DNA of 64,000 nucleotides from Pseudomonadota bacterium (GCA_021324155.1 JAJPJQ010000037.1:36427-100426), one strand, 5' to 3'; positions 1 to 64,000 are shown, counted from the first letter of the stretch. The notes: a model not told the origin generated them from the sequence alone. Made by a program: numbers and translations.

Positions 1-7
1 TTTCGGC

Positions 8-736
8 ATGAAGCAGATCACGACCGGCATGACGGACGAAAAGGGCGAGTACAATCCCAACCGCGGCCACTTGAGCGACGGCGTCATGGGCCTCGCGCTG
101 CTGCAGCGGCACGCGGGCATCCGCTCCGGCCTCGATCACTTCGGCTTCGAGGTCGAGTCGGGGCAGACCGTCATGGAGCGGCTCAAGAAATATCCCGAAG
201 TGCGCGTCACGAGCAGCCTCGAGCATGTGCCGTTCGCCGTCATGCGCATCCAGGACCCCGCCGGCACGCACATGGACGTCTCGCAGCAGGGCGTCGCCAA
301 GGTGCGCGAAGGCTATCTGGAAAAAGGCTGGGAGCAGCCGCGCCACCTGCATCATGTCGCGATCCGCACGGCGAAGCCGGCGTATCTCGCGCAATTCTAC
401 CAGGACGTCTTCGAGCTCCGTCCCGTGGAAAGCGGCGACGCCAGCGGACAGGTTTGCGTCAGCGACGGGAAAGTCTCCATCGTGATCATGCCCACGGAAA
501 ATAAATCCTACCGCTCGATGACCGAGGGACTCGACCATATCGGCTTCAAAGTCGACGCGCTCCGGAAAGCCGACGACGATCTTAGAAGTCTCGCGAGCCA
601 TCATCCGGAGTCGAAGCCGAAGCAGATCGACCTCGGCCGCTTCGGTCCGACGACGCTCGCCGAGATCGACGCCTGCATGCTCGGGCGGCGCTCGCTCGCC
701 GATCCCGACGGCGTGCTGATGGATCTCGTCGAATAA
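8..736 (+). CDS. VOC (glyoxalase/bleomycin-resistance/dioxygenase) family protein with two tandem VOC domains; possibly 5'-partial at the window edge
   Basis: ORF translation has two repeated beta-alpha-beta-beta-beta glyoxalase-like modules (HFGFEV...; HIGFKV...). The frame is open to nt 2, so the true start may lie upstream. Confidence 0.55.
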   Translation: MKQITTGMTDEKGEYNPNRGHLSDGVMGLALLQRHAGIRSGLDHFGFEVESGQTVMERLKKYPEVRVTSSLEHVPFAVMRIQDPAGTHMDVSQQGVAKVREGYLEKGWEQPRHLHHVAIRTAKPAYLAQFYQDVFELRPVESGDASGQVCVSDGKVSIVIMPTENKSYRSMTEGLDHIGFKVDALRKADDDLRSLASHHPESKPKQIDLGRFGPTTLAEIDACMLGRRSLADPDGVLMDLVE

Positions 737-1707
737 TGCGGCCTGTCCGCATTCTCGTCTCCATTCTATTCGCGCTCGCCGCGTTCGTTGCGCTTCCGCC
801 AGCGTCCGGCGCGCAAGACAAAAAGATCACGCTCGGCCTCACGACGCGCACGGGCAGCAACTCGCTGCCGTTCGTCATCGCCGAAGAGAAAGGCTTTTTT
901 AAAGGCGAAGGCCTCAACGCCGTGGTGGTCGTCATGCAGAACCAGGTCGTGGTCACCGGCGTCGCGAGCAAAAACGTCGATTACGGCGGCACGTTCTCAA
1001 ACTTCGTCGGCGCCGCCATCGCCGGCCTGCCGGTCAAGATCGTCATGTCGGTCATGGACGGCTCCGACCACGTCCTCGTCACCGCGCCGGGAATCAAACG
1101 CGTCGAAGACCTCAAAGGAAAAATCGTCGGGATCAGCAGCTTCGGCGGCACGCCGCACAGCGAAGTGATCACGATCTTGAGGAAGCACGGCATGACCGAG
1201 AAAGACGTCACCTTCCTCCAGATCGGCGGCAGCTCGGCGCGCTACCAATCGTTGGAGGCCGGAAACATCCAGGCTGCGATGCTCGTGCCGCCGTTCAACA
1301 AGATTGGCCGCCAAAAAGGCTTCAACGAGATCGTCTCTTTCAACGACGTGCTGAAAATTCCGCTCGGCGGCCTCGCGACGCACATCGATAAGACGAAAGA
1401 ATCGCCCGGCGAGATCGTCAAGATGATTCGCGCGCTCATCAAGAGCGTCGATTACATTCACAACCGCAAGGCCGACATTCTTGCCCTGATGGAAAAAAGC
1501 TGGGGCGTGAAAGATACCGAGGTGCGCGAGGCGATGTACCGCGATCTCGTCGGACTCTACAGCCGGAACGGCGTCGCGCCCGACGATGTAATGAAGAATG
1601 TCATCCAGTTAGTCCAGGAAGGCCGGAAGACCAAGACCGCCGCGACGATCTCGGACGTCGCGGATTGGTCGTACGCGAAGAAAGCGAGCGAGGAGCTCAA
1701 GCGCTAG
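736..1707 (+). CDS. ABC transporter substrate-binding protein, NMT1/THI5-like (NitT/TauT family), secreted
   Basis: N-terminal signal peptide (LFALAAFVALPPASGA). SsuA/NMT1-like fold motifs; paralogous to the ORFs at 1711-2688, 4367-5362 and 10849-11826. Confidence 0.7.
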   Translation: MRPVRILVSILFALAAFVALPPASGAQDKKITLGLTTRTGSNSLPFVIAEEKGFFKGEGLNAVVVVMQNQVVVTGVASKNVDYGGTFSNFVGAAIAGLPVKIVMSVMDGSDHVLVTAPGIKRVEDLKGKIVGISSFGGTPHSEVITILRKHGMTEKDVTFLQIGGSSARYQSLEAGNIQAAMLVPPFNKIGRQKGFNEIVSFNDVLKIPLGGLATHIDKTKESPGEIVKMIRALIKSVDYIHNRKADILALMEKSWGVKDTEVREAMYRDLVGLYSRNGVAPDDVMKNVIQLVQEGRKTKTAATISDVADWSYAKKASEELKR

Positions 1708-1710
1708 AAC

Positions 1711-2688
1711 TCAGCCGCCCAGGCTTTTAAAGAATCCTTCCCGCTCCAACTCATCCATCAACGACGAATCGACGAATTCCTCCGGCTTGCGGCCGCGGAG
1801 CTCGGGGCTCGTCTCGGCGTAAAAATCGACCGTATCCTTGATTCCCTGCATGTCGACGCGCGGCGGGAAGGAAAAGCGCGGCGCGAAATAATTATAGGTC
1901 TCTGTCAGGATCTCGCGGTCTTCGAGACGCATACGCCGCGCGAAGATATTGATGATACGCTCGCGGTCGGTTTTTACGACCTTGACCGCCTCGGCATATG
2001 CCTTGAGAAATCGCTTGACGATATCGCGATTCTCCTTGAGATAGCCGCGCCGGACATAAAGCGTCGACTGCGAAAATCTCGCATGCATGTCGCCCATATC
2101 CGCCAGCACGCGAAAGCCGGCCTTCACCGCCATGTTCAGATGCGGCGGCGAGAGAATCGTCGCGTCGAGGCTGCCGACGGTGAGTCCTAGCAGGCGCGTC
2201 GGCGCGTCGCCGCCGATCGTGACGTTCACCTCCTGCTGCTTGATGCCCCACTCCTTGAGCGCGAGCTGCATCGCGATATCGTTCGAGCCGCCGAAATTCA
2301 GGATGCCGAGCCGCTTGCCGCGGAGGTCCTTCGGCGAGCGGATCTCCGGCTTCACGACGACGGCGTAAGGAAATTTGTTGTACGATGCGGCGAGAATGGT
2401 CACATCCGACCCGCGCGCATAGGCCTGCAGCGGCGCTGTGCCCGAGCCGGTCGCGAACTGCGTGCTGCCGCCGAGCAGCGCCGCGACCGAGCGCGCGCCG
2501 CCGGTGATCATGACGAGATCGACATTGAGTCCGTATTTATCGAAGAGCTTGAGATCTTTCGCCACCCACGACGCGCTCTGAAAACCGGAGACGCCGCCGA
2601 AATCGGCGACGAGTCTCTCGGCGGCGTGCGAGAGCGGCGGAATCAGGATAAGGAACAGGATCAGGCCTAAGCGAAACTGTGCGGTCAT
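1711..2688 (-). CDS. ABC transporter substrate-binding protein, NMT1/THI5-like
   Basis: Signal peptide (LILFLILIPPLSHAAE); paralog of the other NMT1-like SBPs (KDLRGKRLGI..., FGGSNDIAM...). Confidence 0.7.
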   Translation of the reverse strand: MTAQFRLGLILFLILIPPLSHAAERLVADFGGVSGFQSASWVAKDLKLFDKYGLNVDLVMITGGARSVAALLGGSTQFATGSGTAPLQAYARGSDVTILAASYNKFPYAVVVKPEIRSPKDLRGKRLGILNFGGSNDIAMQLALKEWGIKQQEVNVTIGGDAPTRLLGLTVGSLDATILSPPHLNMAVKAGFRVLADMGDMHARFSQSTLYVRRGYLKENRDIVKRFLKAYAEAVKVVKTDRERIINIFARRMRLEDREILTETYNYFAPRFSFPPRVDMQGIKDTVDFYAETSPELRGRKPEEFVDSSLMDELEREGFFKSLGG

Positions 2689-2763
2689 AAATAATATTCT
2701 TTCTTGTACGGGTGGTTCGCGACCGCGCCTACTTGGGGGAAATTAAATCCTGCGCGTCGCTCC

Positions 2764-3456
2764 TTATGTCTTCCAGCCTTTCACCGAAATATCGATCCCG
2801 TTCCCTTCCGGATCGTGGATGCGGTATTCCGCGTACGGGATGCGGTCCGGCCGCTTCGCGCCGCGCCGGACGCCGGCGCCTTCGGCGCGGTCGCGGATCT
2901 CTTCGATGTCCTGGATGTGAAAGCCGAAGTGGTTGTAGCCGTTCTTTTCCTCGCCGACGCGCTGATAGAGCAGCGCGACGTTGAAGTAGCCGTCGGAGAC
3001 GAAAATCGAGGAACGGTCCGAATAGGCGACTTCCTTCATTCCCAAGGCGTCCTGATAAAAATCCGACAGCCGCTTGGGATCGGCAGTATAGAGCGCGATG
3101 TGTTTTATCGGGAAAGGACTCTTCTCCGTCGTCGCGCCGAACCCTTCGTGGTTGAGATCGATGAGATTGCCGTCCGGGTCGGCTATACGTTTCTCGCTAT
3201 ACGGCGCGGCGCCTTTTTCGTGGCGCGGCGCTTTCGCCGCGACGCCGTCGACGTCCTCGACGCGGAAGCCGCTGGCATCGAAACCGTTTTTCCGCTCGCC
3301 GCTGTCTTTGAGCAGCCCGAGCGTGAAAACGCCGTCGGAGAGCCGGATCAGGCTGTCGTCTTCCGAGACGGTTTTCACTTCGAAGACGCGCCGATAAAAA
3401 TCGGCCAGACGGCGCGGCTCCTTCGCCTTGATCGTCAAACAGCGGAGCTGGGACAT
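2764..3456 (-). CDS. VOC family protein (tandem glyoxalase-like domains)
   Basis: Start placed at the internal Met MSQLRCL, preceded by GGAAAGGGGGGG (RBS-like). Two VOC modules (HIALYT...; NHFGFHIQD...). Confidence 0.65.
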   Translation of the reverse strand: MSQLRCLTIKAKEPRRLADFYRRVFEVKTVSEDDSLIRLSDGVFTLGLLKDSGERKNGFDASGFRVEDVDGVAAKAPRHEKGAAPYSEKRIADPDGNLIDLNHEGFGATTEKSPFPIKHIALYTADPKRLSDFYQDALGMKEVAYSDRSSIFVSDGYFNVALLYQRVGEEKNGYNHFGFHIQDIEEIRDRAEGAGVRRGAKRPDRIPYAEYRIHDPEGNGIDISVKGWKT

Positions 3457-3581
3457 AGTCAACCCCCCCTTTCCTAACGCGAACTTTATTTGAACGGCGG
3501 GCCCGCTGCAATAGCGCCTTGACAGCGGCGGCGAAGCATACGATATGTCTCGTGAGTAGCGCCGCATTCGGAGGTGATCCC

Positions 3582-4370
3582 ATGAGCGACAAGCCAAGAA
3601 TCGCCACCGGCCTGGGCAAGGCCGAGCTCCATCGCATCCTGGTCCGTGGGCATGACCTCACCGAAGAGCTTGTCGGCAAGATCACTTTCAGCGATATGGC
3701 CTATCTCATGCTCGCCGGCAAAATGCCGACGGATGGGCAGCGCCGCATGGTCGACGCGCTGCTGACGATCCTGGTCGAGCACGGCATGGTCTCGAGCGTC
3801 ATCTCGGCGCGGCTCACTTATCACACCGCGCCGGAATCGATCCAGGCGGCGGTCGCGGCTTCGATTCTCGGCGCCGGCAGCGTCCATCTGGGATCTTCCG
3901 AATGGTGCGCGCGCATGCTGCAGCAGGCGCTGCCGCCAGGCATCCATAATGCCGACCTCAACGCCGTCGCCGCGGCGGTCGCGAAGGACTACGACGAGCG
4001 CAAACAGCGCATCCCCGGCATCGGTCACCGCACGCACGCCGAAGGCGACCCGCGCGCCGCGCGCCTGTTTCAAATCGCGCGCGAGACGGAAGTCTACGGC
4101 CGTTACTGCGAGCTTTTACAGAAGGTCACCCAGGCCGCCGAAGCGCGGCGCGGCCGCAGCCTACCGGTGAACGTCACCGGCGCGATCGCCGCCGTCGCAT
4201 CCGATCTGGGTCTACCGTGGCAATTGTCTAAGACGTTCGCGCTCGTCGGCCGCACGCTCGGCGCGATGGCGCACATCGGCGAGGAGATCCGCAATCCGAT
4301 GGCCGGCCAGATCGACGCCGCGATCAAGTCTGCGCTTGTTTACGAGCTCGACGAAAAGGAGAAAAAATGA
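3582..4370 (+). CDS. Citrate synthase family small protein (citryl-CoA lyase-like)
   Basis: Motif IPGIGHRTHAEGDPRA resembles the citrate synthase catalytic signature GFGHRVYK..DPRA. Length about 260 aa is typical of stand-alone citryl-CoA lyase-type proteins. Start at MSDKPR with an upstream GGAGGTG. Confidence 0.55.
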   Translation: MSDKPRIATGLGKAELHRILVRGHDLTEELVGKITFSDMAYLMLAGKMPTDGQRRMVDALLTILVEHGMVSSVISARLTYHTAPESIQAAVAASILGAGSVHLGSSEWCARMLQQALPPGIHNADLNAVAAAVAKDYDERKQRIPGIGHRTHAEGDPRAARLFQIARETEVYGRYCELLQKVTQAAEARRGRSLPVNVTGAIAAVASDLGLPWQLSKTFALVGRTLGAMAHIGEEIRNPMAGQIDAAIKSALVYELDEKEKK

Positions 4371-5362
4371 TCGCCCGCGTTCTCGCTGCGCTCGCGGCTG
4401 CTGTCTTGTTGCAAATGGCGCCGACCCGCGCCGACGCGCAGCCGCTGAAGAAGCTCAACCTCTCGTACACTGCGACCAGTCCCTATCAGGCGGTCGTCAT
4501 CATCGCGCAGCAGGCAGGACTCTTCAAGAAATACGGCCTCGACGTCACGCTGATTTTCATGGCTGGAGGGTCGCTCGGCATTTCGGCGATGATGAGCGGC
4601 GAAGTGCCGATCACGCAGGCGGACGGCTCGGCGTCCGTGGGCGCTAGCGCCGCCGGGGTCGATGTCGTCATCTTCGGCAGCTTCTTGAACACGTTTCCGT
4701 ACAGCCTCGTCTCGCTGCCCGAGATAAAGACCGTCGAGCAACTGAAAGGAACAAAGATTGCGATCAGCCGTTTCGGCAGCGCGACCGACCTGAGCGTCAA
4801 GATGGCCCTCGCCAAAGTCGGACTGAACCCGGACAACGTAACGCTGCTGCAAGTCGGCGCGCAGACCGCGCGCGCGGCGGCGCTGCAATCCAAAAACGTC
4901 CAGGCGACGATCATCACGCCGCCGTTCACGCTGACCGCGCGGAAGCTCGGCTACAACACCCTGATCGACATGGCTCAGCTCAATATTCCATACCAGCTGA
5001 CCGCGCTCGTGGGCTCGCGCGCCTATCTCAAAACGCACCGCGACATCATTTTGTCCTTGATGCGCGCGTCGTCCGAAGCGATCCATTTCTACAAGACGCA
5101 AAAAGAAGCGAGCGTCAAAATCTTGAGCAAATATCTCCAGACGACCGATCGCGAGGCGCTCGAGGAGACCTACCGCGAGGTGAGCCTCAAAGCGGTTCCC
5201 GACAAACCCTATCCAACGCTCGCGGGCGTGCAGACGATCTTGGACGAGCTCTCGGCGAAAAATCCGAAGCTTAAGTCCGCGAAACCCGAAGATTATGTCG
5301 ACATGAGCTTCGTCAAAGAGCTCGACGACGAGAAATTTTTCGACCGCTTGTACAAGCGCTGA
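4367..5362 (+). CDS. ABC transporter substrate-binding protein, NMT1/THI5-like
   Basis: Signal peptide; paralog of the other three SBPs. Start overlaps the upstream stop (ATGA), suggesting translational coupling with the citrate-synthase-like gene. Confidence 0.7.
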   Translation: MIARVLAALAAAVLLQMAPTRADAQPLKKLNLSYTATSPYQAVVIIAQQAGLFKKYGLDVTLIFMAGGSLGISAMMSGEVPITQADGSASVGASAAGVDVVIFGSFLNTFPYSLVSLPEIKTVEQLKGTKIAISRFGSATDLSVKMALAKVGLNPDNVTLLQVGAQTARAAALQSKNVQATIITPPFTLTARKLGYNTLIDMAQLNIPYQLTALVGSRAYLKTHRDIILSLMRASSEAIHFYKTQKEASVKILSKYLQTTDREALEETYREVSLKAVPDKPYPTLAGVQTILDELSAKNPKLKSAKPEDYVDMSFVKELDDEKFFDRLYKR

Positions 5363-5377
5363 CTTTTTTTCCAGCCG

Positions 5378-6325
5378 GTGCACGACTTCGTACGACTCTT
5401 CGCCTTTTGCGCTGCGGCCGCGGCTATCGTCGCCGGCTGGGTGTCGCCTGCCGTCGCGTTGGCACTCGGCCTTTTCTTCGGCCTGGGTCCGGGAAATCCG
5501 GCCCCGCGCGTCACCGCCAAATCGCGTTTACTGCTGCAGATATCGGTAGTCGGGCTGGGATTCGGGCTGAATATCGCCATGATCTTGAAAGCCGGCATGG
5601 TCGGCCTGCACGTTACCGCTATAAGCATTGCTGTCATTATGATCGCGGGCTGGTATCTCGGACGCCTGCTGCGCATCGACGGCAGCACTACGCTGCTGGT
5701 CTCGGCAGGGACATCGATCTGCGGCGGCAGCGCGATCGCCGCCGTCGGGAGCGCCATCGAGGCCGACGCCCGCGCGATGTCGATCGCGCTGGCGATTGTG
5801 TTTTCTCTTAACGCCGTCGGGCTGTTCATTTTCCCTTTGCTCGGACATTTCATGGGCCTCAGCCAGAGCGCTTTCGGCCTGTGGGCCGCCGTCGCTATTC
5901 ATGACACGAGCTCGGTGGTCGGAGCCGCCGCGAAATACGGCGACGAGGCGCTGGCCGTCGCGACGACGGTGAAACTCGTCCGTACGTTATGGATACTCCC
6001 GCTGGCGCTCGCTTTAGGGCTGATTAAGCGCCGCAGAGCCGCGCTGGTCGGCTTCCCGTGGTTCATCGTCTTCTTCGTGCTTGCAGCCGGCGTGCGCTCG
6101 CTTTGGCCGGAGCATGAAACGGCGTATCTGTTCATCAAGCGTGCGGCGGTAACCGGATTGACGCTTTCACTTTTTCTTATCGGCGCCGGATTGTCACGAC
6201 AATCGTTGAAAGTTGCCGGCGCGCAGCCGTTCATCCTTGGCGTTGCGCTCTGGATCGGCGCCGCATTCCTCGGCTTGCTCGCTGTTTGGATGTTCGAGTC
6301 CCATTTAGGGGCGATTGCCGGTTGA
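5378..6325 (+). CDS. YeiH/UPF0324 family putative sulfate-exporter-type membrane protein
   Basis: About 10 predicted TM helices. Gly-rich motifs (SAGTSICGGSAIAAVG) typical of the YeiH / Cons_hypoth698 family. Confidence 0.55.
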   Translation: MHDFVRLFAFCAAAAAIVAGWVSPAVALALGLFFGLGPGNPAPRVTAKSRLLLQISVVGLGFGLNIAMILKAGMVGLHVTAISIAVIMIAGWYLGRLLRIDGSTTLLVSAGTSICGGSAIAAVGSAIEADARAMSIALAIVFSLNAVGLFIFPLLGHFMGLSQSAFGLWAAVAIHDTSSVVGAAAKYGDEALAVATTVKLVRTLWILPLALALGLIKRRRAALVGFPWFIVFFVLAAGVRSLWPEHETAYLFIKRAAVTGLTLSLFLIGAGLSRQSLKVAGAQPFILGVALWIGAAFLGLLAVWMFESHLGAIAG

Positions 6326-6374
6326 AGCTGTCGGCTAACCCATATAGCATCGCGATGACATTACGGAGGACAAC

Positions 6375-6668
6375 ATGACTATCAAACAATCGATCTGGAT
6401 CTTCACCGTAGGCGCGCTGCTGATGCTCTCAGGGATTCGCGTTCCGCGCGTCGCTGCGCAGGACGCGAAGTCTCTATCGCAGGCGTACCAGGAAATTTTC
6501 GAGCGCAGCGCTAAGGAGAAAAAAGGTCTCAATATTTATGTGCGCGGACAAAGCATCGGCGCCGTCTTCGCCAAAATGATCGGCAACGACGCGATCGAAG
6601 TGCGCAATCAGACCTACGGCCGCATCGTGATCCGTCTGGACAGCATCGATGCGGTAGCGATTAACTGA
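6375..6668 (+). CDS. Small secreted hypothetical protein
   Basis: 97 aa with an N-terminal signal peptide (IWIFTVGALLMLSG...AAQD). No recognisable domain. Confidence 0.4.
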   Translation: MTIKQSIWIFTVGALLMLSGIRVPRVAAQDAKSLSQAYQEIFERSAKEKKGLNIYVRGQSIGAVFAKMIGNDAIEVRNQTYGRIVIRLDSIDAVAIN

Positions 6669-6694
6669 CTGATGTACTGTCGGTGAGTCTTTAA

Positions 6695-6982
6695 ATGCAG
6701 ATTCTCGCCCTACTTCTCGTCGCAGTTTTAACGGGAGCCGCAGCCGCGGCGGATTCGCCGAAGCCGCGCGACGACGTCGCGAAGATGATCATGATCATGG
6801 ACGGCCCGCGGGGCAAAGACTGCACGGAGCGGAAGATCGTCAAGACCGACGTCGTCGAAGCCGCGCAGGACAAAACGCCGGCCGTCGAGCGCTGGACGCT
6901 CGACCGTTGCGGCAAAAGCGTCAATTACCTGGTCAAATACTCCAAGGGCGGAAAAACTTTCGACGTGCAGCTGGAAAAATAA
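6695..6982 (+). CDS. Small secreted hypothetical protein
   Basis: 95 aa, signal peptide (ILALLLVAVLTGAAAAAD). No recognisable domain. Confidence 0.4.
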   Translation: MQILALLLVAVLTGAAAAADSPKPRDDVAKMIMIMDGPRGKDCTERKIVKTDVVEAAQDKTPAVERWTLDRCGKSVNYLVKYSKGGKTFDVQLEK

Positions 6983-6992
6983 ACGTACTAGA

Positions 6993-8630
6993 GTGGTTTC
7001 CGCTTACCTTCGGCCTTCTTATCGAAAGTCGGTCCTCATTTCCCTCATTCTGATCGGCGCCGCGTTGCGCCTGTGGCAGTACGCGGCGAACGCCTCGCTG
7101 TGGCTCGACGAGATCGCGGTCGCCCAAAATATTCTGGAGCGGCCTCTCGGCGAGCTGCTCACGGCTCCGCTCGCGTATGCGCAGGTTGCGCCGAAAGGCT
7201 TTTTGCTGGCCGAGAAAGCTGCCGTCGCGCTTTTCGGCCCGAGCGAATACGCGCTGCGGCTGTTTCCCCTGCTTTGTTCTCTGGGGGCGCTGTTGGCGTT
7301 CAGGCGCGTCGCCGAACGCGCGCTCACGGGGTTCGCAGCGACTGTCGCCGTCGCGTTATTCGCCGCGGCCATACCGTTAATATTTTATGCCGCGCAAACG
7401 AAGCAGTACTCGACCGACGTGCTCATCGCCGTGCTCCTGCTCTGGCTTGCGCTCGACCTCGACGCCGGCGCCGTTTTGTCCGCGCCGCGAGCCGTAGGCG
7501 CTGCCCTGGCCGGCGCGGTGGCGCCGTGGTTCTCGCATTCCGCTGTTTTTGTGCTCGCCGGTATGGGTATATCTCTCGCGGCGCAGAGCCGCCGGCTCGA
7601 TGTCCGCTCGCTGCGGCGTCTCTATATCGTCGTGGCCGTCTGGACCGTCTCGGCTCTGTGCGCCGTCGGTATCGAGTTATCGACGGCGTCGCCGCAAACG
7701 CGCGAATACATGCAGTGGTTCTGGGCGCCCGCCATGCTGCCGTCCGATGCGCTGCACATGCTCTGGCCTTTGCTCCGATTGAGGGACTTGCTCGGCCAGA
7801 GAGGTCTCGGCGCCCTCGGATACCCCGCCTCGATCTTATATATGTCGCTCGCCGTCTTCGGTCTCGCGCTGCTTTCTTGCCGCAGGCTCCGCGTCGCGCT
7901 GTTCCTCATATTACCCACGGCTCTAACCGTCGCCGCTTCGGCCGTGCGCCAATATCCCTTCGCCGATCGTTTGATACTTTTTCTCGTGCCGGGTTTTTTA
8001 CTCGCGATCGCCGAAGCTATCGAATGGACCCGCGCGCGCGCGGCAAAATTCTCTCCTGTCGCTGCCGTCGCGATGCTGGTCGCACTTGCGGGTCCCGCGC
8101 TCTACGCGCTCGCGACGAAGCCGCCGGTCTACCGACTCCAGGATATGAAGCCTGTGCTCGCTTACCTGCAGGAGCGGCGCCGTCCCAGCGACGCGGTGTA
8201 CGTGCATTATCGTGGCGCCCCGTCGATTCTTTTTTACGGCGCGCGCTATGGCCTGCGCCCGAGCGACTACACGATCGGCGGCTGCTATCTCGGCGATACG
8301 CGGCGCTACCTCGAAGACATCGACAAGTTTCGAGGCTCGCCGCGTCTGTGGATCATTGCCGCGGACGTCGCGCCGATTCGTTCCCAGCCCCAAGAAATGG
8401 TCCGTTACTTGGACGCGATCGGCGTACGCAGCGATTTCTTTCTCGTGCCAACTCGCACCCCGAGCGGCTATGCCATCACTCCCGCCGCCGTCTATCTATA
8501 CGATCTGAGCGACCCCCAGCGCCTTGCGAAAGCCGACGCAAGCTCGTTCCCTGTTATAGGCAAAGATCACGGGCCTTCATGGACCCGCTGCCACGAGGGA
8601 CCGATCACCGTCGATCCTGCGCGCCGCTAG
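6993..8630 (+). CDS. GT-C fold membrane glycosyltransferase-like protein (PMT/ArnT-like) with C-terminal soluble domain
   Basis: More than 10 TM helices. Acidic DE motif (SLWLDEIAVAQN) in the first extracytoplasmic loop right after TM1, as in GT39/GT83 enzymes. About 200-aa C-terminal non-membrane domain. Confidence 0.45.
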   Translation: MVSAYLRPSYRKSVLISLILIGAALRLWQYAANASLWLDEIAVAQNILERPLGELLTAPLAYAQVAPKGFLLAEKAAVALFGPSEYALRLFPLLCSLGALLAFRRVAERALTGFAATVAVALFAAAIPLIFYAAQTKQYSTDVLIAVLLLWLALDLDAGAVLSAPRAVGAALAGAVAPWFSHSAVFVLAGMGISLAAQSRRLDVRSLRRLYIVVAVWTVSALCAVGIELSTASPQTREYMQWFWAPAMLPSDALHMLWPLLRLRDLLGQRGLGALGYPASILYMSLAVFGLALLSCRRLRVALFLILPTALTVAASAVRQYPFADRLILFLVPGFLLAIAEAIEWTRARAAKFSPVAAVAMLVALAGPALYALATKPPVYRLQDMKPVLAYLQERRRPSDAVYVHYRGAPSILFYGARYGLRPSDYTIGGCYLGDTRRYLEDIDKFRGSPRLWIIAADVAPIRSQPQEMVRYLDAIGVRSDFFLVPTRTPSGYAITPAAVYLYDLSDPQRLAKADASSFPVIGKDHGPSWTRCHEGPITVDPARR

Positions 8631-8668
8631 CCATGTTGTGATGGCGCTGCAGGAACGCAGTCGCCGCC

Positions 8669-8697
8669 TTGACTTCCCGCCTCCCCTTTCATATCTC
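8669..8697 (+). promoter_or_regulatory. Putative sigma70-like promoter for the hydantoinase-like operon (TTGACT-N17-TATCTC)
   Basis: TTGACT at 8669-8674, 17-nt spacer, TATCTC at 8692-8697, then GAGAGGA RBS and ATG at 8729. Confidence 0.3.
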
Positions 8698-8728
8698 TGC
8701 TTGAAAGCACTCACGAGAGGAAAACAGA

Positions 8729-10840
8729 ATGGCGGCGCGTGAGCAATACATCATCGGCATCGACACCGGCGGGACGTTCACCGACGCCGTCGTCATGAGC
8801 GAAGCCGGCCAGGTCTGGACCGCAAAGGCGTCGACGACGCCGGACGACTTCTCGCGCGGCGTCATGGACGCGCTCACCGAAGCGGCGAAGACCGTCGGCG
8901 TCGACCGTAAAGAGCTGTTGAATCGCACGACGCTCTTCAAGCATGGCAGCACCGTCGCGACAAATGCGCTCATCACACACAGCGGCGTCAAAGTCGGCTT
9001 CATCACCACCATGGGATTCGAGGACACGACCGAGATCATGCGCGCGATCGGGCGGGTCGACGGCCTCTCGGAAGACGACATTCGCCACGTCACCTGGGTG
9101 ACGAAGCCCGATCCGATCGTCCCGCGCGAGCTCATCATCGGCGTGCGCGAGCGCGTCGACTATCGCGGCGAAGTCGTCGTGCCGCTGAACCGCGAGGACG
9201 TCATGGATGCGATTCGCCGGCTGATCCAGGACGAGAGAGTCGAGGCGATCGCCGTAAGCCTGCTCCACGCCTGGGCGAATCCGAAGCACGAGGAAGAGAT
9301 TCGCAGCCTCGCCGTGGAAGCCGATCCATCGCGCAAGGTGTACTGGTCGTTCGGCAGCGCGCTGTCTCAAGTCGCCGGCGAGTACGCGCGCGCCAACACG
9401 GCGATCATCAACAGCTACTTAGGCCCGACCGTCGAGCGCTATCTCAAGGGCCTCGACGAGAAACTCCGCGCCGGGGGATTGAAAGAGCCGCTGCTCGTGA
9501 TGCAGGGCAACGGCGGTGTCGCGCACCGCGAGCAGGTCTCCGCGATCGCGAATCTCCAATCCGGACCGGCCGGCGGCATGATCGCTTCCGCGCATGTCGC
9601 GGCGCTGCTCAAGCATAAGAACGTCATCACGACCGACATGGGCGGCACAAGCTTCGATGTCGGTCTCATTACCGAGGGCTACTGGCGCTACGCGCCGGAG
9701 CCGATCGTCGAGCGCTTTCGCGTTCTCCAGCCGATCATCGATATCGAGTCGATCGGCGCGGGCGGCGGCACGATCGCGCGCGTCGAGCCGGAGACCGGCC
9801 GTCTGCTCGTCGGCCCGAAAAGCGCCGGCGCAAGCCCCGGCCCGGTCTGCTACGATGCGGGCGGCGAGGAAGTCACCGTCACCGACGCGGATCTCGTCCT
9901 CGGCGTGATCGATCCGAATTATTTCCTCGGCGGCAAAAAGCTCCTGAACAAAGAGAACGCCATCAAAGCCGTCGAGGAAAAAATCGCGCGCCCGCTGAAG
10001 CTGAAGGCGCACGAGGCCGCCGCCGGCGTGGTCGAGATCGTCAACAGCAAAATGGCCGATCTCATCCGCCGCCAGGTCGTGCGCACCGGCTACCTTCCCG
10101 AAGAATTCGTCATCTACGCATTCGGCGGCGCCGGAGCGGTGCACGCCGCCGGCTTCGCCGCCGATTTGGGCGTCAAGGAGATTTATATTTTCGCGACTTC
10201 GCCCGTCTTCTCCGCCTTCGGCGCGGCGGCGGCCGACGTCATCCGCACGCGCGTGATGACGTGCCAGTATATCCTTCCGGCCGACCCGCGCGCCGTCAAC
10301 GAGCGGCTCGCGGCGATCGAGTCGGAGATGAAAGAGATCATGAAGGGCGAGGGTTTTGCCGCCGGCGAAACGGAGTTCCGCCGCTTCTTTACAATTCGTT
10401 ACCGGCGCCAGACCGCCGGCGTCGAGCTGCCGATCGTCTGGGACCGCTTCAATAGCGAGCGCATGCAAGAGATCGTGAAGCTATTCGAGAAAAAATACGA
10501 GGAGCTTTACGGTACCGGCGCCGGCTACACGAAGGCGGGCATCGAGATCAGCGCGATCCGCGTCGACGCGGTGGGACGCGTCGCCAAGCCGCGCCTGAAG
10601 ATCCAGCGTGGGAAGTCCGCGAATGCCGGCGCGGCCAAAAAAGGCCGCCGGAAAATTTTCTTCACGCGCCCTGAGCGGCGGTTTATCGACACCGACGTTT
10701 ACGACTACATGCGCCTGTCTCCCGGCGCGCGCATCAAGGGACCGGCGGTCGTCGAGCTTCCATTCACGACCGTGCTCGTGCCGCCCGGGTTTCAAGTGAG
10801 CGTCGATTCGTATCAAAACTTGGTCATGAAGGTCGGCTGA
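8729..10840 (+). CDS. Hydantoinase A / oxoprolinase / acetone carboxylase beta-subunit family protein
   Basis: N-terminus GIDTGGTFTDAV is the ASKHA-fold signature of the HyuA / acetone carboxylase beta family. 703 aa. Confidence 0.85.
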   Translation: MAAREQYIIGIDTGGTFTDAVVMSEAGQVWTAKASTTPDDFSRGVMDALTEAAKTVGVDRKELLNRTTLFKHGSTVATNALITHSGVKVGFITTMGFEDTTEIMRAIGRVDGLSEDDIRHVTWVTKPDPIVPRELIIGVRERVDYRGEVVVPLNREDVMDAIRRLIQDERVEAIAVSLLHAWANPKHEEEIRSLAVEADPSRKVYWSFGSALSQVAGEYARANTAIINSYLGPTVERYLKGLDEKLRAGGLKEPLLVMQGNGGVAHREQVSAIANLQSGPAGGMIASAHVAALLKHKNVITTDMGGTSFDVGLITEGYWRYAPEPIVERFRVLQPIIDIESIGAGGGTIARVEPETGRLLVGPKSAGASPGPVCYDAGGEEVTVTDADLVLGVIDPNYFLGGKKLLNKENAIKAVEEKIARPLKLKAHEAAAGVVEIVNSKMADLIRRQVVRTGYLPEEFVIYAFGGAGAVHAAGFAADLGVKEIYIFATSPVFSAFGAAAADVIRTRVMTCQYILPADPRAVNERLAAIESEMKEIMKGEGFAAGETEFRRFFTIRYRRQTAGVELPIVWDRFNSERMQEIVKLFEKKYEELYGTGAGYTKAGIEISAIRVDAVGRVAKPRLKIQRGKSANAGAAKKGRRKIFFTRPERRFIDTDVYDYMRLSPGARIKGPAVVELPFTTVLVPPGFQVSVDSYQNLVMKVG

Positions 10841-10848
10841 AGGAAGCG

Positions 10849-11826
10849 ATGAGACGCGTTCGCATTTTTTCGCTGATCGTCATTTTCGCTGGAGCCATAT
10901 TGTTGTGCGCCGCGCGCACGGACGCCGAACCGGTACGCATCGCCGTCGGGACGGCGAGCGTCGCATCGCTGCCGACTTGGGTCGCTCAGGACGGCGGCTA
11001 TTTCACGCGCGAGGGCATCCAGTCCGAATTGATCTACATCCGCGGTGGCCCGCAGACGCTCTCGGCACTCGTCGGCGGCGACGTGCCTTTCGCGCAGGTG
11101 TACAGCCAGCCTGTCCTGGCCGCGCGTATCACGGGCGCCGATACCGTGATCGTCGCCGGCCTCATCAATACGCCGCTGTTTTCCATCGTCACCGTGAAAG
11201 ATATCGGCAAGCCGGAAGAATTGCGCGGCAAGAAAATCGGCATCAGCACCTTCGGCTCCGCCACCGACCTCGCGGCGCGCCTCGCGCTCAAGAAATGGGG
11301 CCTCAAGCCGGAGACCGAAGTAACGATCCTGCAGATGCGGGGCGTGCCAGAGATTCTGCCGGCGATGGTCTCGGGCGCGATTCACGGCGGCGTGCTGTCG
11401 CCGCCGACCAACATGATGGCGGTGAAGGCCGGTTTCAGGGAGCTCGCTTATCTACCGCAAGCCGGCATCTCGTTCCAGCACACGACGCTCACCACGACGC
11501 GAAGATATCTGGAAAAAAATCGCCCGACCGCTCTCAAGGTTCTGAACGCCTACAAGGGGGCGATCGAGAGGATTAAAAGCGACAAGGCGTTCGCGTCGAA
11601 GACGCTGGCCAAGTATATGCTGACGAACGACGCCGAAGTGCTCGACTACAGCTACACCGTCTCCGCGCCGCTCTTTAAGCCGCTTCCCTATCCGACGCTC
11701 GACGGCATCCGCGCGACGCTCGATTTCATCGCCGAGCGCGAGCCGAAGGCGCGCCAGGCGGAGCCGAAAGACTTCGTCGATGTCTCGCTCCTCGAGGAGA
11801 TCGAGAAGGCGGGACGTAAAAAATAG
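10849..11826 (+). CDS. ABC transporter substrate-binding protein, NMT1/THI5-like, embedded in the hydantoinase-like operon
   Basis: Signal peptide (IFSLIVIFAGAILLCAARTDA). Paralog of the three upstream SBPs; sits between the HyuA-like and HyuB-like genes with 8 bp and 13 bp spacers. Confidence 0.7.
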   Translation: MRRVRIFSLIVIFAGAILLCAARTDAEPVRIAVGTASVASLPTWVAQDGGYFTREGIQSELIYIRGGPQTLSALVGGDVPFAQVYSQPVLAARITGADTVIVAGLINTPLFSIVTVKDIGKPEELRGKKIGISTFGSATDLAARLALKKWGLKPETEVTILQMRGVPEILPAMVSGAIHGGVLSPPTNMMAVKAGFRELAYLPQAGISFQHTTLTTTRRYLEKNRPTALKVLNAYKGAIERIKSDKAFASKTLAKYMLTNDAEVLDYSYTVSAPLFKPLPYPTLDGIRATLDFIAEREPKARQAEPKDFVDVSLLEEIEKAGRKK

Positions 11827-11839
11827 TCCGAGGATTTTC

Positions 11840-14059
11840 ATGAAAGCGATCGATCCCATTCGCTTCGAGATGTTCTTCCACCGCCTGTGGGCGATCGGCG
11901 AGGAAGGCCGCATGACGCTCCAGCGCGTCACCGCCTCGCCCATCGTCTCGCAAGGCGGCGAGTGCATGAGCTCGTTCTACGACGAGAAGGGCGACATGGT
12001 GCTCGCCTGCTCCGGCCACCTGCGCTTCGCCGCGGCGACGTCGGACGCGATCAAATATTTGATCGACGGCTTCGGCGCCACGCCGGGCTTTCACGACGGC
12101 GACCAGATCTTCTTCAACGACCCGTACGTCGCCGGCTCGCACACGTACGACATGATGGTGATCAAGCCGATCTTCCACAGAAAGAAGCTGATCGCATGGA
12201 CCGCGACCAGCACGCACACCGCCGATACCGGCGGGCTGTTGCGCGGCGCCGCGGAAGAGATTTATCACGAAGGAATCTGCATACCCTGTTTGAAGATCGT
12301 CGAGCGCGGTGAGTTTCGCGAAGACGTCTTTCGCACCCTCACCGGCCAGTGCCGCGATCCGCAGTACGTCGGCCTCGATTTGAAGGCGATGATCGCCGGC
12401 AACAACGTCTGCGCGCGACGCTATCTCGGATTGGTGGAAAAGTTCGGCGCGGATTTCGTGGCCGCCGCGGGTCAGAAGATGATCCGCGACTCCGAAGCCA
12501 AGGCGCGCGCGAAGCTGCGCTCGATGCCCGACGGCGTCTGGGTGACGCGCCAATACGTCACCACGCTCGACCGCAAGTCGCGCAAGTCGGTCGCGCAGCA
12601 GCTTTTCCTCACGATGACGAAGAAAGGCGACGAGCTGCATCTCGATTTTACCGGCACGAGTCCGCAGACCGACACCGACCACAATTCGACGCTGCCGAGC
12701 ACCGTCGCGCATATCGCGCTCGCGCTCACCAACACGCTTTTCTGGGACGTGCCGTGGAGCGACGGCAAAATGCGGCCGGTAACGATTACCGTGCCGGAGG
12801 GCACGATCCTCAACTGCAAGTATCCCGCCGCGTGCGGCGCCGGACCGCGCATCGGCAACGTGCTCGTCTCGACGACCTGCGAGGCCGCGGCGAAAATGAT
12901 TTTCGCATCAGGCCGCAGCGAGGACGTCAATGCATCGACCACAGGTAATTTGGAGTTCGTCGGCGGCCCCGGCTACTTTTACGGCGGCCGCACGCGCGAA
13001 GGCATCCGCGTCGCGCAGGGACTCTACGACATCCACGGTGCGGGCATGGGCGCCGCGCCCTATCGCGACGGCGTCAACACCGGCGGCCACATGAATATTC
13101 CGTCGGCCGGCATCAGCGACGTCGAGCGCATCGAGATGCAGTATCCGTTTTTATACTTCACGCGTGGGCATAACCGCGACGGCAGCGGTTTCGGAAAATA
13201 CCGTGGCGGATTGGGCAGTTATCGTATTTATCTTATCTATGGCTCGAAGGACTGCTCGGTCGACTACAAGCCCTACGGCGGCATCGCGCAGGGCGGCTTC
13301 GGCCTCTTCGGCGGCTATCCGACCGGCATCGGCGCGATGCGCGTCATGACCGAAGCGGGCGTCGACATGGTCGATAAAGTAAAGCAGGGAAAATATCCCG
13401 ACGCGTCATCGATGCGCGCCGGCGATTGGGGCAAGCCGTTTCATCCGCAGGGCGTGCCGGAGCGTATCGCCCTGCCGGAAGGAAGTTTACTTGTCGACTA
13501 TGTCGCCGGCGGCGGCGGTTTCGGCGATCCGCTGGATCGCGCGCCCGAGGCGGTGCTGAAAGATTTCGGCCGCGGCTGGGTCAGCCGAGAGACGGCGGAA
13601 GGAATTTACGGCGTCGTCATTGCCGCCGATGGCAAAAAACTGGACAGCGACGCGACGGCGCGCAAGCGCGAGCACATCCGCCGCGCGCGCCGCGACGAGG
13701 CGAGAGCCGAGGCTGGAAAAACCAGCGCCTTCAACGGCGACGGGAAAAAAGACTTAAAGACGCTGCTCAAATTCCACGCGGCGCTGGAAACCGCCGGCGA
13801 CAGGAAGAACGCCGTCGTGCGCTGCTCGCGCTGCGGCCATGCCTTCTGCTCGGTCAAGGAAAATTACAAGCTCTACGCGCTGCATCGCGTCGTGCACCTG
13901 AAAGACTTCATGCCGAACGCGCTGCCGACGGGCGAGCCGTACATCGGCGAGTATCATTATTATTTCTGCCCCGGCTGCGCGACACAGCTTCAGGTCGACC
14001 TCTTCTGCCCGCCGCTCGGCGGCGAGCCGATTCTCTGGGACATACGGATCGCGTCATGA
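11840..14059 (+). CDS. Hydantoinase B / oxoprolinase / acetone carboxylase alpha-subunit family protein with C-terminal AcxC-like zinc-ribbon (gamma-subunit-like) domain
   Basis: HyuB-family core. The C-terminal about 90 aa carries CSRCGHAFC...YKLYALH...YFCPGCATQL, matching my recollection of the Cys4 Zn-ribbon pattern of acetone carboxylase gamma subunits. Start set at MKAIDP (11840). Confidence 0.8.
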   Translation: MKAIDPIRFEMFFHRLWAIGEEGRMTLQRVTASPIVSQGGECMSSFYDEKGDMVLACSGHLRFAAATSDAIKYLIDGFGATPGFHDGDQIFFNDPYVAGSHTYDMMVIKPIFHRKKLIAWTATSTHTADTGGLLRGAAEEIYHEGICIPCLKIVERGEFREDVFRTLTGQCRDPQYVGLDLKAMIAGNNVCARRYLGLVEKFGADFVAAAGQKMIRDSEAKARAKLRSMPDGVWVTRQYVTTLDRKSRKSVAQQLFLTMTKKGDELHLDFTGTSPQTDTDHNSTLPSTVAHIALALTNTLFWDVPWSDGKMRPVTITVPEGTILNCKYPAACGAGPRIGNVLVSTTCEAAAKMIFASGRSEDVNASTTGNLEFVGGPGYFYGGRTREGIRVAQGLYDIHGAGMGAAPYRDGVNTGGHMNIPSAGISDVERIEMQYPFLYFTRGHNRDGSGFGKYRGGLGSYRIYLIYGSKDCSVDYKPYGGIAQGGFGLFGGYPTGIGAMRVMTEAGVDMVDKVKQGKYPDASSMRAGDWGKPFHPQGVPERIALPEGSLLVDYVAGGGGFGDPLDRAPEAVLKDFGRGWVSRETAEGIYGVVIAADGKKLDSDATARKREHIRRARRDEARAEAGKTSAFNGDGKKDLKTLLKFHAALETAGDRKNAVVRCSRCGHAFCSVKENYKLYALHRVVHLKDFMPNALPTGEPYIGEYHYYFCPGCATQLQVDLFCPPLGGEPILWDIRIAS

Positions 14060-15249
14060 GTCTTCGAGGCAAAGCCGCCGTAGTCGGCATCGGCGAAACG
14101 CCGGTCGATCGGCTAGGCAGAAAGCCGGGCGAGCCGAAGAAATCGACCGCCGAGTATCTCGCTTGGGCCGCGCGCCTCGCGATGGAAGACGCCGGGCTCA
14201 GCAAGCGCGATTTCGACGGCCAGGGGCTCGCCGCGATCTACACGACCAATCACTCCCAGCCGTTCTGGCCCGAAGAGGCGGCGAATATCCTCGGGCTCGC
14301 CCCCGCCGTCTCGCTCGCTGGTGGCAACGGCGGCGCGAGCGCGGTGTCGCTGCTCGGCCACGCGGCGGCGATGATCGACGCCAGCGTCGTCGATCTCGTG
14401 CTCGTCCTCGCCGCGGCGGCGCCTTTCAGCGAGCACGGCCGCACGCGCGCCGAACCCGGCGACACGCGCGACTTCGAGATGCCCTACGGCGTCATGGGGC
14501 CGAACTGCAAGATCTCATTCGTGATGAGCCGCTATATGTACGAGTCCGGTATGACCGTCGACCATTTCGGCAAGATCGCCGTCACCGGCCGTTATCACGC
14601 GACGCTCAATCCAGAGGCATATTTGAGGAAACCGCTGACGCTGGAAGAATATCGCAGCGCGCGCCTCATCTCCGACCCAATCCGGCTCTATGACTGCGTG
14701 CTGCCCGCCAACGGCGGGAAGGCGTACATCATGGCCTCGCCCGCTCGCGCCCGCACACTCAAGAAGCCGCCGGTTTATCTGCTCGGCTGGGGCGAGCGCA
14801 ACAACGCGAGCGCCGGCCCGCGCGCGCACGCGAACCCACTGATCACCGGTATCCGCGAGTCCGGTCAGGCGGCCTTCGCGATGGCCGGCGTGACGCACAA
14901 GGACGTCGACCTGCTCGCGCTCTACGACGACTACATTCCCATCGTCATGCTGCAGATCGAAGACCTCGGCTTCTGTAAGAAAAACGATCGGGAGTTTTTC
15001 GAGCGCACGGACTTCACGTTCAAAGGCGACCTGCCGATCCAGACCGGCGGCGGCATGATCAACTGCGGTCAGCCTTCCACGGCCGGCGGCATGCTGCACG
15101 TGCTCGAGACGGTGCGGCAGCTCCGTGGCGAAGGCGGCGCGCGCCAAGTGGAAGGCGCGAAGATCGGTCTCGCGACCGGCCTCGGCGCCGTCAACTACGG
15201 AAAAAATTTCGGCTGCACTGCGGCCGCGATTTTGGCGAAAGAGCTATAA
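14056..15249 (+). CDS. Thiolase-like (SCP-x / non-specific lipid-transfer-type) protein
   Basis: About 397 aa with the thiolase fold. Start ATG overlaps the upstream TGA (ATGA). Typical partner of DUF35 proteins. Confidence 0.7.
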   Translation: MSLRGKAAVVGIGETPVDRLGRKPGEPKKSTAEYLAWAARLAMEDAGLSKRDFDGQGLAAIYTTNHSQPFWPEEAANILGLAPAVSLAGGNGGASAVSLLGHAAAMIDASVVDLVLVLAAAAPFSEHGRTRAEPGDTRDFEMPYGVMGPNCKISFVMSRYMYESGMTVDHFGKIAVTGRYHATLNPEAYLRKPLTLEEYRSARLISDPIRLYDCVLPANGGKAYIMASPARARTLKKPPVYLLGWGERNNASAGPRAHANPLITGIRESGQAAFAMAGVTHKDVDLLALYDDYIPIVMLQIEDLGFCKKNDREFFERTDFTFKGDLPIQTGGGMINCGQPSTAGGMLHVLETVRQLRGEGGARQVEGAKIGLATGLGAVNYGKNFGCTAAAILAKEL

Positions 15250-15252
15250 ATC

Positions 15253-15681
15253 ATGGCAGAAGCCGTCAAAGAAATTCCCAAGCCGCTGCCCGAAATCACG
15301 TCGGTGACCAAGCCTTTCTGGGACGCGGCGGCCGAAGGTAAGCTGCGCATGCAGAAATGCGCCGCGTGCGGCGCTTGGGTCTGGTGTCCGCGTCCACAAT
15401 GCGGCGAGTGCGGCAGCGAGAAGCTCGTATGGACGGAGCTCAGCGGCCGCGGCGAAGTCTTCGCGTTCACCGTCATCCGCGAGGTCGTCGGGCGCGCGCT
15501 CCGCGGCTTCGAGAAGGATATCCCTTACGTGACCGCCTGGATCGATCTCGAAGAGGGCCCGCGGATCTGCAGCAACATCGTCGGCTGCCCCATCGAGCAG
15601 GTAAAGATCGGCTTGCCCCTCCAAGTGCTGTTCGAGGACGCCGGCCGGGGAATCTTCCTGCCCAAATTTAAGCCGCGCTAA
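15253..15681 (+). CDS. DUF35 OB-fold / rubredoxin-like Zn-ribbon protein
   Basis: Motif CAACGAWVWCPRPQCGECGS (Cys4 Zn ribbon) followed by an OB-fold region. Classical partner of SCP-x thiolases. Confidence 0.75.
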   Translation: MAEAVKEIPKPLPEITSVTKPFWDAAAEGKLRMQKCAACGAWVWCPRPQCGECGSEKLVWTELSGRGEVFAFTVIREVVGRALRGFEKDIPYVTAWIDLEEGPRICSNIVGCPIEQVKIGLPLQVLFEDAGRGIFLPKFKPR

Positions 15682-15758
15682 TATTTTCTGCTCCGCGTTG
15701 TAATCCCGTCAAAGCCGGGTATATTCTAATTGCCGCATTCTTCTTCCCGGAGGATTCT

Positions 15759-16304
15759 ATGAGGCTTTTTTTTGCCGCAGCCGCAGCCACATTGGTTTTC
15801 TCGTGGAGCATCGCGTCCGCGCAAGCGCCGAGCAACGTCATCAAGAACGGCTCTACCGTGGCCCTTGAATACACGCTTACGAGCGAGGATGGGCAGTTCA
15901 CGGAGTCCAACAAGGGCAAGGAGCCTCTGCGTTACGTCGACGGCCGCGACCAGATCATTCCCGGGCTGGAAAGAGCGCTCGAAGGCCTCCCTGCCGGAGC
16001 GGAGAAGAAAGTAACCGTGAAGCCGGAAGACGGCTACGGTCAGGTCGATCCGAAGAATTTTCAGGAAGTGCCGAAGGAAGCGGTGCCGCCCGACTCTCTC
16101 CACGTCGGCACGACGCTCGTCGCGCAAAACGCCCAGGGACAGCAGTTTCCCGTGCGCATCCACGAGATCAAGGAAAAAACCGTCGTCATGGACATGAACC
16201 ATCCGCTTGCAGGCAAAACGCTCGTTTTCGACGTGAAAATCCTCGACGTAAAGCAGCCGGAAGACCAGACGGCTTCCCCGCCAACCAATTCCCCGCGACA
16301 GTAA
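15759..16304 (+). CDS. FKBP-type peptidyl-prolyl cis-trans isomerase (secreted)
   Basis: Signal peptide, then an FKBP domain (GSTVALEYTLT...DGQ.F.....PL.YV.G...IPGLE.AL.G...G). Confidence 0.75.
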   Translation: MRLFFAAAAATLVFSWSIASAQAPSNVIKNGSTVALEYTLTSEDGQFTESNKGKEPLRYVDGRDQIIPGLERALEGLPAGAEKKVTVKPEDGYGQVDPKNFQEVPKEAVPPDSLHVGTTLVAQNAQGQQFPVRIHEIKEKTVVMDMNHPLAGKTLVFDVKILDVKQPEDQTASPPTNSPRQ

Positions 16305-17053
16305 TGACGCTCGAGGAATTCGCCGATCGTTTAAGAAAAACCCGCGAGATAGTTTTTTTCACCGGCGCCGGCATCAGCACGGAGTCCGGCGTGCCGGACT
16401 TCCGCAGCCCCGGCGGTATCTGGACCAAATACCAACCGGTCTATTACGACGAATTCGTCTCGAGCGAGGCGGCTCGCGCGCGCTATTGGAAAATGAAGAA
16501 CGAGACGCACGAGCTCTATAAGGACGTGCGGCCCAACGTCGGCCATTACGCGATCGCGGCGTTCGAGAAACGCGAGCGGCTACTCGGCCTCATTACGCAG
16601 AACGTCGACGGACTGCACGGCCTCGCCGGCGTGTCGCCGGGAAAGATGGTCGAGCTGCACGGCACGGACCGCAAGGTCACCTGCCTCGATTGCGGCAAAG
16701 AATTCGAGCCGGAGCCGATCTACGCCCGGCTGAAGGACGGCGCGATCCCGGGTCCATGCGCGTGCGGAGGACTGCTCAAGCCGGCGACGATCTCGTTCGG
16801 GCAAGCGATGCCGCAGGACGCGATGCGCCGCGCGGCGCAATGGAGCGAGACAGCGGAGATTTTCGTCGTCGTCGGCTCTTCACTCGCGGTGCAGCCCGCG
16901 GCGTCGTTTCCCGTCGTCGCGAAGCGCAGCGGCGCGCTGCTCGCGATTGTCAACCGCGAGGCCACGCCTCTCGACGATTTAGCCGATTACAACTACCGCG
17001 GCGCAATCGGCGAATTCTTCACGACGCTGAATCCGCTGCTCGCCGACGGATAA
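16304..17053 (+). CDS. cobB: NAD-dependent protein deacylase, Sir2 family
   Basis: GAGIS(T)ESGVPDFR motif, QNVDGLH, and Zn-binding CxxC...CxC (CLDCG...CACGG). Start overlaps the FKBP stop (TAATG). Confidence 0.8.
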   Translation: MTLEEFADRLRKTREIVFFTGAGISTESGVPDFRSPGGIWTKYQPVYYDEFVSSEAARARYWKMKNETHELYKDVRPNVGHYAIAAFEKRERLLGLITQNVDGLHGLAGVSPGKMVELHGTDRKVTCLDCGKEFEPEPIYARLKDGAIPGPCACGGLLKPATISFGQAMPQDAMRRAAQWSETAEIFVVVGSSLAVQPAASFPVVAKRSGALLAIVNREATPLDDLADYNYRGAIGEFFTTLNPLLADG

Positions 17054-17061
17054 AGCGCTCG

Positions 17062-17343
17062 TCACGGACGCGGATAGACGTCGGCACCGTCCGGCGCTTT
17101 GTTTTCGACACCGTGCCATTATTGGCAAATGAATAATTTCCCGCATTGTCCACGCGGCCGCCGCGCATGCTCGGCTTGTTGCCGGTGATCCTGCTGTTGG
17201 TCAAGCGTAGACGTGCCGCCGTCATTTTCGACCCCACCGCCATCTCTCGCGGAATTTCCAGAAATAGCTCTACCCGGATTGATGTAGAGGCCGGCGCGGT
17301 AGTTGTAAATACCGCCGCCGGAACCCTGCGCTTTGTTTCTCAA
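17062..17343 (-). pseudogene. Frameshifted C-terminal remnant of a sixth CSLREA/beta-helix paralog
   Basis: Minus-strand frames give ...GGGIYNYRAGLYINPGRAISGNSARDGGGVENDGG..., ...SRITGNKPSMRGGRVDNAGNYSFANNGTVSKTK and, in a third frame, NKAPDGADVYPRP*. These match the C-termini of the intact paralogs (NKAPNGADVYP*). At least two frameshifts, and no N-terminal part. Confidence 0.55.
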
Positions 17344-17389
17344 GCCTAAAGCCTCGACTTCTCTTCCAGCATTATAATAAACTTGTCGC

Positions 17390-18652
17390 GTGCCTCGGCG
17401 ATTTTACTACGGGTACATCATCCTCTTTCTCTGCTTCGTCAATACGATGTTCGCGCGCGGCGCTGTCGCGTCGTTCAGCGTCTTCTATGTCGCGCTCCTA
17501 GAAGACTTTCACTGGTCGCATGCCGTCGGTGCGAGCGTCGTTTCGTTGAACTCGCTCGTCTATGCTTCCGTGTCGCCAGGGGTCGGATACCTCTTCGACC
17601 GACTCGGACCGCGGGCGCTGATGCCGCTCGCCGGACTATTGATGGGGCTCGGCTTCGTTTTATCCGGCTTCGGTCATTCGCTATGGGAGCTGTATCTCTT
17701 CTACGGGATTCTCGCAGCCGTCGGTCAGGGCGGCCTGGGCTTCGTCACGCAAAGCGCGCTGCTGTCCGCGTGGTTCGTGCGCCGCCGCGCGACCGCGATC
17801 GGTCTCGCGAGCGCGGGACAGGGCTTCGGCATCATCGCGCTCGTGCCGCTCGCGCAATTTTGGATCGCGCGCGCCGGCTGGCGCACGGCGTTCATGCTCG
17901 TCGGCGCTTTCATCCTCCTCGCGGTGATTCCGCTGAACGCGATCTTTCAGCGGCGCACGCCGGCGCTCGTCGGGCAACTCCCCGACGGCGCGGGCGCTGC
18001 CGTCGACGATCCGAACTACCGCGGCGGCGCCGTTGCGGGGCCCGAGTGGACGCTCGGCGCGGCACTTCGCTCCGCGCCTTTCTGGACAATCGCCTGCGGA
18101 CATCTCGCGCTCGGCACGGCCCTGTTCATCATCTATACCCATTTCGTCGCGCATCTCGTCGAGCAGGGTTTTGAGAAGTTGACAGCCGCGTTCCTGTTCG
18201 GAATCGTCGGATTCATGCGAGTCGTCGGGACGTTCGTCTGGGGCTATGCCTCGGACGTCCTCGGAAGAGCGCCGGCTTACGGTCTCTCGATTCTCGTCGC
18301 GGCGGCGGGCATTCTCGCGATCGCGGCGATCGGCGCGGGAATGCCTCCCTGGCTGGCATACGCCGCCGCGGTCGTCTACGGCCTCGGCCACAGCGCCGGC
18401 AATCCGACCTATGGCGCGGTGATCGGCGATATTTTCGCCGGCAAGAACATCGGCACGATCTTCGGTTTTCTGGAAATCACTTTCGGCATCGGCATGGCGA
18501 TTGGCTCGTGGGCGGGCGGCGCGATCTTCGACGTGAGCGGCTCGTATCGCGCGGCGTTCATGCTGAGCCTCGCGTGCTTCGTTCTATCCTTCGTTGCGAT
18601 TCAGGCGACCGCGGGCTGGCGGCGTAAGAATGCGCCGGCGATCGGATCTTGA
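17390..18652 (+). CDS. MFS transporter (OFA-like)
   Basis: 12 predicted TM helices; MFS motifs (LFDRLGPRA, GLGFVLSG). Confidence 0.75.
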   Translation: MPRRFYYGYIILFLCFVNTMFARGAVASFSVFYVALLEDFHWSHAVGASVVSLNSLVYASVSPGVGYLFDRLGPRALMPLAGLLMGLGFVLSGFGHSLWELYLFYGILAAVGQGGLGFVTQSALLSAWFVRRRATAIGLASAGQGFGIIALVPLAQFWIARAGWRTAFMLVGAFILLAVIPLNAIFQRRTPALVGQLPDGAGAAVDDPNYRGGAVAGPEWTLGAALRSAPFWTIACGHLALGTALFIIYTHFVAHLVEQGFEKLTAAFLFGIVGFMRVVGTFVWGYASDVLGRAPAYGLSILVAAAGILAIAAIGAGMPPWLAYAAAVVYGLGHSAGNPTYGAVIGDIFAGKNIGTIFGFLEITFGIGMAIGSWAGGAIFDVSGSYRAAFMLSLACFVLSFVAIQATAGWRRKNAPAIGS

Positions 18653-19978
18653 TTAGGGGTATACGTCGGCGCCGTTCGGCGCCTTGTTCTTCGCGATCGT
18701 GCTGTTGGACGGAACGAAGGTTGCGCCGGCGTTGTTGAAGACGCCGCCGCCGCGGTCCGCAGCTTTATTGCCGCTGACGACGCTGTCGGCAAGCTTGAAA
18801 TAGCCGTGGATATTCGCGACTCCGCCCGCGTAAACGCCGGCGCCGTTCTTCGTCAGCATGGTGTCGTAGATGTAAAGCCGGCCGATCGCCGCTCCGCTGC
18901 CGTAGTTTTCGACGCCGCCGCCGTACATCGCGCTGTTGCCGGTAATGACGCTGTTGAAAATTTTCGCCGTGCCGTAAACGTTGTCGATACCGGCGGCGGC
19001 GCGCGACGCACGATTCTTGGCGATGGTGCTGTGCTCGATGCGCAGATAACCGTCGTAATTGGCGATTGCCCCGCCTTCGCTCGACGCGGTATTGCCCGAG
19101 AGCGTGCTATCCACGATACGAATGTACTGGTAGCTGAATAGCGCGCCGCCGACCTCCGCTTCATTCTTACTGATGACGCTATCGCGAATCAGGAGAGCGG
19201 CCGCCGGGCCGCGGCTGTAGATGGCGCCGCCGTTAGCTGCGGTGTTGCCGGAGATCGTCGATGAATTGACGGCGAGGCTGCCGTAATTAAGAATCGCGCC
19301 GCCTGTGGTCGCCGAGCCGCCGCTCAGCGTCACATCTTCCAGCGTCAGATCCCCCGACACCGCGACCGCGAGCAACCGGAACGCCGGCGCTTTCTTCGAC
19401 CGAATAATCTTCGCGTGATTGCCGGCGATGGTGATAGCGCTCGCGACGATCGGGAGACCCGTCGCGCCGGCGTAGTCGGTGTAAGCCTGCGCCAGCTGCT
19501 GCGTTCCCTTGGGCAAAACGATGATGTCAGCGCCGCTGCCGGCGGCGCAGTCGGAGTACGTCGCCGCATCGTCGTTAGCGTTGACGATCGCCTCGGCCAG
19601 CGAGCAATGGCCGTCGCCATCGACGACCGCCGGGATCTTTGCGGTAACGGTAATGGTCGCCGCTTCGCCGGTTTGCGCAATCGCGCACAGCAGTGCCGCG
19701 GCCGCGATTGAGCGCGAGAGCTTGCGCAGCACATGGCGGCGCCCCTGCCGCGGCAACAAATCATCGATGTGCCGCGCGCGAACGAGCCGCCGTTCGAGCG
19801 ATCGGCGCATGCCGTGCGGCAATCGCCGAAGGACGGGATACCAGAACGCAAAGCGAGGCAGCAACTCGCCGCGGCGGACGGTCAACGCCGCGGCGAGCTC
19901 AGGCGCGTCGCTGAATTGCGCGAGTCCGGAGTTCCACGCGGCGACGATTCTCTCGTCCCGCTTGAGTCCCGCTACCAC
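18653..19978 (-). CDS. CSLREA-domain / right-handed parallel beta-helix repeat surface protein, paralog P1, with conserved N-terminal cytoplasmic-type domain and internal signal anchor
   Basis: CSLAEAIVNAN (CSLREA-type motif) follows the hydrophobic segment IAAAALLCAIAQTGEAAT. Pectate-lyase-like repeats (GGAI.N.G...S.ISGN.A). C-terminus ...GADVYP*. Confidence 0.7.
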   Translation of the reverse strand: MVAGLKRDERIVAAWNSGLAQFSDAPELAAALTVRRGELLPRFAFWYPVLRRLPHGMRRSLERRLVRARHIDDLLPRQGRRHVLRKLSRSIAAAALLCAIAQTGEAATITVTAKIPAVVDGDGHCSLAEAIVNANDDAATYSDCAAGSGADIIVLPKGTQQLAQAYTDYAGATGLPIVASAITIAGNHAKIIRSKKAPAFRLLAVAVSGDLTLEDVTLSGGSATTGGAILNYGSLAVNSSTISGNTAANGGAIYSRGPAAALLIRDSVISKNEAEVGGALFSYQYIRIVDSTLSGNTASSEGGAIANYDGYLRIEHSTIAKNRASRAAAGIDNVYGTAKIFNSVITGNSAMYGGGVENYGSGAAIGRLYIYDTMLTKNGAGVYAGGVANIHGYFKLADSVVSGNKAADRGGGVFNNAGATFVPSNSTIAKNKAPNGADVYP

Positions 19979-20045
19979 ACCGCACCTCCGCTGGGCGCCT
20001 TTGACGTGCGGTGCAAACGCCGCGACAAAGACACGCAGGCGCTTA

Positions 20046-21374
20046 TCATGAGCCGTATACGTCCGCTCCGGTTGGCGCTTTATTGCGTGTCACGACACCG
20101 CCGTCGGTGAAAACGCCCGTCCCTGACGTATCGACACCGCCGCCGTACGTCGTAGCGGTGTTTTTCGTAATCGTCCCGCTCGTCAAAGCGAAGGAGCCCC
20201 GATTCGAGACGCCGCCGCCGGCATCGCTGCGATTTCCGGAGATGGTGCTGCCGGTAACCGTGAGGCTATCGCCGTCGCCGTTGTAAATACCGCCGCCTCT
20301 GCCCGACGCGCTGTTTTTCGTGATCGTCGTGTCGGAAATCACGGTCACGCCGTAGACGGCGATGCCGCCGCCCTTCGACGCGCTGTTACCGGTAATGACG
20401 CTGCCGGTGATCGTGTCGTGCGCCGTCGTAGAAAGCAGACCGCCGCCGAACGACGGATTGCCGTGGTACGGCACGGCTTTATTTTTCGACAGCGTGCTAT
20501 TCGTCATGGTGAACGTGCCGCTGTAATTCGTCACGCCGCCGCCGTAGTTCGCGACGTTATTTGTGATCACGCTGTCGCTCACGCTAAGACTCCCGTAAAG
20601 GATGAAAACGGCCCCTCCTTCGAACGCCACATTCCCGGAGATGGTACTGTGGATGATCGTGACACTGCCGTAATCGTCAATCGCGCCGCCGCGCAGCCGT
20701 CCGTTGGCGTCGCCGCCGCTGAGCGTGACATCTTGAAGTGTAAGATCGCCGGATGCGCTGACCGCCATCAGGCGGAACGGCTCAGCTTTTTTGCTGCGGA
20801 CGATTTTCGCGCCGTTTCCCTGGATTGTGATCTTCGTATTGATCACCGGGAGGCCGGTCTTGCCCAAGTCGTCGTTGTCGGCGGCCGTGATCGTGATCGT
20901 TCCTTTGGGCAGAACGATCGTATCGTCGCCGGTTCCCGCCTCGCAGTCGCCGAACGTAGCGCCGCCATTGTTGGCGTTGACGATCGCCTCCGCGAGCGAG
21001 CATTTGCCGTCGCCGTCGTTGATTTCCGCCGGCGTCTTCGGCGTCACGTTGATCGTCGCCGCCTGACCGGCTCCCTGCGTCAGCGCGAGCAGCAGCGCCG
21101 CGCCGGCGAGAGAGGTCGCGAGCCGCATCTGCCACGCTGGAAGAGCGGCGCGCCGGCAGCGGCGTACGAGCTTTCGCTCGAACGCGCGCCGCGCACCGCG
21201 CGGCAGCGCGCGCAAGCGCGCGTAATAATCGGCGAAGCGCGGCAAAAGCTTTGCGCCTTCCTGTGCGACGATGTCGTTGAATCCCGGCACATTCGCCAGC
21301 TCTCCCACTTGAGAATCCCAAGCGGCGACGATCGTATCGTCCAATGAAACGGCATATGCCTGAAAATAGTTCAT
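20046..21374 (-). CDS. CSLREA-domain / parallel beta-helix repeat protein, paralog P2
   Basis: Same architecture: N-domain (AAWDS...LPRFADYYARLRALPRGARRAFERKL), h-region MRLATSLAGAALLLALTQGAGQAAT, CSLAEAIVNAN, beta-helix repeats, C-terminus ...GADVYGS*. Confidence 0.7.
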   Translation of the reverse strand: MNYFQAYAVSLDDTIVAAWDSQVGELANVPGFNDIVAQEGAKLLPRFADYYARLRALPRGARRAFERKLVRRCRRAALPAWQMRLATSLAGAALLLALTQGAGQAATINVTPKTPAEINDGDGKCSLAEAIVNANNGGATFGDCEAGTGDDTIVLPKGTITITAADNDDLGKTGLPVINTKITIQGNGAKIVRSKKAEPFRLMAVSASGDLTLQDVTLSGGDANGRLRGGAIDDYGSVTIIHSTISGNVAFEGGAVFILYGSLSVSDSVITNNVANYGGGVTNYSGTFTMTNSTLSKNKAVPYHGNPSFGGGLLSTTAHDTITGSVITGNSASKGGGIAVYGVTVISDTTITKNSASGRGGGIYNGDGDSLTVTGSTISGNRSDAGGGVSNRGSFALTSGTITKNTATTYGGGVDTSGTGVFTDGGVVTRNKAPTGADVYGS

Positions 21375-21652
21375 AAATGATGATCCTCCAGGCCCAGAAT
21401 CCTTTGGATGAGGATTTTCGGCCCAGCGTCGATAATGCCGTTGGGATCGGTTTGCGACAATCAGGTCGTTACCTGCTTGGCGCCGAAGTTTTTACGTAAA
21501 ACAGAGGGATTAGAAGGGCGGGTTATGCGATTTATATCGGGTGAGATACTGATTTGATTTTTAACGAAAAATTAACGGCCGGCAGCTGAACCAGGAATTC
21601 TCGTTCTTATCGGCTACGGCGAAGCGAAGCGCGCAGAGAAAGACGGTAGCAA

Positions 21653-23200
21653 TCACGGGTAAACGTCGGCATGCGCCGCCGCGGTATTGCCGCTGATAGT
21701 GCTGTTATTAATCTGCAACGTAGCATCAGGCGGTGGCAGATTATAAATACCGCCGGCGACGAACAGAGCCGTGTTTCCGGTTACCGAGCTGCCGTTTAGA
21801 TAAATGTAGCTCGAATTATGGATACCGCCGCCCTTGCCGCCGTAATTGGACTGGGAGTAGGCAACATACTTGCCTTCGGCCGTGTTGGTTCCGTTAATCG
21901 TGCTGCTGTTGATCGTAAGACCGCCGTGATTGTTAATCCCGCCGCCGTAGCCGCCGACGTAATATGTTTTGTTGTTGTACACACTTGGTGAGACGGTTGC
22001 ATGATTACCCGAAACGGTGCTGCTGGTAATTACGGCGTCGGCCTGATCATCATTGAACAACCCGCCGCCGTAATTCGCGTTGCTATTCGAGATCGTAATG
22101 CTGGTGGCGATTAGGGTATGGGCGTTATGCAAACTGCCGCCTTTAAATGCGCTGTTTCCCGTTAAGGTGCTGCTCCCGATCGAAAGCCGTCCGTAAGGAA
22201 CGCCGATCGCGATGCCGCCGCCGTTCCTCGCCGCGGTGTTGGTCGAGATCGTGCTGTTCGTGATCGTCGCACTGTAAGCGTTGTCGATGCCGCCGCCGTC
22301 ATAATTCGCATGATTGCCGGTAATCGTGCTGTTGTTCGTGACCGTGAGATTGCCGATATTGTAGATGCCGCCGCCGTAATCAGCGGTGCTGTTGCTGACA
22401 TTACTGTGATTGAGGCTCAGATTCCCAGAGTTGAAGATGGCGCCGCCGATCGGCGCCGTCCCCGAGATCACACTATCGACAATGGAGACGCTGCCGGCAT
22501 TGTAGATCGCGCCGCCGTTATAGACAGAAGATGATCCCTGTACCGTGACGTTCTGCAACGTCAGGCTGCCCCCATCGTTGACAAAAAAGATACTATTACC
22601 CGTGATCCTGCCGCCTGTGCCCGGAGGTGGCGGAGGTTGGCCTTTTTTCGGCTTTTTGGCCGCAACTCCTTGAATTGTGATATTTCCGCTGATGGGCGGC
22701 AAATAGCTTGCGCTTATACTTGCGTTTTTCGGCAGCGCGATGATCGTGGGACCAGGCGAGGCTTGGCAGCCACTGTAACTATAAGATTTCTTCGTGACCG
22801 GGTATCCCGTAGTGTTCGCGTATTCGGCAGCATAGATCGCGTTATACAGCGAGCACTTTGTGCTGAGCTTGATGGGCTTCGGACCCTTAGCTTCTGAAAT
22901 CGTTTGTCCGAGCGCGATCAACAACGCCGCGCCGGCAATCGAATACGCGAGTCTGCGCCGCCAGTCGGCGGGAATTGCCGCGTCTTCAGAGCGCGCGAGG
23001 TTGCGTTGCAGCGCGCGGCGCACGGTCCGCGGCAGCGCGCGGATTTCGTTGTATGAGGTGGTGAATCGCTGGAACAACTCCTGGCCCTGCTCTGCCAGGA
23101 TTTGCTCGATCCAGGGTGTTTTGATACGGCGGAGCTCTGAATCCCAAGCGGTGACGACCGACTCGTCCGCAGGAAGCGGACACGGAGAGAGATAATTCAT
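21653..23200 (-). CDS. Parallel beta-helix repeat protein, divergent paralog P3 (degenerate CSL motif, Pro/Lys-rich linker)
   Basis: N-domain conserved (VTAWDSE...FQRFTTSYNEIRALPRTVRRALQRNL); TM-like LAYSIAGAALLIALGQ; KCSLYNAIYAAEYAN. Long N-x-T/S-rich beta-helix repeats; C-terminus ...AHADVYP*. Confidence 0.6.
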   Translation of the reverse strand: MNYLSPCPLPADESVVTAWDSELRRIKTPWIEQILAEQGQELFQRFTTSYNEIRALPRTVRRALQRNLARSEDAAIPADWRRRLAYSIAGAALLIALGQTISEAKGPKPIKLSTKCSLYNAIYAAEYANTTGYPVTKKSYSYSGCQASPGPTIIALPKNASISASYLPPISGNITIQGVAAKKPKKGQPPPPPGTGGRITGNSIFFVNDGGSLTLQNVTVQGSSSVYNGGAIYNAGSVSIVDSVISGTAPIGGAIFNSGNLSLNHSNVSNSTADYGGGIYNIGNLTVTNNSTITGNHANYDGGGIDNAYSATITNSTISTNTAARNGGGIAIGVPYGRLSIGSSTLTGNSAFKGGSLHNAHTLIATSITISNSNANYGGGLFNDDQADAVITSSTVSGNHATVSPSVYNNKTYYVGGYGGGINNHGGLTINSSTINGTNTAEGKYVAYSQSNYGGKGGGIHNSSYIYLNGSSVTGNTALFVAGGIYNLPPPDATLQINNSTISGNTAAAHADVYP

Positions 23201-23212
23201 CCGACCTGTTAC

Positions 23213-25561
23213 TTACTGCCTTGCGCTCGCGCCGCGCAAAGCATCGGCAACGCGTTGGATTACGCCGGACCAGTTGCCGGCCTCGCTTTGCCGGAAAAGA
23301 CTCATCGTCGGATACCACGGAGTGGTCTCTCCGGTCAATCCCCAACGCCAGTCGGCGGCGTCGCTGAGCAGCGTCCATGCAGGCTTTCCCAGCGCTCCGG
23401 CCATGTGGGCTACCGAAGTATCGACGGCGATGACGAGGTCGAGCTGGTCGATGAGGATCGCGAGGTCGCCGAAGTCGCCGAGCAAAGGATCGAGATCGTG
23501 GACCTTTACGTCCGACGGCAGCTCGCTCAAGTCTTTGGCGCGCTCGCCCTTTTGCAGGCTGAAAAAATCCGCACCTGATACGCGCAAGATGGGAAGAAAG
23601 TCTTTCAAAGCGCACGAGCGCTGGCGGTCGGTGCGGTTAATCGGGCTGCCCGCCCACGCGATGCCGATCTTTGGGCGCGGCGAAGGGGCCAGGACGAGCG
23701 CCGGATTTTCTTTCCGGCGGCGGAGCGCCGCAGCGTCGAGGTAAGGAACCGCCGAAGGGATCGTCTCCGGCGTCGTGCCGAAAACGTACGGCAGGCTCAA
23801 CATCGGCAGATGCGTATCGAAGTCGCCGACTTTGATTTCGCCGGGCTCGCGAATATGCGCGACGCCGGGGATCGTGGCGAACACCGCGCTCAGATCGGGG
23901 CGGCAGGCGAGGACGACTCTCTTGCAGCGCTCGGCCGCCATTGGCAGATAGCGCGCGAACTGGATCGCGTCGCCCGCGCCCTGCTCGTTATAAACGAGCA
24001 GAGTCTTTTCCGGCGCCGGCTTTCCGTCCCACGGTGGATGCGGCGAGCGCACCGCCGGGAACTGCGGCAGCTTTCGGCGCGACTCGTATTCGGCGAGGCC
24101 GCGCGTATAGTCGCCAACCTGAAGCAGGCACATGCCGAGGTTCATACGCGCTTGCGGATAATTGGGCTGGAGTTCGAGGGCGCGCTCGTACGCGGCGATC
24201 GCCTTTTGCGGCTCGCGCCGGCGCGCGAAAGCGAAGCCGAGGCTATTGTAAGCCTCGGCGCGCTCGGGCTCCGCCGCGACAACCTGCTCAAGCTCGGTGA
24301 CGGCGTCGGCATACTTGCCGGCGTCGCCCAGCGCGACACCGAGGTTGAAGCGCGCGTTGGGAAATTCCGGCTGGAGCGCGACACATTGCCGGTAGGCCGC
24401 GACCGCCTCTTCGATCTTGCCTTTCGAATACAGCTCGTTGCCGCGCTGAAAGTGAAACCCCGGCGAGCGCTCCAGCTCTTCGGGGCTCGGCAGATGCACG
24501 TCCGCGAGCGCCTCGTCGGGCAGAACGTAGGATTGCGCGAGCCGCGGATCGGTCCATTCGAGCATCTCCGGAAACCGGATGCCCTGAAGCGCCTGCACGG
24601 CGAAGATCTCCTGCACGCCGGCCTCGAAGCGGAGAAAGCCAACCGTCTGGCCGTTCTCGATATTGACGATCCAAACGCCGCACGTGCGCTCTTTCAGCCG
24701 CTGCACCAGCGGAATGCCGCTGAAAACCGCGCTCTCGCGCACCTGCGAGAGACCGATGAAGGCGAGCGGGCCGATGAAGTCGATGCCACGCGTGAAGCCC
24801 GGCACCTGCGCCACGGCGCGCCACGTTCGCGATTCGAGATCAATCTCCGCCAGCGTCCCCTCGCCCGATTCGAGCACCCAGAGCTTGTCGCGATACCAGC
24901 GCGGTGAGTGCGGCATGGAAAGGCCGCGCAGCAGAATCTCGTTCGTCTCGATGTCCATCAAAAGGCCGCCGCGGGCTTTATTCGCGCGCCACCCGCCGGC
25001 CGTGTCGGTCTCGCCGAGAGCGGTGACATACTTCGGCCGGCCGTCCACCATCGCGAGGCCGTTCAAGTGACAGCGGTCCTCCGGCGCGAGCGCGCTCACG
25101 AACGGCGGGCGCCAGCGTGGATGAAAGCTGTGATCGACATCGAGCGTACAGAGGCAGCAGAAACGCGTGTTCACGACCCAGAGCTCGTTCTTCGCGTCCC
25201 ACGCGAGCTCATGGATGTCGATGTCCCCCGTGACGTGAATGCGCCGCGGCAGATAACAGGCGTCGTGCTTTCCCGGCGGGTCCAGCTTTTGCGCGACCGC
25301 CGGCATATTGCGGTATTCCCAGACCGTATTCGCGCCGCCGATCGTGAGGCGGTTGTGGTCGGCGGCGATCCCCATCGGCTTGGCGAACGTACGGAAGTGC
25401 GTGTTGAGGGCGCCGCCGTCGTTGCGCACGACGATCGTCTTTCCCGCCTGGTAGGTGGAAACGACGAGACTGATCTGCAGCCGCTCGAAAAGCGCTGGAA
25501 GATTCGCCGTATGGACGCTGCGGAGGGGTGCGTCCTCGGTGGTCTCTGGTGCTTGAGCCAT
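23213..25561 (-). CDS. Multidomain glycosyltransferase: N-terminal about 330-aa conserved domain (tentatively TIGR03032-like) + TPR repeats + C-terminal glycosyltransferase family 9 (heptosyltransferase-like) domain
   Basis: Central TPR repeats (AYRQCVALQP...NLGVALGD...AYNSLGFAF...). C-terminal GT9 signature (IGIAWAGSP...DLVIAVDTSVAHMAGALGKPAWTLL). 12 bp from the P3 start and 53 bp from the P4 stop, so embedded in the array. Confidence 0.7.
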   Translation of the reverse strand: MAQAPETTEDAPLRSVHTANLPALFERLQISLVVSTYQAGKTIVVRNDGGALNTHFRTFAKPMGIAADHNRLTIGGANTVWEYRNMPAVAQKLDPPGKHDACYLPRRIHVTGDIDIHELAWDAKNELWVVNTRFCCLCTLDVDHSFHPRWRPPFVSALAPEDRCHLNGLAMVDGRPKYVTALGETDTAGGWRANKARGGLLMDIETNEILLRGLSMPHSPRWYRDKLWVLESGEGTLAEIDLESRTWRAVAQVPGFTRGIDFIGPLAFIGLSQVRESAVFSGIPLVQRLKERTCGVWIVNIENGQTVGFLRFEAGVQEIFAVQALQGIRFPEMLEWTDPRLAQSYVLPDEALADVHLPSPEELERSPGFHFQRGNELYSKGKIEEAVAAYRQCVALQPEFPNARFNLGVALGDAGKYADAVTELEQVVAAEPERAEAYNSLGFAFARRREPQKAIAAYERALELQPNYPQARMNLGMCLLQVGDYTRGLAEYESRRKLPQFPAVRSPHPPWDGKPAPEKTLLVYNEQGAGDAIQFARYLPMAAERCKRVVLACRPDLSAVFATIPGVAHIREPGEIKVGDFDTHLPMLSLPYVFGTTPETIPSAVPYLDAAALRRRKENPALVLAPSPRPKIGIAWAGSPINRTDRQRSCALKDFLPILRVSGADFFSLQKGERAKDLSELPSDVKVHDLDPLLGDFGDLAILIDQLDLVIAVDTSVAHMAGALGKPAWTLLSDAADWRWGLTGETTPWYPTMSLFRQSEAGNWSGVIQRVADALRGASARQ

Positions 25562-25614
25562 AGCGCTATAAATTGCGCTATCGAAGCCCCGCTGTCAACG
25601 TATTTGCTGCGGGA

Positions 25615-27183
25615 TCAGAATTCGAACGAGCCGACGTCGCAGCTCGTCCCCTGCGGGCGCGTAACGCCCCGCTGATCTTTCGGCGCGCAATCCGCGTCGG
25701 CCGGCGACGCGTCGATCGCCGGGCTGCCGGACACCAGCGCATGCGTTTTGGTCGGGCCGCCATTATAGGCGAGCGGCATCAAGATGCTGGCGATGCCTAC
25801 GTTCGGGACAATGTCGGTCGGACCGGGTGAAAATCCTTTCACCCCGTCGCCGCCGCCGGCGCCGAACACATTGTAGTTATTTCGATATACGTTGCCGGAG
25901 AAGCGGTCGATTTCATCCGCGAAAGAAGCGGAATTGCCGGAGATCAAGCTGCGCGTCAAGGTGAGATCGTTGACCACGGTGAAGATGCCGCCGCCGTCGC
26001 GCGCGGAGTTCTTGGAGATCGTGCTGTTCGAGATCGTCATCGTCGAGCGATTGTAGATGCCGCCGCCGGTGAGGGCCGTATTGCCGGAGATCGTGCTGTT
26101 GATGATGTCGGTCGTACCCGAGCGGTCGAAGATGCCGCCGCCGTAACCGAAAAATCCCGTGTCGTTGCTCGACAGCGTGCTGTAGGCAACGAGCACGCCG
26201 CTGTCGCGATGATGCAGCCCCGCGCCGTCGCGGCCGGAGAAATTTTTCGTGACCGTGCTGTATTCGATATCCAGGCTGCCCGCGCGATCGTAGACGCCGC
26301 CGCCATCGATGAAAGCGCGATTGCTTTTGATCGTGCTGTAGTTCACCGTGACTGCGGCGTTGTAATTGTATAAGCCGCCGCCGTAGTCGGCGAAATTCCC
26401 GGAAACGACGCTGTTGTCGACCGTCGCTTCCGCGGCGGAGCCGTTGAAGATGCCGCCGCCCAAATGCGCCCGCCCGTTCGTCACCGTCGCGTCGGTAAGC
26501 GTGAGCGTGCCGTAGTTGAAGATAGCGCCGCCGAACTTCTCCGATCCGCCGCTGACCGTCACGTTGTCGAGCGTGAGATCGCCGGTGCTCTTCACGGCGA
26601 AGAGGCGAAAGCCGAACTTGCCGACGATCTTTGCGCCGTTGCCGGAGATCGTGATGTCGCTGGTGATCGCGGGCAGGCCGTTTTTACCGTAATATTTGCT
26701 AAAGCTCTTCGTCACCTTGATCGTGCCGAGCGCCGGCAGATCGATAACATCCGCGCCCGAGCCGGCGCTGCAGTCGGCATGCGTGGCGGCGTCGTTGTTC
26801 GCGTTGACGATCGCCTCGATAAGGGTGCAGAGCCCGTCGCCGTCTTTGACTTTGGTAGTAAGCGTATTGACGGTAATCGTCGCGGCGGACGCGGCGCTCT
26901 GCGCGAGCGCGATCAGGAGAGCCGCACCGGCGGCGGAAGTTGCGAGCTTCGCTTTCCACGACGGCGCGGAGCTCGCCAGCCGCCGCAGCAGCGCGCGCCG
27001 GGCACCGCGCGGCAGGCGTTGAAGGTTGCCGTAGGCCGCGGCAAAGCGCGCGAACAGCTCTCCGCCGGGTACGGAAAGCGCATCAGCGACCGCGGGCTCG
27101 TCAATAAATCGGCTGATTTCAGAATCCCACGCGGCGAGAACCGCTTCGTCGGCGGAAAAGGCGTAAGGACGGAGGTAATCCAT
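25615..27183 (-). CDS. CSLREA / choice-of-anchor-Q-type parallel beta-helix repeat protein, paralog P4
   Basis: Start at MDYLRP (GAGGAAG RBS). N-domain (AAWDSEI...FARFAAAYGNLQRLPRGARRALLRRL); TM-like KLATSAAGAALLIALAQSAASAAT; CTLIEAIVNAN. C-terminal LAYNGGPTKTHAL.SGSPAIDA...CDVGSFEF*. Confidence 0.7.
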   Translation of the reverse strand: MDYLRPYAFSADEAVLAAWDSEISRFIDEPAVADALSVPGGELFARFAAAYGNLQRLPRGARRALLRRLASSAPSWKAKLATSAAGAALLIALAQSAASAATITVNTLTTKVKDGDGLCTLIEAIVNANNDAATHADCSAGSGADVIDLPALGTIKVTKSFSKYYGKNGLPAITSDITISGNGAKIVGKFGFRLFAVKSTGDLTLDNVTVSGGSEKFGGAIFNYGTLTLTDATVTNGRAHLGGGIFNGSAAEATVDNSVVSGNFADYGGGLYNYNAAVTVNYSTIKSNRAFIDGGGVYDRAGSLDIEYSTVTKNFSGRDGAGLHHRDSGVLVAYSTLSSNDTGFFGYGGGIFDRSGTTDIINSTISGNTALTGGGIYNRSTMTISNSTISKNSARDGGGIFTVVNDLTLTRSLISGNSASFADEIDRFSGNVYRNNYNVFGAGGGDGVKGFSPGPTDIVPNVGIASILMPLAYNGGPTKTHALVSGSPAIDASPADADCAPKDQRGVTRPQGTSCDVGSFEF

Positions 27184-27308
27184 GGTGCTTCCTCGCATTC
27201 CGGGCCTTGCCGCGGGGATCAAGTAGTGTTCGAGACCAGGTAAAGACCCTAAATCGGTAAATCGCGGCAAAAATTTAGACGCGGGGGAAGAAAAAAAGTT
27301 TACAAGGT

Positions 27309-28943
27309 TTATTTCTCGAAGGCGCCGATGTCGCACGCAGCGCCCTGCGGGCGTGCGATTCCGCGCTGATCCTCGGAAGGACAATCAGGGCCTACAGGCG
27401 CTGCGTCGATCGCCGGACTGCCGGGCACAAGCGCGTGTGTGGGCGTCGGTCCGCCGTTGTCGGCGAGGGGGCCGAGAATTTTCGTGATGGTCGTTCCCGT
27501 CGGAGGGATAATGTCGGACGCTCCAGGTGTGAAGCCGATCACCCCGGCATTACCGTTAGTGCCGAACAAGTTGTGATTGTCGACGGTGATCCCAGTGCCA
27601 TTATGCTTAACTTCCGCAGCTGAGCCCTTGTTGCCTGATACGAGCGTCCGCTTAATGGTCATATCGCCGCGATTATAGACCCCGCCGGCGATCTTTCCCT
27701 TATTGCCCGTAATCGTGCTGTTACTTAGAGTTAAAGACGCGCCATAAATACCTCCCGCATATTTCGCGCTGTTACCTGAGATCGTGCTGTTTTCGATAAC
27801 ACCCGGGGCAGCTCCACTTGAGATCCCGCCGCCGCCAGGCCCTGCTTTGTTCGCTATCACTGTACTGTTCTCGACCGTCAGAGTGCAATTGAAGCTCTGG
27901 ATGCCACCACCATCAAAATGAGCCGAGTTCGATGAAATAATACTGTTACTTATGTTAGTGGTGCAGTACGGTTCGTGATAATTGAAAGCGTTAGCTAATA
28001 CGCCGCCGCCGTGTTCAGCAGCGATGTTTTTCGATATCGTTGTGTTATCGACCTCAAGCAGGCCGTTGTTATACAAAGCGCCGCGATTTGCTCGATTTCC
28101 GCTCACCGAACTGTGTTGAACTGACGCTGTACCGTCCTCATGATTGAAAATCGCCGAACCGAGTCTGGCTAGATTCCCCGAAAGCACGCTGTTTTCGATC
28201 GTGACATCGCCGCGGTTATAGATGCCTCCACCATAATTGGCTATGTTGATATTGATTGTGCTGTCTTCAATCGTCACGGCGCCATAATTAAGAATCGCTC
28301 CGCCTTTAACTTGAGCGCCGCCGCTCAGAGTAATGTGATCTAAGGTCAGATCACCCGAGGTCGTGACGGTAATAAGACGAATCGGAGTCTTGCTCTTCTT
28401 CACGGTAATTCGCGCGCCGTTGCCCTGAATGATGATTTGACTCGTTATCACCGGCAGGCGCGAGCCATATACCGTATCGTAAATCCCGGTCACGGCGTGA
28501 ACGCTTGCGGCAGGAAGCGCTATGGTATCTGTTCCGCTCCCCGGCAAACAGTCCGCATGTGTCGCCGCGTCGTTGTTCGCATTGATGATCGCCTCCACGA
28601 GCGAGCAGAGACCGTCACCGGCGATCTTCGGAATGTTCGTGTTGACGGTGATCGTCGCCGCCGGAGCCGCTTGCGCGAGCGCGAGTAGCAGCGCCGCGCC
28701 CGCGATGGACGCGGCGAGCCTTTGTGTGGCGGCGGCAGAAACATTGAGGCCGCATGAGCACGCGAGCTTTCGCTGCAGCGCACGGCGCGCGCCGCGCGGC
28801 AGGGATCTAATTTTGGCGTACGCGGCGGCGAAGCGCGGAAAAATCTCTTGCTCGCCGCCCAACGGCGGCGCATGCCGGACGGATTCCCACGCTGCGAGAA
28901 GATTGTCGTCTACCGGGAAAGAGAGCGGTTGAGAATAATACAC
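27309..28943 (-). CDS. CSLREA / choice-of-anchor-Q-type parallel beta-helix repeat protein, paralog P5 (first gene of the array, GTG start)
   Basis: N-domain (AAWES...FPRFAAAYAKIRSLPRGARRALQRKL); TM-like LAASIAGAALLLALAQAAPAAT; CSLVEAIINAN. C-terminal LADNGGPTPTHALVPGSPAIDAAP...CDIGAFEK*. GGAGG RBS 7 nt upstream of GTG. Confidence 0.7.
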   Translation of the reverse strand: MYYSQPLSFPVDDNLLAAWESVRHAPPLGGEQEIFPRFAAAYAKIRSLPRGARRALQRKLACSCGLNVSAAATQRLAASIAGAALLLALAQAAPAATITVNTNIPKIAGDGLCSLVEAIINANNDAATHADCLPGSGTDTIALPAASVHAVTGIYDTVYGSRLPVITSQIIIQGNGARITVKKSKTPIRLITVTTSGDLTLDHITLSGGAQVKGGAILNYGAVTIEDSTININIANYGGGIYNRGDVTIENSVLSGNLARLGSAIFNHEDGTASVQHSSVSGNRANRGALYNNGLLEVDNTTISKNIAAEHGGGVLANAFNYHEPYCTTNISNSIISSNSAHFDGGGIQSFNCTLTVENSTVIANKAGPGGGGISSGAAPGVIENSTISGNSAKYAGGIYGASLTLSNSTITGNKGKIAGGVYNRGDMTIKRTLVSGNKGSAAEVKHNGTGITVDNHNLFGTNGNAGVIGFTPGASDIIPPTGTTITKILGPLADNGGPTPTHALVPGSPAIDAAPVGPDCPSEDQRGIARPQGAACDIGAFEK

Positions 28944-28980
28944 GCGCAGCCTCCACGGTTTAGAGTCGCCAAATCGACCC

Positions 28981-29010
28981 TATATAGCAAAGGCTAACGT
29001 GAAGAGTCAA
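28981..29010 (-). promoter_or_regulatory. Putative sigma70-like promoter of the beta-helix array (minus strand: TTGACT-N18-TATATA)
   Basis: Plus-strand agtcaa at 29005-29010 and tatata at 28981-28986 read as TTGACT-N18-TATATA on the minus strand. This sits about 38 nt upstream of the P5 GTG. Confidence 0.35.
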
Positions 29011-29044
29011 ATTACGAATAGGTGAAATGGCAGGCGTGTACCAA

Positions 29045-29995
29045 TCAGTTTTTGAGCAGGATTTTGCGCGCGCCGCGTTGCCCCGCACGCCTTACGCCGG
29101 CGACGCCGTCGGTAAGGCAGTAAATCTTCTCGATCATCGGCGTTACGGAGATCTTTTTCCGCGCCAGCGCTTCCAGCGCCGGCGGGAAGACGCCGCAGCG
29201 CGAGCCAACAACGGTAATCTCGTTGATGACGAGCGGCGCGAGAGAGAGGTTGTGCGCGCCGGCGACGGTGCTCTTGAGCACGAGCGTGCCGCGCGGACGC
29301 ATGGCGGCCAGCGCGGCCTCTAGGCCTAAGGTCGATCCGGTCGCCTCGACGACGATGTCGAACAATTTGGCCTTCCAGTCGGCGAGCAAAACCGTGCGCA
29401 CGCCGGCGCCCTTCGCCAGCTTAAGCTTATCGGCGTGTTTTCCCACGAGCGTCACGCGCGCACCGGTGACGCTGAGCACCTGGGCGCAGAGAATGCCCAG
29501 CTTCCCGTCGCCCAGGACCAGAACCTCGCGCGTGAAGTCTACTTCGACCTGCTCCAATATCTCGAATGCCGCGGCCAGCGGCTCGGCGAAGACCGCCTCT
29601 TCGTCCGAAATAGTTTCCGGGACGGGATGTAAATTGCGCGCGGGGATCGCCAGCAGCTCCGCGAAGCACCCGTCGGCGTTGAGAATCCCCATGACGCGCC
29701 GCTTGGCGCAATGGCGCGCGAGGCCGCGCCGGCATGATTCGCAGAAGCCGCAGCCGAAATTGATCTCGCCGACGACGCGCTTGCCCGAGAGCGCGGGCGC
29801 GCCTTTAACGACCTCGCCGACGAATTCATGGCCGGGAACGCCGCGAAAGCCCATGTAGCCTTGGAAAATCTGCAGGTCGGTCGAGCAGATGCCCGCGAGC
29901 CGAACGCGCACGACGGCTTCGCCGCCCGTCGTCTTGGGCTCGGGATGATTTTCTCGGAACTTGAGGTCGCCGCCGTCCCAGTAGAGCGCTCTCAT
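29045..29995 (-). CDS. Zinc-dependent alcohol dehydrogenase (MDR superfamily)
   Basis: Catalytic Zn motif GHEFVGEV, structural Zn Cys cluster (CGFCESCRRGLARHC), Rossmann region (LVLGDGKLG). Confidence 0.8.
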   Translation of the reverse strand: MRALYWDGGDLKFRENHPEPKTTGGEAVVRVRLAGICSTDLQIFQGYMGFRGVPGHEFVGEVVKGAPALSGKRVVGEINFGCGFCESCRRGLARHCAKRRVMGILNADGCFAELLAIPARNLHPVPETISDEEAVFAEPLAAAFEILEQVEVDFTREVLVLGDGKLGILCAQVLSVTGARVTLVGKHADKLKLAKGAGVRTVLLADWKAKLFDIVVEATGSTLGLEAALAAMRPRGTLVLKSTVAGAHNLSLAPLVINEITVVGSRCGVFPPALEALARKKISVTPMIEKIYCLTDGVAGVRRAGQRGARKILLKN

Positions 29996-29996
29996 G

Positions 29997-30845
29997 TTAC
30001 GAGCGCGACCATTTGGTTCGGAGCCGCGGCAGCTCTTCGCCGTCGACGGTGATCACCGCCTCGCGCTCCTGGAAGAAGCAGACGAGGTCTTTGATCTTCG
30101 GACATTCTGGAATGGTATCGCGATAGCTCCAGGCAAGGTCGGGAAAAATTTGGCCGCCGGCTTTAACGGACCAATACGACGCGATGCCTTTGTACGGGCA
30201 GCGCGAGGCGGTATCGCTCACGATCAATAACTCGCGGCGGATGTCGTCGAGCGGAATATAGTAGCGCACCGGATGGCCGGTCTCGAAGACAAGCGTCGGC
30301 CGGCGCGTGTCGGCGACCGTCTCGCCGGCGACGGAGATTTGCACGCGGCGCGCGCTCCGGATCGCGTCGACACGTTTGTAGGGATCGCGCGCATGGACGA
30401 AAATCTCCTCGTCTTCTTCGTACCAGCCGTCCATCGCGCTCCACTCGAAGGCGAAATGATTCTTGATCGCCGCGCACGCCGGCGGCGGATCGGCATAGCT
30501 CCACGCCGCGTTTTCGGCGGTCTTCGAATTCGCCCGCAGCGTCCAATGCACCGCCTCGCCTTTATGCTCGTCGGGTGTCCGGCGCCCGGACGGCCGCATG
30601 AATTCCATGCGCACATCTTGTTGCGGGAAATAGTAGACTGGAAGACATTTCGCTTCGCGGAGCAGCACCGCGCGCTTGCTGTCGGCGAACGTCTCGCCGG
30701 CGAAGACGACGCGCACGCGCCGCGGGCTTACCTCGGCATGGATCCAGTGGCCGGAGGCATCCTGGGCTTTCGGCCACTCGGGGACGAGCGAATCCACGGA
30801 CACGGTATCGAGGATTTTCGCGCGCTCCGCCATAAAATCCTTCAC
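29997..30845 (-). CDS. Tandem DUF427 domain protein
   Basis: Two repeated modules (RVRVVFAGETFADSKRAVLL...YYFP; RVQISVAGETVADTRRPTLVFE...YYIP) typical of DUF427. Confidence 0.6.
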   Translation of the reverse strand: MKDFMAERAKILDTVSVDSLVPEWPKAQDASGHWIHAEVSPRRVRVVFAGETFADSKRAVLLREAKCLPVYYFPQQDVRMEFMRPSGRRTPDEHKGEAVHWTLRANSKTAENAAWSYADPPPACAAIKNHFAFEWSAMDGWYEEDEEIFVHARDPYKRVDAIRSARRVQISVAGETVADTRRPTLVFETGHPVRYYIPLDDIRRELLIVSDTASRCPYKGIASYWSVKAGGQIFPDLAWSYRDTIPECPKIKDLVCFFQEREAVITVDGEELPRLRTKWSRS

Positions 30846-30891
30846 TACAGGAGCGCTGGGGAAAAATCTAGCGGGCCGGCGTTCCGGACAA

Positions 30892-33111
30892 TCACGCGCC
30901 GCGGAGCGCCGTCAATATCTTCTCCGCCGTGATCGGCAGCGAGTTGATGCGCACGCCGATCGCGTCCTCGACTGCATTCGCGATCGCCGCCGCTACGGGA
31001 ATATTCGACGTCTCGCCGATCGGCATGCTGTTATAAGGACCGGCGCCCTTCGGCTTCTCGACGATCGCCGTCTTGAACTCGGGGACATCCTTGACCGTGG
31101 GAATTTTGTAATCGCCGAAGTGCGCGGTCGTCACCTTGCCGTCGGAGATCATCAGATGCTCCATCAGGCCGTAGCCGATGCCCATCATCGCGGCGCCCTC
31201 GATCTGCCCCTGGTGCATGAGCGGATTGATCACGGTGCCGGTGTTGTGCGCCGTCGTGAACTTCCGGAGCTTCACCTGCCCAGTCTCGGGGTCGACTTCG
31301 ACTTCCGCGACCTGCGCGCACATCGACGCTTCGTGGATCTTCGATGTGTCGCTATAGGTCGCCTCGACGGCGATTGCGCCGCCGTTTGTTTTCGCCAACT
31401 CGGCGTAGCTCACGCGCTTGCCGCCGCGCTTCGCCTGCGCGGCGCCGTCGGCGAGGATAATTTCGTCCGCGCCGACGCCGAGGCGAGACGCCGCGGCCTG
31501 CTTCAGCGCGTCGGCCGCCTTCATCACCGCTTGATAGCCGGCGTTGCCGTAGACGCGCGTCGCGCGGCTGGCACCGACGCCGGTGTCGGGCTTGCCGGTT
31601 TTGGTGTCGAGCGTGTCGGTCTTGATCTGGCTCAGCGGGATTTGCAGCTCTTCGCCGACGATCTCGCACAGCAGCGTGTACGTTCCGGCGCCCTGATCGA
31701 GCATCGCCGAGGAGATCGTGACGACGCCGTCCTGGTCGATCTTGATACCGACGGTACCTGAGCCGCCGTTCGGCGTCCATTGCACGAGCGCGACGCCGCG
31801 TCCGACGTTCTTCGCCTTGGCTTTGTTGTAGCCCGCTTCCTTTAGCGCGAGGTCGAGCGTCTCGTCGGTCTTGATATAGGAGATTTTCTCACCCGTGGGG
31901 TCGGTGTCGCCGTCATGCATGAGATTTTTGCGGCGGAAGGCGATCCGGTCCATGCCGAGCTTTTTCGCGACGAGGTCCATCTGGCTCTCGTTGGCGAAAA
32001 ATCCCTGCGGGTCGCCGGGCGCGCGCATGTGTCCGCATGGAATCTTGTTGGTGTAGACCATGTGCTCTTCGATGAAGACGTTCGGAATGTTGTACGGGCC
32101 GGCGGATGCGTGCGGACCGTTCAGGTAGGCGTTCGGCTTGAACGCGCCGTATGCGCCGCTGTCGAAGACGAAGTCCATGTGGTGCGCGACGATCTTGCCG
32201 TCTTTTTTGACGCCGGTCTTGACGCGCACGACGGAGGCATGGCGCGGATTGCCGGCGACGAACTCCTCGTCGTAATCCATCACGAGCTTCACCGGCCGGC
32301 CGGCCTTCTTCGACATGACGTAGACGAGCGCCACGTCCATGAAATCGCCCTTGCCGCCGAAGTCGCCGCCGATGTAGCACGGATGGACGACGAGCTTCTC
32401 CGGGCTGAGCTTCAGCGCGTTCGCGACCTGCTCGCGGATCGCGTACGGCACCTTGCTGCACGCCCAGATCTCCGCCGAGCCGTCCGCCGCCGTGCTGACG
32501 ACACACGAATGCGGTTCGATGTACGCGTGGTGCACCTGGTTGGTGTAAAAGGTATTCTCGACGACGATATCCGCCTGCCGGAAGCCATCCTCGACTTCGC
32601 CCTTCTTCCACGTGACGTAGATGAAATCGTTCGACGGTGCGTCGAGCTTTTTGGGGAGACCTTTATAGCCTTGCACGTCGGGATGGAGAATCGGCGCCGA
32701 GGGCTCCATCGCCTTGAGCGGATCGAGCACCGGGTCCATCTCCTCGTATTCAACGTCGATGAGGCCGGCCGCCTCTTCAGCGATGTCCTCGGTGTCGGCG
32801 GCAACAGCGGCGACCTTCTCGCCGATGAACCGCACGACGCCGTCGGCGAGGATCGGCATATCGTAGAGCCTGCGCCCGATCCGCAAACCCGTCGTATCCT
32901 CGCCGGTCACGACGGCGCGCACGCCGGGAAGATTTTGCGCGCGGCTGGTATCGATGCGCTTGATGCGCGCGTAAGGAACCGGGCTGCGGAGAATTTTTCC
33001 CCAGAGCATGCCGGGAAGGACCACGTCGACCGCATACATCGCCTTGCCGGAGACTTTGTATTCGCCTTCGACGCGGGGCGTCGGATTGCCTACGACTTTT
33101 TTTCGCGCCAT
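30892..33111 (-). CDS. Molybdopterin-dependent hydroxylase large (MoCo-binding) subunit, xanthine dehydrogenase/aldehyde oxidase/CoxL family
   Basis: 739 aa; N-terminus MARKKVVGNPTPRVEGEYKVSGKAMYAVD is typical of XDH/CoxL large subunits. No FeS or FAD subunit genes in the window. Confidence 0.8.
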   Translation of the reverse strand: MARKKVVGNPTPRVEGEYKVSGKAMYAVDVVLPGMLWGKILRSPVPYARIKRIDTSRAQNLPGVRAVVTGEDTTGLRIGRRLYDMPILADGVVRFIGEKVAAVAADTEDIAEEAAGLIDVEYEEMDPVLDPLKAMEPSAPILHPDVQGYKGLPKKLDAPSNDFIYVTWKKGEVEDGFRQADIVVENTFYTNQVHHAYIEPHSCVVSTAADGSAEIWACSKVPYAIREQVANALKLSPEKLVVHPCYIGGDFGGKGDFMDVALVYVMSKKAGRPVKLVMDYDEEFVAGNPRHASVVRVKTGVKKDGKIVAHHMDFVFDSGAYGAFKPNAYLNGPHASAGPYNIPNVFIEEHMVYTNKIPCGHMRAPGDPQGFFANESQMDLVAKKLGMDRIAFRRKNLMHDGDTDPTGEKISYIKTDETLDLALKEAGYNKAKAKNVGRGVALVQWTPNGGSGTVGIKIDQDGVVTISSAMLDQGAGTYTLLCEIVGEELQIPLSQIKTDTLDTKTGKPDTGVGASRATRVYGNAGYQAVMKAADALKQAAASRLGVGADEIILADGAAQAKRGGKRVSYAELAKTNGGAIAVEATYSDTSKIHEASMCAQVAEVEVDPETGQVKLRKFTTAHNTGTVINPLMHQGQIEGAAMMGIGYGLMEHLMISDGKVTTAHFGDYKIPTVKDVPEFKTAIVEKPKGAGPYNSMPIGETSNIPVAAAIANAVEDAIGVRINSLPITAEKILTALRGA

Positions 33112-33136
33112 CGCCTCACCCTCTGTGAAAAGATAT

Positions 33137-33212
33137 TGGCTCCCCGGGAGGGACTCGAACCCCCGACCTAGTGATTAACAGTCACCCGCTCTACCGACTG
33201 AGCTACCGGGGA
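33137..33212 (-). tRNA. tRNA-Asn (anticodon GTT)
   Basis: Manual fold: 7-bp acceptor stem (UCCCCGG/CCGGGGA); D-arm GCUCAGUCGGUAGAGC; anticodon loop CUGUUAA (GUU); T-loop GGTTCGAGTCC; discriminator G plus encoded CCA. 76 nt. Confidence 0.85.
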
Positions 33213-33229
33213 ATATTTAGGTCTATATT

Positions 33230-33267
33230 CACTTGCGCATCCCGGAAGAACCCCCGGGGCGCAAGTG
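33230..33267. repeat. Perfect 9-bp inverted repeat (cacttgcgc / gcgcaagtg) with nested cccgg/ccggg stem; structured element between Mut7-C gene end and the tRNA-Asn 5' flank
   Basis: Seen directly at 33230-33238 and 33259-33267; the 20-nt loop contains a second short palindrome. Confidence 0.5.
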
Positions 33268-33322
33268 TCAATTTAATTAGCATACGCCCCGTGCAAATGC
33301 CACTTTCCGCATTAAAAAACCG

Positions 33323-33775
33323 CTATTTTCGCCCGAGCGACTCCAGCTCCGCCTGCATCCGCTCCTGATGCGTTGCCGGCCAATAGATGCGCCGACACGT
33401 CGCACAAAATGAGAATTTCTCCTGCGTCGCAAAGACATACGCTGGCACCTTGTCTTCGATCCCGCTTTTCGCGACCGATTGCAAAAGCGTATTGCATTCG
33501 GCGCAGCGCGTGAATGCGTCCTTCAGCGGATCCAGCCCGAACTCCTCGATTACTTGCTCCAACTGCTCGCGAAAGTGATCGCTCCGGATCATTAAATACG
33601 GCGGCGGATTTCGCTTCGCCACCGCGCGGTCGCGCGTGAGGATCAGCCTTTCCTGCTGCCGCGCCGCACGCAGGAGTCCGGCGCCGGAAAGCTCGGGGCC
33701 GTAGGCGACGTCCTGCCCCATAATCCTGAGCCAGCGCGCAAGGCGCCCCAGCATTTTGTCAGCGACAAAGCGCAT
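33323..33775 (-). CDS. Mut7-C RNase domain protein (PIN-like + Zn-ribbon)
   Basis: N-terminus MRFVADKMLGRLARWLRIMGQDV and C-terminal CxxC...CxxC (CAECN...CATCRRIYW) match the Mut7-C/DUF82 family. Confidence 0.65.
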   Translation of the reverse strand: MRFVADKMLGRLARWLRIMGQDVAYGPELSGAGLLRAARQQERLILTRDRAVAKRNPPPYLMIRSDHFREQLEQVIEEFGLDPLKDAFTRCAECNTLLQSVAKSGIEDKVPAYVFATQEKFSFCATCRRIYWPATHQERMQAELESLGRK

Positions 33776-33853
33776 ACGAGATTGAGATTATAATCACATT
33801 TCCGCGAATGCCATCCGTTCCAAAATCGTCTGGAGTGTGCAAGATTCAAGCGC

Positions 33854-34522
33854 ATGCAGCTAGTACACACGATCTTCGAGCCCGCCGGCGACGGGCCGCA
33901 TCCGACGATTTTCGCGCTTCACGGCTGGGGCGCCAACGCGCAGGACCTGCTCGGCCTCGCGCCTTATCTTGCGGGCGGACGCTTTCTCGTGATCTGCCCG
34001 CAGGGGCCGCTCGAGGTTCCGCTCGGAGCGCACGCCGTCGGTTACGGCTGGTTTCCGCTTACGACGGGAAGGCCACCGGACATGTCGGCGATCGTCTCCG
34101 CGCGCGACGAGCTGCGCGCCTTCCTCGACTCGGCGCTCGAGCGTTACCCGATCGATCGCAAAAAGGTGGTCGCGCTCGGCTTCAGCCAGGGCGGCGTGAT
34201 GGCCTACGGCCTCGCGCTTGCCGAGCCGGCGCGCTTCGCCGGTATGGCGGTGCTGAGCTCGTGGCTGCCGAAGGAATTGTTGAGCGCTTTTGCGCAAGGC
34301 GAATCGAAGCCGCTGCCGCCGATTCTTGTCCAGCACGGATCTCTCGACGAGCTTGTCGAGATCGGCCGCGCGCGCGATTCCATCGAGACGCTTCGCAGCC
34401 TGAAGGCGCAGGTCACCTATCGCGAATACGACATGGCGCACGAGATCAGCCCGAAGAGCCTCGGCGACTTGACGGCATGGCTCGAGGAGAAAGTTCTCTC
34501 GCCACTGATCGTCGCGCCGTAA
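33854..34522 (+). CDS. Alpha/beta hydrolase, phospholipase/carboxylesterase family
   Basis: GFSQGG nucleophile elbow (Ser), downstream Asp/His (QHGSLDELV...DMAHEI). About 220 aa, typical of this family. Confidence 0.7.
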   Translation: MQLVHTIFEPAGDGPHPTIFALHGWGANAQDLLGLAPYLAGGRFLVICPQGPLEVPLGAHAVGYGWFPLTTGRPPDMSAIVSARDELRAFLDSALERYPIDRKKVVALGFSQGGVMAYGLALAEPARFAGMAVLSSWLPKELLSAFAQGESKPLPPILVQHGSLDELVEIGRARDSIETLRSLKAQVTYREYDMAHEISPKSLGDLTAWLEEKVLSPLIVAP

Positions 34523-34533
34523 CGAGCAGCTTC

Positions 34534-35403
34534 ATGAAATTCGGCGTCATTTTTCCGCAGACCGAGATCGGCAGCGATCCCGCGGCGGTGCGCGATTACA
34601 GCCAGGCGGCCGAGAGCCTCGGCTACGAACATCTCGTCGTCTACGATCACGTGATCGGCGCTAACCCGGCGAGCCGTAAGGGATGGACGCCGCCGTACAC
34701 CCACATGGATAATTTTCATGAGCCATTCGTGCTCTTCGGCTACCTCGCCGCCGTGACCGGGAAGATCGAGCTTACGACGGGCATCGTCATCCTGCCGCAG
34801 CGGCAGACGGTGCTCGTCGCGAAGCAGGCGGCGGAAGTCGACGTGCTGAGCAACGGACGGTTGCGTCTCGGCGTCGGGATCGGCTGGAATCCGGTCGAGT
34901 ACGAGGCGCTGAGCGAGAATTTCAACGACCGCGGCAAGCGCTCGGAAGAGCAGATCGAGGTCTTGCGGCTGCTCTGGACGAAGGAGCTCGTGACCTTCAA
35001 AGGCCGTTGGCACACGATCACCGACGCGGGCATCAAGCCGCTGCCGGTGCAGCGGCCGATCCCGATCTGGTTCGGCGGCAACGCCGAGCGGGTGCTGAAA
35101 CGCGTCGGGCTTCTCGGCGACGGCTGGTTTCCGCTCGCGGAGCCCGGAGAGAAAGTGCGCGCGATGATCGAAAAAGTAAAAGGCTACGCCAAAGAAGCCG
35201 GGCGCGACCCGACGACGATCGGCATCGAAGGACGCGTCAGCGTCGCCGGCGGCGACCCGGATAAATGGCGCGCCGCGGTGTCGGCGTGGAAGGCGCTCGG
35301 GGCGACGCACCTGTCGGTGAATACGATGAAAGCGGGGTTATCAGGAGCCGCCGGGCACGTTGACGCGATTCGGCGATTCCGTGCCGCGATTGCCGGCCTG
35401 TAG
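34534..35403 (+). CDS. LLM class F420-dependent oxidoreductase (luciferase-like monooxygenase family)
   Basis: N-terminus MKFGVIFPQTEIGSDPAAVRDYSQAAESLGYEHLVVYDH is characteristic of the TIGR03619-type F420-dependent LLM family. Start set at 34534. Confidence 0.7.
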   Translation: MKFGVIFPQTEIGSDPAAVRDYSQAAESLGYEHLVVYDHVIGANPASRKGWTPPYTHMDNFHEPFVLFGYLAAVTGKIELTTGIVILPQRQTVLVAKQAAEVDVLSNGRLRLGVGIGWNPVEYEALSENFNDRGKRSEEQIEVLRLLWTKELVTFKGRWHTITDAGIKPLPVQRPIPIWFGGNAERVLKRVGLLGDGWFPLAEPGEKVRAMIEKVKGYAKEAGRDPTTIGIEGRVSVAGGDPDKWRAAVSAWKALGATHLSVNTMKAGLSGAAGHVDAIRRFRAAIAGL

Positions 35404-36483
35404 GAGTTTCTCCTCCAAATTGCGCGCCAGCATCTTCACGTCGCCGTAGGGGTCGCCGCGTCTTTTGACCGAGTCTTTGATCGACGCAATCGAGCGCGCC
35501 AGGTTTTTCCCGTTTAGCTGGTAGACCGTCTCGAAGAGATCCAAATCCTTGAAGTAAAGCATGTAGTGCATGAGGACGGCGTTGTTGAGCTGTACCTTGG
35601 CGAAACTGCGATAATGGTGGTTCGGCCGGTCGGCGATCTGCTCCACCCAATTTTTTTGCGCGCGGGCGAAAACTTGCTCGCGCAGGCGGAGCTTCTCGGC
35701 GTCGGGAATATTCTTCGCGTATAGCTCCTCCACCGAAGCGGCCACGTCGCCGAGATAGCGCGAGAACTCGATCTGCTCCTCCCATTCCTCAATGGCGCGC
35801 AGGTGCTCGGGACTGCCCTCGCCCCAGCGATCGCGGAAGAACTGTATCGCCGCCTGGGCGCCGACGAAGTTCGCGAGGCTCTCGTTGAACTCTCCAGCGC
35901 TCCCGACATATAGCGTGTTGTGAAACAACTCGTGAAAGATGATATCCGCGAGCGTCACCTTGTCGTAACGCAATAGATGCGCGAGCAGCGGGTCGTCGAA
36001 CCATCCCAGCGTGCTGAACGCGGGCGAGGTGCGGATATAGGTGTCGTAGCCGTTCTTCTCGAACTTCTTCGCCTCGGCGAGAGCGTCGTCCTGCGAGAAG
36101 TATCCCTTGTAAGGAACGTCGCCGATGACCAGGAACCACCACATGTGCGGCTTCAGCTCGGTCTTCGGCGCAGCCATAAGGACGTAGCTCAGGTTCTGCC
36201 GGTCGACGAAAGAATAGCTCGAATAACTGCCTCTGACGTTGAACTTGAGATGATCGCGGGCGTACTCGCGCACGGCGAGGACGAGCTTGAACTGATCGCG
36301 GGTCTTGGGGTCGAGATCGGGCTTCTTAAGGGCTTCCTCGATCGGCTCGCGGCGCCAGAGGATCTTTCCTTCCTCATACGCCGCGCGCATGACATACGCG
36401 GGAGAGCAGCCGGAAATAGCCACGGCTATAAGAAGGCAGGCGGCGATAAGCAGTCGCCTACCCGGGGTAAAGCTCAGAAACAT
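35341..36483 (-). CDS. Predicted zinc aminopeptidase lipoprotein (HExxH; Aminopep/PF10023-like)
   Basis: Lipobox (AISGCS) after a signal peptide; HELFHNTLY Zn-binding motif. The 3' end overlaps the convergent LLM gene by about 60 nt. Confidence 0.5.
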   Translation of the reverse strand: MFLSFTPGRRLLIAACLLIAVAISGCSPAYVMRAAYEEGKILWRREPIEEALKKPDLDPKTRDQFKLVLAVREYARDHLKFNVRGSYSSYSFVDRQNLSYVLMAAPKTELKPHMWWFLVIGDVPYKGYFSQDDALAEAKKFEKNGYDTYIRTSPAFSTLGWFDDPLLAHLLRYDKVTLADIIFHELFHNTLYVGSAGEFNESLANFVGAQAAIQFFRDRWGEGSPEHLRAIEEWEEQIEFSRYLGDVAASVEELYAKNIPDAEKLRLREQVFARAQKNWVEQIADRPNHHYRSFAKVQLNNAVLMHYMLYFKDLDLFETVYQLNGKNLARSIASIKDSVKRRGDPYGDVKMLARNLEEKLLQAGNRGTESPNRVNVPGGS

Positions 36484-36633
36484 GGCGCGAATTGAGAGAT
36501 TAACACAAAGAAACAGAGAAATGCAAAGGAGAAAAAACAATTTTATTGAAGGATGAACAGCTACAAAAGCGAAGCGGTAATATCAAGGAAAATATGACAA
36601 GATGAACCGATTGCGGCTGCTAACGATCGTCCT

Positions 36634-38511
36634 TTACAGCTTCGCCGCCGTGTCGTCGTCGACCGGCTTCGGCGCCTCGTCCGTGGCGTACTGGAGCTGG
36701 TAGAGCTTGTAGTAAATCCCCTGCTTCTGCATCAGCTCGGCGTGCGTGCCCATCTCGCGGATCTCGCCGTGGTGGAAGACGATGATGCGGTCGGCGTTGC
36801 GGATCGTCGAGAGGCGGTGCGCGATGACGAGGCAGGTGCGTCCTTCCATGACTTTCTCGAGCGCGTCCTGGATCAAAAGCTCGGTCTCGGTGGCGACGCT
36901 TGACGTCGCTTCGTCGAGCACGAGAATCTCGGGCTGAAAGACGAGCACGCGCGCCAGCGACAACAGCTGCCGCTGACCGGTGGAAAAATTGCTGCCGCGC
37001 TCGCGCACATGCGCGCCGAGGCCGTCGGAATGGCGGCTGAGGACGCGCTCGACATTCGCGCAGCGTACCGCCTCCGCGATGCATTCGTCGGAGACGCCGC
37101 TCTCGCCGAGCGTCAGGTTCGTCCGCACGTCGCCGGAAAAAAGAAACACGTCCTGGAGCACGACGCCGATGTGGCGGCGGAGCGCGGATAAATCCCAGTC
37201 GCGCACGTCGACGCCGCTTACTTTGATCGAGCCTCCCTGGATGTCATAGAAGCGGCTGAGCAGCTTGATCGTCGTTGTCTTGCCGGATCCGGTCGCGCCG
37301 ACGATCGCCACGCGCTCGCCCGGCTGCACGGTGAACGAAACGCCCTTCAGCACCGGAGTGTCCGGTTTATACGAGAACCATACGTTCTCGAAGCGCACTT
37401 CGCCGGTGAACGGCTTCGGCACTATGGGCTTCGGCGGATTATCGATGGCGATCGGCGTGTCGAGCAGCTGGAAGATGCGCTCGGCCGACGACATGGCGGA
37501 CTGCATGACCGTGTATTTCTGGCTGAAGTCGCGCAGCGGCACAAAGAAGCGGTTGATATACTCCTTGAACGCGACGATGGTGCCGATGCCGATCGCGCCG
37601 GCGAGCGCCTCGCCGCCGCCGTACCACAACAACAGCGCGAGGCTCACCGAACCGGCCGCTTCGACCATCGAGTACAACGCGGCCTCGTAAACGTTCGAGA
37701 GCTGGTTCGCGTCGCGGTGCGCCGCGTTGAGCTCGTCGAATTCGCGGTAGCTCTTTTCCTCGCGGGTGAAAAGCTGGATCACCGCCATGCCCGAGATCGC
37801 CTCGCCGAGGTAGCCGTTGATGCGCGCGATGCGCTCGCGGATCAGCCGGTAGGTCCGGCGCGCCTTGTGGCGGAAGAAATTGATCGCAAAGAACATCGGC
37901 GGGATCAGCGCGAGCGACACGAGCGCAAGCGTCACGTTGATGTAGAGCATGATCGCCACGATCCACACGAGCATGACGAAGTCCGAGAGGACCGTCATGG
38001 CTCCCGCCGCGAACATCTCTTGCAGCACGTCGACGTCGCTCGTCATGCGCGTCACCAGCCGCCCGACGGGATTCCTGTCGAAGTAGCTCATCGGCAGCTT
38101 CTGCACGTGCGCAAAGATCGCGACGCGCATATCGGCGAGCGACCGCTGCGCCACGAGCATGGTGAGATAATAATGCGCGTAGCCCGAGACCGCCTCCCCG
38201 AGGACCGCGACCATCAGAAGAGCGGCGATGCCGAGTAGTCCACGGAGATCGCCGCCGGCCATGTAGCGGTCGATGGCGATTTTCATGAGATAAGGCTGCG
38301 CGAGGCCGCAGACCTGCAGCAGCGGCAGGAGCAGCAGCGCGCTGAAGAAAAGCCGCTTGTATGGAACGAGGAAGCGCCACAACCGGCGGATGAGCCGGAT
38401 GTCATACGCCTTGCCGTACTCTTCTTCCGGCTGCTGGTCGGGCGCCGGACGGAACGCGCTCTGCTTTCCGTTCCGCGCCGCGCCGTTGGTAGGTTCGATG
38501 GGATTCGCCAT
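36634..38511 (-). CDS. ABC transporter ATP-binding/permease fusion protein (type I exporter half-transporter, MsbA-like)
   Basis: 6-TM domain plus NBD with Walker A GATGSGKTT, signature FSTGQRQ, Walker B ILVLDEATS. Confidence 0.8.
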   Translation of the reverse strand: MANPIEPTNGAARNGKQSAFRPAPDQQPEEEYGKAYDIRLIRRLWRFLVPYKRLFFSALLLLPLLQVCGLAQPYLMKIAIDRYMAGGDLRGLLGIAALLMVAVLGEAVSGYAHYYLTMLVAQRSLADMRVAIFAHVQKLPMSYFDRNPVGRLVTRMTSDVDVLQEMFAAGAMTVLSDFVMLVWIVAIMLYINVTLALVSLALIPPMFFAINFFRHKARRTYRLIRERIARINGYLGEAISGMAVIQLFTREEKSYREFDELNAAHRDANQLSNVYEAALYSMVEAAGSVSLALLLWYGGGEALAGAIGIGTIVAFKEYINRFFVPLRDFSQKYTVMQSAMSSAERIFQLLDTPIAIDNPPKPIVPKPFTGEVRFENVWFSYKPDTPVLKGVSFTVQPGERVAIVGATGSGKTTTIKLLSRFYDIQGGSIKVSGVDVRDWDLSALRRHIGVVLQDVFLFSGDVRTNLTLGESGVSDECIAEAVRCANVERVLSRHSDGLGAHVRERGSNFSTGQRQLLSLARVLVFQPEILVLDEATSSVATETELLIQDALEKVMEGRTCLVIAHRLSTIRNADRIIVFHHGEIREMGTHAELMQKQGIYYKLYQLQYATDEAPKPVDDDTAAKL

Positions 38512-38516
38512 GCCGA

Positions 38517-40259
38517 TTAGTCGATATGCTCCAATTCTTCCGTGAGCTGCTGCTGGCGATAGAGGTCGGCGTAAAGGCCGCCGCGAGCGACGAGATCCTG
38601 GTGCGTGCCGCGCTCAATGACGCGTCCTTCGTCGAGGACCAGGATCTCGTCGGCTTCCTTCACCGCCGATATCCGGTGCGAGATGATGACGCAGGTCTTC
38701 TCGTCGATGGCGGATCTCAGGCCGCGGAGAATCACATCCTCGGTCTCGGCGTCGACGCTGGACAGGCAGTCGTCGAGCACGAGAAAGGGCGCGTCCGCGA
38801 CGAGGGCGCGCGCGAGCGTCGCGCGCTGCTTCTGCCCGCCGGAGAGGGTGATGCCGCGCTCGCCGACGATCGTTTGAAGACCCTCGGGAAAGATCGCGAC
38901 GTCGCGGTCGAGGCGCGTCGTCTGCACGGCCGCCTCGATCTCTTCGTCGGACACCTCGTCGCGGCTGAAAGCCAAGTTGCGCGCGAGCGATGTCGAGAAG
39001 AGAAACGGGTCCTGCGGCACATAGCCGATCACTTTCCGGAGCTCTCCGAGCGAAAGCGAGCGCACGTCGCGGCCGCCGATGCGGACCTCGCCGGACGACA
39101 CGTCGTAGAGCCGCGGGATCAGCTGCGCGAGCGTGCTCTTCCCCGCGCCGGTGCGGCCGACGATTCCGAGCGTGCGGCCGCGCGGTACGACGACGTCGAT
39201 GTCCTTGATGATTGCCTCGCCGTTGACCTTGCCGTCGTGCGCGAACGAGACGTTTCTGAACTCGATGCCTTGCTTTCCATTGCCGACAGCCTGCGCCACG
39301 GCGGGGCTCGCGATCGCCGGCTCGATCTTGAATATCTCCTCGAGCCGCTCCATCGCCGCCCGGCCGCGCTCGATGAGCGACAGCATCCAGCCGAACGCCG
39401 CCGTCGGCCACGCGAGCACGTGGAGGTAAGCGATGAAAGCGACAATGTCGGCAATCAAGAGATCGCCGCGTATCACGCGCCACCCGCCGTAACCGACGAC
39501 GAGCAGGATCATCATGCCGGCGAGCGCCTGCATGACAGGCCCGAGCAGGCCGCGCAGGCGCGCGAGCTCCATGTTCTTGTCCTGGAAGTCCCGGTTCAGC
39601 TCGACGAAGTCGCGGATCTGGTTGGCTTCCTGGGTATAGGCTTTGACGACGTGCATGCCGCTCAAGTTCTCCTGGATGTGCGAGCTCAGCTCCGCCATCT
39701 GCCGCTGTACGCTGAGAGAGCTCTTGAGGATCCGCCCGCGGAAGCGGCGCACGGCATACATCAGCAGCGGACACGGAAGCAGCGCGACGAGCGTCAGGCG
39801 CACGTCGATCGAGAACATGAGAACGATGCCATAGAGATAGTATGCCGGCGCGTTGACAAAATTGAGAATGCCCGGGCCGAGGAGCGAGCGCACGGCGGAG
39901 ATGTCGTTGATCACGCGCGACATGAGGTCGCCGGTGCGCTGCGCATGGTAGAAACCGACCGGCAGTTTCTCCAGATGGGCGAAGAGATCGTTTCTAATGT
40001 CGTACTCGATGTCGCGCCCGGCGTTGAAGATAAAGGCGCGGGAAAAAGTGCGGATGACGCCTTGCGCGACGCCCGCGACGGCGATCAGCGCCGCATAATA
40101 GCGCACGTCCCAGAGACTGCCGCCCTGCTCGATGACCTTGACCGCCCCGCGCATGAGCCACGGGATCCACATGACGAGCGATACCGTGCCAAGCAAGCAG
40201 AGCGCGCCGAGGACATAGCGCCGCCAGTAGCGCAGCACGTAAGTCCACAGCCTTCCCAT
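38517..40259 (-). CDS. ABC transporter ATP-binding/permease fusion protein (heterodimer partner)
   Basis: 6-TM domain plus NBD (GRTGAGKST, LSGGQKQR, LVLDDCLSSVD). 5-bp spacer to the downstream paralog, so likely a heterodimeric exporter. Confidence 0.8.
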   Translation of the reverse strand: MGRLWTYVLRYWRRYVLGALCLLGTVSLVMWIPWLMRGAVKVIEQGGSLWDVRYYAALIAVAGVAQGVIRTFSRAFIFNAGRDIEYDIRNDLFAHLEKLPVGFYHAQRTGDLMSRVINDISAVRSLLGPGILNFVNAPAYYLYGIVLMFSIDVRLTLVALLPCPLLMYAVRRFRGRILKSSLSVQRQMAELSSHIQENLSGMHVVKAYTQEANQIRDFVELNRDFQDKNMELARLRGLLGPVMQALAGMMILLVVGYGGWRVIRGDLLIADIVAFIAYLHVLAWPTAAFGWMLSLIERGRAAMERLEEIFKIEPAIASPAVAQAVGNGKQGIEFRNVSFAHDGKVNGEAIIKDIDVVVPRGRTLGIVGRTGAGKSTLAQLIPRLYDVSSGEVRIGGRDVRSLSLGELRKVIGYVPQDPFLFSTSLARNLAFSRDEVSDEEIEAAVQTTRLDRDVAIFPEGLQTIVGERGITLSGGQKQRATLARALVADAPFLVLDDCLSSVDAETEDVILRGLRSAIDEKTCVIISHRISAVKEADEILVLDEGRVIERGTHQDLVARGGLYADLYRQQQLTEELEHID

Positions 40260-40345
40260 AGAAGAAATTTATACGCTACAGGGGGAATGTTCGCAAGGAA
40301 AACGGCGCGAATGCCGCGAAAAATCGAGGAAAATACGCCAATTGC

Positions 40346-41416
40346 TTGATCGCGTGTGCGCGCTGTTGTAGCCTGGCGTTTGTGCGAAGCGACAAGGACG
40401 CGCGTATCCGACGCGCGCTTCTCGGCTGGTACGACCGCGCGCGGCGCGAGCTGCCGTGGCGTACCACTCGCGACCCCTACGCGATCTGGGTCGCCGAGAC
40501 GATGCTCCAGCAGACCCAGGTTAAAACCGTTCTTCCCTACTACTATCGCTTCCTCGCCGCTTTTCCCTCGGTCATCGATCTCGACCGTGCGCGCCGCGAC
40601 AAGGTGCTGGCGCTCTGGTCGGGACTCGGCTATTACCGCCGCCCGACGAATTTGAAAAAAGCGGCGCGCGAAATCGTGCTGCGCCATGGCGGCCGCCTGC
40701 CGCGCGATTTCGCGGCGCTCCGCGAGCTGCCCGGCGTCGGCGACTACACTGCAGGCGCGGTAATGAGCATCGCGTTCGGCGCGCGCTATCCCGCGCTCGA
40801 CGCGAACGCGCGGCGCGTGCTCTCGCGCATCTACGGCCTGAGCGACAACGCGCGGCTGCGGGCGCTTGCGGCGCGTGTCGTGCCCGCGTCACGCCCGGGC
40901 GATTTCAATCAGGCGCTGATGGATTTGGGCGCGACGGTATGCCCGGCGCGGAATCCACGGTGCGCTGATTGCCCGGTCGGAGCCCATTGCGCCGCGTCGC
41001 ATGCCGGCCCCATCGCAAAGACCGCGGCCAAACCGCCGCCGCGTAAAGTCGAATGGCCGCTGGCGATCGTCGCGAAGAACGGCAGAATCCTTCTACGCCG
41101 CCGCCACCGGCACGGCCTTCTCGCCGGCATGTGGGAAATTCCCGGAGGCGAGAAAAAGCCGCGCGAGCGGGCAACGGCGGCGCTCGCGCGCGAGCTCGCC
41201 GCGGTCGGGGCGCGCGTCGCATCGGCAACGATGCTGGGAATTGTCCGGCACAGCATCACCAACCGCAGCATACGCGCTCCGGTATACTTCTGCGCGCTCG
41301 CGGGCGATCCATCCGGCGGATTGCGCGGCTGGCGCTGGTTTGCGCTCGACGCGCTCAAAAAGCTTCCGATTTCCGCGCTCAGCGTCAAAGCGGCGCGGCT
41401 CGCACCGCAGGCATGA
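40346..41416 (+). CDS. mutY: A/G-specific adenine DNA glycosylase
   Basis: HhH-GPD motifs (LPGVGDYTAGAV), 4Fe-4S Cys cluster (CPARNPRCADCPVGAHC), C-terminal NUDIX-like domain. Confidence 0.8.
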   Translation: MIACARCCSLAFVRSDKDARIRRALLGWYDRARRELPWRTTRDPYAIWVAETMLQQTQVKTVLPYYYRFLAAFPSVIDLDRARRDKVLALWSGLGYYRRPTNLKKAAREIVLRHGGRLPRDFAALRELPGVGDYTAGAVMSIAFGARYPALDANARRVLSRIYGLSDNARLRALAARVVPASRPGDFNQALMDLGATVCPARNPRCADCPVGAHCAASHAGPIAKTAAKPPPRKVEWPLAIVAKNGRILLRRRHRHGLLAGMWEIPGGEKKPRERATAALARELAAVGARVASATMLGIVRHSITNRSIRAPVYFCALAGDPSGGLRGWRWFALDALKKLPISALSVKAARLAPQA

Positions 41417-42186
41417 GGCGCGTCGTCGTCAAAGGCGTTTTCGCCGCGCTCGTCGTCGGCTTCATCGTCTACGAGTATTTGAGCTTCCCCGACGTGTCGG
41501 CGCTCAAAAAGAAAAATCCGCGCACGACGGCGCTGATGGAGCTGCGCGACGAGCAGTACCGCAGCCGCGGCACGCGCTTGCAGCGTCAGCAGGTCTGGGT
41601 ACCGTACGATTCCGTCTCGGAGCATCTCAAGAAAGCGATCCTGCTCAGCGAGGACGCGGCGTTCTTCAGCCACAACGGCGTCGATTTCTACGAGCTCAAG
41701 GAAGCCGTGAAGCGGGACTGGCAAAAACGCGAATTCGCGCGCGGCGGCAGCACGATCACGATGCAGCTGGCGCGAAATCTCTATCTCAACCCGTCGAAAA
41801 ACCCGCTGAGAAAATTACGCGAAATGATCATTGCCTTCCAGCTCGAGCGCGCGCTCAGCAAACGCCGGATTTTCGAGCTGTATCTCAATGTCGTCGAATG
41901 GGGACGCGGCATTTACGGCGCCGAGGCGGCGTCGCGCTATTATTTATCGAAGCCGGTCTCGGCGCTCGATCCAGCGGACGCGGCGACGCTCGCCGCGCTT
42001 TTGCCGAGCCCGCTGAATCCGCGCGAGAAGGGCCTGCTGTACCGGAGGAATCTGATTCTTAAGCGGATGGCGGCGACAAACCACATCAGTGGCGCCGAGG
42101 CCGACCGCCAGAGCCGCCGTCCGCTGTTTTATCGCGGCGAGGAGCCGCCCCCGCCTCCGGAGGAAGAAAAATCCCTTTTCGACTAG
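41413..42186 (+). CDS. mtgA: Monofunctional biosynthetic peptidoglycan transglycosylase
   Basis: GT51 motifs (EDAAFFSHNGVD, GGSTITMQLARN, RKLREMIIAFQLE). Start overlaps the mutY stop. Confidence 0.8.
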   Translation: MRRVVVKGVFAALVVGFIVYEYLSFPDVSALKKKNPRTTALMELRDEQYRSRGTRLQRQQVWVPYDSVSEHLKKAILLSEDAAFFSHNGVDFYELKEAVKRDWQKREFARGGSTITMQLARNLYLNPSKNPLRKLREMIIAFQLERALSKRRIFELYLNVVEWGRGIYGAEAASRYYLSKPVSALDPADAATLAALLPSPLNPREKGLLYRRNLILKRMAATNHISGAEADRQSRRPLFYRGEEPPPPPEEEKSLFD

Positions 42187-42262
42187 CGAGCGTAATATCT
42201 ATGGGATGCTGCGTTTGGCATGCTCAGGCCGCGTGGTAATATAAGACCTTCGGGAGAGGCTT

Positions 42263-43222
42263 ATGCTGATCAAAAAACCTGCGGATATTAAATCGTCCGC
42301 TATCACGTCCAAAGAGCTCTTCTTGAGCCGCCGGGGCTTTCTTGTGCAGGCGGCGATCGCCGGCGCCGCCGTCGCCGGGCTCGCCGCGCCGGATTTCTTA
42401 TTGCCCTCGGAGGTCCACGCAGGCGAGAAGCTCGCCAAGGTGCAGAAAAGCAAGCTCAGCATCGACGAGAAGCAGACACCGCTGAAGGACATCACGACCT
42501 ATAATAATTTCTACGAGTTCGGCACGGATAAATACTCGCCGGCTCAGTATGCGAAATCGCTCATGCCGCGGCCGTGGACCGTCGCGGTCGAAGGCGAGAT
42601 CAACAAGCCCAAACGCTACGACATAGATGAGCTGATGAAGCTCGCGCCGCTCGAGGAGCGCATCTACCGCATGCGCTGCGTCGAGGGCTGGTCGATGGTG
42701 ATCCCGTGGATCGGCTTTCCTTTGAACGCGCTCATCAAGCGCGCAGAGCCCACCGGCAAGGCAAAGTTCGTCGAGTTCACGACGCTGCTCGATCCCAAGC
42801 AGATGCCCGAGCAGCGGAGCCGGATGATTCTCGATTGGCCCTACATCGAGGGACTGCGCATAGACGAGGCGAATCATCCGCTGGCGATCCTGGGCGTCGG
42901 CCTCTACGGCGAGACCCTGCCGAACCAGAACGGCGCGCCGATTCGCATCGTCGTGCCGTGGAAGTACGGCTTCAAGAGCATTAAGTCGATCGTCAAGATC
43001 CGCTTTGTCGAGCAGCAGCCGATGACGACCTGGATGAAGGCCGGTCCCACGGAGTACGGCTTTTATTCGAACGTCAACCCCGAGGTCGATCACCCGCGCT
43101 GGAGCCAGGCGACCGAGCGGCGCATCGGCGAGTTCCTCAAACGCAAGACTCTCCCGTTCAACGGCTACGGCGACCAGGTCGCGTCGCTGTACTCGGGCAT
43201 GGACCTCCGCAAATACTTCTGA
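42263..43222 (+). CDS. msrP: Protein-methionine-sulfoxide reductase catalytic subunit MsrP (YedY-like molybdoenzyme)
   Basis: Tat signal ([15 protein letters not shown]); MoCo-binding sulfite-oxidase-fold motifs ([24 protein letters not shown]). Confidence 0.85.
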
Positions 43223-43246
43223 AGAAAAATGTTTACATTTTGAATT

Positions 43247-43891
43247 ATGAGTTTTGAATTCACCATTCAAAATTTAAAATTCAAAATTGCGAAGGCGGCG
43301 GTTTTCGCCGCCTGCTTGACGCCGCTTTACTGCCTCGCCTACTTCGCGTTCACGGACAACCTCGGCGCGAACCCGATCGAAGTGATCACCCACTGGACTG
43401 GCGACGCGACGATCATTTTTCTCCTGATCACGCTGGCTGTCACGCCGCTCAGAAAAACCACCGGCTGGAACGACGCCGTCAAGTTCCGCCGCCTGCTGGG
43501 ACTCTTCGCGTTTTTTTACGCCTGCCTCCATTTCATGACCTACGTTTGGCTCGATCAGTTCTTCGATTTCCGCGGCATTGTCAAAGACGTCGCCAAGCGG
43601 CCGTTCATTACGGTCGGTTTCGCGAGCTTCATCCTATTGATCCCGCTCGCGCTCACGTCCACGGCGGCGATGGTGCGCCGCCTGGGAAAGCGCTGGCAGC
43701 AGCTCCATCGGCTCGTCTACTTCGCAGCCGCAGGCGGCGTGATACACTACTGGTGGCTCGTAAAAAAGGACATCCGCTGGCCGCTTGCGTTCGGCGTCGT
43801 GCTCGCGCTCCTGCTCGCGTTTCGCGCCGCGGTGCGCTGGAGCGCGCGCCAGCCTTCGCGTCCGTTCGCGGCGGCAGCCGAGAAGCAATGA
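43247..43891 (+). CDS. msrQ: Protein-methionine-sulfoxide reductase heme-binding subunit MsrQ (YedZ-like)
   Basis: 6 TM helices with conserved His (THWTGD, LHFMTY, IHYWW) of the YedZ family. Confidence 0.8.
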   Translation: MSFEFTIQNLKFKIAKAAVFAACLTPLYCLAYFAFTDNLGANPIEVITHWTGDATIIFLLITLAVTPLRKTTGWNDAVKFRRLLGLFAFFYACLHFMTYVWLDQFFDFRGIVKDVAKRPFITVGFASFILLIPLALTSTAAMVRRLGKRWQQLHRLVYFAAAGGVIHYWWLVKKDIRWPLAFGVVLALLLAFRAAVRWSARQPSRPFAAAAEKQ

Positions 43892-44745
43892 ACGATATCG
43901 TCTACCGCCATAACCGCGTCACGCGCGCGACGCACTGGGTCAACGCCGTCGCGCTCATGGTGCTTTTCATGAGCGGCCTCATGATCTTCAACGCCTACCC
44001 GCATCTCCACTGGGGCAGCAAGGCAGAGCCGGCCGAAGCGTTCTTCTCGATTTACGCCTCGGGCGAGGACGGTGAAGTGCGATCCTACACCGAACTTTAC
44101 GGACGGCGCTACGACACGACCGGCGTTCTGGGCACGCAGAACACGGACATGGGGCCGCTGCCGCGCGCGTTCCCGAGCTGGATCACGATCCCGGGCTTCT
44201 ATTGCCTCGCGTGCGGTCGCCGCTGGCATTTTTTCTTCGCCTGGCTATTCGTGCTGAACGGCCTATTCTACTTCATATATAATCGCGCGACCGGCCACGT
44301 CTCGCAGTTCATCCTGCGACCGCGCGACGTGCCGAAGCTGCTGCCGATGGCGCTCTATTATCTACACTTGCGCAAGACCTCGCCGCAGGACGGCGAGTAC
44401 AATCCGCTGCAAAAGCTCGCCTACACGTCGGTATTTTTCGTTCTCACGCCGCTCGTCATGATGACGGGGCTGGCGATGTCGCCGCAAATGGGCGTCGCAT
44501 TCAACTGGCTCCCCGCGATCTTCGGCGGACGCCAGTCTGCGCGCAGCGTCCACTTCATCCTGGCGTTCGCCTTCGCGCTTTTTACGCTTGGCCACGTCAT
44601 GATGGTGATCACGACGGGCATGATCAACAACATGCGCAGCATGGTGAGCGGCTGGTACCGCGAAAAGTTCCACGTAGCCACGGCGGTCGAAGCGCCCGTG
44701 CCGCGCGCGGAGAATGGAGGCGCCGATGACAAAGAGCGGCCCTGA
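43888..44745 (+). CDS. Di-heme cytochrome b (Ni/Fe-hydrogenase b-type / PF01292-like) membrane subunit
   Basis: N-terminus VYRHNRVTRATHWVNAV... and TM-embedded His residues. Start overlaps the msrQ stop (ATGA). Confidence 0.6.
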   Translation: MNDIVYRHNRVTRATHWVNAVALMVLFMSGLMIFNAYPHLHWGSKAEPAEAFFSIYASGEDGEVRSYTELYGRRYDTTGVLGTQNTDMGPLPRAFPSWITIPGFYCLACGRRWHFFFAWLFVLNGLFYFIYNRATGHVSQFILRPRDVPKLLPMALYYLHLRKTSPQDGEYNPLQKLAYTSVFFVLTPLVMMTGLAMSPQMGVAFNWLPAIFGGRQSARSVHFILAFAFALFTLGHVMMVITTGMINNMRSMVSGWYREKFHVATAVEAPVPRAENGGADDKERP

Positions 44746-45511
44746 GATCACGCGGAGAAAAATTCTTACCGGCGCGCTCTACGGCGCGGCGCTGCTCGGC
44801 CTCTCCGGCTGCGATAAGCTCTTCGATCGCCTTCAGCAAAGCCGCAGAATCGGTGCGCTCCTCGACTCCGCCGAAAGCGCGAGCCGCCGGTTTCTGCGCC
44901 TCCTCACCGGCCGGCGCAGGCTGGCACAGGAATTCGAGGAAAAAGATATCTCGCGCTACTTCAAGCCCAACGGCAACCCGCCGCCGCTCGAAAACGAATA
45001 CATGGCCGACGCCAAGGCTGGCTGGCCGAACTGGCGGCTGGAGATCGGCGGCATGGTCGAGCGGCCGACGCGCTTGACGCTCGAGGAGCTGAAGGGAGTG
45101 CCCGCGCGCACGCAGATCACCCGCCATGACTGCGTCGAGGGCTGGAGCGCCATCGCGAAATGGAAGGGCGTGCCGCTCGCGCGCATCATTGCGCGCGTCA
45201 TCCCCGCGCCCGCCGCGCGCTACGTCGTCTTTCATTGCATGGACCGCGACGACAACGGCGAGCTCTATTACGAGAGCATCGACATGCGCGACGCGCGCCA
45301 CCCGCAGACGATCCTCGCCTACGAGATGAACGGTGTCCCGCTGCCGGTCGAGCACGGTGCGCCCCTTCGCCTCCGCGTCGAGACGCAGCTCGGCTACAAG
45401 ATGGCGAAATACATCCGGCGCATCGAATTCGTCGCCGACCTGAAAACAATCCCACGCGGCAAAGGCGGCTATTGGGAAGACCGCGGCTACGAGTGGTACG
45501 CGGGTATATGA
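44714..45511 (+). CDS. Sulfite-oxidase-family molybdopterin oxidoreductase catalytic subunit (second YedY-like)
   Basis: Tat-like RRKILTG; MoCo domain motifs (HDCVEGWSAI, PLRLRVETQLGYKMAKY). Overlaps the cytochrome b gene 3' end. Confidence 0.7.
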   Translation: MEAPMTKSGPEITRRKILTGALYGAALLGLSGCDKLFDRLQQSRRIGALLDSAESASRRFLRLLTGRRRLAQEFEEKDISRYFKPNGNPPPLENEYMADAKAGWPNWRLEIGGMVERPTRLTLEELKGVPARTQITRHDCVEGWSAIAKWKGVPLARIIARVIPAPAARYVVFHCMDRDDNGELYYESIDMRDARHPQTILAYEMNGVPLPVEHGAPLRLRVETQLGYKMAKYIRRIEFVADLKTIPRGKGGYWEDRGYEWYAGI

Positions 45512-46803
45512 CTCTACCGCGATTTAAGCCTGAGCGGCCGTCTGGCTATTTTCCAACAGTCGTCTTTTTCCTGCTGCTCGCTATCCCGGCAGCTGCGCTC
45601 GGGCAGCCGGACGACCGGCTGCGTTCTCTCGCCGCGGACGAAAGCGCGACGCTGCTGGACACTCTGAAGGAGCTGGTCTCAATCGAGTCGGGCAGCCGCG
45701 ACCTCGAGGGTCTGGACCGGCTGGGCGCGCTCGTGGCCGCGCGGCTCGGCGCGCTCGGCGGAAGCCCCGAGGTCGTCGAGCCGCACGAAGTATACCGGAT
45801 GGAAGATACGCCGGAGAAAATCGGCAAGCTCGTGCGCGCAACCTTCGCCGGAGACGGTGCGAAAAAGATTCTCCTGCTGGCGCACATGGACACAGTGTAC
45901 TCGCGCGGCATGGGCGCCGAGCAGCCGTTCCGCGTCGACGGCGGACGCGCCTACGGCCTCGGCATCGCAGACGACAAGCAGGGCATCGCCGTGATCATAC
46001 ACGCGCTCACGCTTTTGAAGCGTATGAATTTCCGCGGTTACGGCGCGCTTACCGTGGTCGTCAACGGCGACGAGGAGATCAGCTCGCCGGCCTCGCGCGC
46101 GCTGATCACGCGGTTAGCCGCCGAGCACGACGCTGTCTTTTCCTTCGAATGCAGCTACGCCGACTCGGACAAAGTAGCGCTCGCGACCAGCGGCATAGGC
46201 TCGATCACGCTCACCGTCGAGGGGCGCGCCTCACATTCCGGTATGACGCCGGAAGCCGGCGTCAACGCGCTCTACGAGTTGGCGCACCAGGTGCTGCAGA
46301 CGCGCGACCTCTCCGATGCCGCGACCGGCCTCAAGCTCAACTGGACGCTGGCGAGCGCCGGCACGGCGCGCAACATGATTCCTCCGACCGCGCACGCGAC
46401 CGCCGACGTGCGCGTGCTCCGCGTCGCTGACTACGACGCGATCGAGCGCCGCGTGCTCGAGCGTATACAGAATCGGCTCCTGCCCGAAACGAAGGTCGAG
46501 ATGAAGTTCGAGCGGCGCCGGCCGCCGCTCGAAGCCAACCCCGCATCGCGAGCGCTCGCCGCACATGCTGCGCGCGTTTACCGCGAGCTCGGGCGCGAGT
46601 TGATCGTCGACGACATCCCCGAAGGCGGCGGCACCGACGCCGCTTTCGCTGCGCTCGAAACCAAGGCGCCGGTCCTCGAACGTATGGGGCTGCAAGGCTA
46701 CGGATCGCATTCGGCGAATGCGGAGTACGTCCTGCTCGATTCGATCGCGCCGCGCCTCTATCTAATCGCCCGCCTGATCATGGAACTCTCCCAAGAACGC
46801 TGA
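45508..46803 (+). CDS. M20 family metallopeptidase (carboxypeptidase G2-like), secreted
   Basis: Signal peptide. Metal-binding motifs HMDTV, GIADDKQG, GDEEISS, and C-terminal GGGTDA..H.A.E. Confidence 0.75.
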   Translation: MTLPRFKPERPSGYFPTVVFFLLLAIPAAALGQPDDRLRSLAADESATLLDTLKELVSIESGSRDLEGLDRLGALVAARLGALGGSPEVVEPHEVYRMEDTPEKIGKLVRATFAGDGAKKILLLAHMDTVYSRGMGAEQPFRVDGGRAYGLGIADDKQGIAVIIHALTLLKRMNFRGYGALTVVVNGDEEISSPASRALITRLAAEHDAVFSFECSYADSDKVALATSGIGSITLTVEGRASHSGMTPEAGVNALYELAHQVLQTRDLSDAATGLKLNWTLASAGTARNMIPPTAHATADVRVLRVADYDAIERRVLERIQNRLLPETKVEMKFERRRPPLEANPASRALAAHAARVYRELGRELIVDDIPEGGGTDAAFAALETKAPVLERMGLQGYGSHSANAEYVLLDSIAPRLYLIARLIMELSQER

Positions 46804-46921
46804 CGGCGCGACTGCGCACGCGCTGCTCAGTTTTTATTTCCGCCGTTGTCGATTTCGCCATCCGCCGAACGATTATATATTGTAGGCGGCACATCCGATT
46901 GATTCACGAGGAGGGAAACTC

Positions 46922-47281
46922 ATGCGTTACGTCGATGGATATGTGGTCCCGGTCCCAAAGAAAAACCTTGAGGCATACCGGCGCATGGCGCAGAAGGCGG
47001 GCAAAGTCTGGCGCGAGCACGGCGCGCTCGAATACATCGAATGCGCGGCTGACGACGTCAAGCCCGGCAAGCGCACGTCGTTCCCGCAGAGCGTCAAGCT
47101 CAAGCCTGGCGAGACTGTCGTCTTCGCCTACGTCGTGTACAAGTCGCGCGCGCACCGCGATCGCGTAAACGCAAAAGTGATGAAGGACCCGCGCCTCGCC
47201 TCGATGATGAACATCAAGGCGCTCCCCTTCGACGCCAAGCGCATGTTCTGGGGCGGCTTCAAGACGATCGTGGAATTGTAG
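46922..47281 (+). CDS. DUF1428 family protein
   Basis: 119 aa; MRYVDGYVVPVPKKNLEAYRRMA... is typical of DUF1428. Confidence 0.7.
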   Translation: MRYVDGYVVPVPKKNLEAYRRMAQKAGKVWREHGALEYIECAADDVKPGKRTSFPQSVKLKPGETVVFAYVVYKSRAHRDRVNAKVMKDPRLASMMNIKALPFDAKRMFWGGFKTIVEL

Positions 47282-47294
47282 AGAACTTCGCAGG

Positions 47295-49109
47295 TTACTG
47301 CTGCGCTTGCCGCGCGCGTGCGGCGGCGAGCGCGCGCTCGATCTCCGGAGTGCCAGGCCTTAGCTCCAGCCCACGGGCGAAATATTCCGCGGCGTGCTGC
47401 GCGTCACCGGTCTTCAACATCAGCATGCCGAGGTTGTAGTACGCCAGCGCATGTCCCGGATTGAGCTGGATTGCCGCCGTAAAATGCTCGCGCGGAGCTT
47501 CGACCTCACCGTTCGCTGCGAGGAGAAACCCGAGATTATTATGCGCGTCGGCGTTTCTCGGATCGAGCTTTAGAGTCTCGCGGTACTCGGCGATCGCCTG
47601 TTCTTTTTGACCTCTTTTCAAAAGCTGCGTCGCGAGGGAGAAGTGTGCGGCGGCCGAGCCGGGAAAGAGACGCACGGCGCGGCGATAATTTTCGATCGCT
47701 CCCGATGCATCGCCGCGCTTTTCCAGAATACGTCCAATGCTGAGATACGCGGAAGCGTAAGAGGGATTGAGCTGCTTCGACGCTTCGAATGCCCGCAGCG
47801 CGTCGTCGGTCTTGCCGGCCGCCAGCAGCGCCGATCCGAGATAATGATGGGCGAGATGCGAGCGCGGCTCGAAGGAAGCCGCCCGCTGCCATAGAGCGAC
47901 GGGATCGTTCCATAGCTCAGCCTGTCTCCAGGTAAGCGCGGCGAAAAGCACGACGATCACCGCCGCAGCCGAGATCGCCGCTACCGCCGCGCGCCGATAG
48001 AGATAAATCACCGCCCCTCCCGCGAGCAACGCAGCGGCCGGAGCCGCAAGGTAATCGTAGCGGTCGGCCGCGAGCTGAGGCCCGTTTTGCAGCAGGCCGG
48101 AGGTCGGCAAAAGCAGCGCTCCGTGCCACAGCCATGCGGCGAGCGCCCACGGCGCGCGGCGGCGGCAGATGACGAGCACGACCGTGAGCGCTACCGCCGC
48201 GACAACACTCCAGAGAAAGCGCGGATCGGAAAATCCGACAACGGGCGGCAACGGATAAAGCGGCGCGAGACCGAAAGGCGCGACCGTCTTCGAAAGATAG
48301 AAAATCAGCCCGTACGCGGTGAGCGCGAGCCGCTGCACGATCGTGTATTCCGACAGGCCGAAAAGCAGTCCGCCGTAATATTTGCCGTACAACGCGAGCA
48401 CGCCGGCCGCGAAGGAGAGCGCGAAGAACGGCAGCTTTTCAACCCACGCGCGCCGGCTGGCGAGACGCCGGAGCGGATACCAGTCGAGGACGACGAGCCC
48501 GAGCGGCAGCGCGAGCACGGCGCCTTTGCCGAGCAGCGCCAGCCCATAAGAGAAGCAGGCCGAAGCGATCAGGCGGACGTAACGTCCTCGATTGTTTTCC
48601 CGCGCCGCGCTCACGTATGCAAGTAAAGTCAGCATGGCGAAAAATCCCGCGACGACTTCGCCGCGCGCCGATGCCCACGCAACCGGCTCCACCCGCACCG
48701 GATGAGCGGCAAAGAAAAGCGCGGCGACGAACGCCGCCGCGCGCACCGTCGCGTCCTCGGTGCCGCAAGCGGCTGCCAGCAGGCGCACCGCGACGAAATA
48801 GAAGACAGCCGCGGCCGCCGCGTGAAACGCCAGGCTGGTTAGATGGTAACCAACCGGATGCATTCCCCAGAACACATAGTCCGCTCCGAGCGTCATCCAG
48901 GTGAGCGGCAGGTACATGCTGTCGAGAAAGGTCGTAAACATCCATCGCAGCTCCGCCGGGCCGAGACCGCGGTAGTACGGATTATTGAGAATATTTTCGG
49001 GATCGTCCCACAGGCTGAAGCCGCTCCTGAGGGCGGGAAAAAACGCGATGAAAGTAATCCCTGCGACGAGCAGCGCAAGGAAACCGGAACGAACTTTGTG
49101 GATCATCAC
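47295..49109 (-). CDS. TMTC-like membrane protein: N-terminal GT-C/PMT_2-like multi-TM domain + C-terminal TPR repeats (putative protein O-mannosyltransferase-like)
   Basis: LWDD motif after TM1 (FSLWDDPENI); about 10 TM helices; 4-5 C-terminal TPR repeats (AHHYLGSALL, AYLSIGRIL, AHFSLATQL, AHNNLGFLL, AYYNLGMLM). Confidence 0.6.
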   Translation of the reverse strand: MMIHKVRSGFLALLVAGITFIAFFPALRSGFSLWDDPENILNNPYYRGLGPAELRWMFTTFLDSMYLPLTWMTLGADYVFWGMHPVGYHLTSLAFHAAAAAVFYFVAVRLLAAACGTEDATVRAAAFVAALFFAAHPVRVEPVAWASARGEVVAGFFAMLTLLAYVSAARENNRGRYVRLIASACFSYGLALLGKGAVLALPLGLVVLDWYPLRRLASRRAWVEKLPFFALSFAAGVLALYGKYYGGLLFGLSEYTIVQRLALTAYGLIFYLSKTVAPFGLAPLYPLPPVVGFSDPRFLWSVVAAVALTVVLVICRRRAPWALAAWLWHGALLLPTSGLLQNGPQLAADRYDYLAAPAAALLAGGAVIYLYRRAAVAAISAAAVIVVLFAALTWRQAELWNDPVALWQRAASFEPRSHLAHHYLGSALLAAGKTDDALRAFEASKQLNPSYASAYLSIGRILEKRGDASGAIENYRRAVRLFPGSAAAHFSLATQLLKRGQKEQAIAEYRETLKLDPRNADAHNNLGFLLAANGEVEAPREHFTAAIQLNPGHALAYYNLGMLMLKTGDAQHAAEYFARGLELRPGTPEIERALAAARARQAQQ

Positions 49110-49329
49110 CGAGGTGAGACGCGGGCTTTAGCCGGCGCGGGTCGCCGGCCATCGACCGGAACGGTATTTGAGGCGGTCCTCGAAGCTACGCCCATGAAGA
49201 CGAAAGACAATACAGATCGACGTCTATGCCGTCAAGATGTGATCCACCCTGCGTCGGCGGGATTGTGGTAACGAGGAGATGTTGGAAAATTTATTTGACG
49301 CCGCGCCTTAAGCGTTCGCAGCGCGCGCA

Positions 49330-50575
49330 TCAGCTCTGAACGACTTCGACGCCGGCGGCGCCGACCTTCAGCCACCCGGCGGCGGTCAGGAGTAGTTTCT
49401 TGAACTCCTCCTGCTTAGCGTTCGGCAGATCCAGCACGCGTAATAGATCAATCGTGCGCAGAATCACGATATGGTCCTGGCCCGCCTTGGCGCACTCGCG
49501 GCTCTCGACACGCTGGTCCTTTTTCGCGAGACTCTCTGCGGCCGTGAACGTGTTGACGATTAAAACCGACGGATAATCGTCGGGCAGCTCCGACTCCTCG
49601 CGGCGCAGTCGAAGCTTGGTCAAATGCTCGCGCTTGACGTTTTCCGCCGTGCTCTTGATCTCGCCGATGGCGACGCGCTTTCCGCCCTGCGCGAGATAAA
49701 AATGCGGCCCGTCGCCGTTGCGCGAGGCGTCGATGTTGAGCTCGAGGTATTTTTCGAACCACGCGGGCAGGCGGTGTAAAGTCGCCGAATTTTTTCTTAA
49801 TTTTCAGGAGCTGTGCGTTGAGCGCCTCCAGCTCCTTGACGATCGGCTGCTCCTCGGCGAAATGAAACTCCTCGACGTATGCCGGAATGTCGGTGGTTTT
49901 GGCTCTGACGTAATTCAAGCAGCCGTCCGCCAGGTCGGCGAAAAAGTCCAGCTCGAGCGCCTGGGGCTGCGCCGGGACGACGATCAGCATGCCGCGGCCT
50001 TGCTTTCGCGCCACCGCCGCCGCGCGCCCGTCTTTTCTCAGACGGGCGACGACGTCGATCTCGCCGGCGCCGTTCTGCGGCAGGTTGAATCCGACCGAAG
50101 TGAAGCCGTGATTTTTTAGGAAATGGTCGAAGTACGGATTGACCTTGGTGAACTCGTTGCTCAGCTCCGTGGGATTGAAGCCGATCGAAAAGTCCTCCGC
50201 CAGCACCTTGTAGCCGAGGGATTTCTGCGCCGCGCTGCCGACCACCTGCGTGTCGCGCACCGCGCCGTTCTCGATGAAGCAGAAGCTGACGCCCTGCTCC
50301 AATGCCATACGCACGTTCGAGAGCATCTGCAGATTGCTCGCTTCATAGGTTGCCGAGCCCGCCGTCTGGGCCAGCATCGGATTCGCGGTGGCGATCACCA
50401 AATCAGGCAGCTGCGCCAGGCCCTTGAGCTGCAGATCGGCCTCCAGGGGCAGCACCGAAAACCGCTTGCCCTTATGCTCGCGGTCGAGCGCGTCGGCCTT
50501 TACCCCGAATCTTTCGACGCCATACAGGCAGACTTGCGGCTGCATACGGCCGCAACGGAGCAAGTATTGTGCCAC
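49330..50575 (-). pseudogene. Hypothetical about 400-aa protein split by a frameshift in an A6/T6 homopolymer (49790-49795)
   Basis: Upstream frame reads ...EALNAQLLKIKKK, then becomes an Arg-rich out-of-frame tail. The adjacent frame continues plausibly (...NSATLHRLPAWFEKYLELNIDASRNGDGPHFYLAQGGKRVAIGEIKSTAENVKREH...). Deleting one A fuses the frames. Confidence 0.5.
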
Positions 50576-50712
50576 GCATGCGCTAATTCAGCATCCTAAG
50601 GATATTCCGAGAACTTTACTGCAGTCACTCAACCTGGCCTGTGCACTTTTATGTTGCGACCCTCGGACTTTGTCGAATTTTGTAATTAAAGTCGCCGGCC
50701 TAGGCGCGGCGC

Positions 50713-51591
50713 CTACGCTCGGCGTAGCGGCCGAATTCCCATCTCCTCCGGGTCCGGCAGGCTTCGGGCCTCGGGCTGCACGCCGCAATAGCCCTCAAAC
50801 GTCATCACCTCCGGGTCGCGCATCTCGTCGGCATACTTCTGGTAAAATGAGCCCGGGTTTTTCTCGAGCTGGTAGACGCGGACGCCCCGGTCCTTCTTCA
50901 TCGCCTTCACGTGAAAGAACGCGAAGCCGGCGAACGACTTGATCAGCGCGCCCGTGCGCAGGATCTCGAAGCGCGGGCTGTGCTTGAAATTGTGCGCGCG
51001 GCCGGCCGGCCAAAAGCCGGCGTCCCATCGGCTTCCAGCGCGCGGATGCGACTTGAGGACGAAAACGCGGCCGTCCCGGTCGACAAGATTCACGCCGGTA
51101 AACCACCAGAAGCCGCCGAACCACGGCGACGTCCAGCGATGTAGCGGCGATGTCCGCGCGCGCCGGAGACGCTCGATCAGCGCGCCGAACGGCCGCGGCG
51201 CGGCGATCATGTCGCCGTCCCACTTCGCGCACACGCGTCGCGTCGCCTTGCTGAGCGCGAAATTATAATAGTGCACCAGGCTATTCGGGTGATCGCCGGG
51301 CAGCCGCCGGTGCATGTCGCTCCCCTGCGGAAAAACCTCCGGCACGTAATGGTATGCCTTCACGCGCTTAGGCTCCGCCGCGGCGAAGCGGGCGACGATC
51401 TCCGGCGTGGCGTCCGTGCAGCCGTTGTAGACGACCACGATCTCGTCGAAAAACGGCGCGATGGATTCGAGCGCGCGCTCGGCGAAATCCTCCTCGTTCC
51501 TCAGCCGCACGATCGCCGACAGCCCCGGCTTCTTCCCCGTGCGGTCGAAGTCCTCTGGCTTAAACGTCGGCTTCTCGACGACCTCCACCAT
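50713..51591 (-). CDS. Glycosyltransferase family 2-like (GT-A fold) protein
   Basis: LSAIVRLRNEEDF...IVVVYNGCTDAT resembles the N-terminal GT2 nucleotide-sugar-binding region. A DxD-like motif is visible (WDGDM). Confidence 0.45.
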   Translation of the reverse strand: MVEVVEKPTFKPEDFDRTGKKPGLSAIVRLRNEEDFAERALESIAPFFDEIVVVYNGCTDATPEIVARFAAAEPKRVKAYHYVPEVFPQGSDMHRRLPGDHPNSLVHYYNFALSKATRRVCAKWDGDMIAAPRPFGALIERLRRARTSPLHRWTSPWFGGFWWFTGVNLVDRDGRVFVLKSHPRAGSRWDAGFWPAGRAHNFKHSPRFEILRTGALIKSFAGFAFFHVKAMKKDRGVRVYQLEKNPGSFYQKYADEMRDPEVMTFEGYCGVQPEARSLPDPEEMGIRPLRRA

Positions 51592-51710
51592 GCGGGCATC
51601 ATTAGCCGGACTTCACGGTCAAAGTCCAACGCGGCGCGCGGCATTTCTCGATTGACAAAACCGGCCCGGCCGCGGTAAACGCTCGCGCAGAGAGCGCGAC
51701 CGTTTTTTCC

Positions 51711-52883
51711 TTGCATTCAATGAAGCTCACCGCGGGAGCGCGCCGCTGGCAGTACTGGGCCGGCGTCGCCGTTTTCATCGTCATCGGAATGCTTTTTTCC
51801 GATTGGGCGGCGCGGCAGGATTTCTGGCCTGCGGCCCGCTATTTCACCTATCAGTTTTTAACCGGGCTGAGCTGGCGCAAAGCGATTCCGCAAAACACCG
51901 TGGTCGTCCTCGTCGACGACGACGAATACTGGCGCGGCGAGCCCGCGCGCCGCGTGCCGATCAAGCGGACGTATCTCGCGAAGCTCGTCCGCGCGATCGA
52001 TGCCGCCGACCCGGCGGTCATCGCGGTCGACTTCGACCTCTCCTCGCCGCTGCCGGACGGCAGCATCGTCGAGCATCCCGACTACGCCGAGGAAACGCGA
52101 ACGCTGCTGCATACGATTCGCGAGCTCGCGGCGCGGCGCAAGATCGTGCTCGCGCAGACGATCAAGTTCGACGCCAATCGCGAATACGTCCTCGCCTCGG
52201 ACATCTACGGCGGCTTCGACTTCGGCGCCGCCGCGCCCAACGTCCGCAAAGGCTACATCGCGCTGCCGTACGAGGTGAGCCGGGTGCCGCTCGCGCTGCC
52301 GCTCGCCGGCGGCGGCAGCGTCGATTCCTTCGCGCTCGCGATCGTGAAGGCCTACAACGCCGATGCGCTCCAGCGCCTGCCGCACGGCTCTTCGCATTTC
52401 CCGCTCGGCGGCTTCATCGAGGCGAACAAATTTCACACGGTCGCCGCGGGCGCCGTGCTGAAAGGCGATCCCGCCGCGCTCGCGCTGCTCGCGCACCGCG
52501 CGGTGATCCTCGGCGCGGGCTGGCACCGTCTCGCGTACGGCGCCGGCGCGCCGGTCGATCTGCATTTCAGTCCCGTCGGCGAGGTCGCGGGCGCGCTGCT
52601 GCATGCGAATTTTGTCGAAGCGATCGTCGACGGCCGCATCTTCTCGCCCGCGGGCGAGAAGTCCTTGAAGGCGCTGGAGTTCTTCCTCGCGCTCGGCGGG
52701 GCGTTCCTCTTCGCGCTGCGCATGCGCGCGCGGCGCAAATGGGGCATCGTCGCCGGCGCGACTGCGATATTATTCGTCGGCAGCTATATCGCGCTGCAGA
52801 ACCTCGGCGTGTTTTTCGAGAGCTTTCTCCCGATCGTCTTCGTCTGGCTGCACGCATTCGCGCACCGAATCGTATTCGAATGA
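51711..52883 (+). CDS. CHASE2 sensor-domain membrane protein without output domain
   Basis: N-terminal TM, about 300-aa periplasmic CHASE2-like region (VVLVDDDEYW..., AVDFDLSSP), three C-terminal TM helices, then the protein ends. Confidence 0.65.
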   Translation: MHSMKLTAGARRWQYWAGVAVFIVIGMLFSDWAARQDFWPAARYFTYQFLTGLSWRKAIPQNTVVVLVDDDEYWRGEPARRVPIKRTYLAKLVRAIDAADPAVIAVDFDLSSPLPDGSIVEHPDYAEETRTLLHTIRELAARRKIVLAQTIKFDANREYVLASDIYGGFDFGAAAPNVRKGYIALPYEVSRVPLALPLAGGGSVDSFALAIVKAYNADALQRLPHGSSHFPLGGFIEANKFHTVAAGAVLKGDPAALALLAHRAVILGAGWHRLAYGAGAPVDLHFSPVGEVAGALLHANFVEAIVDGRIFSPAGEKSLKALEFFLALGGAFLFALRMRARRKWGIVAGATAILFVGSYIALQNLGVFFESFLPIVFVWLHAFAHRIVFE

Positions 52884-52907
52884 ACGGAAGTTTTTCGGAG
52901 GTGGAAA

Positions 52908-53330
52908 ATGAAGCGAGTCTTCTACGCGCTCGGCCTGCTCGCCTGCTGTTTCCATAGCGCTCTCAACGCCGGCGAAGTCGATCCCGAAAAGCGCGGCGGC
53001 ACGGCGAATCAAGAGCAGCGCAGCGGCAGCGCCGCCGGCAGCGCGGCCAGCGGCGGCGCAGTCGGCGCGCCGCCTCAAAGCGACGGCCGCGGCGGCGTTC
53101 ATCTCCCGGAGATGCAGCGCGCCCGCGAAAAAGCGGTCAAGCAATTCATCGGGACGGTGGTCAAGAAGTCGGGCGGCGAAATAAAAATCAAGACCGGCGA
53201 TGCGGAAAAAACCGTCATCACCGACTTCAAGACCAAGGGCATCGACAACGCCAAGAACGGGGCTAAAGTCGCCGTCCGCTACTACGAAGACGACGGCAAG
53301 CTCCGCGCGGCGGAAATCGCGCCGCGCTGA
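52908..53330 (+). CDS. Secreted hypothetical protein
   Basis: Signal peptide (VFYALGLLACCFHSALNA), low-complexity Gly/Ser linker, and a small C-terminal beta-rich region. Confidence 0.4.
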   Translation: MKRVFYALGLLACCFHSALNAGEVDPEKRGGTANQEQRSGSAAGSAASGGAVGAPPQSDGRGGVHLPEMQRAREKAVKQFIGTVVKKSGGEIKIKTGDAEKTVITDFKTKGIDNAKNGAKVAVRYYEDDGKLRAAEIAPR

Positions 53331-53663
53331 CCCGCAGCGAGCTCCCAAGGCTGAGTCCACACTGCCGAAGGCCGGTGTAGGGCTCTTCCGCGATGCCGAC
53401 GGGGCGAGAAAACGATATATCCGCCGCCGCCAGGATGAACCTGAATCGCATTCGCATCAACCAAAATCTCCGCCGATCTGTCGCAGAATGTCGCGGTGTG
53501 ACGCACAATTTTAGCCCTTGTGCTTCTCCCCTTTGCCCGGAGGAGAATAGATAGGGCTCTCATACTTCGACGTTTCGAGAATTCTCGAAACCTGGAAACT
53601 TCGCTCCAGGGAATTGATTTTTTCGCGCGGCGTCCCGCGCCGCGCCGTGCGGGACGCCGAACC

Positions 53664-54347
53664 CTAAATCACGACGGCCGGACGGATATGCAGTCCGATC
53701 TCCGGATCGACGCCGTACAAAGTGATGGGACCGTTCATGCCGGGGAGCCGATGCCGGTCCAGTCGCGTGAATCGTTTGGCGAATTCGCTCCTGTGCCTTT
53801 TCGCCAGGCCGGATATCGCCTCGCGATAAACCAGCTGGGTACAGATAATCGGATAGGTATGATCTTTGGTCGCCTCCTGAACGCGATGCGCCAGGTTGAT
53901 CGCGTGTCCGAGCAAACCGATTCCCGACGATTTGTTCCCGGGTTCGTAAACCGGCCGATAATCGAACTTGCTGACCGGTCCGAGATGGATGCCTATCCCG
54001 TAGCCCAGCGGAGCGAGGGATTGTGTGTCGAGGTGCTGCCGCGCGGCCTTATTGTAGCGGCGAAAGATCTGCCGCGCGCCGACCGCCACGCGCGAGGCGA
54101 CCAGCAAGCCTTGCAGGCACTTCTCTTTGCCGTAAAAAACCGCGACGAAACCGTCGCCGGTATGAATCACGTACGTCTTGTTCTTAAAGGCATATCCGCG
54201 GTCGCTGGACTTGATTTCTCTATCGAGACAGTCGAAGACCGCGCCGACGACGTCGAATATCTTTTTGCTTTCATTCCGGTTCCCGCCCGCGAGCTGTGAG
54301 ACGTGGGCGCTGAAATTTCTAATGTCGAAGCTAACGATGGCGCTCAT
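53664..54347 (-). CDS. Stand-alone class III adenylate/guanylate cyclase catalytic domain protein
   Basis: MSAIVSFDIRNFSAHV...GDGFVAVF...GIHLGPV: metal-binding Asp, the transition-state region, and the typical N-terminal start of CYC catalytic domains. No sensor domain or TM. Confidence 0.7.
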   Translation of the reverse strand: MSAIVSFDIRNFSAHVSQLAGGNRNESKKIFDVVGAVFDCLDREIKSSDRGYAFKNKTYVIHTGDGFVAVFYGKEKCLQGLLVASRVAVGARQIFRRYNKAARQHLDTQSLAPLGYGIGIHLGPVSKFDYRPVYEPGNKSSGIGLLGHAINLAHRVQEATKDHTYPIICTQLVYREAISGLAKRHRSEFAKRFTRLDRHRLPGMNGPITLYGVDPEIGLHIRPAVVI

Positions 54348-54548
54348 TCAATCCCCGTCCGGCAGGCTGGAAGACGTGCGGCCATTCTCGCGCAGAGCGA
54401 AATGCATAGTCGCGGCACGCTATAACGGTATTCGGGATCTAGTCAAACGGTAAGAATAGAAAGTCCGATCCGAAGCATCGCCTCGCCCGACGTCCACCCT
54501 TCCACCATCCGTCAAAACCTCTATACCGAAAGCAGGGAGGACCACCCT

Positions 54549-55253
54549 ATGACATTCGCCCGGCGCATCGTCGTCGCAGCGTTCTTCGTCCTCGTCGTCG
54601 CCGCCGGCGCGGAGGCCCAGGTCGGCGTCCATATCGGCATCAATCTGCCCGCATACCCGCGGCTCACCGTGATCCCCGGCTATCCCGTCTACTACGCGCC
54701 GGACGTGCGCGGGAACTATTTTTTCTACGACGGGCTCTATTGGGTCTTCAACGTGGACGACGGCTATTGGTATTCGAGCTCGTGGTACAACGGCCCGTGG
54801 GTCGTCGTCGAGCCGGACGACGTGCCGCAGCCGCTCCTCGTCGTCCCCTACCGCTACTATCGCGTGCGCCCGCGCTACTGGAGCGGCTGGGCGCTCGACC
54901 GCCCGCCGCGCTGGGGCGACTACTGGGGGCCGCGATGGTACGAGCGCCACCGCGACTGGGACCGCTGGGACCGCAGGGCCAAGCATCCCGCCGCGCCGCT
55001 GCCGAGCTATCAAAGGCGCTACTCGGGCAACCGCTACCCGGCGCCGTCCGAGCACGCCACGATTCACAACGGTCAATATAAATATCGGCCTCGCGACGAC
55101 CGCGTCCGCGAGTCGCAGTCGAAGATCGTCGAGCGCGAGTCCCGCGGCGGCGAGAAAGCGAGCGGCCGCGCCGAGTTCATCGAGAAAAAAGGCGGGGGCG
55201 GACCGCCGCAGAAACGCGGGCGCGAGGAAAGACCGGGCAAAGGGCGCGATTAG
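54549..55253 (+). CDS. Secreted Trp/Tyr/Pro/Arg-rich hypothetical protein
   Basis: Signal peptide (AAFFVLVVAAGAEAQ); W/Y-rich region (YFFYDGLYWVF, YWYSSSWYNGPWVVV); charged low-complexity C-terminus. Confidence 0.45.
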   Translation: MTFARRIVVAAFFVLVVAAGAEAQVGVHIGINLPAYPRLTVIPGYPVYYAPDVRGNYFFYDGLYWVFNVDDGYWYSSSWYNGPWVVVEPDDVPQPLLVVPYRYYRVRPRYWSGWALDRPPRWGDYWGPRWYERHRDWDRWDRRAKHPAAPLPSYQRRYSGNRYPAPSEHATIHNGQYKYRPRDDRVRESQSKIVERESRGGEKASGRAEFIEKKGGGGPPQKRGREERPGKGRD

Positions 55254-55282
55254 AGATTAAGGAAGCGCGAACACAGTCGACC

Positions 55283-55318
55283 GGGGCCGGAAAGAGAAAT
55301 CTTTCCGGCCCTTTTATT
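55283..55318 (+). terminator. Rho-independent terminator (GC-rich 9-10 bp stem, then TTTTATTTT)
   Basis: ggggccggaaagagaaatctttccggccc followed by ttttatttt, immediately downstream of the 54549-55253 CDS. Confidence 0.6.
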
Positions 55319-55473
55319 TTGCGCGAGCTTCGCCCGCCTGCAAAACCGGCCTGCGACATTCACAGCGGGGCGGGGGCGGGGAGTTAAAAGATTGGAGAGA
55401 TTAGAAAGTCTGACCCGAGGGCTTACCCTTTTCGTTCCTGGACGGCCGGGAAATACAGCGGTAGCATAGCGTC

Positions 55474-56067
55474 ATGCAAGCGCACGAGATCGGCCAAATT
55501 ACTTTCGTCGGGTCTCAGATCGACGATCCAGAAATTCTTCCACGCCTGCCGCAGGACTTGGCGGCGCTGCTCAGGGAGACGAACGGCTTCGTTCTTTTTC
55601 ATGGCGGCTTGCACGTGCGCGGCGCCGTGCGCTTGCCGGCGTGGCATTCGCTCCGCCAGGTTATGGAAGGCGAAGATGCGCTGCACACGCTTTATCCTTC
55701 GGTAGCGTCAATCGACATCCCTTTCGCAGAGGACTGCATGGGAGATCAATTCTTACTCAGAGAAGATTCCGTATGGTGCCTGCGCACCGAGACCGGAGAA
55801 TTAGAAAAAACAGCGAATAGTCTGACCGAGTTCTGGGCCGCGATAGCGACAGATGCCTGTGGGGCGCTCAAGTTCAATCCGAATCTGCGCCTACAGCCGG
55901 GGCAGCTGCTGCTCGCCTATCCGCCTTTCTGCACGAAAGAATCCGCAAACGGCACAAGTCTCAAACCCGTACCGGCTTTGCAGCTCATTCACTTTCACGC
56001 CGATCTCGCCAAGCAAATAGCCCAGCTCCCGAAAGGCGCACAGTTCAAGATCGAGGTCGGGGATTAA
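55474..56067 (+). CDS. SMI1/KNR4 (SUKH-1 superfamily) protein, putative toxin-immunity protein
   Basis: Size and motif pattern (LP.DL..LL...NGF.LF.GGL...G......F.......D.FL...DGS) fit the SUKH-1 fold family. Confidence 0.55.
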   Translation: MQAHEIGQITFVGSQIDDPEILPRLPQDLAALLRETNGFVLFHGGLHVRGAVRLPAWHSLRQVMEGEDALHTLYPSVASIDIPFAEDCMGDQFLLREDSVWCLRTETGELEKTANSLTEFWAAIATDACGALKFNPNLRLQPGQLLLAYPPFCTKESANGTSLKPVPALQLIHFHADLAKQIAQLPKGAQFKIEVGD

Positions 56068-56239
56068 AACCGCGGAGTCGGAAGATTGCAGGGCCGGGAT
56101 TTCAACGATTCGAGACCCGACCGAAAAATTAATACTTCCACGTTTCCAGAATTCCGGAAAGCTGGAAACTTCACCCAGGCCCGAAAAATGTCTACTTTTG
56201 AACAGAAACATTCCGGCCGAACATGCAAATACGCATTAT

Positions 56240-56542
56240 ATGAGCACCGGCATATGGACCTTGGAATGTCAGACCTGCGGGCACAGCTTCGAGCTGAAAC
56301 TTAAAGCCGAGTTCGAAACCGTGATCGACTCGGTCATGAGCCGCGCCTGCACGGGCTGTAAAAAGGTTCCGATCGAACGCCCCAAGACCGACTGGCACCA
56401 CATCATGCGTTATCGCCATCCCGCGGGGGGGGGGGGCGTGCTAGATTCTGAGCAGGCGCAGACGGAAAAGACTCCCGGCCTCTCTCACCACCACGGCATA
56501 ACCGTCACCGCATACCCGCGCCCGTTCATGCACTGCACGTAA
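56240..56542 (+). CDS. Small Zn-ribbon-like hypothetical protein whose C-terminus depends on a G12 homopolymer
   Basis: CQTCGH...CTGCKK (two CxxC pairs), then the GGGG-encoding poly-G. The downstream reading overlaps a convergent lipoprotein ORF. Confidence 0.3.
   Translation: MSTGIWTLECQTCGHSFELKLKAEFETVIDSVMSRACTGCKKVPIERPKTDWHHIMRYRHPAGGGGVLDSEQAQTEKTPGLSHHHGITVTAYPRPFMHCT
56425..56436. repeat. Homopolymeric G12 tract inside a coding region
   Basis: Directly seen: ccgc gggggggggggg cgtg. Confidence 0.9.
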
Positions 56543-56730
56543 AGACTCCGCATGGCGGCGTCGCCGCCCCTCGCCCGCGGAAACGCCATTCTCACCTCGC
56601 GCTCGCACTCGTAACTGGCGCGGTCGTAATCCACCTGCGATCTTCCGGCGGGCATGGGGGATTCCGTCGACTCCGTCTGGGCGCAGCCGGCGAGCAAGAC
56701 CAGAAAACATAGCCGAAGGCATTTTTTCAT
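56485..56730 (-). CDS. Small hypothetical lipoprotein
   Basis: MKKCLRLCFLVLLAGCAQTE is a lipoprotein signal peptide with lipobox LAGC. Confidence 0.4.
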   Translation of the reverse strand: MKKCLRLCFLVLLAGCAQTESTESPMPAGRSQVDYDRASYECEREVRMAFPRARGGDAAMRSLYVQCMNGRGYAVTVMPWW

Positions 56731-56931
56731 AATCGTGACCGACACTCGCCGGCGCTAAGCAATATAGCGGATCGATGCGCGAACGCGAAGCCGCCCCCGT
56801 CCTCGCGCCTGTCGGCTGTCGCCTCTCGCCTCACGCCTGCCCTGAGCTAAGTCGAAGGGCGGGATCGGATCAGGCTAGGTTAGGAGCGGACGCGGGATGA
56901 AAAAGTCAAGATTCAAGACTTGACCCCGAAT

Positions 56932-57141
56932 CTACTTCTTTAACCGCTCGAACAATGTTTCCCAGCGCATGTTGCCGAGACGCGTAGCGCCCTTCCTTCC
57001 GGTATAGGCGGCGAGCCCGGCGCGGTTGATTTCGACGCGACCGAGGTACTTACCCCCTTTTGTGTACGCCCACACAGTCAGACCGCGCAGGTTGAGTTCC
57101 ACTTCCTCGTGCAGCTTCAGGTATCCCATCCGCTTTTTCAT
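56932..57141 (-). CDS. Small hypothetical protein (69 aa)
   Basis: ORF MKKRMGYLKLHEEVELNLRGLTVWAYTKGGKYLGRVEINRAGLAAYTG..., just downstream of the GmrSD-like gene. Confidence 0.3.
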   Translation of the reverse strand: MKKRMGYLKLHEEVELNLRGLTVWAYTKGGKYLGRVEINRAGLAAYTGRKGATRLGNMRWETLFERLKK

Positions 57142-57203
57142 GTACTTCTCCTTTTGATGTGGAGTTGTTCTCGATCCTAGTCTCCTCTGTAGGCCATCGG
57201 TTT

Positions 57204-58595
57204 TCAGTTTTTTGCGCCGAGTTTGCGGTTGTGCGTCCGGCACAACAGTTGTGCGTTCTCGACGTCGGTTTGGCCACCCTTGCTGTGTGGTAATACATGA
57301 TCGGCCTCGTATTCGGACCAAGATACACGGCAATCCGGTTCTGGCTTTCCCGCCTTAATGCACGCTTGGCACAACCCATTGTCGCGTCTGTAAATCAGAA
57401 TCCGGTCCGCCTCACTGAAAGCCCGCCTCGAATCTTTGACGATGATCTTGACGCCTTTTTCCTTTGCGAACTCAAAGAATAGCTGGCGGATGATTCTGTG
57501 CCGTGCCTCCACTTCATTGCTCGTCTGCTGCCGACTATCCGAGAACGCAACGATGTCGCGGTCGTCTTCCGACTTCTTTTTCCAACGCTGATGAAAGGCT
57601 ATGACGAAGTCGTGAAACAACTTCTTTTCCGCTTGGCCCCAGACGTAGTGGGTTGCCAAGTGGCGGAGTAGCAAATAGACGGAAAGGATGAAGTATTCAA
57701 TGCGCAACTCCTTGATTGCTCCGTTGCTGTCGTCGCGCATCGGATCATCTTTGAATACTTCATAGAGAGCATTCATGTTGTGCAGCACAGACTTCGCGTG
57801 CGCTTGTTTCTCGAACGACAGATTCCCAATCCCATCTGCAACTTGGTACTTGTCGATGTAATCTGTAACGTCGCCGTCCTGGATGTTCGCTGGACCATTC
57901 GCTTGTTCCAGGATGAGGAAACGCGTGAGGATGGCCAAGTGCTGCATGCGGTCATTCCCTCGGTCGATGACCGTGAAGAATTTGTGCTTATCCTTATTGC
58001 TATCCACGGGCGTGTACTTTTCGTAGTCAAACGTGATGTCGTCCGCGTACTTGACCACGAAGTTCCGGCTTAAGCTGGAGAGCCGCGCGTGTGCCTTCTC
58101 CATGTACGTAAGGTCCTCACCTTGCTGCAGACGCCAGAAGATGTCCGCTGCGACGCTCTGGTGCTGGGGGTTCCTGGGGTCTTCAATGCCCTTTACAATG
58201 TCGGCGTTATACTTCAACTCTTTATCCACAAACTTGCGCACATCTGCCGATAGCTTCGAGTACGTCTTGCCCGGCAATGACGGATAGACATCCTTGAGCG
58301 TGTTCGGCAAGGCAAGTTCGTCCGTGAGGAAGTCCTGGGCGGTGGTGATGCGTTGTTGGCCGTCGATAACTTCCTTGACGGTGCGCTCTTCGTCCAACCG
58401 AACCAGCCGGATAACGATACGTGGGATGTAGTAGCGACGGAAAAGGCTGTCAAGAAGCGCCTGTTGCTTCTTTCGACTCCAGACGCTTTTGCGCTGGTAC
58501 GGCGGACGAACTACGTACTCATCCTTGTAGTCAGCGAAATCCTTGATCGCGATCGCGTCAAAACCAACGTCGTATGCGGTTCGCGGATTGAACAT
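57204..58595 (-). CDS. GmrSD-family type IV restriction endonuclease-like protein (N-terminal DUF262/ParB-like + C-terminal DUF1524/HNH)
   Basis: DUF262 signature (VRPPYQRKSVW...IDGQQRITT). C-terminal His-Me finger (ADHVLPHSKGGQTDVENAQLLCRTHNRKLG). Confidence 0.75.
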   Translation of the reverse strand: MFNPRTAYDVGFDAIAIKDFADYKDEYVVRPPYQRKSVWSRKKQQALLDSLFRRYYIPRIVIRLVRLDEERTVKEVIDGQQRITTAQDFLTDELALPNTLKDVYPSLPGKTYSKLSADVRKFVDKELKYNADIVKGIEDPRNPQHQSVAADIFWRLQQGEDLTYMEKAHARLSSLSRNFVVKYADDITFDYEKYTPVDSNKDKHKFFTVIDRGNDRMQHLAILTRFLILEQANGPANIQDGDVTDYIDKYQVADGIGNLSFEKQAHAKSVLHNMNALYEVFKDDPMRDDSNGAIKELRIEYFILSVYLLLRHLATHYVWGQAEKKLFHDFVIAFHQRWKKKSEDDRDIVAFSDSRQQTSNEVEARHRIIRQLFFEFAKEKGVKIIVKDSRRAFSEADRILIYRRDNGLCQACIKAGKPEPDCRVSWSEYEADHVLPHSKGGQTDVENAQLLCRTHNRKLGAKN

Positions 58596-58662
58596 ATAAC
58601 CTATCCCTCCTCACCCCTCCTCATCCTCGTTGTCGCGGCCGAGGCAGTATCGTGTGCGTGGT

Positions 58663-60156
58663 TTAGCTCTCACTCTTGGTCAGCTTCCCGGCAATCTTAG
58701 AAAACAGCTGGAAGGCGGTTTCCAGTTCGTCCGCTATTTCAGCAGCAAGCACGTCGGGAGCTGGCAGCGAGTCGGTGTCGGTAAGGCTTTGGTCTTTGAT
58801 CCAGAACAAGTCGAGGCTTAGTTTGTCGCGCTTGAGAATCTCATCGTAGCTGTAGCAGCGCCAACGGCCATCCGGGTTCTCTTCGCTCCAGGTTTCTTTT
58901 CGGTCGTGAATTTTCCCGGGTTGATAGCACGCGACAAACTCCTCGAAGTCCTTTCGCGTGATAGGCGCTTGCTTTTGCGTAAAGTGTTTGTTTGTCCGCA
59001 GATCATAGACCCAAAGGTTTTCGGTCCACGGCTCGGGTCGGCCTTCCCTTTTGTCGAAGAAGAGCACGTTAGCCTTGACGCCGGGCGAATACCAGATGCC
59101 GGTGGGCAGACGCAGCAGAGTATGGACGTTGCATTTTCCCAGGAGGTTTTTGCGAATCTTCTCACCTGCGCCGCCCTCGAAAAGCACGTTGTCCGGGACA
59201 ACAACCGCAGCGCGTCCGTCTATTTTCAGGAGCGAGAACATATGCTGCAGGAAATTGAGTTGCTTGTTGCTGGTGGAAGTCCAGAAATCTTCCCGCACTA
59301 TGACCTGGTCGTCTTTTTCCGTGTCGCCTTCCTCGTTCACAAAAAGCAGACTCTGGCTTTTACCGAAGGGCGGATTGGCCAGAATCATCGTGTATTCCTT
59401 GCTCCATGGCGCGGCGAGGCTGTCATGACCCGAGTGGACGACGACCTTGTCACCGCCAATGCCGTGCAGGTAGAGGTTCATCGCGCACATGCGGGCGACC
59501 TTGGGCGATAGCTCCATGCCCTCAACTAATTCCTCACGAAGCGCCCGCTTCTCTTCCGCGTTCAGCTCCTTAACGAACTTGTCGAGCACGTAGTTGTAAG
59601 CGGTGAAAAGGAAGCCGCCCGTGCCGGCGGCAGGGTCGCAGATGCGGTCTTGGGGTGTGGGCTGCATCACTTCGACCATCGCCTGGATGACGGCGCGAGT
59701 CGTGAAATATTGGCCCGCGCCCTTGGTTGATTCAGACGCGGACCGCTGGAGCAGCTCCTCGTAAATCGTGCCCTTCACGTCAACCGGCAGGCTCAACCAG
59801 TCCTCTTTATCAATAAGGTTGACGATGAGCTGTTTCAGCAGCGCCGGGTTATGTATGTCGCAGCGGGCGCCCTTGAAGATGACGCCCAACAGGCCGGGCT
59901 TAAGCGCAAGCTTCTCGATGGATTCGCTGTACTGTTTTTCCAACGCGGCGCCGTCGAGCTTGAGCAGCGCTTTCCAGCCGAGATCCGGTGGCACGATGGG
60001 CGGCTTGTTGTGCGGCGGCTCAGTTAGCTGGTCCGCCATCTTGAGGAAGAGCAGCATCGTGAGTTGCTCGACATATTCCACACAGCTCAATCCGGCCTGC
60101 TGTAAGACTCCGGCGTAGCTCCATGCCCGTTTCCCGATTTGCGATGCGTCGATCAT
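58663..60156 (-). CDS. hsdM: Type I restriction-modification system DNA methyltransferase subunit
   Basis: N6-adenine MTase motifs: AdoMet binding DPAAGTGGFL, catalytic NPPFG. Confidence 0.9.
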   Translation of the reverse strand: MIDASQIGKRAWSYAGVLQQAGLSCVEYVEQLTMLLFLKMADQLTEPPHNKPPIVPPDLGWKALLKLDGAALEKQYSESIEKLALKPGLLGVIFKGARCDIHNPALLKQLIVNLIDKEDWLSLPVDVKGTIYEELLQRSASESTKGAGQYFTTRAVIQAMVEVMQPTPQDRICDPAAGTGGFLFTAYNYVLDKFVKELNAEEKRALREELVEGMELSPKVARMCAMNLYLHGIGGDKVVVHSGHDSLAAPWSKEYTMILANPPFGKSQSLLFVNEEGDTEKDDQVIVREDFWTSTSNKQLNFLQHMFSLLKIDGRAAVVVPDNVLFEGGAGEKIRKNLLGKCNVHTLLRLPTGIWYSPGVKANVLFFDKREGRPEPWTENLWVYDLRTNKHFTQKQAPITRKDFEEFVACYQPGKIHDRKETWSEENPDGRWRCYSYDEILKRDKLSLDLFWIKDQSLTDTDSLPAPDVLAAEIADELETAFQLFSKIAGKLTKSES

Positions 60157-60166
60157 GAAAGTCTCT

Positions 60167-61717
60167 CTAGGTTTTTACAGTAACGCGTCGGCGCGGTGTC
60201 CTGGTTCTCTTGACGGTCTGTTTGATAGCGGCAGCCTTCCGAGCGCGCTCCTCACGTTCAGCGGCTATCCGTTTGAGCAACTCGCTGGCGGGTTCGTCGT
60301 TGGGGTCCTGCGGGACGAGTTTACCGGTGAACGCATGGCGCAGAATGGATTGGCGCAATGCTTGTGAGCTCTCTAATTTTGCTTCCAGGTCTGCTTCGAG
60401 ATGTTCAATCACCGAGAACTGATCTTCGAGAGATTCGGCAAGCTGCTCCTGTTCCGCTTCTGGTGGAAGCGGTAAAACCAACGGTTCGAGAACACCCAGG
60501 CTGATATTGTGCTGTCCAGCCGACGTAGCAGCGCGAGTTTCGATCCACTGCCGAACCAGTGAACTGTCCCAAAGAAAGGAAATCCACTTCAGAAGGGGTG
60601 ATAATGGGATTAGACGCAGGCGAATAAGATATGATGCGAAAGAAAACCTCCCATTGGGCTTCTCGCGAACAACTGCACCACGCCCGATCAAGGTTCGGCT
60701 TCCGTTGGTCCTCACAACCAACAAATCGCCAGTATCCACTAGTTCTCTATCGGATTCTCTATATTTGGGTGATGCGTACTTAATTTTTTCGAGGTTCAGC
60801 TTGCCTCCAATAATGTTCGGAATCCGAAGTACTGGAAGTCCCTTATTGATTTCACTGCACTTCTGCGATGTGCCGTAGCCGGACGCCCAAGCGAGTTGGT
60901 CGAGCGACGCCCAACACCATCCATCCGGTAACGTCGGTAGGTTCGTGGTATCCGGGTCGATGGGCTCTTGGTATTTGGCCTTCCAGTTTTTCGGCGGCTC
61001 CTTGCCCGCGGCCTTGAACTTTTCGAGCTGGGATTCTTCCCAGCGGCGGCGGCGCTCAGCGAGGATGCGGGTGAGAGGCGCGGTGGCGGGTTCGATGTCG
61101 GGATGTTCGTCGCGCCAATCTGCGGTCAATGCGCCTTCTACCGCCGCCTTTAGCACGGCCGCCCGATAGTGTTTCAGCTTCGCTCGCGCCCGCTCTAACG
61201 CCACCACACCCGCGTCAAGATCGGAGAGGAGTTCGTCGAGCGTGTCAGCGATGCGGGTTTGCTCGGAGGAAGGTGCAATTGGAATGGGAAACGTTCGAAC
61301 GACCTTCCCGGATATTGCTTTGAAAGTTGTCCCTGTACCCCTGTTATCCAGCTCTGCGGCAAAACGTCGAAGAGCATATAAGAGGTATTTTAGATTGACG
61401 CCATGTTCGGGGTGAACCGCTGACAAACCGCGACCGATGCAGGACTTTGCTGGTGCAAGATTAGTTGGTCCGACTGGGGCTCGAACACAAAGCAAGATAT
61501 CATTCTTCTCAGCAATCTTACCCGGGCGCGAACACCAGATTCGTGCATCAGGATAGAGATTGCCGAAGTCTGCTTTACCTTGGAAAAATGGCAAACCGTC
61601 GCCTGTGGAATTGTAAGTTGATGACGGTGGCGATTGCCCCATGACGATCGTCGAGATCTCGGATAGCTCGCATGTCACCCACCCATCAGGCAGTTGTTGC
61701 CCGTTTACCTCAGTCAT
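60167..61717 (-). CDS. hsdS: Type I restriction-modification system specificity subunit
   Basis: Two target-recognition domains separated and followed by conserved coiled-coil spacer regions (LP.GW....L..I). Confidence 0.85.
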   Translation of the reverse strand: MTEVNGQQLPDGWVTCELSEISTIVMGQSPPSSTYNSTGDGLPFFQGKADFGNLYPDARIWCSRPGKIAEKNDILLCVRAPVGPTNLAPAKSCIGRGLSAVHPEHGVNLKYLLYALRRFAAELDNRGTGTTFKAISGKVVRTFPIPIAPSSEQTRIADTLDELLSDLDAGVVALERARAKLKHYRAAVLKAAVEGALTADWRDEHPDIEPATAPLTRILAERRRRWEESQLEKFKAAGKEPPKNWKAKYQEPIDPDTTNLPTLPDGWCWASLDQLAWASGYGTSQKCSEINKGLPVLRIPNIIGGKLNLEKIKYASPKYRESDRELVDTGDLLVVRTNGSRTLIGRGAVVREKPNGRFSFASYLIRLRLIPLSPLLKWISFLWDSSLVRQWIETRAATSAGQHNISLGVLEPLVLPLPPEAEQEQLAESLEDQFSVIEHLEADLEAKLESSQALRQSILRHAFTGKLVPQDPNDEPASELLKRIAAEREERARKAAAIKQTVKRTRTPRRRVTVKT

Positions 61718-64000
61718 GCCGCTAGCCGTTCATTCAACTCCACGAGGAGCGGTTGGAGCTTGTCGCCAAAAAGAGCGTAGGCTTTGCCGAGGCTACCTTG
61801 TTGGCCGAACCAGCCGTCTTCAAAGTCTTCGGCCCGAATTGCCAGACTGGTAGCGATGTGCTCGGCCATGCGGTCGAGCCATTCGCGCTGCTCGGGTGTA
61901 AACGTTTTTGCAGCGTCGCGCTCGGCAAGCCACGCGGCGTAACGCGCCCGTACTTCTTCGGCGTAGGGTTTAAGCATGAGATCGGGGACGAGCGCATGGC
62001 GAACAAGAGTGACGAGGTCAGCGAGTTGTGATCCGCCAATGCCCGCGACCTTCTCAGTCTCAACGGCCTGGAAGGCGCGCCAAAGCTGAGTCGGGGTCGC
62101 CGCAAGCGGCGGTGTGGAGATAGCGTTTTTCAACTGGTGGAGATCCTTGAGTGATAGCTTGAGCGGTTTGGTGCCGGAGTAGAGAACTTGCAGCGCGGTG
62201 AGTTCGTCTTTATGGGCGGCGATCCAGGCGCGGAAGTCCTTCACCTTGGCTTGCGCCTTGTCAACGGCGGATGCGTCAAATCCTGAGTAGAGCACGTCAT
62301 CGATTGTGTGGCGGTCAATAGTCTGCTCGTTCTGTGCGCGGATTTCGATGATGCGGCGACGGAATACGGCCTTTAGAAACGGTGTGACGGCCCCCTGCGC
62401 GAGTTCATCGCCGGCCTGTTTGACTTGTTCCTCAGTCGGCTGCGCAACGCCGAATTTCTTTCGGGCGGTGGCAATCTGGGCATCAGGGTCGCAGGCACGC
62501 ATTAGATCGCCCGCGAGACTGGGAAAGGATTTGCCCCCGGCAAGTTCGCGCAGTTCACTTAACTGTTCGGTAGTGAATTCGCGTTGCATGCGCGCGAGGC
62601 GCCCTGCCAGCGTGGTAAGCGCGTCCGGATCGGTGCCGCCCTGGGCTATGTATTCGAGCAGTTCTGGTAGCGTTGCGGAAGGCTTGCGGTTGAGCGTATG
62701 GGAATCCGTCTTGTCCTGCTCGCAGACACCGACGGCATCCACCACGATGAAGCGCTCCTTGGCCTTGGCGCTGGGAGTAACGACCTTGAGCTTGTCCGGT
62801 GAAATAACACGTACGCCGCGCCCCTTCATCTGCTCGAAGAAGCCGGCCGACTTCACGTTGCGTAAAAAGAAGACGCATTCGATGGGCTTGACGTCGGTCC
62901 CGGTCGAAATCATGTCCACCGTAACCGCGATGCGCGGATAGTAGCCGGTGCGGAAGTTGGTGAGAATTTCGTCGGGCGAGAGCTTGGAGGTCTTCAGCCA
63001 CTCGGTGACTTCAGACTCGGTTCCGTCATCGTTCTTCACCTTCTTTACGACGCGAGTGAATCCCGTGCGGTATGTAATCTTTTCGCAAAACTCGTTTCTC
63101 TCGGCGAACTCGTCACGGATCATGCGAACAATGTCGTCGGCATGAGAGTCGTCTTTAGCAAAGATAAGCGTCTTCGGGACCTCTTTGCGGTCCGGGTAAG
63201 CATCCGGCAGTACTTTGTCGCGGAACTCCCGGATGACGGTGCGAATCTGGCTTTCGGAGACGACATCCGCGTTTAGTTGGTTGGCGGTGTAGGTAAGGTC
63301 TTGCGTGAGTAGCTCGATTCGCTCGGCGCGGGTCAGTTTGTGGCGCTTGTCCACATACACACCTGAGTCATCGGCGACAATGGTCGCGCCGCCCTCGGTG
63401 ATGCGGGTACGGATGCGGTAAACATCGAAGTCCACGTTGACGCCGTCGGTAACTGCTTCGTCGTGGCCGTACTGCATGACGAGGTTTTGCTTGAAAAAGC
63501 CGATGGTCTTCCCGGCGGGTGTAGCGGTAAGGCCGATAAGGAACGCATCGAAATAAAGAAGCACCTGCGCCCACAATTCGTAGATGGAACGGTGGCACTC
63601 GTCTACGATGACGAAATCGAAGAACTCCGGCGGGATGCCCGCATTGTAAACCACATCGGGCGGATCGCCCTTCCACGGTTTGGCGGAATCGAAGCCGGAG
63701 CCTTCCTCGTTTTCCGCGTCGAACTCGACTTCACCCTTCAACATGGAGTAGAGGCGCTGGATAGTGGTTATGACGACCTTGGAGGCGGGATTGATGGAAT
63801 TGCTCTTGAGCCGCTGGACGGTATAGAGCGTAGGGAATTTGCGCGTGTCGTCCGGCGGAGTGTAATTGGCAAACTCGTCCTCGGTCTGCTTGCCGAGATT
63901 GCCGCGATCCACGAGGAAAAGAATGCGCTTCGCGCCGCCGAACTTCAGCAGGCGATAGGCGCTACTGACGGCGGTGAAGGTCTTGCCGGAGCCGGTCGCC
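61714..64000 (-). CDS. hsdR: Type I restriction enzyme endonuclease subunit, 5'-partial (continues beyond the window end)
   Basis: SF2 helicase motifs. Walker A TGSGKT is encoded at 63979-63996 in frame upstream of the tabulated ORF start, with DEAD-box-like VIVDECHRS. The stop overlaps the hsdS start. Confidence 0.85.
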   Translation of the reverse strand, partial: ATGSGKTFTAVSSAYRLLKFGGAKRILFLVDRGNLGKQTEDEFANYTPPDDTRKFPTLYTVQRLKSNSINPASKVVITTIQRLYSMLKGEVEFDAENEEGSGFDSAKPWKGDPPDVVYNAGIPPEFFDFVIVDECHRSIYELWAQVLLYFDAFLIGLTATPAGKTIGFFKQNLVMQYGHDEAVTDGVNVDFDVYRIRTRITEGGATIVADDSGVYVDKRHKLTRAERIELLTQDLTYTANQLNADVVSESQIRTVIREFRDKVLPDAYPDRKEVPKTLIFAKDDSHADDIVRMIRDEFAERNEFCEKITYRTGFTRVVKKVKNDDGTESEVTEWLKTSKLSPDEILTNFRTGYYPRIAVTVDMISTGTDVKPIECVFFLRNVKSAGFFEQMKGRGVRVISPDKLKVVTPSAKAKERFIVVDAVGVCEQDKTDSHTLNRKPSATLPELLEYIAQGGTDPDALTTLAGRLARMQREFTTEQLSELRELAGGKSFPSLAGDLMRACDPDAQIATARKKFGVAQPTEEQVKQAGDELAQGAVTPFLKAVFRRRIIEIRAQNEQTIDRHTIDDVLYSGFDASAVDKAQAKVKDFRAWIAAHKDELTALQVLYSGTKPLKLSLKDLHQLKNAISTPPLAATPTQLWRAFQAVETEKVAGIGGSQLADLVTLVRHALVPDLMLKPYAEEVRARYAAWLAERDAAKTFTPEQREWLDRMAEHIATSLAIRAEDFEDGWFGQQGSLGKAYALFGDKLQPLLVELNERLAA

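Follow-up and report, generated by a model that had tools for sequence, protein, structure and literature searches.

A conserved N-terminal domain ahead of a putative signal peptide in CSLxEAI beta-helix proteins and its genetic linkage to DUF4915

The five beta-helix paralogs (P1-P5) encoded on the minus strand of a 64,000-nucleotide stretch of DNA from a Pseudomonadota bacterium (GCA_021324155.1, JAJPJQ010000037.1:36427-100426; referred to below as the window) begin with a conserved domain (N-domain), which is genetically linked across several phyla to genes of the TIGR03032/DUF4915 family. The N-domain is best explained as extending a cleavable signal peptide at its N-terminal end, and as neither a permanent receptor domain nor an anti-sigma factor. 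On balance, we lean towards the view that the paralogs are precursors of secreted beta-helices similar to rhombotarget A, in which the N-domain would serve as a cytoplasmic docking leader for the DUF4915 protein before export.

Organisation of the locus

An earlier note on this DNA claimed that all five beta-helix ORFs share a homologous N-terminal region, and the alignment bears this out, with D..AW.S...P...RF..Y...LP..RR..R.L as the invariant residues. In each paralog the N-domain is followed by a segment of 17-21 hydrophobic and small residues, a mature start of the ATITV type (KGPKP in P3) and the CSLxEAI motif (Table 1). The N-domain of P1 carries a tandem duplication of the motif LPxxxRRxLxRxL. 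The start of P4 was assigned to the ATG at 27183, and a longer TTG ORF at 27384 was set aside, which corrects the earlier note. The span described in that note also holds a sixth gene that it did not mention, which encodes a protein with DUF4915, TPR and GT9-like regions.

Table 1. Features of the P1-P5 locus (positions counted from the first nucleotide of the window)
Feature	Position	Strand	Details
P1, whole ORF	18653-19978	-	N-domain of 89 aa
P1 mature beta-helix	18653..19660	-	
P1 signal-peptide core SIAAAALLCAIAQTGEA	19661..19711	-	Predicted cleavage before ATITV
P1 N-domain, aa 1-89	19712..19978	-	GTG start, GGAGG upstream
P2, whole ORF	20046-21374	-	N-domain of 84 aa
P2 mature beta-helix	20046..21059	-	Rhombotarget A (9cdv) as nearest solved fold
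P2 signal-peptide core LATSLAGAALLLALTQGAGQA	21060..21122	-	Predicted cleavage before ATINV
P2 N-domain, aa 1-84	21123..21374	-	AF2 helices 13-25, 32-56 and 59-75
P3, whole ORF	21653-23200	-	N-domain of 83 aa
P3 mature beta-helix	21653..22888	-	Divergent variant: CSLYNAI and an insertion
P3 signal-peptide core LAYSIAGAALLIALGQTISEA	22889..22951	-	Predicted cleavage before KGPKP
P3 N-domain, aa 1-83	22952..23200	-	HMM E 7.5e-33
782-aa DUF4915 + TPR + GT9-like protein	23213..25561	-	Stop codon 12 nt before P3 start
P4, whole ORF	25615-27183	-	N-domain of 79 aa
P4 mature beta-helix, choice-of-anchor Q domain at end	25615..26883	-	
P4 signal-peptide core LATSAAGAALLIALAQSAASA	26884..26946	-	Predicted cleavage before ATITV
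P4 N-domain, aa 1-79	26947..27183	-	ATG start, GAGGA upstream; HMM E 4e-26
P5, whole ORF	27309-28943	-	N-domain of 75 aa
P5 mature CSLxEAI beta-helix, choice-of-anchor Q domain at end	27309..28658	-	
P5 signal-peptide core LAASIAGAALLLALAQAAPA	28659..28718	-	Predicted cleavage before ATITV
P5 N-domain, aa 1-75	28719..28943	-	GTG start, GGAGG 6 nt upstream; HMM E 5e-20

The N-domain family

A family profile HMM run against the six-frame translation of the window found exactly five copies of the N-domain (E-values from 5e-20 to 7.5e-33), and none beyond those of P1-P5. The family as a whole comprises 459 representative clusters (50% identity, matches at E <= 1e-3), in which the N-domain occupies residues 1 to approximately 88 and is fused to a CSLxEAI beta-helix cargo. 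The listed matches start at or very near the protein N-terminus, the few exceptions being apparently over-extended starts, and the extension, 75-89 aa long in P1-P5, ranges from 55 to 89 residues across the family. Small standalone N-domain proteins were considered as a gene class of their own, a first search having yielded no protein longer than 156 aa, and were rejected: they proved to be contig-end fragments, frameshifted copies from long-read MAGs or decayed remnants (for example, at locus L022).

That the extension is translated and is not a 5' UTR, as had been argued from amino acid conservation alone, is now supported by several lines of evidence. Four paralogs have a Shine-Dalgarno sequence (GGAGG or GAGGA) 5-9 nt ahead of the start codon and P3 has AGG, and public gene calls use starts identical to ours for P1-P5. 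Comparison with orthologs gave dN/dS values of 0.27 (N-domain), 0.15 (core) and 0.21 (mature part), and every listed full-length member keeps the N-domain and the cargo in one reading frame. These observations argue against an annotation artefact, in which translation would in fact begin at the hydrophobic segment, with the sequence before it either untranslated or part of a separate small ORF. In P2, initiation at the in-frame Met83, two residues ahead of the core, would produce a signal peptide of 23 aa with textbook features, and P1 has an in-frame GTG at a similar place, but no start codon is available there in P3, P4 or P5, and we regard such an artefact as extremely improbable.

AF2 predicted three helices in the N-domain with confidence (pLDDT 82-89 for the isolated domain, 84-94 within the full-length model). 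In agreement with the earlier note, which could assign the domain to no known family, it was unmatched in Pfam, NCBIfam and the PDB; the best hit of profile and sequence searches against the PDB (E 0.13) was noise, and the fold search returned no match.

Signal-peptide anatomy

The uncharged run that follows the N-domain is 11-21 residues long (median 15) among 99 family members and 12-15 residues long in the five proteins of the window. Across 67 members, position -1 is occupied by Ala in 65 cases, by Ser in one and by Gly in one, while position -3 is Ala (43), Ser (8), Val (8), Gly (7) or Leu (1), so that all but one of the 67 have A/S/V/G there; position -2 varies, and positions -6/-5 are mostly Gln/Gly. 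The core is rich in Leu, and the c-region contains no basic residue. The last 30 residues of the N-domain carry a net charge of +6 to +10 in P1-P5, with Arg or Lys directly before the core, whereas the mature start is neutral, leaving the positive charge on the N side of the core. This anatomy matches that of substrates of Sec and signal peptidase I, namely a charged n-region, a core of about 7-15 residues, small residues at -3/-1 and a polar or helix-breaking c-region.

The N-domain, being basic next to the hydrophobic segment, should remain on the cytoplasmic side (N-in). The short core, the Gln/Gly positions and the conserved -3/-1 site point to a cleaved signal peptide and not to a signal anchor, and the N-domain and core together are best read as an extended, cleavable Sec-type signal peptide of approximately 95-106 aa, which signal peptidase I would probably cut at the AxA site.

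The mature beta-helix

All five paralogs carry the motif CSL[AVIY][EN]AI (as CTLIEAI in P4), whose Cys and Ala do not vary among the 67 aligned full-length members. Foldseek matched the mature part to rhombotarget A (9cdv, E 6e-6), and P4 and P5 contain a choice_anch_Q domain. The fold and motif are thus common to the mature part and the rhombotarget A/CSLREA and choice-of-anchor Q proteins (TIGR04212, TIGR04214, NF041518; 9cdv). However, the paralogs gave only partial matches to TIGR04212 (19-43 bits), far under the full-length cut-off of 295, and no match to GlyGly-CTERM models; TIGR04214 matched two relatives, P0165 and P0183. To our knowledge, nothing beyond an ordinary signal peptide is known from rhombotarget A proteins.

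The DUF4915 protein and its linkage to the N-domain

The 782-aa neighbour, a cytoplasmic protein without a signal peptide whose gene belongs to the same operon as the paralogs, consists of TIGR03032/DUF4915 (aa 16-337), a TPR region (approximately aa 370-490) and a C-terminus weakly similar to GT9 heptosyltransferases (aa 697-746). The GT9-like match, which is confined to these last positions, is marginal (PF01075, 23.1 bits, cut-off 22; TIGR02193, E 6e-6), and sequence and profile searches of the PDB found no relative of it. DUF4915 is probably a beta-propeller, the only PDB match being a weak one to a blade of the soluble glucose dehydrogenase propeller (E 0.036). The family is abundant, with at least 8000 database matches; it has no assigned function in the domain libraries, and the literature searched contained no mention of it.

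By tblastn, DUF4915 adjoins N-domain genes at loci L006, L007, L009 and L010, and the two also lie side by side in MAGs labelled as Chloroflexota (L019, L024), a deltaproteobacterium (L015) and Spirochaetota (L016). The next gene on the same strand after DUF4915 was an N-domain gene in 23 of 30 loci, all metagenomic and each with at least 2 kb of downstream sequence. The N-domain gene follows a standalone DUF4915 gene after 124-726 bp and otherwise comes directly after the fused TPR-GT part; at L007, L009 and L024 the start and stop codons overlap. DUF4915 shares approximately 75-87% identity between MAGs assigned to different phyla. The adjacency across phyla suggests a dedicated pre-export step rather than an anti-sigma factor.

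The linkage is incomplete in both directions. DUF4915 is missing within 10 kb of roughly half of the N-domain loci; the MAGs that were tested in such cases carry a copy elsewhere. Seven of the 30 DUF4915 loci lack a nearby N-domain gene, and a distant DUF4915 (56% identity, L085) is surrounded by AMP-binding and ATP-grasp genes, so the role of DUF4915 is apparently wider than the partnership with the N-domain. The standalone DUF4915 partners in other phyla do not contain the GT9-like domain, and for this reason glycosylation cannot be the general function. The conserved extreme N-terminus MNYFxPY was also considered as a possible correlate of the TPR fusion of DUF4915, an idea that was rejected because the same N-termini accompany both fused and standalone DUF4915.

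Alternative functions of the N-domain

The gross order of an N-terminal cytoplasmic part, a hydrophobic segment and an extracytoplasmic part, on which the earlier proposal of an anti-sigma-like role was based, is the only feature common to the N-domain proteins and the ECF/SigI anti-sigma factors (ZAS, RsgI). The N-domain differs from the latter in having no anti-sigma domain (zf-HC2, RsgI_N), no HxxxCxxC motif and no neighbouring sigma gene, and 63 N-domains showed no match to anti-sigma, RsgI, ESPR or Tat models even at E <= 1. The window, as had been stated, appears to contain no sigma factor gene: a tblastn search with E. coli RpoE (of low sensitivity for divergent sigma factors) gave nothing below E = 2 either there or in 104 related loci, and the Pfam-annotated neighbours include no sigma genes. 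The anti-sigma-like role finds no support in these results or in the short core and conserved peptidase site, while of the proposed single-pass N-in/C-out topology the N-in orientation is retained on account of the basic flank and a stable anchor appears less likely than cleavage. An uncleaved type II signal anchor would leave the N-domain in the cytoplasm for good, where it might act in transmembrane signalling as an anti-sigma/RsgI-like protein or a receptor or, in a milder form, merely recruit the DUF4915-TPR-GT protein to the membrane. The N-domain is indeed basic, conserved and predicted to be folded, a cytoplasmic partner protein exists, and the approximately 21 residues from the last Arg/Lys to the AxA site are physically enough to span a membrane. 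Nevertheless, the strictly hydrophobic core has only about 12-15 residues, and the -3/-1 rule, kept in 66 of 67 members and preceded by the Q/G breakers, would not be under selection in an uncleaved anchor. Moreover, the fold search gave no match, up to seven tandem paralogs at one locus (L010) would be atypical for sensor/anti-sigma pairs, and the conserved neighbour is TIGR03032/DUF4915 instead of a sigma factor. The anchor is thus considered unlikely.

Extended signal peptides on beta-helix adhesins are established in type V secretion, in which heptosyltransferases related to GT9 glycosylate some such helices in the cytoplasm, before export, and the signal peptide of ESPR proteins is dispensable for glycosylation (PMC8151025). 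The ESPR (PF13018), found in EspP, Hbp, AIDA-I and FhaB, precedes a canonical cleavable Sec signal on a large, repeat-rich beta-helix cargo (PMC8151025, PMC2805444), a layout that the N-domain proteins are predicted to share. By analogy, the N-domain might be a self-sufficient leader that paces Sec export and stops premature folding, with DUF4915 unrelated to it and acting, for example, on the mature part only; the half of N-domain loci that have no DUF4915 nearby would agree with this. However, the ESPR has approximately 25 residues, whereas the N-domain is about three times longer, is predicted to form a folded three-helix unit and has no sequence relation to PF13018, and autotransporter or TPS (TpsA) domains were found in none of its members. 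ESPR proteins, furthermore, are not paired with a dedicated cytoplasmic gene, whereas DUF4915 and an N-domain gene stand close together on one strand in 23 of 30 loci from several phyla, which points to a functional link with something particular to this family, and the leader is what sets the family apart. A self-sufficient leader of this type has, in our estimation, only a minor chance of being correct. In the autotransporter heptosyltransferase system (BAHT, TibC/Aah) the gene of the GT9-related enzyme adjoins that of its beta-helix substrate, but here the GT9-like match is marginal. Another explanation could be a Tat leader with a long n-region and the twin arginine in LPRxxRRxLQ[RK], the helix folding in the cytoplasm and DUF4915 acting as a proofreading chaperone that binds the leader in the manner of TorD or DmsD, a role that would suit a leader-specific cytoplasmic partner. 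The twin arginine is nearly invariant (R62 in 67 of 67, R63 in 66 of 67), and distant members have it 5-11 residues before the core, where T/S-R-R-x-L-Q-K resembles S/T-R-R-x-F-L-K, if only partly. Against this, neither TIGR01409 nor PF10518 gave a match even at E <= 10, the arginines of the five window proteins lie 16-30 residues from the core, with QMR (P2), KAK (P4) and TQR (P5) next to it, position +3 after the pair is Gln and not hydrophobic, and the Leu-rich core and the c-region free of basic residues do not fit. Export by Tat is therefore quite improbable.

The accessory-Sec (SecA2/SecY2) system of Gram-positive bacteria exports serine-rich repeat glycoproteins with signal peptides of approximately 90 aa carrying the KxYKxGKxW motif, and co-encoded enzymes glycosylate these surface proteins while they are still in the cytoplasm. 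Their leaders resemble ours in being very long signal peptides with a conserved N-terminal extension, but the motif differs, and no SecA2, SecY2 or Asp genes were found among the neighbours scanned.

Possible mechanism and implications

If the N-domain is a docking leader, as we favour, export may proceed as follows. The first 75-89 residues, a conserved basic domain of three predicted helices, would stay in the cytoplasm, and the last 20 or so residues of the signal would provide the Sec-type hydrophobic core and the AxA site for signal peptidase I. The DUF4915 protein might capture the precursor through the N-domain before or during Sec export, such docking being suggested by the gene pairing, and the captured precursor might be held, targeted or modified, possibly by glycosylation of the repeat-rich helix. 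Signal peptidase would then free the mature helix into the envelope, the leader being left behind.

A broader and more tentative proposal is that the N-domain and TIGR03032/DUF4915 constitute a previously unrecognised leader-guided pre-export system for CSLREA beta-helix surface proteins, in which DUF4915 would recognise the helical leader of approximately 70 aa and then hold, route or covalently modify the cargo; in Binatia, the TPR and GT9-like parts of the fusion protein might bring about the modification. In comparison with the known extended signals of type V secretion and accessory-Sec, the new elements would be a predicted folded domain of about 70 residues, absent from the databases searched, and its coupling to the gene of a cytoplasmic protein. 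If true, the system would parallel leader-dependent peptide maturation on the scale of whole proteins and would provide the first function for the orphan family TIGR03032. The pairing offers a testable handle on TIGR03032/DUF4915, as it indicates the leader as a candidate ligand, and it may reveal how large beta-helix surface proteins are readied for export in Binatia, Chloroflexota and other soil bacteria. Standard signal-peptide predictors score mainly the N-terminal part of a protein and may for this reason miss signals that start 75-90 residues in, so that such proteins may be mislabelled as cytoplasmic or membrane-anchored.

The N-terminal domain of the beta-helix paralogs

Analysis of the beta-helix cluster establishes three things: a translated N-terminal domain that is not catalogued, a signal-peptide anatomy behind it, and a pairing with TIGR03032/DUF4915 that extends across phyla. 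The five paralogs (P1-P5) can be aligned from residue 1, and the invariant residues of their N-terminal region (D..AW.S...P...RF..Y...LP..RR..R.L) agree with the consensus that the earlier note had reported for all five. A family profile searched against the six-frame translation of the window recovered five copies, those of P1-P5 only (E 5e-20 to 7.5e-33). The N-domain is 75-89 aa long and is followed in each paralog by a hydrophobic/small-residue segment of 17-21 residues, the predicted mature N-terminus ATITV (KGPKP in P3) and the motif CSLxEAI. That the extension is translated, as had been argued from its conservation, is borne out by Shine-Dalgarno-like sites in front of the upstream starts, by public gene calls with paralog starts identical to ours, and by a dN/dS of 0.27 for the N-domain (hydrophobic segment 0.15, mature part 0.21), calculated against orthologs on two related MAG contigs. 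The earlier observation is confirmed, with a single correction: P4 starts at 27183.

Features of the window, with nucleotide or protein positions
Feature	Position	Strand	Description
P1	18653-19978	minus	paralog with N-domain
P1 linker, RR motif to hydrophobic core	19688-19810		apparent tandem duplication
P2	20046-21374	minus	paralog with N-domain
P3	21653-23200	minus	paralog with N-domain
Sixth gene of region 18653-28943 (DUF4915 gene)	23213-25561	minus	absent from the earlier note
TIGR03032/DUF4915 domain	aa 16-337 of 782-aa protein		E 1e-125
TPR repeats	782-aa protein		between DUF4915 and GT9-like parts
GT9 heptosyltransferase-like C-terminus	aa 697-746 of 782-aa protein		weak match
P4	25615-27183	minus	paralog with N-domain; start corrected
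P5	27309-28943	minus	paralog with N-domain
Two adjacent half-size ABC exporter genes (ABC_membrane + ABC_tran)	36634-40259	minus	8 kb from cluster
Defence island	57204-63912	minus	type I restriction-modification and GmrSD-like HNH endonuclease

P3 is the odd paralog, with a predicted mature start other than ATITV, a motif CSLYNAIYAAEYANTTGYPV containing a 10-residue insertion, an insert rich in Pro and Gly (PPPPPGTGG) and, in the public annotation, a weak match to DUF4957; it is the gene immediately after DUF4915 in the window and in two related loci (L006, L007). In P2 an in-frame ATG (Met83, 21126-21128) lies two codons upstream of the hydrophobic core, and a protein read from it would begin with a 23-aa signal peptide of textbook form, MRLATSLAGAALLLALTQGAGQA. 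In P1 a GTG in frame lies around 19730, in the equivalent area. In these two paralogs only, translation could conceivably start at either of two sites and yield both leader-bearing and leaderless forms.

Distribution and cargo

The N-domain matches no known family, and none could be assigned to it in the earlier note: nothing consistent was found in Pfam and NCBIfam, and no relative among PDB sequences. AlphaFold predicts three helices (~13-28, 32-56 and 59-76; pLDDT in the 80s) and an extreme N-terminus that is conserved, yet disordered. When 1.84 billion representative proteins were searched exhaustively with the profile, 459 clusters matched at E <= 1e-3, and the matches listed all begin in the first residues of the protein, bar a few apparently over-extended starts. 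In all full-length members inspected, the N-domain leads into a hydrophobic segment as in P1-P5 and then into a CSLxEAI beta-helix, the Cys and Ala of the motif being invariant in a 67-member alignment. The cargo carries Chlam_PMP or Beta_helix repeats and frequently ends in a choice-of-anchor Q domain, after which come varied C-terminal modules, among them RTX repeats, repeats of thrombospondin type and a weak match, below threshold, to a sortase-type LAVTG signal. Among solved structures, rhombotarget A (9cdv) comes closest to the mature part (Foldseek E 6e-6).

The window is part of a 506-kb soil-metagenome contig. Among related genomes, the nearest are MAGs that bear the label Candidatus Binatia; more distant members of the family come from MAGs with the labels Chloroflexota, Spirochaetota, Verrucomicrobiia and Proteobacteria. 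A second cluster from the same metagenome sample (L004/L005, 6095-11547; GCA_037025705.1) contains three tandem N-domain beta-helix paralogs with no DUF4915 nearby, the third being split by a frameshift just past the RR motif. Many N-domain genes on long contigs of 118-750 kb seem to be frameshifted right after the N-domain (loci L015 and L016; database proteins P0026, P0027, P0029 and P0051). The L015 and L016 contigs look like error-prone long-read assemblies, since the adjoining DUF4915 is also broken, and these frameshifts most probably stem from sequencing error, not from programmed frameshifting.

Predicted export signal

The uncharged run, measured in 99 family members, spans 11-21 residues (median 15), with Arg or Lys directly before it and Q/G and small residues after it. 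In the 67-member alignment, position -1, just ahead of the conserved ATI.V, is Ala in 65 proteins, Ser in one and Gly in one; position -3 is A/S/V/G in 66/67, and position -2 is free. This is the -3/-1 rule, classical for signal peptidase I, and its conservation counts for cleavage, because an uncleaved anchor has no reason to keep it. Each N-domain has a net charge of +6 to +10 over its final 30 residues, so that the N-domain should stay in the cytoplasm while the C-terminal part is threaded out. From run length, cleavage site and charge together we read residues 1 to ~95-106 as an extended Sec-type signal peptide, predicted to be cleaved. Of the single-pass N-in/C-out protein proposed in the earlier note, the cytoplasmic N-domain is retained, and the lasting transmembrane anchor is judged unlikely.

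The invariant twin arginine might instead be taken as a Tat motif, and in distant members it lies just 5-11 residues from the core, in a T/S-R-R-x-L-Q-K context partly resembling that motif. A Tat-type leader is nevertheless improbable: no member matches Tat models even at E <= 10, and in P1-P5 a stretch of 16-30 residues separates the pair from the core downstream. This wider gap seems to reflect internal tandem duplication of the RRxLxRKLAxS segment, of which LPHGMRRSLERRL...LPRQGRRHVLRKL in P1 is a repeat, with a second partial HMM match also there. Relatives such as P0087 and P0109 have an apparently duplicated linker as well (RRALQRQLARS...RALQRKLAYS); distant members are without the insert. 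The anti-sigma-like role suggested earlier for the N-domain is not supported either. No anti-sigma domain was found in it, it has no conserved His or Cys, and up to seven tandem paralogs occur per locus. A tblastn search with E. coli RpoE, of limited sensitivity for divergent sigma factors, found nothing in the window or 104 related loci, and no sigma factor is present among annotated neighbours, in line with the original remark that the window has no such gene.

Serine-rich glycoproteins have accessory-Sec leaders similar in layout to that of the N-domain family, which shows no sequence relation to them and has no SecA2/Y2 genes among the neighbours scanned. The layout is also shared with ESPR extended signal peptides (PMC2805444, PMC8151025), from which the family differs by the absence of sequence relation and of type V domains. 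The N-domain leader is a member of neither class.

The DUF4915 partner gene

The gene between P3 and P4 encodes a protein of 782 aa without a signal peptide, and its stop codon precedes the P3 start by 12 nt. In tblastn searches from N-domain loci, four Binatia-type loci (L006, L007, L009, L010) proved to have DUF4915 next to N-domain genes; in MAGs labelled Chloroflexota (L019, L024), deltaproteobacterium (L015) and Spirochaetota (L016), a standalone DUF4915 of ~370 aa immediately precedes an N-domain gene. L007, L009 and L024 have overlapping start and stop codons. A reverse metagenome scan from DUF4915 gave 80 loci, of which 30 had at least 2 kb downstream and were evaluated; in 23 of these the next gene on the same strand was an N-domain gene, 124-726 bp downstream of a standalone DUF4915 or directly after a fused TPR-GT form. 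The seven loci without a downstream N-domain gene were three near-identical ones (one taxon), one in which a fused gene has different neighbours, one with a homolog of 56% identity, and two more. Genomes with several N-domain loci have DUF4915 at one of them only.

Identity to the window protein is 75-87% in MAGs labelled Binatia, Chloroflexi, Gammaproteobacteria and Methylococcales, which reflects either exceptionally strong selection or recent spread by horizontal transfer. The adjacent beta-helix genes are just 35-50% identical. TIGR03032/DUF4915 has at least 8000 database matches and no mention in the literature searched; as to structure, the sole remote hint is a match to a single blade of the beta-propeller of soluble glucose dehydrogenase (E 0.036). 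The 56%-identical homolog (L085, 104-7951), from a low-GC organism, lies between AMP-binding and ATP-grasp genes, not beta-helix genes, a hint that family members may act as enzymes in other pathways. What deserves pursuit is the link to this orphan family, which is abundant and extremely conserved; the N-domain alone would be a modest curiosity.

Proposed mechanism

The leader, probably the feature that distinguishes this family from other CSLREA helix proteins as represented by their domain models, would remain in the cytoplasm and serve as a docking site, where DUF4915 might engage the precursor before or during Sec export. As leader and partner would both be cytoplasmic and the leader family-specific, docking is the simplest model. 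After translocation, signal peptidase would free the mature helix, and a leader fragment of ~100 aa would be left at the membrane. For the window organism, the TPR and GT9-like domains fused to DUF4915 suggest that the repeat-rich helix is glycosylated. Such a step would have a parallel in type V secretion, where AIDA-I, TibA and Ag43 are heptosylated in the cytoplasm (PMC8151025). Glycosylation would be at most a lineage-specific addition, because the GT9-like assignment is marginal and the domain is absent from standalone partners.

Other features of the window

The ABC exporter genes showed no tie to beta-helix genes in related loci. The defence island, which encodes type I restriction-modification subunits R (EcoEI_R_C/ResIII), S (Methylase_S) and M (N6_Mtase), has a G+C content of 0.55, compared with ~0.62 elsewhere.
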